Positions 1 through 64,000 of a DNA stretch of 64,000 nucleotides are shown piece by piece. The stretch is from Pecten maximus (lineage: Eukaryota). A model generated the notes under the pieces. That model did no database searches. It saw only the letters and a list, made by a program, of their open reading frames with translations, and was not told the origin of the DNA. The stretch is taken from contig NC_047019.1 in the NCBI RefSeq assembly GCF_902652985.1, positions 4,588,001 to 4,652,000 on the forward strand, read 5' to 3'. The first letter of the stretch is position 1, and each line of letters starts with the position of its first letter. A program made the translations under genes and the position numbers.

Positions 1-3000
1 CTCCAGCACGCATATCCTTAGGTGTATCAAGTTTCTGTTACCCCGCCGAGAAATCATTGCGGGTTTACCGTTTCTTACGGGCTCACTACTTTGTATGTAT
101 TAGGTTCAGGAAAACTTCATCCCAGAGCTAGTCATCGGATTATCAGCGGTGTATCAAATTCAGGAAAATAAAAAAAATACCAAGTGATTATGATGTTGTA
201 ACGTTGCATTGAAGCGGGATATTTAGTTTCATCAGTCGAACGTATATCTTGTCCCGCGCTGCATCCGAAGCAGCTTCATCGGTCCCAGCATCAGCAGCAA
301 GTGGCGGCTTGCCATTCCCGGCCTCGGGGAGATCGAGTGTTCTCAGGACTAGCTCTCATACCGGTAGCTTTGCAGTGTGTATGAAATACCAGTATAAACA
401 GCTTTATACCAGACACACTAGACTCATATAGAATGGGTTAAAAATTGCGCAGAGAGAAAGTGTTTTATTTCCCGCTAAATTTAATGGAAATCTAATATGG
501 ATGAATGATACTGTGATATCGTACGACAAATTTTGCAAAATATTGTCAACTGTCCCTTATGTATTATTGTGTTTTGATGAAATCCTCTTTGTAAATACAT
601 TATACTAGACTTAATCTATACCAATATAGCTAGTGTACGGTATCGTTCCGTGTGCATTGTATTTTGTTTCTGACCATTAATGATTGGTCCGGCATAATAT
701 CTAGACTCCTTCTGTCGTGAAATTTGTTCGCTTTCCCACACACAACTTGATCAGGCTAATTCGTCCCCAACATGGCCGCATTAAAAAAACATCCTTCCCC
801 GTAAAATGTCGACTTGTAACCGCACGATTAATGAACATCTATAGCTTTTCTCTTTGTCCAGGCTATTAAATTACATTTGCCATATATAGTATACTCCACG
901 TAAGGTATGAGTAGATTTTATCAACATCGTGATGACGTCTATCTAGCTTTATGAATAGAAAAAATGATTAAATAAATAAATAGATAACATACACACTCCA
1001 GTATTCTTAAAAGAAAATATATTTCTGTTTAGAACTCGCACCACTAAATATTTAACTATGTTTTATTACTAGTTACCCAATACCCTCAATTGCTCTTTTG
1101 AAGTTCTAATGAAATGTATATCAAATTAAAGTTTGAAGCTTTCGATACATTTAATGATGTAATTGTATAGGTTTGATGGCAAGTAAGAGAACATGGGTAC
1201 TCGAAAGACAGAAACCCTGACAATTACATTGGACGGGGGAATCCCCACCTGGGAATTCCCGCCTTTTTTGCATCTTTAGTCCTACATTATTGAATTTTCA
1301 GTAGGAGCAGATATTTTTGTTTTGTAAATCTTAAGACATCACTCTTTGTTCTCGTATATAGGAATTACCTATTCCATAGTTTGATTACTCAAGAAAATAA
1401 CTACAAACCTCAAAAACACATTTTCGTTAGGGACTTGATTCAGGCGAAGCAGCTCATTTAGTTGTGCTAGTCCTATATCTACAAATATAAGCCCATCACG
1501 GATAGAACCCGAAAAACACAACCATTTAACTGAGTAACTCCCTCGACACCCAGTTGCAAGAAACTAAGGGGAAAGTGCTAGTAAAGATTTTGTATGATGC
1601 TTTTTTGAAACAAAAATTGTACAAAAGTATCTTTTTATATTCTTGTAGAAATTGTACGCCTAATTTTCTATACAAACAAGAAAATTATATATATATATAT
1701 TTCTAATATTTATACAAACCATAGTAAGAATTCGTAGTTTCTTGAGAAATAGATCACAAAGTGTCGTAGTATGTGAACTAATAGCAGAGTAAAGTCATGT
1801 GTTTTCTGGTGTGCTTCAGAGATCGGCGTAATTGGCGTACATTTCCCCCTCGCGTAAATTTCCATGTTTACAGTATAGATAAAAAAAAAAAAAAAAAAAA
1901 CATTCAAAAGGGAAGAAGATAAGTATAGCTTGAACGGTAAGACATTCAACTATCTGTGTCCATTACTACATTTTATAAGAAAATGTTACACAACGAGTGG
2001 TTGTTAAATATGGTATATCTTTCACTCGAGTTAGTTATTTTTCAAATGTCGCAAAAGCTCTTGTTTTTATAACTTTTGAAAAATAATTAACGAGAGTGAA
2101 AGAAATACCATATACAACAACCACGAGTTTGTGTGACCTGTTTCTACCACAATAGAAAAGCCATTCTGATATCTAGATTGACATGTTTTGTGTCAACATG
2201 TTTTTCCCACAAATCAGTTTGGGTGTAAGGATAGGACCTAAAGTGAAATGTCACTAATCATTATGCAAAACTGTCAATTTCGGTAAATGTGTGGAAATAT
2301 TACAATTTATTACAAATCATAACAAATAAATAGCAAGATTATTATTTTCAAAACATAAATCTGTATATATTTCAAATATGACAACAACAAAATGAAGAAA
2401 AAGCCCCCCAAAAACTGCCAACAACTTCTTGTGCGTTATCATTTCCGGGACCTCGTGAAGCGGCTTCCAAGCGTTAGCCAATCAAAATGCAATGAACCAC
2501 ATGTTAACAATAGTCCCGGTTAAAGGTCACCGTGGCAACCAATCAAATCGTATTTAAAGTTTATTCCATTTGTAGTAAAAACTGAATGCAATTCAAAAGT
2601 TATAATGATTCTTTCATGCCTTGGGAGTTGAATAACATCCGACTATTGGAGTAGAAATGTATGTCTTGGGCCTAGTATAGGATTTCAAAAGATCCTACAC
2701 CAGAAATAAATCTAATCTAATATAATCTCGTATAATCGAGCGTTCGTGCGACCCTGATGACGTCACAACATATTTGCGTTTAATTAGCCGAACAGTGTGA
2801 AATATTTGTGTTCATTTAAAAATCGATAAGAAATAAGCTTAACGAACCAATGAAATTGTGAGATGTACAAGTCCCCAGGGTCAGTGTGAGATGTATAAGT
2901 CCCCAGGGTCAGTGTGAGATGTACGTATAAGGGTCAGTGTGAGATGTACGTATAAGTCCCCACAAAAATTATAAGTGAAAAGCACATCGCATAAAATGAA

Positions 3001-3249
3001 TATTCCATAGAGTGACCATTCATGCATAAGCGGTCTAGTTCTGTATTAGCAGGGACATACTCACAAATATCGCTTGTCCAAGCTGACCATAGTAAAGATA
3101 TTTTGATGCTGAAAATAATTGTATTATTCATAAGAAAAAAGTTCTTATTAGGTACGGAAAAGCGAGAAATTTGAGGAATAAAAGAAACCCCTATATGGTT
3201 CGTTCATCACACCATTATAATATAAAAGTATGTATACAGTGTTTTTGAT

Positions 3250-3518
3250 AGTTCTAGGCCTCGCTTTTACTCACGACTCACTGTGGAGTCGTGACTCATT
3301 TTGGACTCATGGTCCCAGTACTCACTTGGACTCTCAAGACTCATTTTGGACTCAAGATACATTTTGGACTAGCGGCGATGCTGGCTTATAAAGTACTTTG
3401 CGACTACAAAATAAGTTCAAATGACTCGAGTCTTGTGAGTCCAAAAATGAGTCGTGAGTCCAAAATGAGTCTCGTGAGCCAAAGTGAGGCTTGAGAGTCA
3501 AAGTGAGGCTTGGGACCA
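3250..3518. mobile_element. Foldback MITE-like element built from GACTCA/TGAGTC sub-repeats
   Basis: Left half (GCCTCGCTTT...GACTCATTTTGGACTCA) mirrors right half (TGAGTCCAAAATGAGTC...AAAGTGAGGCT); no coding capacity. Confidence 0.55.
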
Positions 3519-5419
3519 TCAAAACATATCTACTCCAAAATTAATGGCTGTGGCTTAAATATATAAAATATCTGTATGGGTTTTGAGTGTTTGCAGTATT
3601 GAATGAGATATTGTTTAAAGTTAATATAATGAGAACCAGGTACATATGTACCAAATGTAAGGGTTAACGAGACAATTCCATAGACGGTGCCATGGAAACC
3701 ATATACATCTTTACGACAGGCAGGTAAACGAGGCTGTTGTCAAGTCGTTACCATGGAAACCAGGTACATTTAAAATTAAGTATATCTCAGAAAGGTAAGA
3801 AAATTATTTTCTTGTAAATTAAATTATTATAGGCACTGAAAATTCGTTCGGTATTAAGAATTTGATTGATGTTCGCGCATGGTATTTTCAAATAAAGTCA
3901 GCATTATAAATTATGTCTTGTACGTGCTTGAGACATTTAACAAGCTTTTAAAAGCTGGTTAAATGTCACTCTTAAAGGACAAAATTGCAACATGAAAATA
4001 TGGTTTCTATTATAAACAATTCACAATGCACAGTTAGCAATGAATTGTGTATCAACCAGAAAATTCTATAGTGATGTATGGTTCGAGGATGAGTGAGTTT
4101 AAACCGAGCGCCAACATCATATCGCCGATATACAATTGCATTCTTGCATTCGGCATTGAACGTAACTGGCAAGAATTGTCGAATCGTGAAACGGCTTTTA
4201 ACCCGTATGAATAGGAAACAGTTGTGATATTCTTTGGTTTATCTGTGTTGTCTTAGTATCACGGGTGTGTTATTTCACCCCTCTGACTCGCGATGGTTAT
4301 GGATCGGCGGAGGAAATGAAGACGTGCTCAGATATTTCCATGTAGCTTATTCTATGTCTATCAAACGGGTCTGTGATAGCGAGTTTTGTCACAATGGCGG
4401 ATCAAGGTTTCGGTCCCGGCCGACATAAGAGACGACGTCCATTGTTCTTCTTAATGCTTTCGTGCAATATTTCAAATATTTGTATATAAGACGGATTCTG
4501 TTGATACATGTATCGAATATTGCGGTTATTTGTCCGTCTGCTAACCTAGCGAATAATCGCCGTCCTGAGCCAATTTGATAGCATGAGCTTCTTAAATTAC
4601 CATCTTTCTATGGTCACATGAACATATCTTGCCCCATTTATCTGCTACAATTACCCCGATCTTCCAAACAAATTGATAGAATTTTAGTCCAATAACATTC
4701 AAGGCAATTCTTCATTTCTATTTATGATAGCTTGACGTCATTTCCGTTTCCGTTGGAAGGATAATATGACAATATAAATTTTCATTGCGCGAATTAATTG
4801 GCATCGTATGAAGCATTACGTAAATGATTGATTATCTAGGCTCTACTTTTTATCGGTAATCAGATTATTGAAGACTGAATCATCCATACAGACATACAAT
4901 TTAAAGTTATATAACATTAAGAAAGAAAAAAAAAAGAAAAAAAAAAAGAAAAAAAAATGTTCCTATTATCCGCTGTCGATCATGACTTAGCTCTTCCATA
5001 TTGATTGCAGAATTCTAGAATAGAGAACTTGTAATAGCAAAGCATTTATAGATTTTTTTTATCTACATGGAAAGAACTGAGCTGCACATGTAATTAAATT
5101 GATATTTATTTGATATGTACTGTGCCCCAAATAATAAATTGTTTCATCAAGAGAGTATACATAGAAGATAATAAGATAACCCCATTAGATATCGAGAAAT
5201 AAATAAGCCATTGACACTCAATCTCTAAGAACTAGATGTCATATTGAGAAATTATCAAAGATTAGAAATAATTTTGAAGCTTTACACATAATAATGGAAG
5301 AATTCTTGACTTGACCAGGAAATAAATCTATAAAATAAATAATCAATATTAAATTGGATCTGTCAAACCGTCCCCTAGATGAACGTCATGTATATATGAT
5401 CCCTGGGGTATGTGTCATG

Positions 5420-8400
5420 TAGAAGTTCCCGGGGTCAGTGTGAGATGTACAAGTCCCCGGGGTAAGGGTGAGATGTACAAGTCTCGCGGTCAGTGCGAGA
5501 TGTACAAGTCACAGGATTGATTGTGAGATGTACAAGTCCCCAGGGTCAGTGTGAGATATGCAAGTCCCCAGGGTCAGTGTGAGATGTATAAGTCCCCGGG
5601 GTCAGTGTGAGATGTACAAGTCCCCAGGGTCAGTGTGAGATGTCCAAATCCCCGGGGTCAGTGTGAGATGTACAAGTCCCCAGGGTCAGTGTGAGATGTA
5701 CAAATCCCCGGGGTCAGAGTGAGATGTACAAGTCCCCAGGGTCAGTGTGAGATGTACAAGTCCCCAGGGTCAGTGTGAGATGTACAAGTCCCCAGGGTCA
5801 GTGTGAGATGTACAAGTCCCCAGGGTCAGTGTGAGATGTATAAGTCCCCGGGGTCAGTGTGAGATATACAAGTCCCCGGGGTCAGTGTGAGAGGTATATG
5901 TAAGTCATCTAGGTAAATGTGAGATGTACCGATCATGGAGTTTTGTGAGATATACAAGTCACATGGTTCTTTGTGAGATGTGTGAGTCATCAAGGTAAGT
6001 GTCAGATGTACAAGTCGCTTGAGTCATTGTGAAATGTACAAGTCCCCGGGGTCATTGTCAGATGGACAGGTCTCCAGGCTCTGTGTAAGATATACAAGTC
6101 ACAGAATTCAAAGTGAGATGCATTAGTCATCAAGGTAACTGTCAGATGTACAAGTCGCTTGAGTCATTGTGAAATGTACAAGTCCCCGGGGTCATTGTCA
6201 GATGGACAGGTCTCCAGGCTCTGTGTAAGATATACAAGTCCGGGGTTAGAGGGTGAAATGTACAAGTTTCCGGAGATCGGTGTGAGATGTAAAAATCCCC
6301 GGGGTCAGTGTGGAATACACAAGTTCCTGGGAAAATAGGAGATAGGCATGTCCCGGAGTCGCTGTGAGATATACAAGTCCCCAGTGTATGCATAGTCCTT
6401 ATTCATACCGCGGACATATTGGATTCAAAACGAGGCTTGGGGTGCTCTGTAGCTACGGACGCCAACAAACTCACTAACTTGTAAGTATCCTGAGTAACTG
6501 TAAGATATACAAGAACCCGGGGTAAGAGTGAGATGTACAAGTCTCGTGATCAGTGTGAGACGTATAAGTCCCCGGGGTCAGTGTGAGATGTACAAGTCCC
6601 CAGGGTTAAGTGTGAGATGTACAAGTCCCCAGGGTCAGTGTGAGATATACAAGTCCCCAGGGTTTAGTGTGAGATGTACAAGTCCCCAGGGTCAGTGTGA
6701 GATGTACAAGTCCCCAGGGTTTAGTGTGAGATATACAAGTCCCCAGGGTTTAGTGTGAGATATACAAGTCCCCAGGGTTTAGTGTGAGATGTAAAAATCC
6801 CCGGGGTCAGTGTGGAACATATGCATGTCCCCGGCGTCGCTGTGGGATGTACAAGTCCCCAGTGTATGCATAGTCCTTATTCATACCGCGGACATATTGG
6901 ATTCAAAACGAGGCTTGGGGTGCTCTGTAGCTACGGACGCCAACAAACTCACTTACTTGTAAGTCTCTTGAGTAACTGTAAGATATACAAGTCCCCGGGG
7001 TATGAGTGAGATGTACAAGTCTCGTGATCAGTGTGAGACGTATAAGTCCCCGGGGTCAGTGTGAGATGTACAAGTCCCCAGGGTTAGTGTGAGATGTACA
7101 AGTCCAGGGGTCAGTGTGAGATGTACAAGTCCAGGGGTCAGTGTGAGATGTACAAGTCCAGGGGTCAGTGTGAGATGTACAAGTCCCCAGGGTCAGTATG
7201 AGATGTACAAGTCCCCAGGGTCAGTGTGAGATGTACAAGTCCCCAGGGTCAGTGTGAGATGTACAAGTCCCCAGGGTCAGTATGAGATGTACAAGTCCCC
7301 AGGGTCAGTGTGAGATGTACAAGTCCAGGGGTCAGTGTGAGATGTACAAGTCCAGGGGTCAGTGTGAGATGTACAAGTACCCAGGGTCAGTATGAGATGT
7401 ACAAGTCCCCAGGGTCAGTGTGAGATGTACAAGTCCCCAGGGTCAGTGTGAGATGTACAAGTCCCCAGGGTCAGTATGAGATGTACAAGTCCCCAGGGTC
7501 ATGGAGATGTCAAATCCAGGGGTAAGTGTGAATTCAAGCCCCGGGTCAGATAATGTACAAGCCCCAGGGGGCAGTGTGAATTACAAGTCCAGGGTGGTGA
7601 GGTACAACCAGGGGGGAGTGTGAGATGTACAATACCCAGGGCAGTATGAGTTACAAGTCCCAGGGTCTTTGAGATTACAAGTCCCCCCGGGGCAGTGTGA
7701 ATGTACAATCCAGGGGCGGGAGATTTTACAAATCCCCCGGGGGCGTGTGGATGTACAAGTCCCAGGGTCAGGTGAGATGTACAAATCGGGGTGTGGAGAT
7801 GTAAAACCCCGGGGGCGTGTTTAGAGTAATCCAGGGGGCAGTGTGAAGTACAAGTTAGGGGGCAGTGTGAGATTACAAGTCCCGGGGTCAGTGTGAGATG
7901 TCCCCCAAAATCCAGGGGGCAGTGTGAGAGTACAAATCCCGGGGTCAGTGTGAGATTACAAATCCCGGGGGCGTGTGAGATTACAACCAGGGGTCAGTGT
8001 GAGACGTACAAGTCCAGGGGTCAGTGTGAGACGAACAAGTCCCCAGGGTCAGTGTGAGATGTACAAGTCCCCAGGGTCAGTGTGAGATGTACAAGTCCCC
8101 AGGGTCAGTGTGAGATGTACAAGTCCCCAGGGTCAGTGTGAGATGTACAAGTCCAGGGGTCAGTGTGAGATGTACAAGTCCAGGGGTCAGTGTGAGATGT
8201 ACAAGTCTCGCGGTCAGTGTGAGATGTACAAGTCCAGGGGTCAGTGTGAGATGTACAAGTCCCCGGGTCAGTGTGAAATGGACGTTTTAGTCCCTTGGTT
8301 AGTGTGAGATGGACGTTTTAGTGCCTGGGTTAGTAAGAGATGGACGTGTTAGTCCCTGGATTAGTGTGAGATGTACAAGTCCCTGGGTTAGTGTGAGATG

Positions 8401-11400
8401 GACGTGTAAGTCCCTGGGTTAGTGTGAGATGGACGTGTAAGTCCCTGGATTAGTGTGAGATGGACGTGTAAGTCTCTGGGTTAGTGTGAGATGGACGTGT
8501 AAGTCCCCGGGTTAGTGTGAGATGGACGTGTAAGTCCCTGGGTTAGTGTGAGATGGACGTGTAAGTCCCTGGGTTAGTGTGAGATGGACGTGTAAATCTC
8601 TGGGTTAGTGTGAGATGGACGTGTAAGTCCCTGGGTTAGTGTGAGATGGACGTGTTAGTCCCTGGGTTAGTGTGAGATGGACGTGTAAGTCCCCGGGTTA
8701 GTGTGAGATGTACAAGTCCCTGGATTAGTGTGAGATGGACGTGTTAGTCCCTGGGTTAGTGTGAGATGGACGTGTAAGTCCCTGGGTTAGTGTGAGATGG
8801 ACGTGTAAGTCCCTGGGTTAGTGTGAGATGGACGTGTTAGTCACTGGGTTAGTGTGAGATGGACGTGTAAGTCCCTTGGTTAGTGTGAGATGGACGTGTA
8901 AGTCCCTGGGTTAGTGTGAGATGGACGTGTAAGTCCCTGGGCCAGTGTGAGATGGACGTGTAAGTCCCGGGTTAGTGTGAGATGGACGTGTAAGTCCCTG
9001 GGTTAGTGTGAGATGGACGTGTAAGTCCCTGGGTTAGTGTGAGATGGACGTGTTAGTCGCTGGGTTAGTGTGAGGGTGGAGGAAACCCGGGGGAGTGTGG
9101 GGACGGTAGTCCCTGGGGTTTGTGTGAGATGGGCGTGTAAGTCCCGGGTTTTGTGTGAGGGACGGTAAGTCCCCGTGTTAGTTGAATGGACTTTTTGTCC
9201 CTGGGTTTGGTAGAGGGGTTTTGTCCCCGGGTTTGTGTGAGATGGAGGGTAATCCCGGATTAGTGTGGGATGGACGTGTAAGTCCCGGGGTTAGGTGAGA
9301 TGGACGTTTAAGTCCCCGGGTTATAAGAGATGGAGGGGTTTTAAACACTGGGTTGTGTGGGTGGGCGTGTTTTAAACAGGGTTAGTGTGAGAGGACGTTT
9401 AAGTCCCGGGGTTAGTGTGAGTGGACGTGTAAACCCGGGTTAGTGTGAGATGGAAGTTTTTAAGTCCCGGGTTAGTTGAGATGGACGTGTAAGTCCCTGG
9501 GTTAGTGTGAGATGGACGTGTAAGTCCCTGGGTTAGTGTGAGATGGACGTGTAAGTCCCTGGGTTAGTGTGAGATGGACGTGTAAGTCCCTGGGTTAGTG
9601 TGAGATGGACGTGTAAGTCCCTGGGTTAGTGTGAGATGGACGTGTAAGTCCCTGGGTTAGTGTGAGATGGACGTGTAAGTTCCAGGGTTAGTGTAAGATA
9701 TACAAGTCCCTTCGTAAATGTGAGTTGTACAGGTCCCTGTGGACAGTGTAAGATATAAAAGCCCCGGGGGTCAGAATGAGATAGACTTGTAAGTCCCCGG
9801 TGTCTTTTTAAGATAACAAGTCCCCAGGGTCGGTATGAGATATACAAGTCCAGGGGTCAGTGTGAGATGTACAAGTCCAGGGGTCAGTGTGAGATGTACA
9901 AGTCCCCAGGGTCAGTGTGAGATGTACAAGTCCAGGGGTCAGTGTGAGATGTACAAGTCCAGGGGCTAGTGTGAGATGTACAAGCCCCAGGAGTCGATTG
10001 TGCCAATCCCTGAGGTTAGTGTGAGGTGCACAAGTCCCCTGGGTCAGTTTGGGAAATACAAGTCCCCGGGGTCATTGTGAGATTACAAGTCCCCGGGGTC
10101 ACTGTGGAATATACAAATCCCCGGGGTCAGTGTAAGATATACAAGTACCTGGGGTCTATGTGAGATGTACAAGTCTCCTGCGTTTGTGTCAGATGTACAA
10201 ATCCTGGGGTCTCTGTGAGATGTACAAGTCTCTCGTGTCTTTGTAAGATGTACTCTAAGTCTCCTGGGTAAGTTTTACGTGTACAAATCTGAGATGTATA
10301 AGTTCTCGGAGTTGGTGTGAAATGTACAAATCCCCAGGATAAGTGTGAAATGTACAAATCCCCAGGATAAGTGTAAAATGTACAAGTCCCCAGGATAAGT
10401 GTGAAATGTACAAATCCCCAGGATAAGTGTACAATGTAGAAATCCCCAGGATAAGTGTAAAATGTACAAATCCCCAGGATAAGTGTAAAATGTACAAATC
10501 CCCAGGATAAGTGTAAAATGTACAAATCCCCAGGATAAGTGTAAAATGTACAAATCCCCAGGATAAGTGTGAAATGTACAAGTCCCCAGGATGAGTGTAA
10601 AATGTACAAATCCCCAGGATAAGTGTAAAATGTACAAATCCCCAGGATAAGTGTAAAATGTACAAATCCCCAGGATAAGTGTGAAATGTACAAGTCCCCA
10701 GGATAAGTGTAAAATGTACAAGTCCCCAGGATAAGTGTAAAATGTACAAATCCCCAGGATAAGTGTAAAATGTACAAATCCCCTGGATAAGTGTAAAATG
10801 TACAAATCCCCAGGATAAGTGTGAAATGTACAAATCCCCAGGATAAGTGTAAAATGTACAAATCCCCAGGATAAGTGTGAAATGTACAAATCCCCTGGAT
10901 AAGTGTGAAATGTACAAATCCCCTGGATAAGTGTGAAATGTACAAGTCCCCAGGATAAGTGTGAAATGTACAAGTCCCCAGGATAAGTGTAAAATGTACA
11001 AATCCCCAGGATAAGTGTAAAATGTACAAATCCCCAGGATAAGTGTGAAATGTACAAATCCCCAGGATAAGTGTAAAATGTACAAATCCCCAGGATAAGT
11101 GTGAAATGTACAAGTCCCCAGGATAAGTGTAAAATGTACAAATCCCCAGGATAAGTGTACAATGTACAAATCCCCAGGATAAGTGTAAAATGTACAAATC
11201 CCCAGGATAAGTGTACAATGTACAAATCCCCAGGATAAGTGTAAAATGTACAAATCCCCAGGATAAGTGTAAAATGTACAAATCCCCAGGATAAGTGTAA
11301 AATGTACAAATCCCCAAGATAAGTGTGAAATGTACAAATCCCCAGGATAAGTGTAAAATGTACAAATCCCCAGGATAAGTGTAAAATGTACAAATCCCCA

Positions 11401-11620
11401 GGATAAGTGTAAAATGTACAAATCCCCAGGATAAGTGTAAAATGTACAAATCCCCAGGATAAGTGTAAAATGTACAAGTCCCCAGGATAAGTGTGAAATG
11501 TACAAGTCCCCTTTGTGTGCGTGAGTTGTTCTTGTAAGTAGCCCGGGTCATTGAGACGTGAACAAGTTCCCAGGGTTAGTGTGAGAAATTTTCGGGTTAG
11601 TGTGAGATGTATAAGTCCTC
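5420..11620. repeat. Compound minisatellite array: 28-bp unit CAGTGTGAGATGTACAAGTCCCCAGGGT, 31-bp unit TAGTGTGAGATGGACGTGTAAGTCCCTGGGT (~8280-9680), 28-bp unit AAGTGTAAAATGTACAAATCCCCAGGAT (~10315-11510)
   Basis: Tandem units read directly. Long ORFs in all three minus frames at 10127-11648 result from a stop-free 28-bp unit. An orphan copy of about 3 units lies at ~2856-2960. Confidence 0.97.
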
Positions 11621-11659
11621 GAGATAGGCGTGGTGTGTTAAGTGTCACCGATAGGTTCT

Positions 11660-11886
11660 GATGATCATTTGAACCATTTTGTCCTTTCGTCTTTTCGCCC
11701 CGAAAAGATGAAAATCAAATATCTCGTTCTTTCGTCTTTTCGCCCCCAAAAGACGAAAATTAACAAAAGCTTAATTTTGGTCTTTTCCGGGCGAAAAGTC
11801 GAAAAGACGAAAATTAAGATTTGTTAATTTTCGTCTTTACGGGGCGAAAACACGAAAGGACGAAATGGCACAAATCAGCCACCGTA
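11660..11886. mobile_element. Foldback/MITE-like non-autonomous DNA element
   Basis: CCATTTTGTCCTTTCGT...TTTTCGCCCC at the left is inverted as GGGGCGAAAA...ACGAAAGGACGAAATGG at the right, with internal GAAAAGACGAAAAT sub-repeats. Confidence 0.55.
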
Positions 11887-12725
11887 CTTATGGTAACGAT
11901 CTTGACATTGGACAAACGCGTCATGAAAACCTTCAGTAAAACATATTGTAGTCACTGACTCTGCCGTAACGCTTCTCTACTGGATTGTGTCATGTAACAA
12001 GAAATCATTTCCGCTGTTCGGGCAGCGCCTCGTCCTCCTGGTATTTCACAATGTTCCTCTATGTACTAAATACCACGATGATGGTTTTACCAGTCTCGAT
12101 GTATCAGTATAGATTGGCATCAAGTTTCCAAGCGTTAACGGCTATTTAACGTGTTCTGATCTCAGGATATTCGGATATGCGTTGGCCTGATCAGTATGGA
12201 ATTACCTTCTTCAATGACCAATTTTAATATAGAACTTCAAGTAGATATATAATTGCGCGTGCGCAGGTACGGAGGGCAGGGTTACTATCTTAATAACGAG
12301 AAGAAATACGCACCGTCTACTGCATAAGTCTGTGATTTTAATCCAATTTGTAATATGATATCCAAGCAAATAAATGTACAATGTACAAATATTGGCTTTT
12401 GATGTAAGTTTTTTTTTACATCGTTATATCCATTTCAGTTATGACACACTGTTTCTATGGCAATTCTATTGTCAAGATAGTTCAGAATGAAATACTTCAC
12501 ACATCGTCTGTCTTGTCAATGTTTAAAGTTTATGAACCGTCATATTCTAATAACAGAATGATGAAAATTGCTGAGTTGGAAAACTACAGGAAAATGAGAG
12601 CGCCACTACATACATTTGTATACTAAAGATTGTTGTATATAAGTCCTTTATTGATATTTACAAGTTATATTGGTGACAGATACAGGTGCATTGTAGTACT
12701 ATTTTAATAAGGAAAATTTAACAAA

Positions 12726-12806
12726 CAATCGGAAAACGACTCGGGCATTTCCGTCAGTTTTCCCCCCGCGAGGAATGACGGAAATACCCGAGTCGTTTTC
12801 CGATTG
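12726..12806. repeat. Inverted repeat / hairpin (~31-bp arms)
   Basis: CAATCGGAAAACGACTCGGGCATTTCCGTCA ... TGACGGAAATACCCGAGTCGTTTTCCGATTG, one mismatch. Confidence 0.85.
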
Positions 12807-14268
12807 GGGTACCAGGTTGTTGGTCATTGCAGCAATGAAATGGTTCCTTTGTCAAATGGCATTGTTTTACATGTATTTGTTGATCAGGAAAGTTAGCTTG
12901 CGGAGATTGTAAATGCGATGCAGCATAAAAAGTACCAGTCACAAACTGAATCACATGTATTTTATACGAAAATACAAAATATGTTGGTCCGAAGGTTTGT
13001 AATAAGAACTGCATTTCGTATCTAAGTACGTACGACAAAGGTATTATTTAAGTTCAAACCTGAATAACTAGATCAAACTTTCACTATGGAGGCCATCTTG
13101 AATATATCTCATTGATACCGATTAGAGACGACAATGCCTCTTCGTTGACAAACGAGCTGACCCGAGCCTTGCAAAAGAACGATATTAACAAAGACACATA
13201 CATACATACATGTATGAAAATGTTACTAACACCATGCATGTTAAGAGTCCATCATCTTAGGTCAGGTTAACTTCCGGCTCGAGTTTTGGCGTCATGGAAT
13301 CTGGTTCATTCAAATCTATTCTTATAACACACATTGATTGTGAGGTTTCATCATGATACATAAGCATGTGTTGTAGTGAGGCTTGCGGTTATTAGGTAAA
13401 GCATCTAGCAGTGTACGTCTAGACTTCGAAGATGTGTAGTTCGGCTCTATCCCTGGTCGGTTTCAGTAAGCTGCGATTACAGACCGCCCTGTGTTTTCAT
13501 GATTGTGTTCTCTTACAAGAAATATTACCCATAATTGCCCTCTGGAGCAGGGCTTTCCATATATCTACGGGTTTTTTCAGAGAGGTAGCCACCAGCTACT
13601 ACAAGGAGACATCGACTCGAAATGAGTTCGGCGATAAAGTAACACAATTAACCAGCAAACATCAAATATTTCTCTATCAAATCAATATCTATTTTCTCTC
13701 TTTACCAAATATATACCACTCAGTTCATCTTACTTCGCGAGTAACCGGCTTCCAATAGATGTATGTTTTGTTTCAGTGAGGTATCCACCAGCTACTATAA
13801 GGATCAAAGTAACCTTGGCGATAAACACAGAAAACCAGCAAACATCAAATATTTCTCTACTAGATTAATATATGTGTTCTCTTTTTATCAAATATCCCAG
13901 TCAGTTCTTCTTACATGTAACTCGTAATGAAATAATCTATTTAGGTTTTGCTTTGAAGGCGCAAAGCTCATTACCATTCGGATCATCCTCGGTTTGGCTC
14001 TACCTAATGAACAAACAAAAAACGAGGAGTTCCGGATGCGTTCATTACGGCATGTTTGAATGCAAAATTTAGGTCACGTAAACGCTTTGCACGTCAGAAA
14101 CGGCACACAGTTTCGAATCAAACATTTTGATGATTATGATTACCTGAAAGCTTTAAGCGGCCGTGATATTCATCGTTCACAAAGGTTGAATTTATATCAA
14201 CAATAAATAAGTTGATAATACCACACCTCATTTCTTAAACTCAATCAATGGGAATACATTGTTTTAGT

Positions 14269-14437
14269 TAGACTGGCCCCAGACCCTAAGTTGTTTTGTT
14301 AAGAATTGCCAAGCTAAATTCTAATACTAGATTATCTGCCCCTAGTTTGAAACTTAGAATCACACATATCCTAGGGATCAAAATCATAAAGCTCAATTTC
14401 ATTTATAATTTTATATTTTAGAGACGGGGCCAGTCTA
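14269..14437. mobile_element. MITE with TIRs and 9-bp TSD (Mutator-like signature)
   Basis: TIR TAGACTGGCCCC...GGGGCCAGTCTA flanked by direct repeat TGTTTTAGT (14260-14268 and 14438-14446). Confidence 0.75.
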
Positions 14438-15494
14438 TGTTTTAGTATGCCGTTTAAAGTTTATTTTGATGATGGGTTATAAATCCAACAGTTTGGGCTA
14501 AAGCTAATTTTAGATTTGTCTTCTTTTAAAAGACAGAACAGAGGTAGAATGAGCTTAGAAATAGCTTCCCAATGTTGTTGACAATTCAAGTTGAAAATTT
14601 CTTTAATTCCCTCCGTGAAGTTGAAGGTAGTCAGGTTTCCTGTTGACATGGAACCCAATATTTATAGCCCAACGCTACCGTCGCCGTCTGTGTTACTCGA
14701 TACTGGACCCATGCTATTGATAGGCATGAGAATAAACGTCTAGTTTTTTAACAAAAAATGTCAGAATATTCTTTTAACACTAGAATCAGGTGCCCTTGTC
14801 CCAATAATCCTATATCAAAATTCTTACCAATGAACAAAATATAATCTTTTTACAAAGAGTACATTGAGATATTGAAATTTGAGCACGTCATTTGACACGT
14901 GCTGAGTTAAGATTTACTTAATTTTCAGTTATGGATAGAAGATATTGTATTATTTTCCGTGACTCGAATTTTTCATATCGTGTTGTTCATGGCGTCTATG
15001 CTCTGTCATGGTGGAATTTGTTTACATACTATATGGGTGTTCATGTCGGTGTCAATTTCAACAGGAAATATCACATACTTGTCAATAGCTGTGATAGTTT
15101 TCTCTGGGTTAATTCGGGGTCGGGAGTAACTTGTTATGCATAACACATTCTTTTTGTTCAAAAACTAGTGTCGGATTTGGAGGGTATTAATTTCTTAAAA
15201 TCTAAACCAGATTTTATCCAATATTTTAACTTAATAGTAATTGACAACATGTTACGCATAAAAAAGGGAAATATCTAGTAATATTTGAAAAGAAGTAAAT
15301 ATGAAAAAAAAAATATATATGTATTTTCATATAAGACAAAATAGTATTGTGTTTTACAATGTTTATCAGTAAATTGATCAAAAATGATTCAAACAACTTA
15401 CTGTAATGAAACAAAAAACTGTACCAAATATGACGCCCGGTTGATATTTCCTACTTGCGTCCCATCTGTTCGAAGTACATTTACATTACAACAC

Positions 15495-17040
15495 ATATGA
15501 CCTTGGCTGTTGGTTATCCCTAGACACCCATTCCTAATATGATCATGGCTTTTGTTGCCCTCGAGCCAGACGTCATGATATGACCATGCCGTTTGCTGTC
15601 CCCTAGACAGACGTCCAGACATGACCCTGGCTGTTGTTGTCCCCCTAGACATCCGTCCTGATATGATAATGGTTTTTGCTGTCCCCTAGCCAGACGTCCA
15701 GATATGACCCTGGCTGTTGTTGTCCCCCTAGACATCCGTCCTGATATGACCATGGCTTTTGTTGTCACCTAGTCAGACGTACAGACATGACCCTGGCTGT
15801 TGTTGTCCCCCTAGACATCCGTCCTGATATGACCATGGCTTTTGTTGTCCCCTAGCCAGACATCCAGACATGAACCTGGCTGTTGTTTCCCCTAGACATC
15901 CGTCCTGATATGACCATGGCTTTTGTTGCCCCTAGACATCCGTCCAGATATGACCATGGCTTTTGTTGCCCCCATAGTCCTGGCTGTTGGTGTCCCCCCC
16001 CCCCCCCCCCCCCCCCTAGACAAATGCACCCCCCTCACTTTTTTATATGTTCCAGGCTGTTGGTGTATCAATAGACCCCTGTGTTTTGTCCCAGACTGTT
16101 TGTGTCTCCTAGACACCTGTTTTATGTTCCAGACTGTTGGTGTCCTTCTAGACACCGGTTTTATGTCCCTGACTGTTGGTGTCCCCCTAGACACCTGTTT
16201 TATGTTCCAGACTGTTGGTGTATCAATAGACACCTGTTTTATGTCCCAGACTATTGGTGTCCCCTTAGACACCTGTTTTATGTCCCAGACTGTTGGTGTC
16301 CCCCTAGACACCTGTTTTATGTTCCAGACTGTTGGTGTCCCCCTTGACACCTGTTTTATGTTCCAGACTGTTGGTGTATCAATAGACACCTGTTTTATGT
16401 CCCAGACTGTTGGTGTCCCCTTAGACACCTGTTTTATGTCCCAGACTGTCGGTGTCCCCCTAGACACCTGTTTTATGTCCCAGACTGTCGGTGTCCCCCT
16501 AAACACCTGTTTTATGTTCCAGACTGTTGGTGTCCCCCTAGACACCTGTGTGATGTCCCTGACTGATGGTGTCCCCTTAGACACCTGTTTTATGTCATTG
16601 ACTGTTGGTGTCCCCTTAGACACCTGTTTTATGTCATTGTCTGTTGGTGTCCCCCTAGACACCTGTATTATATCCCTGACTGTTGGTGTCCCCTAGACAC
16701 CTGTTTTATGTTCCAGACTGTTGGTGTCCCCCTAGACCCCTGTTTTATGTCCCAGACGATTGGTGTCCCCCTAGACCAATGTTTTATGTTCCAGACTGTT
16801 GGTGTCCCCCTAGACACCGGTTTTATGTCCCAGACTGTTGGTGTCCCCCTAAACACCTGTTTTATGTTCCAGACTGTTGGTGTCCCCCTAGATAGCTGTT
16901 TTATGTCCCTGACTGTTGGTGTCCCCCTAGACACATGTCTTTATATATCCCAGACTGTCGGTGTCTCCCTAGACACATGCCTTTATATGTCCACGACTGT
17001 TAGTGTCCCTCTAGACACCTGTCCTTATACATGTCCCTGA
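15495..17040. repeat. 39-bp minisatellite (CCCCTAGACACCTGTTTTATGTCCCAGACTGTTGGTGTC) preceded by a related ~40-bp sub-array
   Basis: Tandem units visible. The 39-bp unit (13 codons) explains the repetitive ORFs on both strands. Confidence 0.95.
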
Positions 17041-17946
17041 CTTCTGCGAGGATGCTAATTCGCGATCAGACTAAACAACAGATACTACAATCCACCTCTG
17101 GCCAGGTTTACATTGTAATTAATTTCTCGATGTCTCTGCAAATTAACATCAGGTTTCCACGCGTTAAAGGCTATTTAATGTGCCCTGATCTCGCGATATT
17201 TAGATTATCAGTATGGCATCACATTCAATGACTAGTTTAATATACCTTCACGATGATGTACATGTAGATATATAATTGCATGCGCGTAAGCACGAGGGGC
17301 AGGGTTATTATCTTAATGACAAGAAACACACGCCATCTACTGCACAAGTCCGCGATTTTAATCTAATATGTTACATGATACCCACGTAAATACATGTACA
17401 AACATTGGCGTTTTATGGTAATTATACATTCTTATATCCCGTCTCAGTTTCGAAACGCTATTTCTTTGGTATTTTTTTTTGTCAATGTACTCTCTAAATT
17501 CGATATTGCTCACATTTTCTTTTACTTCCGGATGCCGCATACAGTACCAGTCACAAACTGAATTACATGTGTTATGTACAAACATATATTTGTCCGAAGG
17601 TTTGTAATATTAGAACTGGATGTCGTAAAAGTGCTCTGAAGCATTATAAAAGTAAGTTTAAAAAAATTTTAAATTGTAATGTGGCCATGTTTTTCATTGA
17701 ATGGCCAACGTAAAATCCTAGATATTATTGCATTGTTACTTAATACGCATTACTGTTAGAAATGGAATTCTAACTTGATAAGTCGGTGTCAAATTACATA
17801 ATATTTCCGGCTGGGACACGCCCTTGGCCGATTTTAAGCTAGAAATCATCCTGATTCCGTGTCCGCTGTCGGTTCATAGCTTAATATGAACATTTTAATT
17901 TTATGATCGACGTTATAATCTTGTACGCTATGAAGTCGGGCGTGTA

Positions 17947-18163
17947 GAGGTCGCGGTGGCCGAGTGGTTAAGGTGTCCCGGCACTTTAACACTAGCCTTC
18001 CTCCTCTGGGTTGCGAGTTCGAAACATACGTGGGGCAGTTGCCAGGTACTGACCGTAGGCCGATGGTTTTTCTCCGGGTACTCCGGCTTTCCTCCACCTC
18101 CAAACCTGGCACGTCCTTAAATGACACTGGCTGTTAATAGGACGTTAAACAAAAACAAACAAA
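17947..18163 (+). mobile_element. tRNA-derived SINE, full length
   Basis: A box GTGGCCGAGTGG, B box GAGTTCGAAAC, central GGTTTTTCTCCGGGTACTCCGGCTTTCCTCCAC domain, GACGTTAAAC(AAAC)n tail; homologous copies at 28092-28290 and 34613-34823. Confidence 0.85.
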
Positions 18164-18224
18164 TCAACGCTGAAAACTGACCTAAGGTCAATTTTCAACG
18201 GGGTTCATTTTCAACGTGGACATG

Positions 18225-18445
18225 TACCTGTGTCGGTTTGTGTTTCTCGGAAATGTGAGGAACAGGCCGGTCTGTGCTGTCATGGTTGTGTCCTCGAGCA
18301 AGGCAAGATAATTAGCCCGTTTTCGCTCTAGATGGCATGCGACAGGCCTCCCGTATGATGTCCAGTGAGGTAGTCACCAACTACTACAAGGAGACCCTGC
18401 CTCAATATGACCCTGGCTGTTCACGGGGCGATAAACCAAGGAACT
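18225..18445 (+). mobile_element. SINE, second family (5'-degenerate)
   Basis: Shares GAGGTAGTCACCAACTACTACAAGGAGACCCTGCCTC...ATGACCCTGGCTGTT with an inverted copy at ~31921-32205 and fragments at ~13580, ~13777 and ~27475. Confidence 0.65.
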
Positions 18446-19282
18446 AAAACTCTCTTTGATTTGAGTCTCAGTCTTGGCTGCCTTTTATACAAAAACATTA
18501 AAGGCCATAAAGCTAGTAGCCCTGAGTTTCCTCAGGCCCTGACACCATGTCTAGACATGGTGTCAGGGCCAGAGGAAACTCGGGCTATAAAGCTAGATAA
18601 TATGTAAATGACCGAACAGAACTGCCTAAGCTCGTCACGAAAGTTAGATACAATTATATAACATTGATATAAACACAAACCGTTATGGTAAGATGGCCTG
18701 TGGCAACGTGCACGTGCCCTACTGACGGGCAATTTATACATAATCAGTCTATAACTTTTGGGTACATTTCTAATATGAATATATTTACTTTTATAATTGT
18801 GCTAAATTCTAAAACGAGTCATTATACTTCAACAAAACCTTATTTCCCGCGGCGCCGTTCCTTCCTACGTTTATCAACGTATTGTCAAAATGGCGTTGTG
18901 AAAATCTCGTGTTGTGAATAACTAACTTTTGATTTCTCTAGTTAGGGCTAATGGTGACGGAAATTAATGATAATGATACGTGTATCATAAATATGGCGTC
19001 AAACCAATATCTTTCAGCGTTCAAAGTTTTTTTTTGTTTTTGTTTTTTTTTGTTTTTTTTTGCCAATCAACAAATGCAGGGAACTTGGTGAAAATAAAAA
19101 GAAGTTTATACTGCAAGAGCTAAATATTGGGAACTTACTTTTGACCAACAACGGTATCCGTATTTCCCCTGTTGGGACCTACCTCTCTACCTATATCTAC
19201 CCATATATGAGTGGGAGGTTGGGTGAAACAACATATTTCTATACAGTTTAAATTTAATCGCATTGAACTGATGCTACGAAAA

Positions 19283-20816
19283 AACAAGAGGCTCAGAAGG
19301 CCTGTATCGCTCACCTGGCTGATTTGACCAAATGTCAAAATTACGTTCATGCTTAATTCGTTAATAGCTTTATTTGTTGATGTCTAACAATGCTAAACAT
19401 TGGTTATGGGGTGAGGATCTCAACTGCTTCAAAGATATAACCAAGACTCTAAGTCCCTAGGGGGTGGGGAAATACCCCAGGGCCCCTTTTTCTACAACGT
19501 GGTTGTGTTTATCTCTTGATGCACAAAAATACTATACATGATTTTGGGGGTGGGTGATCTCAACAATTTCAAATATATAATAAAGAAACCGAGTCCCTAG
19601 GGGTTAGGAAAGACCCCGGGGCCTATTTTAACATCAGGATTGTGTTTACCCCTTGATGCCCAGCAGTGCTATGTATGGTTATAGGGCAGGAATCTCAACA
19701 GTTTCCAAAACATATCCAAGAAACCACTAGTTCCCTAGGGGTGGGGAAAGACCCCAGGGTATATTTTTACAACATGATTAAGTTTATCTTTTTATGCCCA
19801 ACAATGTTATTTAATGTTATGGGGAGGGGATCTCAACAATATTAAAAATATAACAAAGAAACCGAGTCCCTAGGGGTGGGGAAAAACCCCAGGGCCTACT
19901 TTTACAAGATGAACATGTTTGTCTTTAGATGCCCAGCAATGCTATATATGGTTATGGGGTGTGGATCTCAACAGGTTCAAAAATATAACAAAAAGAAACT
20001 GGGGAGGGAAACTAAACAGCTTCAAAGATATAACAAAGGAACCAAGTCCCTAGGGGTTGGGAAAGACCCTAGGACCCATTTTTACATCATGATTGTCATT
20101 ATCTGGTTATGTAGTGGGAGCATCAACTAAGTCCCCAGGGGTGGGGAAAGACCCAGGGCCTATTCGTATAACATGATAGTGTTTTTCTCTTGGTACCAAG
20201 CAATGCTATACATATGTATATGGTTATGGTGTGGGAATCTCAACAGTTTCAAAAATACAAAAGTTGTTAATAGAAATTTAGTCAAATTGCTCCCTTTTGG
20301 CCCTGCATGCTCCTTAGCCCCCTGGGAGTCATACAAACAATTTGTAGCTTTACAAATCCAGAGAAGAACCCACAGGGTTGCTATCAGTAAAATATGAGCA
20401 ATATCCATTGCTTAGTTTCAGAGAAGAAGTCGTTTATATCAATGTAGCCAAATTGACCCTTTTTGGCCCTGCCCTCAGGCTCCCTTACGGTCAGCCCCAC
20501 CATTTGTACAATTTTGAATCACTACCTCATAAAAATGCTACAAGACAAATAGGAGCAATATCCATTGCTTTGTTTCGGAGTAGAAGTCGTTTATATCAAT
20601 GTAGCCAAATTGGCCCCTTTCAGCCCCGCCCCTTAGGCTCCCTGGGGGTCAGCCCCACTACATCAGTACAATTTTGAATCCCCACCCCATAATGATACTA
20701 CCAGTCAAATTTTGTTCAATTCCAATCAGCGATTATGAAGAAAAAGTCAATTGTTGACGGACAGACGCCATGGTATGATATTGCATAAGCTCGTCCTTCG
20801 GACCAGGTTAGCTAAA
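19283..20816 (-). mobile_element. Helentron-associated (HINE/DINE-1/pearl-like) non-autonomous element with internal tandem arrays
   Basis: One end, ACAAGAGGCTCAGAAGGCCTGTATCGCTCACCTG, is the reverse complement of the 3' end of the 38800-39818 element. GACG microsatellite and CAGGTTAGCTAAA at the other end; internal ~140-bp and ~156-bp repeats. Confidence 0.75.
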
Positions 20817-21770
20817 GATTCTGTTAAAATTGCATTTGAATTAAAGGAGTTTAATTGAGTTTCATGGATAAACACGAGCTGGTTATATTTCCAATATTAG
20901 ACCAGATCATTCTCTCTTGATCCTTCAATGAGGCCACTTGCTCTACTTAAAATGTTGAGTCACCATGAGGCTTGGATGTGCTCAAGTAAACCAGAGATTG
21001 TTTTTTTTGAACAAAAACATTATCTCCCCTTTTCCTGTGCTAGACATTTAAAAAAAAAAGTCTCTCTCTTTTTTTTTTTTTTGCATTCAACTGACGTTTG
21101 ACCTTTAGGCTCTGGGCAAGAAATTAATGTAAAATTTGTACTTACTAGACCTTTGACCTTAGGTAAAACAAGGTCAAGGTCACAGTAACCAAATGGCACA
21201 TCGGCTTTAGGTGATGCAAGTTTTATCAATATCAATGGTTCAGAAGCTATGGCCGGGACAAGTTATTATCATCAGGAGAAGAACCAGTTCTAAAACAATA
21301 TATCTCCTTCCATTTGTAGAGGAGACAAAACGCAGTCAAAACCCCTGTATTCACACTTAAGGCTTTAACTTTTCCGAGAATATTGTACGTTATATATAGG
21401 TGTTCACCCCTGTGTCTCCATGAGAGCCACAATCTGTGTTAATACAGCAGTATTTCTCTTTTGAACAAGGATTCAAGACTCCGTTTGTTTTAAATTAATT
21501 GATTTATCCATTCTTGAGAAGTAGGCTTTTTTTAAAAAAATGACAATATGTCTCCTATAAGCTCTAATCCGTCTGTCTCCCTAATAGCAGAAATGTATTA
21601 TCCTACTAAAGAAACTAATTCAGATACATTTCAATCCCCTTGTCTCCACCCCCCCCCCCCCCCCCCTCTCTAAATTAATGGAAAAGTTAAAAAAAAAAGG
21701 TCATTGGATGTTTGGTTATTGCATATTGGAAAGCTATATATGTGTACCAGTAGTCCTAGGGTGTATTGAT

Positions 21771-21893
21771 GGGTGGTCGGATGGCACAGTGGTAACACTC
21801 CTGTCTTTCACCTTGGTGGCCGGGGTTCTATTCCCCGATCGAATGTGAAAAGGTATTGGGTCACCTGCCCTGCCCGACCACGTGGGTTTCCCC
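21771..21893 (+). mobile_element. tRNA-derived SINE fragment
   Basis: GGATGGCACAGTGGTAACAC A box, GGTTCTATTCCC B box; related fragment at ~25463-25690. Confidence 0.6.
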
Positions 21894-22429
21894 AGTTATG
21901 TACTCGAAAAATAAATGTGTTTTCAGAAATGTTTACATATTACATTTTATCTTCTTTTCTTAAGAAATATTTGAAAGGGGATTAAAAGTTCATGGATAAA
22001 TCTAATTTTTCACCCCTTCGGAGGTATAGGGCAGAAATTGGAATCTTTACCCAAAGATTCTGAAGTTGACAAACACAATGCTTGCTGATCACAAGATCTC
22101 CCCCCCCCCCCCCCCCCCCCCCATGGTGGTCAAATACTGGGTTTTTTTAATCTGAAAGTGTGGACCAGTCTCTGAGAAAATACACTTTTTGTATTGTAAA
22201 ATCATTTTCACACATGACATAACATCCATGGCACTTAATTATACCGCTGTTCTCTCATTAATAGGAAAGAAAAGCTGGTAAAACATTTAATCTCATAACA
22301 CACCACATCCCAGGTTTTGCATAAACTAATATTTTATGAAGAAAAGAACTCAATATGTAAAATAAAAAGATTGTTTTAAGGATAACAACTTTATTCTTTC
22401 ATGTCCATATAATTTATGATGTATATCGA

Positions 22430-23000
22430 AGGTTCAACCAATATTAGGTTTCACAAATTAGCACATAACGTTCAACCAATATTAGGTTTCACAAATTAGC
22501 ACATAACGTTCAACCAATATTAGGTTTCACAAATTAGCACATGACGTTCAACCGATATTAGGTTTCACAGATTAGCACATGACGTTCAACCGATATCAGG
22601 TTTCACAGATTAGCACATGACGTTCTACCGATATCAGGTTTCACAGATTAGCACATGACGTTCAACCAATGTCAGGATTCACAAATTAGCACATGACGCT
22701 CAACAGATGTTAGGATTCACAAATTAGCACATGACGTTCAACCAATGTTAGGATTCACAAATTAGCACACGACGCTCAACCAATGTTAGGATTCACAAAT
22801 TAGCACATGATGTTCAACCAATGTTAGGATTCACAAATTAGCACATGATGTTCGACCAATGTTAGGATTCACAAATTAGCACATGACGTTCAACCAATGT
22901 TAGGATTCACAAATAAGCACACGACGCTCAACCAATGTTAGGATTCACAAATTAGCACATGATGTTCGACCAATGTTAGGATTCACAAATTAGCACATGT
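22430..23000. repeat. 38-bp minisatellite (GTTCAACCAATATTAGGTTTCACAAATTAGCACATAAC), ~15 copies
   Basis: Direct tandem repeats with a polar gradient of variants. Confidence 0.95.
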
Positions 23001-25462
23001 GTTGTGGAACAAAATATATTTAATTAATTATAGCTCACAATGTTCGTTAACATTGAACCAAGTTCATATCTATGCTGTTTTAATGAACTTTCAACATTCA
23101 AACCACAGAGAACCACAATACATATAAGTTCACATCTAATACTGCACACATATCTAAATATGTTATACTATTGCTTATTAATTAGTATTACTGTAGAGAT
23201 GGTAATATTTGTGGGAGATTTAATTTCGCTATATTCATGATCATGAAACATAATGTGAAAATAAATACCCTTGAAATATTTACATGTACAAACAAATGAA
23301 TACACATGTTCACAAGGCGTGGTTGCACAAAATAGGTCCAAATGGGATGAACATCCTATGAAATTTGGAAATTGGACAAAAAACAAAAAAACAAACAAAA
23401 AATGGCCAAATTCAGAAACTGGAGATTTTTTTCCCCCCAGATTTCTTTTTAATATTTTTTCACTGCTACTATCTGCTGAAGGTTATACAAAGATTCCAAT
23501 ATCAAGTAAGATTTGGTTATCTACTACAGAAATACATGTAGCTTACCAATTATCAACCATCAACGAAAAATTTAAAAAAAAAAAGAAAAAAAAAAGAAGA
23601 AAATCAGCAGTGTTATGGCCTATTGAAAATAATTCCACATCAAATGCACAACGAACGGGACTAAAGAATGTACCAAGTTTAGACACAGAAGGGAGGTAAC
23701 TCTTGCATATGAATTTATTTTTTCTGATGAAAGAATGGATGTAACACTGCATTTATTAAAAAAAAAAATTTGTTATATTTATTTATGTTTTTGATCTACT
23801 TACCGGCTTTTAATCTAAATGATATCAACATATTCCGATAAAGGAATTTATGACTTGTCGTAATTTAAAAAATATGCAGAAAGCGAGATACAAGATTTAA
23901 TTTGAGTCAATTTAATACACACAATGTCTTATTGTTGTCACTATAGTATATATAGATACTTAGTTTATTCGATATAGTACACATACTGATTATCACCTTG
24001 ATATAAGTTATCTCACATGTTGCCAGTTGTACAATACATCATCCTTCATATCTATGATAACAATGGTTACATTATTTTAATTTTCTCGTGGGTTCATTCG
24101 CAGGTGTGAAACAATTGACATTGCATATACAGTTACAAAAAAAAAAAAAAATCATCAAAATTTCAGGAAAATAAACTGACATTAACAGACCAAATTCCCA
24201 CATAAAACGAAGTGATAAACTGAAAAACTTCTAAGTGACGACAGACAGATCATTCTGTCTGAGTGGCAAATAAAGAAAGTCACCTGATTACATTATGTAT
24301 GTACCAAACTGAATCATGACTTACTGTTAAAACTGATATTTTAATTTTTTTTTTTAATTTTTGCCTTTTTAGGATGAAGATGGGATGAAATCACAAAAAA
24401 TATACACCTTGAAATCATAATTATAAAAAAACTTGTTCATTCGTTTACTTTTGTAAAAAAAACCACATTTCTTCTACTCATCAAACTTTTGGTTAATATA
24501 TACACTATGACTTATATGTTAGTGTCTCGGAGTTGATTTTAAAACATCTCGCACACTACATTGTAGTGTGAACAGGATAAAGTCATATGGTTTACTGGTC
24601 TGAATGAAGGCAATCGAAACAACATAATGCTATGAGTAATCCAAATGTTACATATAAACTTAACATGCTGTTGTTCGTGCTATATAAACCTACATGTATA
24701 TACGTTAATTAATATATACATTTTGTATTTACTAAGGTACGGATAAAGTCTACAAATAAGAGAGTTATCAGCTGTTGAAATGTCATGACTTGATTCTATG
24801 ACAAAAATAATGTTTTTATAGTATTCCAAATCATTGTCTTTTAAAACTTACATAATCTTTTTTAACCACTGTATATATTTCACATTTTTCCTTTTAATGT
24901 CATATTCCATATAATATCATGATTTCATGTGATATTAAGTGGAAGCAATAGTGAAATCACTGTATAAGTGTTAATACTTAATTTACCTACATGTATATAC
25001 AAATGTACACATATTGACAAGATTTTATAGTGATATATTTTAGTGCTGTACAATTATCACTTAAGATTACTCAACTACATCACTTCAAGTAACAATTTTA
25101 AATTCATACTTACAATATGTACAATTTCTATTGCTTCATAGATAAATAATTACTACATCTACGTAGATATGTCACTGTTAAGGATCCTGCATCAAGTTAA
25201 AGCTTCATTATTGGAAATAAAATCCAAGCAGATTTATTTTTTTTCATTTATTCATAGCTCGATTGAAACCATATTAATTTGATAAACTAAAATGAAAATC
25301 TTGGGTCACATGATACTCAGGTATGTAGAATATTTCTAGAATCAGGAAAAAAATCCACTTCTAGATTCATGGAAGATCTATCTCAATTTAAGTAATTTTT
25401 TATCAGTGTCACAGATCTTGGTATTCTCATCTGAACAAGAAAACATTATTTTCTTGTCACAC

Positions 25463-25690
25463 TAAGACGGCCGGGGTTTGATTCCCCGATCCGATGTGAA
25501 AAGGTATGGGGTCAACTGCCTGACAATGTGGGTTTTCTCCAGGCTTTCCGGCTCGGGCCTCCCACAGTACATTAGAGCTGTCATACACTTCCATCCGGTC
25601 CAACAACCGTAATTAATGCCCTGTTGTTCTAAGTTGTTTTGCAAATTTCGTAAAATTAATAAAGTTTACATTGCATTCCTATCACAAGTT
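25463..25690 (+). mobile_element. SINE fragment in or near the Tollip 3' region
   Basis: GGCCGGGGTTTGATTCCCCGATCCGATGTGAAAAGGTATGGGGTCA matches 21817-21865; GGGTTTTCTCCAGG central domain. Confidence 0.55.
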
Positions 25691-26779
25691 TACAATATTT
25701 TCATATTGTTGCAGTTGATTGAGCCTGAATGCTAATAACTGTCTACTTAAGTTATTGCAGAAACTATGAGTTTAGAGAGTAACAAGAAAGACAACTCTTG
25801 ATGCTATCATACTTGTAGTGAGATGGCCATGTTCAATTTAATAATGGATCTCATTTCTAAATCAGAAATATATTTCAATAATTAATTTTTCTTTGTTTTC
25901 ATGGTAAATACTCAAATGTGATTGGTCGAAAAATTCTTTTCATTCTTCTATGAAAGAAATTCTGAGAATGGCGCGAAAAATGTGACGTCATAATACGACA
26001 ATTAACGTTGCGTATTAATTTGAGAAAAAGAATCCCATTTAAAACCAGTAAAATTGTACATAAAACATGTTTTAAATTAGAAAATCATTTTCAAAAATTA
26101 ATTATAAGCGTTGATGTCAATTATTTTTTAGTTACGCTACGTGGATTCATACAGTTTGCAAACAAATTTGTTTCATACCCCGATGAAACTAAAAAAAAAT
26201 GACATCAATGCTTAAATATTTCAGATTATTTTTTAAATGGACTTACATGTACATCAAATTACTACGATGAAAAGTCAAAGATTTTCCATACCATAATATG
26301 TCTAAACTGATCATATCTTTGGAATGATTTATCGAAACAGGCTTCATACGAAATTTTAAAAGCTGTTTTGCTGCAATTTTGTAGTGTTGTTATTAACATA
26401 GAGCATTAAATGATTTTTAAATTTAATGTTAGAAAAACATAAAAAAAGGAGTCTTGATAATGAATTCAAGCTTAAGTTTGAATGAGAAATCAACCCTGGG
26501 TTTTATTCCATGATATTCAATTTGAATTTATCCAAGTGTCCATGTCTTCAAATTTTGATTTATCAAATTGCTTAATATAAATCTGCATTTTGATAACATA
26601 TATTGCACACTGATACATATACAAGTAACCTTATTTCCAACTAAAATTGTTTGAATATTCCAAGCAGGTTAACAGCATCAATTAACTATTCAAAGAAAGA
26701 GATTACAAATTTAATACAAAAACATAATACATATATGTATAACAGTATTTATAACAAAAACATCCGGTCAATGCACAAA

Positions 26780-38700: not shown

Positions 38701-41700
38701 GAAATATGGCTTTTAAAAACTTGAACTGCAAGTTGATGTAAAGATTTGCATTTGTGACATTACCATTCATATACACACTATATGATAATGATGTTGTTAC
38801 GAAGGACCAAGGTACCGGTGAGCTTATGCCATACCGTGGCGTCTGTCGTCCGTCTGTCGTCCGTCCATCCGTCAGCAATTGACTTCTTCTTCATAACCAC
38901 AGATCAGAATTTGACCAAATTGGTCAAAAGCATCCCTATGGGGTGGGGACTCAAAATTGTACAAATGGTGAAGCTGACCCCCCAGGGGTCTAAGGGGCGG
39001 GGCCAAAAGGGGTCAATTTGGCTAAATTGATATAAACGACTTCTCCTCTGAAACTAAGCAATGGATATCACTCATATTCGCCAGGTAGCATCCCCTTGGG
39101 GTAGGGATTCAAAATTGTACAAATGGTTGGGCTGACCCCCCGGGGCTGAGGGGCGGGGCCAAACAGTGTCAATTTGGCTGAATTGATATAAACAACTTCT
39201 TCTCTGAAACTAAGCAATGGATATTGCTCATATTCACCTGGTAGCATCCCCTTGGGGTAGGGATTCAAAATTGTACAAATGGTTGGGCTGACCCCCCGGG
39301 GCTGAGGGGCGGGGCCAAACAGTGTCAATTTGGGTTAATTGATATAAACAACTTCTTCTCTGAAACTAAGCAATGGATATCGCTCATATTCACCTGATAT
39401 TATCCCCTTGGGGTAGGGATTCAAAATAGTACAACTGTTTGGGCTGACCCCCCAGGGGGCTGATGGGCGGGGCCAAACGGGGTCAATTTGGCTAAATTGA
39501 TATAAACAACTTCTTCTCTGAAACTAAGCAATGGATATCGCTCATATTTGCCTGATAGCATCCCCTTGGGGTAGGGATTCAAAATAGTACAAATGTTGGG
39601 GCTGACTCCCCGGGGGGCTGAGGGGCGGGGCCAAAAGGGATCAATTTGGCTAAATTGACATTTTTAGAATTTCAATAAAAGCAATGTTCATGTACCCGTA
39701 TAAAATGCTTATGATATATTGACATATAGCAATACCAGTGACAAATATATCTAAGCATCATTCTTGTTTCATATCTCATAAAACCAGGTGAGCGATACAG
39801 GCCCTCTGGGCCTCTTGTAAATTTATTATATATCTATATATATTAATTTATATATGATATAACTTACTGTTTTTGTAATTATTTACAGAGTATTGTTAAC
39901 AGAGGGAGAAAGAGACCTTCAGGTAATTTTATATATTTTTTTTATTTATTAGTCCGGATCCGCTGCCAAGTAAATTGGGGAAACTATAGGTTTCCTTTCC
40001 ATTTTCTTGTACATTGAAAGATTTTCATCAAATTTCAAGCAATGATTAAGGACCATGATATCTATTCTTGGGACAATTTCAAGTTTCAGGGTTTTTTGAG
40101 TCAAGGTCACTATTTTTATTTTTAATGGGGGCCGATAAGGGACATGTACTGCTTTGGTAATACTCAGCATGCCTGTTTCAATGATTTTATTTGCTGTCAA
40201 TAAAAAATGTACATATACATGTCACCGTGTGTATGTATATAATGACTATACATGTATATTACTTAGGTATTGGAATTATAACTTAAAGACCTTTGACCTT
40301 CACATTAATTCCATGACCTTACTATCATTTATAATTAGACATACACTGGCTATTTTCTTTCAGGTCAGAGATTCCCTATAGAAGAAAGAGAGATCAAGGC
40401 GCGGATGGAGCTTCCTATGGTCCGGGCTGTGCTGGACACCGGGATGAACAGAAACGTAGTAATGCAAGCTATCAGGAACAGAATGGAGGATATTGGTGGG
40501 TATTCACTGCAGTAAAATTGATCGCTGTCTAGTACCACTTGATTCAAAAATGGGAGTTATTGCCTTTTTTTCTCAGTATTTCTATCTTGTTTTGGAATCT
40601 CCTCCCTCAGTTTTGCCAATCTGTATAAAATTTGAAGTATTTCTAATATACCGAGACAGTTTTACTTTTGTAGAAACTTTAGAAGAATTTTAATTGGGCA
40701 TACATTGTATATCTTATTCATAATGTCCATTTCGGTTTTTTCTGTTAACATTTTTCCAGGAATTTTGTACAGTTTAGATCATGTTGACGGGGAAGTGTAC
40801 ATTTTTGTATGTTGTTCTGCTTCTTCCAGCCAGATGTCTGACTGTGCTCTTTTTCAACAGTCCCATTTGAAATTTTGTCATTGCATATAAAGATGATTAT
40901 AATTTTTATCATGATTCCGTTTAGGTGATGACTTCCCGAATGCTGAGGCCCTTATGAACGCTGCCCTGGAAATTATTGATGATCCTGAACAGTTTAGTGC
41001 CGTCAAAGCCAGACGTTCAGGCTCTCAATCGCCCTCTAGTGAACCCCGGGAGACACCAGTGGAGGCAACTTGTATGTTGTTGATTGTAAACTTATAGATC
41101 TTAATTAAAACTTGTGTCAGATGCTATGATCTACTTTCAAGGTCATTAAAATATTCACTTCAATATCGCTTTTTTCTTGCAGACTTCTAAAAGAATTTAA
41201 CCTTGGCCTCGACATTGTTGACCATACCAGATAGGGCTTTTTATATTTGACATGATTTCCTTCTGACAAGATCTTTCTTATACATTTGCAGACCTGCTGA
41301 CCTTAACCATGACCTTTGACCTACTTTTTAAAGACTTTAACCTTGGCCTCGACATTATTGATCATACCAGATGGGCTTTCATATTTGACATGTTTTCCTT
41401 TTGACAAGACCTTTCGTATACAATTGCTGACAGTAACCGCGACCTTTGACCTACTTTTATACAACTTAACATTGGCTACTGTATGTTAAATGTACGAGAC
41501 GGGGCTGTCAGATTGACATTTGTGTTTCTTCTGACAAGACTTTTCCATTGATGCTATGCATTTGCTGACCTGCTTACCTTAACCGTGACCTTTGACCTAC
41601 TTTAAAAGATTTTGATTTGTTCACATGATAGGGGTTTAAATGTTTTAAAGTGAATTTTGTTGCACAATCAAGAGGTCTACAGTGATATTTAATCAAAAAG

Positions 41701-42856
41701 ATGAATGAACTTTGATTTGACCTTACTACATGCTGATATACATCAGGTATATTAGAGTCAAATCAGAATGACCTGTTGCATTGACCTTTTCATGGAATAT
41801 TCAAAGTTCCATTTGTGCATGGGTGTGTTAACAAAACATATTGATTATTTAGAATACTAGTGTCCAGCAGGGTGCTGTTTTGGACCATTCATTTTTGTTA
41901 CAATTTTATATTGACAACACAGGGATTGTATCATTTATTTTTGATGCATGGTTTGAACATATTCAACTAACAATGTGATAAATTGTTCACATGTTAACAG
42001 TTTTGTTGCTAAATCTAGACCAGTATATACAAATGATGCAGCTGATGATAAGGTTTGTTACATTATAAACAACTAACAGATACACATGTATATATACAAA
42101 GCACCTATTTATCCCTAAATGACCTATAGACTCCTAATCAATATGCTAATAAAGTTCAACACGACAGGTCATTCTTGTCGGACTATACAATTAATTCAAG
42201 TGACATGTTGTTCTATAGGTGAGGAGGCAAGCAGCTCAAATGAGGAAAGACTAAATTCAGGAAAATCAGATGATCCAGGTAATGTATTGAAAAAAACATC
42301 CTTGTTTCGATTCCATTCGAACATGTGTTTCCATACCAGTTTAATATAGTGTAGTAGACAACCTTACTGTGTTCTGACAAATGTACATTTGAGTTTTACA
42401 GATGACAATGAATTAATCAATACAGTTGCAAATCTCAAATCATGTTTTTCCTCATCGAAATCAACATGATTTCAATTCATACATTTTGTATTTATAGGCT
42501 AACCCACGATAAAGATAATTTTCATGCAAAATTTACATAAAGTATATATGACACAGAAAAAAATCTTTTCTCAGATGGCTAGCCATTTATATGAAATTAT
42601 TAAGTTACTGTTATTTTCTTATTTTCTGGTCAATCATTTACTCAATTTGTTGATATTTACATGTTTAGATTTATCAGAAGAGATTCGGACACTGAAGGAC
42701 CAGAAGACGTGCAAGATCTGTTTAGATGCGGAGGTGGGAATGGTATTTCTGCCCTGTGGCCACCTTTGTGCCTGCGTCACATGCGCTCCCGCTGTACAAC
42801 ATTGTCCGATCTGTCGTTGTGACATCAGAGGAACTGTAAGAACCTACATGTCATAA
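35742..42856 (+). CDS. Baculoviral IAP repeat-containing protein (BIR-BIR-BIR-UBA-RING; cIAP/XIAP/DIAP2-like), 726 aa
   Basis: GT-AG exons 35742-37182, 37691-37869, 39889-39922, 40364-40495, 40925-41071, 42219-42278, 42669-42856 sum to 2181 nt in frame. Three BIR motifs (RLKSF..WP...LAAAGLYY...C..C...W...H...CPF), a UBA-like segment ([24 protein letters not shown]) and a C-terminal RING ([36 protein letters not shown]). Confidence 0.95.
38800..39818 (+). mobile_element. HINE/pearl-like non-autonomous Helentron with ~156-158-bp central tandem repeats, in an IAP intron
   Basis: 5' GGTGAGCTTATGCCATACC followed by (GTCC/GTCT)n, ~5 internal repeats (TGAAACTAAGCAATGGATAT at 39049, 39205, 39361, 39519), and 3' CAGGTGAGCGATACAGGCCCTCTGGGCCTCTTGT with a terminal palindrome. 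Confidence 0.8.
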
Positions 42857-43198
42857 TGTGGTCCCTTGTGTGGTCCAATCATAATTCACAACTTTGCAGA
42901 AAAGTTCAAACGACGGCTGTGAGATGTTCGTGGAGAAAATGTCTGTAGCGAAATAAATCACCCCTGAGCATATTGCTGGCCGAGACAGTGGTGTCTACAA
43001 TTTTACTGGTGTGACAGTTTCTTATCTAACCTAAGTGTTGAGAAAAACAACAGGTGCTCTTTGCAAATCTCAACAAGAGTATGGCCTCATGTCACAGCAA
43101 TAATACAATGATATCACAATGACTATTAATTTACGTCAACATTCTCTGGCATGGATGCAACTTCAATATCAGGTTCATAAGATAAGAGAAAAATAATA

Positions 43199-43683
43199 AT
43201 TTACCCCTTTGGGGTGCAACAGGGGGATCTCAATCCTTGGGGTAAGATACTGCCTGGATATCTGCCAAACACTCGAAAAGCCCGAGCCCCACTCGATTTG
43301 CACTGTTCTCTGAAGAGAAGCCTTCTAAGAAGATCGCATTCTGTTATATGTAAATCCAGTAAACTGGAAGAAAATAACCCAAAACAAACAAGTTTTTTAA
43401 GTTTTCTCAAGCACTATGACACTAACGTGTATGTATGTGCCATAAATCCTTCTCTAGTGAAACTCATCACTCGCACACTTGGTCGTCGCCATCTTGGAAG
43501 ATAATTCTTCCAGCTTCGAGACGGAAGAGGAAGAAGATCTTCCAGAAGCAGAAGAGCTACAAATCAAGTGACCGGAAGTTATATTCTAGAAGAAGAAGAG
43601 TGCAAATCGAGTGGGGCTCTGGTGTTTGATAAATTAAGAACCTTCCTGCTCCCTCTCTCTGTTTCACCCCCAAGGTGGTAAAA
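43199..43683. mobile_element. MITE-like element downstream of the IAP stop codon
   Basis: Imperfect TIRs TTACCCCTTTGGGGTGCAACAG / CTGTTTCACCCCCAAGGTGGTAA. Confidence 0.5.
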
Positions 43684-46600
43684 GATCAAATTTCTACCAC
43701 AACACGCTGTGTTATTCCACTATCATGCCATCCTATAAATATGCTGACCATTAGATATATATGTTTTATTCCACTAGTGGATTATAAACTTCTGGTCTTT
43801 TGATTGGTCTAGAATTTGAACTTTGACCCAAACTGCAATTGTTATTAACGTCATCAATAATCGAATGATGTCACATCACCGGGTTCTCGTTCTCACTTAT
43901 GCATCTTATTTGCATATGCGAAATTAGACTTGGCGACGTTCCCCATTGATTCAACCCAATATCATTGTGGTAGAAACAGGTCACACGACTCATGATTTTT
44001 GGATATGGAATTTATTTCTCACTTATGCATCTTATTTGCATATGTGAAATTAGACTTGGCGACGTTCCCCATTGATTCAACCCAATATCATTGTGGTAGA
44101 AACAGGTCACACGACTGGTGATTTTTGGATATGGAATTTATTTCACACTTAAATTTCAAAAGTTACAAAAGACACTCGCTTAAGCTTGCATCTTTTGTAA
44201 CTTTAAAAAAATAATTTACTCTTGTGAAATAAATTCCATATCAAACAACCATTCGTTGTATAACCTCTACAAATGTATTTGTCTCATCCTGTTGTTGCGA
44301 TGAGGGATTAATTTCCCTTTAGCATTTATCAGAGGGCCAATAGGGTAAAGATGAAATAATTTGGGGTTGACTTTGGTCATCTTAAGTTGCCAGTAATGAA
44401 CATCCTCATTAGGGCAGAGTTCATTTCTGACCCCCAAAGTGACAAAAGTTTACCAGACTCTTTTATGTATGAGTGGCAAAAATTTGCGAAGGGATATACT
44501 CCATCTAAATGTACTAATGTTCTCCAACGAGGGTTTTATTGCATTTTTTTACCGTACAGGGTGGAATATTTTAATCCTTCAATCACATAGATATAAAAGA
44601 GTATATTTTTCTTGTGTTTCAAATAATCAGATATCCAGCCATTTTCTGATTTCCTGATCAGAGGCCATTGTATTACAGATGTCACATAATTATATTATTG
44701 CATGATACATTTACCTTGTATAACAAATGTATTTGTATGGACCTTTTAATGCAGAAACCCTGGGCATACAATACATGTATAATTATGTGGTATGAACCAG
44801 TACACAGAGAGAAAAGCTCAGTTTAACTTGCTTCATGCTTCAGGGGTGGTCAATAACACAAAAACTGCATTTATTATGGATTAAGAGACCACCTAATTAA
44901 ATTTAATTTAATTTCAAAAGGTCCTTGGACAATGTCACTCACATTGTATGTGTATTAAAAAATATGGCTAAACTGTCAGAGTAGGCGCCTAGTCCAAAAC
45001 GGGTACATGTACCTGTAAGTTAATTTGTAATTAGAAAATACAAATTTATTGGAAGAAGACACTAACGTGCTGTCTGTGTTGTGAAAGGAACCATGTCCTC
45101 CACTAAGTATAATATAATACCTGAACGGTTTCGTTATTAAGACGTAATTTAACTCATCAAAGGGTAATTGTTGTATCCTACTAGATGCACCAACTCTTTA
45201 CCATATGACACCTCAAGGGACCAGTGTCCAAGGTGATGCATACTCGGTAAGTCATGTCAGTAATTAAATAAAATACTCTGTATTAAACTTTTACCTGTTC
45301 GTAATACATTCACTGTTACTTTACTCCTTTGCATGCAAGCACCACCCCCTCCCGACTCCCCGCAATATTCAAAGTTAAACAAAAGATGTATTGTTGAATA
45401 TTTGTTAAACTAATGCACCAACATTCACCAATATGTGTGTATGTATGATCAATGTATTAAGCTCTAATTGAAAGGAAGATATAAGTATATTTGCTCCATC
45501 ATGGTTACTTCATAACTATTATAGGTATAAAATTTATTTTCAATTTTACATTTGTGCTCAAACCATTCACAAACTCTCTGAATGAAGTGTGTGTATGCTA
45601 GGCTATTTTAAATATCCAGTGTGTGTCTTACTCCAACTTTGATATATTTCATAATAGAGTCAGGTTGTATACTAGTATTTCGCAGGAGCATAAGTGAGAC
45701 TAGCTAGATTGTACAATTTTCCTTTGTTGTTGGTATTGATATCTATGCTTGGAAATTTTCCTTAAGATCAAGTTTCTCAGAAAGTACAACTACTGACTAT
45801 AGCAACTAATTTTGTTGGTTAGATTTTGGTGTTAAAACGCAAATCAGGACCACAGGGTTTTGACATGGATTTCTAACCCGGTCCATATATATGAACATTC
45901 GATATATATTATATGTAGTATGGGTTGGAAATTCGTACCAAGTCCATATGATCAGGTCCTAAGATTAAAAACAATGATTCTTAAGACCAAATTTTGATGG
46001 ATATTGAAAATTGTCAAGAAACCATTCACTGGTTTCCACTATATAAAATACATTTCCTCAGTCAGATTTTCAAAAATATGTGTTTCGGATCTAGTCAATC
46101 AAAGAGTCAAAATTAAGATGTGATATGTAATTCAACTGAGGTATCGAGCAAAACTTGATGACATTTTGCAATCTCTACAATTAATTATCTGTTATTTGAT
46201 GTCAAATATTTGTTGTTATGAATGAATTTACTTTTGTACCTGTTGAAAAGTTTGCTCCAAATTGAAGAATTTATGGTGATAGGTTCAAACGCAAGTTAAT
46301 TTTTAATTATCATAAATATTTACAATTGCAGTCTGCAGTTGTTTTTTGGTTTGAAAAAAGATGCTAGATATAAAGCATACGTTATGATATTATATGTTGT
46401 TGTTTTTTTGCTTGGAAGGAGGAATTGAAGTAAGGTATTTATCCAGTAATTATGCCATTGATTTAAGCATACTCTTGAAATTAATCTGTTTCATTGTCCT
46501 GTGATGAGCACATCACTCTTGACATTTAGTCAGAGTTAGGGTTGTGTGGCTCTTCCTCACCCTGATATTACAAGATGAAAAATAAAATTGTAAATAAATA

Positions 46601-46702
46601 CGAAAGCAAATGTGATGGTTCATGAATATGGGCATTTCAGCTGCATAGTCCGATAGCCTTAAGCTTTTGTGGCTGTGCGGTTGAGTGTCGTTTCTGTGTT
46701 GT

Positions 46703-46748
46703 GAAGTTAAGCAACATCGAGCGTGGTCAGCTCTTGGATGGGTGACCG
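46703..46748 (+). other. 5S rRNA-derived fragment (SINE3-like head or pseudogene), not an intact 5S gene
   Basis: GAAGTTAAGCAACATCGAGCGTGGTCAGCTCTTGGATGGGTGACCG resembles the 5S internal control region (box A-IE-box C); the 5' and 3' ends of 5S are absent. Confidence 0.65.
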
Positions 46749-47836
46749 TTCAGGTGTACCCCCTACCCACGTTTTTATATATTTTGGCGCCCAACCATGC
46801 TGCTAAAATGCCCATATCCATCAATCATCGCATAAGGAACCGGAAGTCTCAACATCACAGGACAGTAACAAATTGTAACATATTGATAACGTTGTAGCTT
46901 CCTTTATCTGAACTACAAGTAGTGTCTTACCTTTCTGGATCCAATGTACATGTCTGTATACAGTGGAAAAGTCATAGTGATGGAAACTATTGTATTCTAT
47001 TGTAGCAGCCATACTTTAGCTCTCTGTAATAATTAAATTAATGATTTATTGATTAAAATCAAATTTACATGTAATTGCTTCACGAGTGTAATTCTTGTTT
47101 TTATTTGGGTTTCATCAAATGTCATTGTAAATTTCAGAGCTCAAATATTTTTAGTTCCGGTTTAACGTTAGAAAATGGACCTCCGTTAAAAAAATACCCT
47201 AGGTCAGTTTTCAACGTTTAATATGGACCCTGGGTCTGTTTTCAATGTTGAAAATGAACCCTGAATGCTGTTGAAAATGGATCGTGTTGTTGAAAAATGA
47301 CAGCTTAAAAGGTCAATTCTGAACGGATTTTATGTTGAAAATTGTTCAACACAAGCTTCGCCGATCTTCTTCATTTGACATATAAAATGCGTGGGTTCTT
47401 TGATCGCCTCTCTCCCTGTAAGTGCCCTCTTCTGAGTAGGCATTGGGATCAAATTAAATAATGTCTTGTCCGTTCGTCCACATATTTTGTTCCGACCGAT
47501 AATTTTGATATTGTTTAAACACACTCTCAGGCCATAGGATATTCGGGCTTGGTTGTTTGAAGACGTAAAATCACGTGGTTTGAGTACGACATTCCCTCCA
47601 AAATATGACGTCACAACCACCGGACGAAGGGACAATCCGAAGAATCGTATTCTAATCACGTGATATTACGTCATTTTCACTATCTTGATGCTCTCGTAAT
47701 TGTTTGTGGTAAACTCTCGTTGTTTATGGCCTTGAAGCCATATGATTTATCCTCAGACTCCCAATTGTACACGTCAGCAATATTCGAATGACGTCACACA
47801 GTCGTGTCCTGACATGCCATTTGGACATATCAGGTA

Positions 47837-47925
47837 GTCGTTTTTCGAGATCAACATGTTTTGATGTAAAAACAACTTTTCAAAAGTTGTTTTTACATCA
47901 AAACATGCTGATCTCGAAAAACGAC
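47837..47925. repeat. Near-perfect 89-bp palindrome
   Basis: 44-bp arms with one mismatch around a single central base. Confidence 0.9.
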
Positions 47926-48204
47926 ATGTTACATGTATCTGATATTAGAAAATAGTTTTGATATCAGAAAACGGCAATGAATATTCTTTGGTCTATTCTG
48001 AAACCGGGCACAATTAAAGTATGGAATCGATCCGGAGATATAGTGCTCATACATGTAGGGATCTGTTTTCAACATTGATTATGAGACATGTTACCATGGA
48101 GTCATATTTAACGAAATGTTATACCAGAACACTGACAGATCAGAAAGGACCTCCTTAGTGTGGCCATTTATGTCCCCCATACATGAAGTCACAAAATACG
48201 AAAT

Positions 48205-51200
48205 GTTGAATGTCTAGCGACACAACATTCAAAATCTGAATGTCATGTGTCGAGCTACACAACATTCAAAATCTGAATGTCATATGTCTAGCGACACAAC
48301 ATTCAAAATCTGAATGTCATATGTCGAGCTACACAACATTCAAAATCTGAATGTCATATGTCTAGCGACACAACATTCAAAATCTGAATGTCATGTGTCG
48401 AGCTACACAACATTCAAAATCTGAATGTCATGTCGAGCGACACAACATTCAAAATCTGAATGTCATATGTCTAGCGACACAACATTCAAAATCTGAATGT
48501 CATGTCGAGCTGCACAACATTCAAAATCTGAATATCATATGTCTAGCGACACAACATTCAAAATCTGAATCTCATATGTCTAGCGACACAACATTCAAAA
48601 TCTGAATGTCATGTCGAGCTGCAAAACATTCAAAATCTGAATGTCATGTGTCGAGCTACACAACATTCAAAATCTGAATGTCATATGTCTAGCGACACAA
48701 CATTCAAAATCTTAATGTCATGTGTCGAGCTACACAACATTCAAAATCTGAATGTCATGTGTCGAGCGACACAACATTCAAAATCTGAATGTCATATGTC
48801 TAGCGACACAACATTCAAAATCTGAATGTCATATATCGAGCTACACAACATTCAAAATCTGAATGTCATGTCGAGCGACGCAACATTCAAAATCTGAATG
48901 TCATATGTCGAGCTACACAACATTCAAAATCTGAATGTCATGTGTCGATGTACACAACATTCAAAATCTGAATGTCATATATCGAGCTACACAACATTCA
49001 AAATCTGAATGTCATGTCGAGCGACGCAACATTCAAAATCTGAATGTCATATGTCGAGCTACACAACATTCAAAATCTGAATGTCATATGTCTAGCGACA
49101 CAACATTCAAAATCTGAATGTCATATGTCCAGCTACACATTCAAAATCTGAATGTCATGTGTCGAGCTACACGACATTCAAAATCTGAATGTCATGTGTC
49201 GAGCTACACAACATTCAAAATCTTAATGGCATATGTCGACCTACACAATTAACATTCAAAATCTGAATGTCATATGTCGAGCGAAACAACATTCAAAATC
49301 TGAATCTCATGTGTCGAGCTACACAACATTCAAAATCTGAATGTCATGTGTCGAGCTACACGACATTCAAAATCTGAATGTCATTTGCCGAGCTACACAA
49401 CATTCAAAATCTGAATGTCATATGTCTAGCGACACAACATTCAAAATCTGAATGTCATATGTCTAGCGACACAACATTCAAAATCTGAATGTCATGTCGA
49501 GCTGCAAAACATTCAAAATCTGAATGTCATGTGTCGAGCTACACAACATTCAAAATCTGAATGTCATATGTCTAGCGACACAACATTCAAAATCTGAATG
49601 TCATGTGTCGAGCTACACAACATTCAAAATCTGAATGTCATGTGTCGAGCGACACAACATTCAAAATCTGAATGTCATATGTCTAGCGACACAACATTCA
49701 AAATCTGAATGTCATATATCGAACTACACAACATTCAAAATCTGAATGTCATGTCGAGCGACGCAACATTCAAAATCTGAATGTCATATGTCGAGCTACA
49801 CAACATTCAAAATCTGAATGTCATGTGTCGATGTACACAACATTCAAAATCTGAATGTCATATATCGAGCTACACAACATTCAAAATCTGAATGTCATGT
49901 CGAGCGACGCAACATTCAAAATCTGAATGTCATATGTCGAGCTACACAACATTCAAAATCTGAATGTCATATGTCTAGCGACACAACATTCAAAATCTTA
50001 ATGGCATATGTCGACCTACACAATTAACATTCAAAATCTGAATGTCATATGTCGAGCGAAACAACATTCAAAATCTGAATCTCATGTGTCGAGCTACACA
50101 ACATTCAAAATCTGAATGTCATGTGTCGAGCTACACGACATTCAAAATCTGAATGTCATTTGCCGAGCTACACAACATTCAAAATCTGAATGTCATATGT
50201 CTAGCGACACAACATTCAAAATCTGAATCTCATATGTCTAGCGACACAACATTCAAAATCTGAATGTCATGTCGAGCTGCAAAACATTCAAAATCTGAAT
50301 GTCATGTGTCGAGCTACACAACATTCAAAATCTGAATGTCATATGTCTAGCGACACAACATTCAAAATCTGAATGTCATGTGTCGAGCTACACAACATTC
50401 AAAATCTGAATGTCATGTGTCGAGCGACACAACATTCAAAATCTGAATGTCATATGTCTAGCGACACAACATTCAAAATCTGAATGTCATATATCGAGCT
50501 ACACAACATTCAAAATCTGAATGTCATGTCGAGCGACGCAACATTCAAAATCTGAATGTCATATGTCGAGCTACACAACATTCAAAATCTGAATGTCATG
50601 TGTCGATGTACACAACATTCAAAATCTGAATGTCATGTCGAGCGACGCAACATTCAAAATCTGAATGTCATATGTCGAGCTACACAACATTCAAAATCTG
50701 AATGTCATATGTCTAGCGACACAACATTCAAAATCTGAATGTCATATGTCGAGCTACACATTCAAAATCTGAATGTCATGTGTCGAGCTACACGACATTC
50801 AAAATCTGAATGTCATGTGTCGAGCTACACAACATTCAAAATCTTAATGGCATATGTCGACCTACACAATTAACATTCAAAATCTGAATGTCATATGTCG
50901 AGCTACACAACATTCAAAATCTGAATCTCATGTGTCGAGCTACACAACATTCAAAATCTGAATGTCATGTGTCGAGCTACACGACATTCAAAATCTGAAT
51001 GTCATTTGCCGAGCTACACAACATTCAAAATCTGAATGTCATATGTCTAGCGACACAACATTCAAAATCTGAATCTCATATGTCTAGCGACACAACATTC
51101 AAAATCTGAATGTCATGTCGAGCTGCAAAACATTCAAAATCTGAATGTCATGTGTCGAGCTACACAACATTCAAAATCTGAATGTCATATGTCGAGCTAC

Positions 51201-51581
51201 ACAACATTCAAAATCTGAATGTCATATGTCGAGTTACACAACATTCAAAATCTGAATGTCATGTGCCGAGCTACACAACATTCAAAATCTGAATGTCATG
51301 TGTCGAGCTACACAACATTCAAAATCTGAATGTCATATGTCGAGCTACACAACATTCAAAATCTGAATGTCATATGTCGAGTTACACAACATTCAAAATC
51401 TGAATGTCATGTGTCGAGCTACACAACATTCAAAATCTGAATGTCATATGTCGAGCTACACAACATTCAAAATCTGAATGTCATATGTCGAGTTACACAA
51501 CATTCAAAATCTGAATGTCATGTGCCGAGCCACACAACATTCAAAATCTAAATGTCATGTGTCGAGCTACACGACATTCGA
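48205..51581. repeat. 37-bp satellite (CATTCAAAATCTGAATGTCATATGTCGAGCTACACAA), ~90 copies, with higher-order repeats
   Basis: Direct tandem repeats with 35-bp variants; diagnostic variants recur at 775-883-bp spacing. Confidence 0.97.
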
Positions 51582-53212
51582 AAGTTCCTTCGTTGGCTAG
51601 TGAAAACATGTTGACCATGCTTCACGTAAGTGAATCGATAAATGAATAACTCATCGCTTGACCTTGCACTTTGACCTACTGCTCTTGACATTATGTGCGG
51701 TCATATTAATCGAGCCGACATGGCGGGTTTAGTTACGAAATGGTAAACCATTTGTAACATTCCACGGGTCGGAGTGAAGAATGCGCTGATGGTTCAATTG
51801 TCAACGGCATATTCAGGTCAATATTCAACGCTGAAAACTGACCCCGGGTCAATTTTCAACGTGGGTCCATTTTCAACGTTATAAAGGGCCGTAGTGTTTC
51901 CCCTAAGAAATATTACTGACCCCCCTATAGTCTCATGGGGTCACTAACATGTGACCCTTTTTTCACCTATCAAATGCAACAAGTCTGTCCGATCCGACAA
52001 GTTTATTATCCGGAAGCAAAAATTTCCGTGACGTCATAAATACACTTAATAAATTATAGTGACAATTAATGCAGAGCAAATGGAAATATACCTTGACTCT
52101 AGAAGGTTAACAAATTAAAGTTTATTTTTTGACTGAATGACATTGCATGCTTTCAAAACAGTAGAAGGCAAATTGTATTCATTGAAAAAAAAAAAAAAAA
52201 CAGGCGTCGAGTTATTATATGGAATAGAAGCATTTGTTTTGGTGAGAAACTATCAATTTCTAAACATTTTCTTCGGGTTTGAGAGTATGGTTTATATAAC
52301 TTTTCGTTACACAACCAATGGAAGACCGATCAGAAAGCAGTCGGGGTCACAGATCAATAAATAGGCTGTTGTATATACATAACACCCCGTACAAAAAATA
52401 AAATTAACATGTGATCGACTGGAAAACCCCAAAAGTATTGGAAAGGTAGAGCAATCCTTCGAGGCGGCAGATTTTAAAAAAGCAACATTTTGATACACCG
52501 CAGTGGGTCAGTACTAAGTCGAGATGAGGGGGCACATAGACTCTCGCAACGGCATATTACATATGACCACTATTAGGCAAAGGGTAGCAGAATAGAGTCG
52601 TTTCGATACATGATGATTGTTGCGCATGTATACATACATGTACATCATTAGGTATATGCATGTATTACCAGGTCAGTATCTGGCTATCGTGGTTTTTTTT
52701 AAAATAGATCAGATTAAAGATTAGCTTTGCTGAACGGGTTTTTATCCCCGGTAAAAATCAAGTTTGTTATTATTATAAATATACGACATTGGCTAACTAC
52801 GCCGATCTAGCTGTAACAATTACAGGTTCACTTAAAAATACTAAATAATACACACATTAATTGTTATAATTGATATGTAACATACTCAGACACATATTAA
52901 TACATTGTAGGTCTCTGGCATGGTGGGGGAAATAATGGATAGCATGTTCAATATTTTTGGTCCACATGAAAAAACCAAAGTCACTCCACATGAATAAAGG
53001 GCCTTTTTTGCTAAAAATTATTAGCTTTGACATCTGAAATTAATTAGCCTTTGAGGCATATATAAAATCATAGAATTCCATTGTAATAAATGACCTTAAC
53101 ATGTTTCAGTGACAACATAACATTGTCTATTGTCTTGTCCAAACTATACCATTGTAAGAAACGAATGTTTTGTAGATCTACCAATAGACTACACTTTTGA
53201 TATGCTCATATA

Positions 53213-54020
53213 TGTCACACGAGTAGTATAATATGTGGGTATTTCTTCAATTATGCACAAACAATGTTCAAATGAAGCACAGTTTATTTAACATAAACAC
53301 AGACACACACACGGAGACAGTGACCTGAAATAAAAAGAACAATACCTAAAATACATACGGACACGTGTAAACGATGCCGACAATTACATTATTCAATACT
53401 TAACGCATTAAATATTCATTTAGGTATATTTTATATGTTTATATTATATTCTATTTTATTCCATAGTTACACTTTTACAATAAACAATTATAATACATTA
53501 TTTTTACAATAGCTTTGACCCTATGGAGCCCGACCACGTGTACGTCATATGTAAAATATTTTAACATATTAAGGGCAAGATATTTAAAATGCAAATATAT
53601 TAGTTTAATGTATTTTATATATCAAATAGCTAAAATACATTAAATATGTATTTATATTATTATTTTAAATTAAATAAACTTACCTAGAAGCACTGTGGCC
53701 GTAAAGCACACAGGCTTATACCAGACGTGTATGTTGGTGCAGGGTCTATAGCCGTTGTGGCTGCACTCACCTGGGCAAGGCCCAGGTAAAGTTTTCCACG
53801 TGCACGGGTATAGGGTCATGCAGGGTCAAAGTGACACACTCAACCAATCCTTGCGCTCACCTCTCATACGTCACCATAACAACTATATACACAGGTACAT
53901 AGGACATTATATGACACAGGGACTTGTACAAACATTATACACGATACACAGCGCAAGTATTTATACACACTTTACATGTACAGGTGTTGGTCAGACTATT
54001 AAAGTTTGACCACCGTGACA
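53213..54020 (-). repeat. 3' LTR
   Basis: Direct repeat of 61736-62543 with two substitutions seen by eye; adjacent to the PPT. Confidence 0.97.
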
Positions 54021-54031
54021 TTCTCCCCTGC
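54021..54031 (-). other. Polypurine tract
   Basis: GCAGGGGAGAA immediately 5' of the 3' LTR on the element strand. Confidence 0.9.
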
Positions 54032-54124
54032 AAAGGAAAATGACTCCTGGCATTTCAACTAATATATCAACCACAATGGTTGAATCTACTAATAATATAA
54101 AAGAATGAGCAGCTAATTATCTAA

Positions 54125-54175
54125 TATCCAAGTGATTGGGGCAATCCCTACCTACGAGGAATACAAGATAACTGC
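54125..54175 (-). other. Putative structured cis-acting RNA element, copy A (3' UTR)
   Basis: 49/51 nt identical to 59917-59967; folds into a bulged long stem-loop on the element strand. Confidence 0.6.
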
Positions 54176-54503
54176 TCATATAACACTATAGAATGAAAAA
54201 TCTAAAATTAACATCTGTATAAAATGAAATTATCACCTTGGCCAGTGTCCCAAGGTAATATAATTATATATTCCATAACTACTTAGAGATTTTCTCCCCT
54301 GCCATGTGGAACAAAGCTTTCCTGATGTGAATATTAATCTTTTACTTTATAATTGAATGTAAATTACAATTATGCTACAGTTTCTACTTACTTAATGGTA
54401 AACCATAAGGTAATACACACAAGTAGCTGTAGAGATTAAATATTAATTTCACAATTTGAAGTAAACTTTGTCCACCACGACATTCTCCCACTGCTCTGAG
54501 TAT

Positions 54504-57500
54504 CTAGACGTAGACTTCAGCTCCAGAATTGGACGGTACCAAGGTTCCCATGAGCCATTCCCCATACAAGTTAGGAGATTTACAGACTCGCCTGGGCCTT
54601 ACAGCTGGTATCGAGTCTTGTGTCTGACCTTCACTGCCTGCAGTGTTGGAATTTCGACACACACCCTTATTACCCTGTTTCGGAGAATCCCCTGAACCAA
54701 CAGTATGTGGTTGCACTGGCTGTCGCGACTCAGCAACAGTGCGTCTGGGTCTCCTAGCAGGAATAACATATCTGGGTGTTTGACTCCCATCCTCATCTGA
54801 GCTATCAGAGTCAGTAGTTGAGGAGGAACTCTCAACTAACTCTATTCCGGCATTCTGATGATTTCGGGTTGTCTCCCTTGGTTCCTGGGCACCCGCTGTT
54901 CTGGGTAACCACATGAAAGGGAGGAGCAGGTTCCTATGTACAGTTTTTATAGGTCCCTTTCCCGACTCTTTCTGGATCTTGTATACAGGCATATCAACAT
55001 TTGGCACACTAAGGATAATGTAGGGATCCTTAGCCCATTTATCTGCCAACTTTTGCTTGCCACATATACCAACGTTCCTCATCAGAACCCGGTCTCCTAC
55101 TTCTAAGGTAGCTTCTCTAACCCCCCTATCATACCTATCTTTGTACCGCTTACCCTTCCTTTCACTTTCAGCCGAGGCAGCTTTGTAGGCAAAGTCTAAC
55201 CGACGCTTAAGTTTCTGGGCATAATTCTGACGACTCCCTACAGTCTCAGAACTGGTATCGATGCCAAGAAATGCATCTACACCAAGTCTCGGGTGCCAAC
55301 CAAACATTAAGTAATGAGGAGAATATCCTGTGGTCTCATGTTTTGTTGCATTGTATGCATGAACAAGAGGAGCCACATAGGATTTCCAACTGGATTTTTG
55401 TTCTTCCTCCATAGTACCTAACATTTTCAACAGTGTTTGGTTGAACCGTTCGACCATGCCATTGCCCATAGGATGGTAAGGGGTAGTTCTGGTTTTCTCC
55501 ACTCCAGCTATCTTGCAAAGTTCTTTGATAACTTTGCTTTCAAAATTCCTGCCCTGGTCACTATGAATACGGGCAGGAAAGCTGTAGTGGACCATAAATT
55601 GTTCGTACAACACCCTGGCGGTGGTACTCGCTAATTGGTTCCTGGTTGGAATTGCTTGGGCATAGCGGGTGAAATGGTCAGTGATAACAAGCACGTTTTC
55701 GTAGCCCCCCTTTGACCTTTCTAAGGTCAAATAGTCAATGCAGAGAAGCTCCATTGGACGGGAACTTTGGATATTGACTAACTCTGCACTTGGGACAGTA
55801 GGGGTTTTTCTACGAACACACCTACCACAGCTTTCAACCCAACTATTCACCTCAGCATCAAGGCCTGGCCAGAAAAACCTTCGCCTTGCCAACCAGTTTG
55901 TACGGTCACGTCCCTGATGACCGACATCTTCATGCACTCCCCTGAGGACTTTCTCCCTATATGCCTTGGGAATGACTAACTGTTGAACAGGGTCACCATC
56001 TACTGTGGTGTTTCTATACAGAACACCCTTAAGTAGCCTCAACAGCCGCCACTCCCGCATATATTGACACACCTCCTCAGGTTCGTGTTTCAATATCTTT
56101 TTATCAGGTCGAATCCCCTCCCTGACAAAATCTATCACCCTCCTAAGATGTTTATCTAAGGACTGTTGTTTTTCCCAATCCACACCAGAGAGTTTTACAT
56201 TCCCTATATTTAGGGTGTTGTTCTCCGGTTCTAGGGATGATGTATTTGAGAGTACAACAGTTTCTGCTAAAGGCAACTCCTCTCTAGTGGACAAAGAAGC
56301 ACAGGTAACTGCTCTCACTACATCTGGGAAAACTTCCTCTTGCTGATACGGTCGTCTTGACAACCCGTCAGCATCCCCATTGAGACGGCCCGCTCTATAA
56401 ACTAATTTAAAGTTATAGTTTGAGAGTGAGGCTAACCACCTATGACCTGCTGCGTCCAGCTTCGCTGTGGTCGTCACATAGGTTAGAGGGTTGTTATCTG
56501 TACGTACCTCAAAAGTGTTGCCATACAGGTAATCATGGAACTTGTCAGTGAGTGCCCATTTGAGACAAAGAAATTCCAACTTATGAGCTGGGTAGTTTCT
56601 TTCACTCGGACGTAAACCTCGACTGGCAAACGCAATCACCCTTTCATGGCCCCCTTGATTCTGGTACAGCACAGCACCTAAACCTTCTACAGAGGCATCT
56701 GTGTTAACAATGAAAGGCTTGGTGAAGTCTGCATATGCTAACACAGGTGGAGAAGCTAGAAGACTGACTATGGTATCGAAAGCCTTCTGCTGACTATCCC
56801 CCCATACCCAGGGAATCTTTTTCTTTGGCCCCTTAACATTTTTGTGGGTACAGTGTCCAACAAGAAGATCATTTAAAGGTTTTATGATTTTTGCATAATC
56901 CTTAATGAACCTCCTGTAGTACCCTGTGAAACCTAGAAATGAGCGTAGCGTCTTGACATTGACAGGTTCTGGCCATGTCTTCAACGCCGCAAGTTTATCT
57001 GGGTCAGTTTGAATTCCTTCCTCAGAAACAATGTGCCCCAGATAGCACACTTGAGACTTAAAGAATTCACATTTGGAGGGCTTTAGCTTTAAGCCGTGTT
57101 TTTCAAGCCGTTCAAACACACCCTCCAGTCTTTTGAGGTGTTCCTCAAAGGTGTCTGAAAATATGAGAATGTCATCCAGGAAAATTAAACATTCCTTAAG
57201 ATGGCTTTCACCCATACAAGCTTGCATCAATCTTTGAAAAGTTGCTGGCGCATTAGTTAGACCAAATGCCATGCGGTTACATTCAAAGAAACCTAGTGGT
57301 CCGACAGAAAAAGCTGTCTTTGCCTTGTCCTCCTCCTTGATCTCGACTTGCCAGTATCCAGACCTCAGGTCCAGCTTACTGAAGTATCTTGATCCAATTA
57401 AGGAGTCCAAGGTTTCCTCCACCCTAGGTAGGGTGTAGGCATCCTTAATGGTTTTCCCATTGAGTTTACGCAAATCAATGCAAAATCTTAGGGACCCATC

Positions 57501-58646
57501 TTTCTTTCGAACGAGGACCACATTCGAACAGTAGGGACTGTGAGACTCTCTGATAGCGTCAGACTCCATCATCTCCTTAAGATGTTGTCTCACTTCCTCA
57601 TACATCCCTGGTGGAATACGACGATATGGTTCCTTAAATGGAACATCGTCTGAGAGTTTTATCTCGTGTTGCACCAAGTCTGTCTTTCCCAAATCCTTTG
57701 AGGATGTGGAGAAAATATGCTGCCACTTGCCCAGTATCTGGTATGCTCTCTCCAACTGTTCAGGAGAGAGGTTGTCCTTGTTTACTGAGACCCCCAGTTT
57801 GTCCCACCATTCCCCCTCCACCTGATCCTTAGAGGATTCAGTATCATCTTTGTCAGAGGGTTCTGGGGACCACCTGTCCATTACCTTTACATCTGTTAGA
57901 GTACACAAAGGTGATTTTGGAGAGATAGTAATTGACTCTGTAGAGAGATTACAGATCCGGACTGGTATACGTTTGAGTCTACCAGGTGCGCATTCCAGCG
58001 ACACTACCCTTGGACATACCACCAGGTTCCCGGATTGCAGTGAGCTGTCCTGTTCTGTCACAGCTGTACTAAAGTTCCCCACCTTGCGTACCAACCCATG
58101 GACAGTCTTTACCTGGTTTGGACCTATGGACACTGGGTATGTATTGGCAGATTTCACCACCATGGGATTATTGACACACAAACTGTCAACAGCAGACTGC
58201 CAAGCATCTGGAAAAGTAGAATCAGAGCTAGCCTGTTGTATATCCCTACACATACGTATAATATTTGTGCCAACAATAACAGGAACTTGTCTGTTATAGT
58301 TGGTCATCGGTGTTACCAATATAGGTACACACATCACGCAATCAGACAGAAATGGAATACTGACATCTGCCTCAATATATCCCAAGTATGGTAACTTGGA
58401 CCCACCTGCTCCGAATACCTGAAGATCAAAATCTTTGATATCCATCAGAACAGGCCTGGGGTTCAGAGATTTATAACAATTCTCTGAAATGCAAGTGATC
58501 ATAGAGCCACTATCAATGAGAGCAGAATGTGTCTTCCCCCCTATTATGATCTGGTCAATATTTGAGCTACCAACCATTCGTTCATACAGGGTACTGTCTG
58601 TAGCGGTATTGTTACTTGGGCCATTCCTACCTTCACCACCCCCCAT
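54504..58646 (-). CDS. pol: Pol polyprotein (aspartic protease, reverse transcriptase, RNase H, integrase)
   Basis: ALIDSGS protease motif; RT motifs LRFCIDLRKLN, DLRSGYWQ, MAFGLTNAPATFQ, FLDD; RNase H TDAS...HKLEFL...TDNNPL; integrase HHCC (HEDVGH...CGRC) and D-D-E (CIDY, HSDQG, VERFN); uninterrupted 1380 aa. Confidence 0.97.
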   Translation of the reverse strand: MGGGEGRNGPSNNTATDSTLYERMVGSSNIDQIIIGGKTHSALIDSGSMITCISENCYKSLNPRPVLMDIKDFDLQVFGAGGSKLPYLGYIEADVSIPFLSDCVMCVPILVTPMTNYNRQVPVIVGTNIIRMCRDIQQASSDSTFPDAWQSAVDSLCVNNPMVVKSANTYPVSIGPNQVKTVHGLVRKVGNFSTAVTEQDSSLQSGNLVVCPRVVSLECAPGRLKRIPVRICNLSTESITISPKSPLCTLTDVKVMDRWSPEPSDKDDTESSKDQVEGEWWDKLGVSVNKDNLSPEQLERAYQILGKWQHIFSTSSKDLGKTDLVQHEIKLSDDVPFKEPYRRIPPGMYEEVRQHLKEMMESDAIRESHSPYCSNVVLVRKKDGSLRFCIDLRKLNGKTIKDAYTLPRVEETLDSLIGSRYFSKLDLRSGYWQVEIKEEDKAKTAFSVGPLGFFECNRMAFGLTNAPATFQRLMQACMGESHLKECLIFLDDILIFSDTFEEHLKRLEGVFERLEKHGLKLKPSKCEFFKSQVCYLGHIVSEEGIQTDPDKLAALKTWPEPVNVKTLRSFLGFTGYYRRFIKDYAKIIKPLNDLLVGHCTHKNVKGPKKKIPWVWGDSQQKAFDTIVSLLASPPVLAYADFTKPFIVNTDASVEGLGAVLYQNQGGHERVIAFASRGLRPSERNYPAHKLEFLCLKWALTDKFHDYLYGNTFEVRTDNNPLTYVTTTAKLDAAGHRWLASLSNYNFKLVYRAGRLNGDADGLSRRPYQQEEVFPDVVRAVTCASLSTREELPLAETVVLSNTSSLEPENNTLNIGNVKLSGVDWEKQQSLDKHLRRVIDFVREGIRPDKKILKHEPEEVCQYMREWRLLRLLKGVLYRNTTVDGDPVQQLVIPKAYREKVLRGVHEDVGHQGRDRTNWLARRRFFWPGLDAEVNSWVESCGRCVRRKTPTVPSAELVNIQSSRPMELLCIDYLTLERSKGGYENVLVITDHFTRYAQAIPTRNQLASTTARVLYEQFMVHYSFPARIHSDQGRNFESKVIKELCKIAGVEKTRTTPYHPMGNGMVERFNQTLLKMLGTMEEEQKSSWKSYVAPLVHAYNATKHETTGYSPHYLMFGWHPRLGVDAFLGIDTSSETVGSRQNYAQKLKRRLDFAYKAASAESERKGKRYKDRYDRGVREATLEVGDRVLMRNVGICGKQKLADKWAKDPYIILSVPNVDMPVYKIQKESGKGPIKTVHRNLLLPFMWLPRTAGAQEPRETTRNHQNAGIELVESSSSTTDSDSSDEDGSQTPRYVIPARRPRRTVAESRQPVQPHTVGSGDSPKQGNKGVCRNSNTAGSEGQTQDSIPAVRPRRVCKSPNLYGEWLMGTLVPSNSGAEVYV

Positions 58647-58666
58647 TTGCCCTACAACAGGGGAGG

Positions 58667-59842
58667 TTACTCTTTTGGCTCAGACTTACCTGTTGAGGAC
58701 TTCTGGGTATTACCATTTTTTTGTTTCTGGTAAGTATTGCCGCGTCCAGCATTACCTTTATTTTGGTATGCCCCAGACTTACCAGTACCCTCAAGTTTCT
58801 TTTCGAGAGAATTGATTTTGCTCATCAAGGCACTTACCTGCTCACTGAGCTTGTCAAGCTTTTTATCACTCTCCGAAACTTGTATAGGGCTGTGTTGGGC
58901 TTTAGCCTTTGTAGGCTTATTGGCCGCTTTCTGTGCTGGGTTGAGCTCTAGGTCTACCGCTCTAACCTCCCTCAACAGCAAGTCGTATGACTTAATAGAG
59001 TCATACTTGTGACGCGTCTGGCCTTTCAATCTGTCGCAGCGCAAGCCAGTCCAAAATTTGGATCGGATCATGTCATCCCTGGCTGAAGGGCTTACATGTC
59101 CACTGTTTATGGCAAGCTGCAACAGTGCCTCTAGTCTGCACCCGAATGCGGTGACAGATTCACCTTCTTTCTGTGTAGCAGAATAGAACTGCTGTAATAC
59201 AACTTCATTAGAAGCTACATTACCAAAGAAGGTGTCCAACTTTTTCAGAACTTCATCCAAAGTTGCCATAGGACCTAAAGGTATAAGAGTCTGACGAGCG
59301 ATACCCCTGAGTGATTTCCTTATAGCCTGAAGAACAAGCTCTTCGGACAGGGTGCTGTCAGATGCTAGACACCTGACCTCGTATCGCCATCCCTCATATG
59401 TGGTTTCACCACGTTGAGGTGACTCATCTCCTGAAAATGAGGAGATTTTCGGAACCTGGGGTAAAAGGTGTGTATTCCTATTCAGCGATGGAGTTAGAGG
59501 AACCCCATATCCTCCCCCCAGACCCGAAAATGGAGAATCATTAGATATAGGAGGTAAAGGAGTACTGGTATTCCCCCCATCCCCAAGTCCAGCGAAATCA
59601 AATTTTAATGAACCTTGGGCCCCTACCATACCTTTGTCACTGCTCGCAGATTTAACATTAACAGGAGCTTGTGACACAGCAGGAGTTTTGATAGAGCCAG
59701 GATCTCTTACACTCAGCATGCTATCATACTCCATCTTGGTAAATAGGACATAGTCACTATTCTGGCGCAGAAGGCTAGCCATGAGGTCATAGTCTGCCTG
59801 CTCCAAGTTGGAGGTTCCTGCTGGTGGCTTTGAGTCTGCCAT
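58667..59842 (-). CDS. gag: Gag (PNMA/Ma-like capsid), no CCHC knuckle
   Basis: PKISSFSG...YEGWRYEV...IRKSLRG...QQFYSATQKEGESVTAFGCRLE is typical of PNMA-type Gypsy capsids; a coiled-coil and a K/G/N-rich tail follow. Confidence 0.92.
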   Translation of the reverse strand: MADSKPPAGTSNLEQADYDLMASLLRQNSDYVLFTKMEYDSMLSVRDPGSIKTPAVSQAPVNVKSASSDKGMVGAQGSLKFDFAGLGDGGNTSTPLPPISNDSPFSGLGGGYGVPLTPSLNRNTHLLPQVPKISSFSGDESPQRGETTYEGWRYEVRCLASDSTLSEELVLQAIRKSLRGIARQTLIPLGPMATLDEVLKKLDTFFGNVASNEVVLQQFYSATQKEGESVTAFGCRLEALLQLAINSGHVSPSARDDMIRSKFWTGLRCDRLKGQTRHKYDSIKSYDLLLREVRAVDLELNPAQKAANKPTKAKAQHSPIQVSESDKKLDKLSEQVSALMSKINSLEKKLEGTGKSGAYQNKGNAGRGNTYQKQKNGNTQKSSTGKSEPKE

Positions 59843-59916
59843 CTCAGACTAAATACAAATATAAAAACTACAAATTAATATATGTAAACAATGAACTAAG
59901 CAGTGAATATATCAAG

Positions 59917-59967
59917 TATCCAAGTGATTGGGACAATCCCTACCTACGAGGAATACAAGACAACTGC
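59917..59967 (-). other. Putative structured cis-acting RNA element, copy B (between SGNH ORF and gag)
   Basis: 49/51 nt identical to 54125-54175. Confidence 0.6.
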
Positions 59968-60019
59968 ATACAAGTATATCACCAGTAAACTCAAGTATGT
60001 AGAATTGTATGTATGATAT

Positions 60020-60742
60020 TTACACACAATAAGTACAAATTGAAACAACAAGTCTTTTCATCCAACACCTAGCTAGTAGAGGACTAGGATGGATCCCATC
60101 CTTGTACAGACTAAAATTCAATGAGATCCGGGACTTATCCTGGTTTCTCGACTTCCTGTACCTAACTAAGTCTAACCTAAGATGAGGTGAACAGACTTGA
60201 GATCTAGTATTGACCTCTGTCAGGAAGCTGTTCAATTCCAACACTCTCTCATTTAGAATGAGATCTTGAGTTTGGAATGAATCAGGGTTTGGATGCCCCT
60301 TGGATTTATTCCACTCTTGTATAGAGTATGAGGGGATTTCCAAAAATAATAACTGTACAGTAGGAAATTGGGACACTATGGAAATAAACTTGTTAATTTC
60401 AAACTGCAAATCCGAACTAGCAGATATAGAAGTCTGATGTCGTAAACTAATGAATTTCCCTTGCTTTACTGTGAGGTCACATGTACCTAACCACACATAT
60501 AAAACAATATTTGGATATGAACTAACCCTAATTGGAAGTTCAGTTTCCAACCAGCGAAGGAAATGTATAAAGCGACCACCTGGTTGGCAATGGAACTCAA
60601 GACTACAGTCTAAGTGCTGTAGCAAATCCAAATGCCTTTTCAGGTAAAATCCCTTACTACTAGTAAGAAGTATAGGTTTCTTCCTTATAGTAACATTAGG
60701 AACAGCTTTATCAATAAATTTCTGGAGCTTACTACAACTCAT
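60020..60742 (-). CDS. SGNH/GDSL hydrolase (esterase)-like protein, 240 aa, carried inside the LTR element
   Basis: Motifs in canonical order and spacing: block I ILLTSSKG (GDS-like, Ser kept), block II PGG, block III VWLGTCDL (GxND-like), block V YKDGIHP (DxxH). Intact ATG-to-TAA ORF between the PBS and gag. Confidence 0.8.
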   Translation of the reverse strand: MSCSKLQKFIDKAVPNVTIRKKPILLTSSKGFYLKRHLDLLQHLDCSLEFHCQPGGRFIHFLRWLETELPIRVSSYPNIVLYVWLGTCDLTVKQGKFISLRHQTSISASSDLQFEINKFISIVSQFPTVQLLFLEIPSYSIQEWNKSKGHPNPDSFQTQDLILNERVLELNSFLTEVNTRSQVCSPHLRLDLVRYRKSRNQDKSRISLNFSLYKDGIHPSPLLARCWMKRLVVSICTYCV

Positions 60743-61720
60743 AACCTATTGCGGTTTCAGAGTATACGAATACAAAATGATACTAAACCTGTAACTGTAA
60801 CTACAACATACAAAAATAGTATGAGTAGGGACAATATCTAAGTTATTAGAATATAAAATACACTGCGCTGACATAAAACACAAAGGACAGATACACCATT
60901 TACAAACCCATCTCTGGCATCTTCCTCCCACTCTCAGCCTTCTTAGTATTCCCCTTCCGCTACAGTGCAGTGCAATGTGTGCAAGGTTAGTGGTTCAGAA
61001 TTGTTAGCTGGGAAGCAAGCATGCAAGATATAAATATCTTATAGTTTTGTAAATAAGTATCACAGTTAAGTTTAAACTTAAGAAATATATGTTTAAATAT
61101 TGTAAATGTTTAAATTCCTTAATAAATAAACCGATTTACGCGATATATTTAAATATATTGAAATATCGGCGTTATTTTTACATTTACATTTAATAATATA
61201 TTTTACCATAAATGTTTAAAATTCACTGATTTGATTTATGTCTACAATTATAGACTGACAAGATATAAACGTCCTGAAAATAAACATCATACATGAAACA
61301 AATGAATAATAAATGAATAATCAATAGTATCACAGTGTTACAAATGTTCAAATGACAAGATATCTAGCAATTAAATTTAAAGTCAGTTCATATAAAACGC
61401 GAACGAAAAATGTCAACAGTCACTGGAAACGGATCCGCACTGGACGACACAGAAAATGTTACAATTAATCCATCGGCGACAGCAGGAAACGAACCATGGA
61501 CGACGAAGAAACGATGACAGGACTATGATAATCAATAAATCACACAGTCATGACGAAGTAACGAGACGAAAACAGTTGACGAACAGCAAACACCATCACC
61601 GGAAGCACATGTTGTCGTTGCTCCAGAGTGATCTCCCCTGATCATGTCATCCGGTTATCACGTGATCACCCACGTGGTAAAACGTGGGCGTACGATGCCA
61701 CTGCCTCCGTAAAAGAAATT

Positions 61721-61734
61721 CACGTTGGGCGCCA
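61721..61734 (-). other. Primer-binding site for tRNA-Lys(CUU) (Lys1,2-type)
   Basis: TGGCGCCCAACGTG one base after the 5' LTR matches the first 14 nt of the classic Lys1,2 PBS TGGCGCCCAACGTGGGGC. Confidence 0.9.
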
Positions 61735-61735
61735 A

Positions 61736-62543
61736 TGTCACACGAGTAGTATAATATGTGGGTATTTCTTCAATTATGCACAAACAATGTTCAAATGAAG
61801 CACAGTTTATTTAACATAAACACAGACACACACACGGAGACAGTGACCTGAAATAAAAAGAACAATACCTAAAATACATACGGACACGTGTAAACGATGC
61901 CGACAATTACATTATTTAATACTTAACGCATTAAATATTCATTTAGGTATATTTTATATGTTTATATTATATTCTATTTTATTCCATAGTTACACTTTTA
62001 CAATAAACAATTATAATACATTATTTTTACAATAGCTTTGACCCTATGGAGCCCGACCACGTGTACGTCATATGTAAAATATTTTAACATATTAAGGGCA
62101 AGATATTTAAAATGCAAATATATTAGTTTAATGTATTTTATATATCAAATAGCTAAAATACATTAAATATGTATTTATATTATTATTTTAAATTAAATAA
62201 ACTTACCTAGAAGCACTGTGGCCGTAAAGCACACAGGCTTATACCAGACGTGTATGTTGGTGCAGGGTCTATAGCCGTTGTGGCTGCACTCACCTGGGCA
62301 AGGCCCAGGTAAAGTTTTCCACGTGCACGGGTATAGGGTCATGCAGGGTCAAAGTGACACACTCAACCAATCCTTGCGCTCACCTCTCATACGTCACCAT
62401 AACAACTATATACACAGGTACATAGGACATTATATGACACAGGGACTTGTACAAACATTATACACGATACACAGCGCAAGTATCTATACACACTTTACAT
62501 GTACAGGTGTTGGTCAGACTATTAAAGTTTGACCACCGTGACA
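61736..62543 (-). repeat. 5' LTR
   Basis: Direct repeat of 53213-54020; adjacent to the PBS. Confidence 0.97.
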
Positions 62544-62756
62544 TATACGGAGATCCAAATCTATCGATTACAGAGAATGAAAATATTTTCCATTGCATCC
62601 AACTTTATATTTTAAAAACCAAACGTTTTTTAAATTAATAGTGCCATTTTACGAGTCCCAAGAGGTCACTATAGTGCTGTATATTTACATTATATTACTA
62701 TGTTTTATTATGTCATTTTGCTTATGTAGTACCTATAGTATCACTAGGTCCCATTA

Positions 62757-62768
62757 CATATATATATA

Positions 62769-62822
<54 letters not shown>

Positions 62823-62860
62823 CCCCCCCCTCTCTCTCCCCCTCTATCTCTCTCTCTCTC
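62757..62860. repeat. (TA)n(TC)n microsatellite
   Basis: Read directly. Confidence 0.95.
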
Positions 62861-64000
62861 GTCAATAGTTTTGTTTTTAAGTTATACTATTTGACTAATA
62901 AATGGCTATACAGTGTTGTCACCCGCCAATCTATTATTTAAGGAGACAGATTTAAATAAGTATTTTCATACTTTTTTCTGAATCCTTTTATTATTATGTA
63001 TCATATATATGACATGTAAATATTGAATAAAATATTGTTTAAACTAACATAACAGAATGCGAGTATATTTCGTTTCGTATTAATACAATTTCTGAAAATG
63101 TAAATTTCTTATTACCTCTCTACCTTTAATAGAGGAGAGTTCCAAAGTAGCTTTTTGTTTTTGACAATCATGACGCATAAAATAGAGTTCAAGATAGAAA
63201 AAAACTGAATCCTCATGACATAGATATATAAAGTGCAAGCCTCAAGGAAATTCTTCATTATAAGGTATTTGTATGAGAAAAATAAGTGACCAAATTGATT
63301 TAATTATTGAACGTCAAGGCAGAAAAAGTAGAAATTCGTTTGACTTTCCTGTTGCAGTGTCGTGCAGTGAATGAGATCAGCATCTCCGATGTTTGGATAT
63401 TTTTATGCATGCTTGGGTGGTTTCGCTTGGGTTATATATTTATCTCCGTGTCTCTGAGTATACCGAAATGCCATCCGAGTGATGCATGATTGAATAGGGA
63501 AACCAATGCATAACTATTGACTTTCAGATCGGAACTATTGACTTTCAGATCGGAAGCTTGGCGCAAGTCATCCGCTTCCGTTATGCAGTGGGGTGCGATT
63601 TATTGTTTCGCGTTGGCTCCCTCTGTCCCTTCTATCAAAAATGCAAGACAGAAAATAAAGCCCCAACCTTGAATTGTACATTGTACAATTCCCCCCATCT
63701 ACATAACATTTATTATTGTATAAAGATATTGATTGAATTGAATCCTGCTTAACTTGAATTGACGTTATTATTGTAGTTGCCTTGTGTAGCTTTTGTTTGG
63801 TTTATCACTAAGTTAAAGGGCAATTTTGAGACAGTATTCTGGGTAGTATAACGTGTCTACCTCGCTTACTGAACATATCCTGTAGGAGGATAAAGCTTTG
63901 GATAGGAATTTTGATAAAGTCTTTTAGTGTTTTGCCTAAACTAAAGATCTTTAGTTTTTTAAGCATCTTTGAGTAATGAAAAATACAATTGCACTTCAAT

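Follow-up and report, generated by a model that had tools for sequence, protein, structure and literature searches.

A hairpin with a conserved apex of ~19 nt on a long stem recurs in retrotransposons of Pecten maximus and of other animals, as a structured RNA family that Rfam 15 does not contain. It is strongly associated with an SGNH-fold open reading frame (ORF), in LTR and non-LTR elements alike. We tentatively propose, at a little under even confidence, that the hairpin is a candidate multi-copy site at which the basic SGNH-fold protein of the same element would bind; the evidence for this pairing is association and charge. The window analyzed here, a 64,000-nt stretch of P. maximus contig NC_047019.1, carries two copies of the hairpin within one LTR retrotransposon.

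Results

The Element in the Window

Both copies lie inside an intact, minus-strand Ty3/Gypsy LTR retrotransposon with an SGNH-fold ORF ahead of gag-pol, whose features are as follows:

61736..62543, minus strand: 5′ LTR, 808 bp, TG..CA, with two differences from the 3′ LTR
61720..61734, minus strand: primer-binding site (PBS), identified from sequence
60020..60742, minus strand: SGNH-fold ORF, stand-alone, 240 aa
58667..59842, minus strand: gag, PNMA-like capsid (Pfam PNMA, E 1.5e-14)
54504..58679, minus strand: pol open frame with protease, RT, RNase H and integrase (Pfam scan)
54021..54031, minus strand: polypurine tract (PPT), adjoining the 3′ LTR, identified from sequence
53213..54020, minus strand: 3′ LTR
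Outside both LTRs: target-site duplication TATA

Assignment to Ty3/Gypsy follows from the TG..CA ends of the LTRs, the target-site duplication, the PBS and PPT, and the order of gag, then pol as PR-RT-RH-IN in the Pfam scan. The PBS presumably resembles a tRNA-Lys PBS. The pol frame overlaps the end of gag in a different frame, the Pfam scan returned no zinc-knuckle match in gag, and an empty-site joint with a 4-nt overlap was found in public runs.

The Two Copies and Their Fold

The initial annotation had described two 51-mers, at 54125–54175 (copy A, 3′ UTR) and 59917–59967 (copy B, past the SGNH stop), as 49/51 identical, and the two differing positions were confirmed. The structures that contain them are the following:

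54105..54179, minus strand: full extended stem-loop with copy A (fold z −4.67; 0/200 shuffles as good)
54134..54152, minus strand: conserved hairpin apex of copy A, in the 3′ UTR (GGU/AUC, A•A, GGG/CCC, 5-nt loop)
54153: bulged A of the copy A apex
59900..59967, minus strand: full extended stem-loop with copy B (fold z −2.86; 3/200 shuffles as good)
59926..59944, minus strand: conserved hairpin apex of copy B, between SGNH and gag (76 nt from the SGNH stop, 83 nt from the gag ATG)

The extended 75-nt element-strand copies beat dinucleotide shuffles and form the outer stems as named, but the 51-mer by itself folds at chance level (z −0.27 and −0.58). The inner pairs that had been assigned, AGGU/ACUU and GAUUG/CAAUC, occur neither in the element-strand minimum-energy fold nor in the covarying one; GAUUG/CAAUC forms on the plus strand of copy A. 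The supported apex consists of GU/AC, a bulged A, GGU/AUC, A•A, GGG/CCC and the loop, with pair probabilities of 0.93–1.0, and copy A, itself a training sequence of the covariance model (CM), scores 45.4 bits against it. Pairing specific to the element strand is hardly visible in the window fold alone (copy A z −4.67 vs. −4.70), but strand is evident across families from G-U pairs and orientation.

The surrounding DNA, taken at first to be unrelated, is so only in part, as the BLAST match spans 103 columns at 81.6%. The 19-nt core is kept at 18–19/19 in copies whose surroundings are 69–78% identical, and it is this apex on its long stem, not the 51-mer, that is the conserved unit. The near-identity of the window copies probably reflects recent copying between them, superimposed on an older motif. 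That the repeat is nothing but a chance recent duplication without function might be suggested by this recent-looking identity and by an older B copy (L073) that matches at only 43–44/51, the same as its surroundings; however, the core is conserved amid diverged surroundings and recurs with covariation in unrelated elements, so that this reading is largely refuted by cross-family conservation and is the least credible of those considered.

A Covarying Hairpin Family

Apices with the make-up seen in the window have a bulge, a GGU/AYC helix, an A•A mismatch, GGG/CCC and a variable loop. Several distinct subtypes coexist in the one genome, and across them the bulged base, short helix, variable loop and long stem recur, often with an internal mismatch. 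Flank pairs that played no part in selection are paired in 74/108 cells vs. 55.3±4.3 after shuffling (0/10000) among 27 TE-anchored instances, the pairing falling in alternative bulge registers. In a broad alignment of 40 copies, drawn to a motif definition widened by eye after the data had been seen, both partners had changed in 47 cells vs. 21.9 (0/500 shuffles), and slid controls paired at 37–55% vs. 81%. A narrow alignment gave weaker covariation (7–23/500 shuffles on four measures and 107/500 on a fifth); related sequences can outscore shuffles without structure. Removal of one mirror-image match (L077) left 51 of 52 rows for counting covariation. Rfam 15 covariance models gave no match over either window copy at E ≤ 10, nor, over the motif in seven further loci, at E ≤ 1; no Rfam 15 family was matched at its gathering score. 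The proposal of a selected cis-RNA element is supported because the hairpin is conserved and covaries across families and animals.

Loops of 3–7 nt vary freely across the 40 copies, and only about five bases are near-invariant. These properties bear on two functions that had been proposed. Kissing-loop dimerization is unlikely, since the loops are variable and non-complementary between copies, with no conserved self-complementary sequence. A self-cleaving ribozyme, to which the occurrence of the hairpin in tandem arrays (a 39-bp array on C2; 96-bp units in L065) might point, is scarcely credible for a single variable-loop hairpin with so few near-invariant bases, no catalytic core or pseudoknot and no Rfam ribozyme match; moreover, a cut 5′ of the PPT, or of the tail of a LINE, would be expected to destroy the template.

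Distribution in P. maximus and Other Animals

The genome holds 890 pattern matches vs. 18 in a reversed control, a count inflated by a tandem array; array-free subtypes gave 377 vs. 10 and 74 vs. 3. Among 60 pattern loci, 29 had an ORF match, all 29 on the strand of the motif. Host-gene copies were considered and rejected: three loci at first without a TE ORF (L103, L110, L115) resemble LINE tails when inspected, and six others (L105, L107, L108, L109, L111, L118) are unplaced.

The hairpin or a variant occurs in 15/16 SGNH-bearing gypsy families, on the sense strand and outside coding frames. It is also present in SGNH-bearing LINEs (up to 7–8 copies), and copy number over all elements is 1–8. 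Forty SGNH-less LTR loci (30 families) had no sense-strand match, their sole match at E < 0.1 being antisense. When 28 LINE loci were chosen by endonuclease domain, the hairpin was found in 4/5 SGNH families, one of them through a hand-made pattern only and one weakly, vs. 2/8 SGNH-less families. SGNH-bearing loci without a hairpin match are L071, whose coverage stops short of its 3′ UTR, and L278; one locus (L221) was dropped as non-independent, being 99.5% identical to L070.

At least five SGNH-less LINE families (L102, L104, L106, L261, L262) carry the hairpin in their 3′ UTRs, and its presence is patchy among sisters: in L246 it sits in ~300 nt of additional 3′ UTR, and the 75%-identical L249 is without it. 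This pattern would suit a site recognized by a host RNA-binding protein with a role in exporting or stabilizing unspliced polycistronic retroelement RNA, in the manner of the Rous sarcoma virus (RSV) direct repeats (DRs) or the constitutive transport element (CTE); SGNH elements would need such a site most, the extra ORF lengthening their message. The hairpin is also repeated and position-independent, as are the two DRs described as flanking src in RSV (PMC9143442). However, SGNH-less LTR elements, which also need export, lack it on the sense strand; coexisting subtypes follow SGNH clades, whereas one host target would favor one sequence; and no Rfam family matches. Searching the host for NXF1 recovered neither that gene nor the control and was uninformative. 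We consider a host-protein site less likely than the SGNH-protein reading, yet its main competitor.

A held-out test covered 21 contigs of other animals' DNA (L233, a duplicate of L234, being left out) and gave seven matches at E < 0.07, all sense and in four loci, six after an SGNH stop and one after a pol stop. The remaining 17/21 foreign SGNH contigs had no match under E 0.07; by eye, several have other hairpins and several none. No SGNH relative was found in viral contigs, and two viral pattern matches without retroelement ORFs were taken as chance.

Position within Elements

Bracketing of gag-pol, as in the window, is not the rule: it is true of only 3/16 SGNH gypsy families, so the position of the hairpin is flexible. 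Other SGNH gypsy families have copies confined to the region after SGNH or to the 3′ UTR, or have them in the 5′ leader as well. In 12/20 own-genome SGNH families a hairpin lies ≤320 nt past the SGNH stop (Markov controls, 1.2/30 windows), and most remaining copies come after the stop of pol or of ORF2. Such placement would suit a role at translation termination, either protection from nonsense-mediated decay, like that of the RSV stability element (RSE), or regulation of re-initiation at the ORF that follows. The same pattern nevertheless appears in 3/39 SGNH-less post-pol windows, four families (L069, L075, L078, L079) have no hairpin after SGNH, and three related loci (L090, L093, L095) have one in the 5′ leader; this role is improbable.

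The leader copy of those three loci lies directly past the PBS, where a packaging or dimerization signal recognized by Gag might be expected, and an internally deleted form in public run X1 (one large deletion, 56447–60267, not GT-AG) retains copy A; the hairpin is, however, present in LINEs, which have no Gag, and a Gag signal is very improbable. A 5′ splice site, or a YAG|GT recursive site, inside the hairpin is no better placed. The 5′ arm does read AG|GUAGG or AG|GUGAG in many copies, but variants have GGA, UUU, AGC or GGC there (L063, L092, L265), and contigs of eight public runs, which drop rare forms, cross both copies unbroken and hold no splice joint at or between them, while these runs did reveal a true GT-AG intron in the LTR.

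Recombination between the copies had been predicted to leave LTR-SGNH-LTR derivatives. None was found in a DNA search that scored 40 of 42–44 candidates with common words skipped, and none of 12 B-type copies is joined to A-type downstream sequence; one apparent derivative (L072) proved to be a copy that lacks its SGNH end and is duplicated in tandem, without motif or PPT.

The SGNH Protein

The window ORF has no Pfam match, and a PDB sequence search found no SGNH relative; its predicted structure (pLDDT 95) has the SGNH fold. The top structural matches are all SGNH/GDSL proteins, with GDSL lipases at Z up to 17.0, and an atlas comparison gave 0.93 to GDSL clusters. The OSK domain of Oskar (Z 14.6, rmsd 2.5, 163 aligned) is tied with or below many ordinary esterases. 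Catalytic Ser, Asp and His (Ser + DxxH) are invariant in 20 aligned rows and intact in the window, and block III reads GTCD, not GxND. The window protein has a net charge of +12 and a K/R-rich predicted β-hairpin; across SGNH proteins net charge is +9 to +21, with 5–10 K/R among the 32 residues ahead of DxxH. In a tree limited to rows with an open SGNH frame (five others being excluded), the hairpin subtypes map to supported clades of SGNH, one of which (99/97) unites LTR and LINE elements.

Discussion

If the hairpin is a site for the SGNH protein, the K/R-rich β-hairpin may read the groove opened by the bulge on the sense-strand RNA, and the bound protein would mark element RNA for transport or particle assembly; SGNH-less LINEs with the hairpin would use the protein in trans. 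The SGNH fold is able to bind RNA, as described for OSK (PMC5785220). Several points count against this reading. The presence of the hairpin in five LINE families that lack SGNH is accounted for just as well by a host factor; physical linkage by itself would produce the grouping of subtypes by SGNH clade; catalytic Ser and Asp/His are invariant, unlike in OSK, so that the protein may be no more than an enzyme; and the ZfL2-1 esterase is reported to have bound lipids, not oligo-(A) RNA (PMC3905857).

More speculatively, the SGNH ORF and repeated hairpin could make up a mobile protein-RNA module that passes between mollusc LTR and non-LTR retrotransposons. In it the esterase fold would recognize its own RNA tag and tether the tagged RNA to membranes or vesicles, and LINEs without an esterase would have acquired the tag so as to exploit the protein in trans; this is possible, though we would not presume it.

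The role of retroelement esterase ORFs is described as an open question, with RNP assembly or membrane targeting proposed (PMC5408684, PMC3905857). A small, covarying, multi-copy hairpin tied to an esterase ORF in both major retrotransposon classes allows a direct binding test, for which the subtypes are natural specificity controls; should the partner be a host protein, the motif would point to an export or stability pathway common to unrelated retroelements of these animals. A full-text literature search, with subscription papers, Repbase reports and supplements outside its scope, returned no description of the motif.

Comparison with Known Systems

Rev/RRE-type and phage-coat/operator-type systems are protein-hairpin pairs. 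The logic proposed here would be similar, an element-encoded basic protein binding a bulged hairpin on its own RNA, whereas the candidate protein has an SGNH-hydrolase fold with intact catalytic residues. With OSK it shares the SGNH-like fold, RNA-binding in OSK (PMC5785220), although a shared fold shows no function, and OSK is without the catalytic residues that the window protein retains.

Like the RSV DR1/DR2 and the MPMV CTE, the element is a structured hairpin that lies outside the coding frames of an unspliced retroelement RNA, and the two RSV copies likewise flank a gene block (PMC9143442). It differs in having no Rfam or sequence match, a conserved part of ~19 nt, a copy number of 1–8, a varying position and a distribution that extends to non-LTR elements; a link to NXF1 is putative. 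The RSE resembles it in that the hairpin often lies directly past a stop codon with a very long downstream region, but is described as CU-rich, ~155 nt long and bound by PTBP1 (PMC9143442), whereas the hairpin is short, GC-rich and also found in 5′ leaders.

SGNH/GDSL ORFs are common to LTR and non-LTR elements, including ORF1p of ZfL2-1/CR1/RTEX and, in bdelloids, Vesta ORF3 and the GDSL ORFs of Athena (PMC5408684, PMC3905857). The elements described here are distinguished by an SGNH protein encoded as a stand-alone first ORF before gag or ORF1, and by a repeated hairpin that goes unmentioned in the available parts of those two reports.

The host element and its two hairpin copies

The minus strand of the window carries an intact LTR retrotransposon with a TATA target duplication, a PBS and a PPT, whose coding part consists of a leading 240-aa ORF without a Pfam match, a gag of PNMA type and a pol in the order PR-RT-RH-IN. 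In structural comparison the predicted model of the first ORF (pLDDT 95) resembles SGNH/GDSL hydrolases (Z up to 17.0), and those of its homologues that carry a name are from bivalves, which makes a bivalve host probable. Features of the element are as follows:

53213-54020 and 61736-62543, minus strand: LTRs, 808 bp each, with 2 differences between them
53325-53683 and 61848-62206, minus strand: 359-nt GT-AG intron within the LTR
54125-54175, minus strand: copy A of the motif, in the 3′ UTR
54290-54302 and 54470-54494, minus strand: two additional PPT-like tracts in the 3′ UTR
59917-59967, minus strand: copy B of the motif, after the SGNH stop

The tract at 54470-54494, ~10 nt past the pol stop, is followed by an LTR-start-like copy, hinting at a trace of an older LTR boundary. 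The LTR intron is skipped in one RNA contig and an exact intron-less junction occurs in four genomic loci (L001, L007, L033, and L035), which suggests that spliced RNA was retrotransposed. Long satellite arrays also occupy the window at 2850-10900, 16000-17000, 22300-23100, and 48000-51800 (periods of 28, 31, 39, 38, and 37 nt).

Contigs from eight public RNA runs span the element and run across both copies, such contigs being no proof of transcription or strand; splicing of the LTR intron is visible in them, but no joint at the motif. The insertion (53209-62547) is polymorphic, with an empty-site joint, signifying the presence of DNA or intronic RNA, in all four RNA runs examined for it. One contig, from run X1, has a 3819-nt internal deletion (window 56447-60267) with ends that are not GT-AG; it lacks copy B as well as gag and some of pol, and retains copy A.

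Fold and covariation

The duplication of a 51-nt motif proposed in the initial annotation is borne out, copies A and B differing at 2 positions, and Rfam has no match over either. That the motif is a structured RNA holds for 75-nt element-strand copies, which fold better than shuffles, but not for the 51-mer by itself, and the inner pairing first drawn gives way to a different apex. Its helices, paired at probabilities of 0.93-1.0, are GU/AC, GGU/AUC and GGG/CCC, with a bulged A between the first two, an A•A mismatch between the last two and a short loop at the end. There are at least 40 matches in the genome by own-family count; old copies keep 18-19 of the 19 core nucleotides while their surroundings are 69-78% identical. 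Because the 5′ arm of the young subfamily is common to A and B and the sole older B copy (L073) differs in that arm, the near-identity of A and B probably reflects recent copying between the two sites, a reading drawn from the sequence of this single old B copy. No own-family copy joins the SGNH side to the 3′ UTR via the motif, contrary to the LTR-SGNH-LTR derivative predicted from recombination between A and B; one apparent element of this form is a tandem duplication.

Lower-stem positions, which played no part in selecting instances, pair in 74 of 108 cells vs. 55.3±4.3 in shuffles (0/10000), best with a one-base bulge, and the sense strand gives the more stable fold in 26 of 28. Covariation favors the proposed selection: among 40 copies of all subtypes (the sequence variants of the hairpin), both-side changes occur in 47 cells vs. 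21.9 (0/500), figures open to inflation by relatedness and resting on a broad motif class defined by eye. A slid-structure control on this alignment gives far less pairing, and covariation is weaker on a narrow alignment.

Distribution among retroelements

Forty loci were fetched around SGNH relatives and 16 gypsy families compared. The same apex recurs in SGNH gypsy families of only 30-57% pol identity, and it or a variant is present in 15 of the 16; the exception, L071, had its 3′ UTR outside coverage. Placement to bracket gag-pol is not general, the layout of the window being found in just three families. In six others the sole copy follows SGNH, in four the copies are confined to the 3′ UTR, and two have a 5′-leader copy plus two after SGNH. 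A control set of 40 LTR loci chosen by RNase H (30 families, none with SGNH) yielded no sense-strand match below E 0.1 and one antisense match at E 0.03.

Genome-wide, the core pattern has 890 matches vs. 18 for the reversed control, the former inflated by a tandem array; for subtypes free of the array the counts are 377 vs. 10 and 74 vs. 3. Hairpin-built arrays comprise 39-bp units (~100 among the matches listed; G000:C2:2286650 onward, L119) and 96-bp units (L065:2990-3559). Two of the first 20 pattern loci are SGNH gypsy elements, six are 3′ UTRs from three unrelated LINE families, and 12 have no ORF match, some being LINE tails; an ORF match was found in 29 of 60 pattern loci, always on the strand of the motif (29/29).

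SGNH-bearing LINEs have as many as 7-8 hairpin copies. Among 28 LINE loci chosen by endonuclease domain, the motif is present in 4/5 SGNH families (one by a hand-made pattern only, one weakly) vs. 2/8 SGNH-less families. In two LINE families that carry the motif, the full-length copies are devoid of an SGNH ORF; the sister families of these two (53-75% protein identity) lack the motif, which in one such comparison sits in an additional ~300 nt of 3′ UTR. Stand-alone SGNH ORFs lie 5′ of ORF1/ORF2 in LINEs L088, L091, L092, L097, L265, and L279. That SGNH ORFs are common to LTR and other retroelements was already known (from passages of PMC5408684). In the present set, SGNH clades contain both LTR and LINE hosts.

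SGNH-gag-pol or SGNH-LINE elements are also encoded on contigs of metagenomes and symbiont assemblies, which we take to be host-animal DNA. A model trained on this genome alone and run on 21 such foreign contigs gave seven matches below E 0.07 in four of them, all sense (7/7); a pol stop precedes one match and the SGNH stop the other six. Inspection by eye shows, past the SGNH stop, repeated hairpins of a different kind in several of the other foreign contigs and none in several more. Other short hairpins, often duplicated, lie 3′ of SGNH ORFs in L226, L227, L230, L231, L224, and L232, and may represent remote subtypes or motifs in their own right. Animal-type retrotransposons on contigs of GTDB symbiont genome assemblies (L233-L243) are apparently host contamination.

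Possible function

The hairpin is a real, selected RNA motif family, apparently undescribed so far (a full-text literature search, main texts only, found no description), with protein binding as its putative role: since the loop is variable, the bulge and helix conserved, the position free and the copies multiple, a protein-binding site would be the better fit, ahead of a splice site, ribozyme or kissing loop. Because the hairpin tracks the SGNH ORF across element classes, the SGNH protein is the candidate partner. Hairpin subtypes map onto supported SGNH clades, a pattern for which linkage alone accounts; SGNH proteins have a strongly basic character and a predicted beta-hairpin, rich in K/R, ahead of the DxxH motif. 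Against this partner, the motif also occurs in SGNH-less LINEs and the catalytic residues of SGNH proteins are intact. Among known systems, an SGNH-type fold is able to bind RNA in the Oskar OSK domain (passages of PMC5785220), whereas the ZfL2-1 esterase, to the detriment of this reading, did not bind oligo-(A), according to an excerpt of PMC3905857. A serious rival to the SGNH protein is a host export or stability factor that would recognize the hairpin, for which the RSV direct repeats offer a precedent (as outlined in part of PMC9143442).

What the first reader, a model, noticed from the sequence alone, without database searches (positions are those of the whole stretch)
60020..60742. Intact SGNH/GDSL esterase gene placed as first ORF (before gag) in a young Gypsy LTR retrotransposon
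Seen: a 240-aa uninterrupted ORF between the PBS and gag, on the element strand, with all four SGNH blocks (TSSKG, PGG, GTCD, DGIHP). The Ser and DxxH catalytic residues are kept; block I has S for the usual D and block III has C for the usual N. Established: SGNH esterases occur in ORF1p of CR1/L2-type LINEs and as extra ORFs in some Penelope-like and bdelloid rotifer LTR elements. Standard Ty3/Gypsy elements carry gag-pol with at most a downstream env. Inference: this is a three-gene Gypsy lineage in which a lipid- or acetyl-esterase accessory protein may help membrane targeting, particle egress or entry in place of Env, or counter host defence. Cell-to-cell or waterborne movement of retroelements is plausible in bivalves.
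Basis: partly seen in the sequence, partly recalled or inferred. Interest (0 to 1): 0.85.

Follow-up and report, generated by a model that had tools for sequence, protein, structure and literature searches.

The report
Esterase gene ahead of retrotransposon gag
A recently inserted jumping gene in what is probably a scallop genome carries an extra esterase-fold gene in front of its two usual genes; such enzymes are known from other mobile elements, but this position and this enzyme family appear to be undescribed.

Summary
Confirmed. A 240-aa ORF (60742-60020, minus strand) lies between the primer-binding site and gag of an intact Ty3/Gypsy element (808-nt LTRs, 2 differences; 4-bp target duplication). 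It has no Pfam or PDB sequence hit, but its AlphaFold model (pLDDT 94) matches SGNH hydrolases (Z 17.1). It belongs to a large family (1,520 representatives): the Ser-Asp-His triad is intact in 149 of 160 rows, with near-fixed Lys after the serine and Cys for the oxyanion Asn. A second, distant Gypsy element (pol 38% identical) has the same SGNH-gag-pol order and shares a 25-nt hairpin core downstream of pol. Bivalve gene models also join homologues to LINE-type domains. The protein is basic, without signal peptide or transmembrane helix, so it is not Env-like. Best reading: a cytosolic, membrane-seeking accessory acyl-hydrolase, by analogy with the ZfL2-1 esterase; activity and role are untested. 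SGNH genes are already known from CR1/L2/RTEX LINEs, Ngaro, Penelope-like elements and rotifer Gypsy ORF3. Ten literature searches found no 5'-of-gag case; Repbase, GyDB and Dfam were not checkable, and gene order is seen directly in only two elements. New variant of a known kind.

The parts
61736..62543 (-). 5' LTR, 808 nt, TG...CA; holds two splice-donor-like sites (62293, 62206) and an acceptor-like site (61848)
   Evidence: use of the splice sites is inferred
62544..62547 (.). target-site duplication TATA, 5' side
61721..61734 (-). primer-binding site one base after the LTR (tRNA-Lys type by recall; no tRNA was available to test)
   Evidence: 0 tRNA genes in window
60743..61720 (-). AT-rich leader; 20 ATG triplets in the 992 nt from the PBS start to the ORF start
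60020..60742 (-). SGNH-fold hydrolase ORF, 240 aa: S29-K30, G55, GTC88D, D215-x-x-H218; N-terminal amphipathic helix 3-13; basic beta-hairpin about 193-208
59899..59967 (-). hairpin repeat, copy 1 (25-nt core 59948-59924), 71 nt after the SGNH stop
58667..59842 (-). gag, 391 aa, PNMA-type capsid domain (PF14893, E 1.5e-14); no zinc knuckle among the 6 Pfam families reported
58625..58690 (-). gag/pol junction: overlapping frames, stem-loop right after the gag stop, acceptor-like AG at 58652; GTAAGT donors at 58837, 58782, 58689
   Evidence: mode of pol expression unresolved
54504..58646 (-). pol, 1380 aa from the first ATG: protease (weak hit, E 0.023), RT, RNase H, integrase, in Ty3/Gypsy order
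54108..54175 (-). hairpin repeat, copy 2 (core 54156-54132) in the 3' untranslated region; 90% identical to copy 1; core shared with locus L001
54021..54029 (-). polypurine tract abutting the 3' LTR
53213..54020 (-). 3' LTR, 808 nt
53209..53212 (.). target-site duplication TATA, 3' side

Best explanation
The ORF is a true accessory gene of a Ty3/Gypsy lineage with the order LTR-PBS-SGNH-gag-pol-LTR (shown in two elements). It encodes a soluble, strongly basic SGNH-fold serine hydrolase (fold and triad shown by prediction and conservation; catalysis inferred). Most likely it is made in the cytosol from its own, probably spliced, message (inferred), docks on negatively charged membranes through its N-terminal amphipathic helix and basic hairpin (inferred from charge and from the ZfL2-1 esterase), and removes an acyl group from a lipid or an acylated protein, which helps the element's RNA-protein particle assemble on, travel with or be released from intracellular membranes in the germ line (inferred). 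The fixed Lys30 and Cys88 suggest a slow enzyme tuned to one anionic substrate rather than a general esterase (inferred). Architecture and fold alone deserve about 0.95; the confidence given is for the membrane-acting role.
For: Fold: pLDDT 94.2, pTM 0.90; top match 4rw0 GDSL protein Z 17.1, rmsd 2.6, 174 aligned; 76 Foldseek matches at E<=0.001; 8 of 47 alignment members hit Lipase_GDSL at E<=0.1. Constraint: S29 158, G55 151, D215 153, H218 153, whole triad 149 of 160 rows, across proteins down to about 24% identity. Lineage: L001 has SGNH (38% identical), PNMA/CCHC gag (19%) and pol (37.6%) in the same order; 6 of 53 homologues sit on contigs of 7.0-8.1 kb, none at 6-7 or 8.1-9 kb, against an internal region of 7,715 nt. 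Charge: pI 9.45, median 9.46 in 158 homologues; net positive in 159 of 160, segment 193-206 at +3 or more in 143 of 159. Precedent: the ZfL2-1 esterase is slow, basic, and binds anionic lipids and liposomes through surface charge (PMC3905857).
Against: No activity, lipid binding, expression or localisation was tested. The oxyanion Asn is Cys in 157 of 160 rows, so activity may be low or of another kind. A basic surface fits nucleic-acid binding equally well. No sequence link to the ZfL2-1 esterase was found even with a 131-sequence profile, and its transposon-specific His is Trp here (137 of 160), so the analogy is not close kinship. There is no coiled-coil tether as in ORF1p and no fusion to Gag was found, so how it would reach the particle is open. 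ZfL2-1 ORF1p is dispensable in HeLa assays. Gene order is seen directly in only 2 elements; contig lengths are circumstantial. Acceptor-like sites before the three ATGs rank only 139, 25 and 69 of 605 AGs by a crude score.
Confidence: 0.45

Rival explanations
1. Counter-defence enzyme: the protein removes an acyl or acetyl group from a host silencing or immunity factor (or a signalling lipid), and sits first so that it is made early; a service useful to any retroelement.
For: Catalytic triad conserved in 149 of 160 rows; stand-alone protein with no structural link to Gag; homologues joined to LINE-type PHD or APE domains in three gene models, as expected of a generic, swappable service. Deacetylation of regulators and reversal of palmitoylation are listed as options for retroelement esterases in PMC3905857.
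Against: No host target or test. [quoted passage not shown]
Confidence: 0.22
2. RNA-binding regulator: the SGNH fold works as in Oskar, binding the hairpin found after the SGNH and pol stops to control export, stability or packaging of element RNA; catalysis is secondary.
For: Basic protein with an Arg/Lys hairpin; Oskar OSK domain is a fold match (Z 14.1, rmsd 2.5, 163 aligned); a 25-nt core is shared by both SGNH-bearing elements, 20 of 25 bases, reached by 0 of 1000 shuffles.
Against: Oskar has lost the triad (PMC10792757) whereas this family keeps it; Oskar ranks 30th, below true esterases. Whether the hairpin is confined to SGNH-bearing elements was not testable. The basic ZfL2-1 esterase did not bind oligo-A RNA. 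L001 has no copy after its SGNH stop.
Confidence: 0.12
3. Env substitute: the esterase lets env-less particles leave one cell and enter another, or move between animals through seawater.
For: No env ORF: the 3' untranslated region is 483 nt. Membrane penetration was proposed for rotifer GDSL ORF3s (PMC5408684). Family is broad in marine invertebrates.
Against: No signal peptide or transmembrane helix: maximum 19-residue hydropathy 1.35; above 1.6 in 4 of 158 homologues; hydrophobic N-terminus in 1 of 158. The rotifer paper itself judged an env-like role unlikely for ORFs lacking TM/CC domains. Nearest gag relatives follow the host group (Pecten, Argopecten), as with vertical descent.
Confidence: 0.1
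4. Primer-conditioning enzyme: it hydrolyses the aminoacyl ester of charged tRNA, freeing the 3'-OH needed to prime reverse transcription.
For: Inference only: ester hydrolase fold, basic surface, fixed Lys beside the nucleophile.
Against: Homologues lie next to LINE-type domains, and LINEs use no tRNA primer (established knowledge); most Gypsy elements prime without such an enzyme.
Confidence: 0.04
5. Neutral passenger: a captured host gene or a fragment of another element inserted into this copy's leader.
For: Only one copy of the ORF lies in the window; no dN/dS could be computed.
Against: Same position in a distant element; no introns; closest SGNH relative 85% and closest gag relative 83% identical, and none of 37 differences touches S29, K30, G55, C88, D215 or H218.
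Confidence: 0.03

Closest known systems
Vesta1 LTR retrotransposons of bdelloid rotifers with GDSL ORF3 (PMC5408684; passages read)
   Same: LTR element with PR-RT-RH-IN pol and an extra stand-alone SGNH ORF lacking TM domains; ORF type shared with other retroelement classes; function unshown.
   Different: There the ORF is ORF3 downstream of pol, S-G-N-H are all intact and pol has a dUTPase; here it is upstream of gag, has Cys for Asn, and Pfam reports no dUTPase.
Esterase ORF1p of CR1/L2/RTEX LINEs, ZfL2-1 (PMC3905857, parts 2-4 of 6 read; PDB 4C1B)
   Same: SGNH fold in the first ORF of a retroelement; basic; similar block wording (FPGARV, HVGTND, D-LHPS in PMC10792757 Table 2).
   Different: ORF1p has a coiled coil and replaces Gag; here the hydrolase stands alone beside a real Gag. 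His191 is Trp and Asn195 is Cys here; no sequence hit to 4C1B.
Ngaro (DIRS order) elements with Hydro-SGNH ORF (PMC9210276, passages)
   Same: Extra SGNH ORF in a gag/RT-RH retroelement, no proven function.
   Different: Tyrosine recombinase, split direct repeats, ORF after YR; not an integrase LTR element.
Plant Ogre/Tat Ty3/gypsy elements with an extra ORF 5' of gag (position recalled; only the reference title of Steinbauerova 2011 was seen)
   Same: Extra ORF between PBS and gag in Ty3/Gypsy.
   Different: Plant lineage; that ORF is, as recalled, not an SGNH hydrolase.
Texim SGNH genes carried by fish Helitrons (PMC4021074, passages)
   Same: SGNH hydrolase moved by a transposon in animals.
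   Different: Intron-containing, no RT link, DNA transposon.

Membership tests
Ty3/Gypsy (Metaviridae) LTR retrotransposon | direct LTRs with TG...CA and 4-6 bp target duplication | tested here: met
   808-nt LTRs, 2 differences, TATA duplication
Ty3/Gypsy (Metaviridae) LTR retrotransposon | PBS and polypurine tract | tested here: met
   positions and sequence; the tRNA type is recalled, not tested
Ty3/Gypsy (Metaviridae) LTR retrotransposon | pol order PR-RT-RH-IN | tested here: met
   (protease hit weak, E 0.023); same order in L001
Ty3/Gypsy (Metaviridae) LTR retrotransposon | RT phylogeny placing it in a named clade (MolGy etc.) | not testable with these tools
   no reference RT set available; PMC6238403 names the clades, its additional files were not read
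Troyka | CG...CG termini and 3-bp duplication (PMC12440569) | tested here: not met
   TG...CA and 4 bp here
SGNH hydrolase-like superfamily | flavodoxin-like SGNH fold | tested here: met
   Z 17.1, rmsd 2.6, 174 aligned; Foldseek E 3.8e-8; predicted model
SGNH hydrolase-like superfamily | block I Ser, block II Gly, block V Asp-x-x-His | tested here: met
   158, 151, 153 and 153 of 160 rows; residue before Ser is Ser here, Thr is a documented alternative to Asp
Canonical SGNH group (all five residues) | block III Asn | tested here: not met
   Cys in 157 of 160; about half of solved superfamily representatives also depart from the strict pattern, so this lowers canonical-group membership, not superfamily membership
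SGNH hydrolase-like superfamily | ester hydrolysis dependent on the Ser | not testable with these tools
   needs an assay
CR1/L2/RTEX ORF1p esterases | transposon-specific His four residues before the block III Asn | tested here: not met
   Trp84 in 137 of 160, His in 1
CR1/L2/RTEX ORF1p esterases | N-terminal coiled coil before the esterase | tested here: not met
   only one 9-residue helix precedes the first strand in the model
CR1/L2/RTEX ORF1p esterases | sequence or fold closeness to 4C1B | tested here: inconclusive
   not listed; 4C1B is a domain-swapped chain, which hampers fold matching
Rotifer Vesta1 GDSL-ORF3 elements | esterase ORF downstream of pol | tested here: not met
   upstream of gag in both elements
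Rotifer Vesta1 GDSL-ORF3 elements | sequence kinship of the esterase | not testable with these tools
   Vesta sequences not retrievable
Env proteins of errantivirus type | signal peptide and transmembrane anchor, ORF after pol | tested here: not met
   hydropathy scan; position
Oskar-type RNA-binding SGNH domain | catalytic triad absent | tested here: not met
   triad in 149 of 160 versus PMC10792757

The most novel reading that the evidence does not exclude
A widespread, undescribed 5' accessory cassette of marine-invertebrate retroelements: a Ser-Lys/Gly/Cys/His hydrolase family with well over a thousand divergent members, placed in front of gag in several Gypsy lineages and in front of ORF1 in LINEs, acting as a free-standing matrix-like or egress enzyme that carries env-less particles across membranes into germ cells or between hosts, with a conserved, uncatalogued RNA hairpin as its cis partner.
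Probability: 0.2. Interest if true: 0.82.

Novelty: new variant of a known kind. Interest (0 to 1): 0.58.

Why it matters
Retroelements of at least four classes have picked up SGNH hydrolases, and why is an open question: in the one case with biochemistry (ZfL2-1) the domain is fused into ORF1p and is dispensable in HeLa assays. Here the hydrolase is a small stand-alone gene in a young, intact element, with a large conserved family and a distinctive active site, so substrate and localisation can be tested on the isolated protein and its presence or absence mapped on a pol tree. It also shows that bivalve genomes hold many unannotated or mis-joined genes of this family, and it points to a shared RNA hairpin that Rfam does not list.

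Tried and rejected
Sequence searches of the query against Pfam (0 families) and PDB (0 hits; with a 131-sequence profile 11 hits, best E 0.31). Plasmid and phage collections: no match; viral fold library gave only remote phage esterase domains at 8-15% identity. Fusion to Gag or Pol: the longer-protein search returned 2 of 7,496 candidates, neither a gag/pol fusion (weak evidence by the tool's own note); the profile scored no better than E 0.17 on 82 gag relatives. Cluster look-up for names and sources could not be made, so hosts of most homologues are unknown. Complex prediction Gag with SGNH: no answer, score 0.01 against a mark of 0.34, alignments not used; not counted either way. IQ-TREE did not finish; FastTree used instead: window, L001 and 5 of the 6 homologues on 7-8 kb contigs fall in one 50-row branch (support 97), the two LINE-joined rows elsewhere, but the label-shuffle test was not significant (97 of 500). 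Hairpin: no Rfam family at gathering score; no further copies with a covariance model; 0 of 8 core pairs show two-sided change in 3 sequences; an 18-of-25 match after the gag stop is within chance for a 64-kb window; plain blastn did not detect the core between the two elements. Troyka rejected by termini. The sigma-70 promoter scan is not meaningful for this host. dN/dS and sister-copy checks were not possible: one copy in the window, no eukaryotic genome collection; metagenome and viral contig collections stayed unchecked.

Full report
Observation. It lies inside an intact LTR retrotransposon on the same strand. The LTRs align over 810 nt at 99.75%; the true ends are TG...CA at 62543-61736 and 54020-53213, with 2 differences, and TATA is duplicated on both flanks. 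A PBS-like 14-mer starts one base after the 5' LTR and a purine tract abuts the 3' LTR; the tRNA-Lys label is recalled. After a 992-nt leader with 20 ATG triplets comes the ORF, then 177 nt, gag (391 aa, PNMA domain, E 1.5e-14) and pol (1380 aa; protease, RT, RNase H, integrase). The 3' untranslated region is 483 nt, leaving no room for env. None of 2000 shuffles of the PBS-to-gag region gave an ORF of 240 codons. The nearest gag is a Pecten maximus model (317 identities, 7 mismatches, 29 gap columns), then Argopecten, so the host is probably a scallop (inference).

The protein. Pfam and PDB sequence searches of the query gave nothing. Homologue searches found 53 proteins among 358 candidates and, with a profile, 1,520 representatives at 50% clustering with E<=0.001, 263 at E<=1e-30 (only the best 150 were listed). 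The few named ones are bivalve models or sequences filed under symbiont or invertebrate metagenomes; the nearest Atlas cluster is 93% eukaryotic, commonest Mollusca, the third Annelida. The AlphaFold model from a 47-sequence alignment has pLDDT 94.2 and matches SGNH/GDSL hydrolases: top Z 17.1, rmsd 2.6, 174 aligned; Foldseek E 3.8e-8. I aligned the query, L001 and the 158 of 200 stored proteins that were 215-275 aa long (42 dropped by length): Ser29 158, Lys30 155, Gly55 151, Cys88 157, Asp215 153, His218 153, whole triad 149 of 160. So the Ser-for-Asp change in block I is a local variant (12 of 160), while Cys for the oxyanion Asn and Lys after the nucleophile mark the family. About half of solved SGNH representatives also depart from the strict pattern (PMC10792757 section 8). 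The protein is basic (pI 9.45; net positive in 159 of 160 rows), has an amphipathic N-terminal helix and an Arg/Lys-rich hairpin just before the Asp-x-x-His loop (+3 or more in 143 of 159), and has no transmembrane or signal-like stretch.

Is the arrangement a lineage trait? The one scan of bacterial and archaeal genomes returned one locus, L001, on contig JBEVXV010000340.1 of a Sedimenticola MAG; I read it as animal-host DNA in that bin (inference). It carries SGNH (217-936), gag with PNMA and CCHC (1255-2307) and pol (2349-6878) in the same order. Identities to the window element are 38% (SGNH), 19% (gag), 37.6% (pol) and 54% over the RT region: a distant element. Its 5' end is seen only through a 99-nt repeat at the locus ends, which puts a PBS-like site 404 nt before the ATG. 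Indirect support: 6 of 53 homologues come from contigs of 7.0-8.1 kb, none from 6-7 or 8.1-9 kb, and the internal region here is 7,715 nt, as expected where short-read assemblies break at LTRs; 5 of these 6 share a 50-row branch with both LTR proteins (support 97), though the shuffle test on labels was not significant, 97 of 500. The closest SGNH (85%) and gag (83%) relatives have diverged alike, with no change at the six key residues among 37 differences; that they come from one element is not shown. Not all homologues need be in LTR elements: three gene models join the domain, N-terminally, to LINE-type parts, namely a PHD-type ORF1 (P0201, Mytilus coruscus; P0155, PHD E 1.8e-6, tails 22.6% alike, E 4e-7) or an APE endonuclease (P0202, Pinctada). 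These are predicted joins, so adjacency by nested insertion is not excluded.

Cis features. A 69-nt repeat (90%) lies after the SGNH stop and again after the pol stop. Its 25-nt core recurs 84 nt after the pol stop in L001 with 20 of 25 matches; 0 of 1000 shuffles reached 20. The 3' copy folds into a long hairpin (z -3.9; the spacer copy -1.7; the opposite strands fold about as well) and L001 has a long stem with different arm sequence. Three sequences show no covariation in the core and Rfam has no match. How the three ORFs are expressed is open. The leader's many ATGs argue against simple scanning. The element strand has 8 GTRAGT sites, 2 per LTR and 3 in the last 171 nt of gag, against 2 on the other strand; each ORF has an AG within 6 nt of its ATG, though these rank only 139, 25 and 69 of 605. 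The donor at 58782 is in phase with the AG at 58652, and the partial Pecten model ends at 58784. A stem-loop right after the gag stop would equally fit a -1 frameshift.

Mechanism. Shown: architecture, fold (predicted), conserved triad, charge, absence of membrane anchors, recurrence in a distant element. Inferred: catalysis, membrane docking, role in particle handling. I favour a membrane-seeking acyl-hydrolase (0.45) because the only characterised retroelement esterase, ZfL2-1, is likewise basic, slow (kcat 0.32 per s) and binds anionic lipids by charge (PMC3905857). Against close kinship: its specific His is Trp here (137 of 160), there is no coiled coil, and no sequence hit to its structure. 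Rivals are a counter-defence deacylase (0.22), an Oskar-like binder of the hairpin (0.12), an Env substitute (0.10), a tRNA deacylase (0.04) and a passenger (0.03).

What is known. SGNH ORFs are reported as ORF3 downstream of pol in rotifer LTR elements and in Terminons (PMC5408684, passages; PMC6431247 and PMC5718144, passages), after the recombinase in Ngaro (PMC9210276, passages), as ORF1p in CR1, L2, RTEX and Penelope-like elements (PMC3905857, parts 2-4 of 6; PMC4120745, passages) and in Helitrons (PMC4021074, passages). An extra ORF 5' of gag is recalled for plant Ogre/Tat. Ten full-text searches showed no paper describing an esterase ORF before gag in Gypsy. Term look-ups in three surveys found no mention of esterase or hydrolase in the main text: mollusc LTR elements (PMC6238403), bivalve TEs (PMC10294476), env-carrying Gypsy (PMC13524379). 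PMC10886601 (passages), PMC12440569 (parts 1-2 of 5), PMC9063065 (passage) and PMC8557442 (one reference line) did not bear on it. No supplements were read, subscription papers and Repbase Reports are outside the library, and Repbase, Dfam and GyDB could not be queried; a curated entry may already show this ORF.

Verdict. Real and more than a one-off: a Gypsy element with a conserved, atypical SGNH gene in first position, from a family that seems to serve several retroelement classes in marine invertebrates. The theme is known; the position, the family and the hairpin were not found in print. New variant of a known kind; interest 0.58.

Noticed in passing
window 59948-59924 and 54156-54132 (-); L001 6963-6987 (+): Shared 25-nt hairpin core after stop codons in two distant Gypsy elements, not in Rfam; the two window copies flank gag-pol, so recombination between them would leave an SGNH-only non-autonomous element.
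   Followed up: partly
proteins P0201, P0155, P0202: Gene models join this SGNH family to LINE-type PHD ORF1 or APE endonuclease in Mytilus and Pinctada, hinting at the same 5' cassette in LINEs.
   Followed up: partly
window 58837, 58782, 58689, 58652 (-): Three GTAAGT donor-like sites at the end of gag and an in-phase acceptor before pol; pol could be made by splicing rather than frameshifting.
   Followed up: partly
window 62206-61848 (-), mirrored in the 3' LTR: Intron-like segment inside the LTR: strong donor-like and acceptor-like sites about 360 nt apart.
   Followed up: no
L001 1-99 and 10805-10903; contig JBEVXV010000340.1: An animal-type Gypsy element in a bacterial MAG, apparently repeated with a period of 10,804 nt (tandem copy, circle or assembly artefact); its 3' region includes a short inverted-repeat element near 9300-9500.
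   Followed up: no
window 35697-37235 and 42524-42856 (+): Host inhibitor-of-apoptosis gene: large exon with three BIR matches and a likely RING-coding last exon, about 10 kb from the insertion.
   Followed up: no
window 5400-11550, 15500-17000, 22300-23100, 48065-51000: Several minisatellite arrays (27-31, 39-42, 38 and 35-37 nt units); the long ORFs at 10127-11551 and 15950-17040 are translations of these repeats, not genes.
   Followed up: no
window 20369-20710 versus 38932-39639: A 156-nt tandem unit present in inverted orientation at two places about 18.5 kb apart, probably a repeat-bearing non-autonomous element.
   Followed up: no
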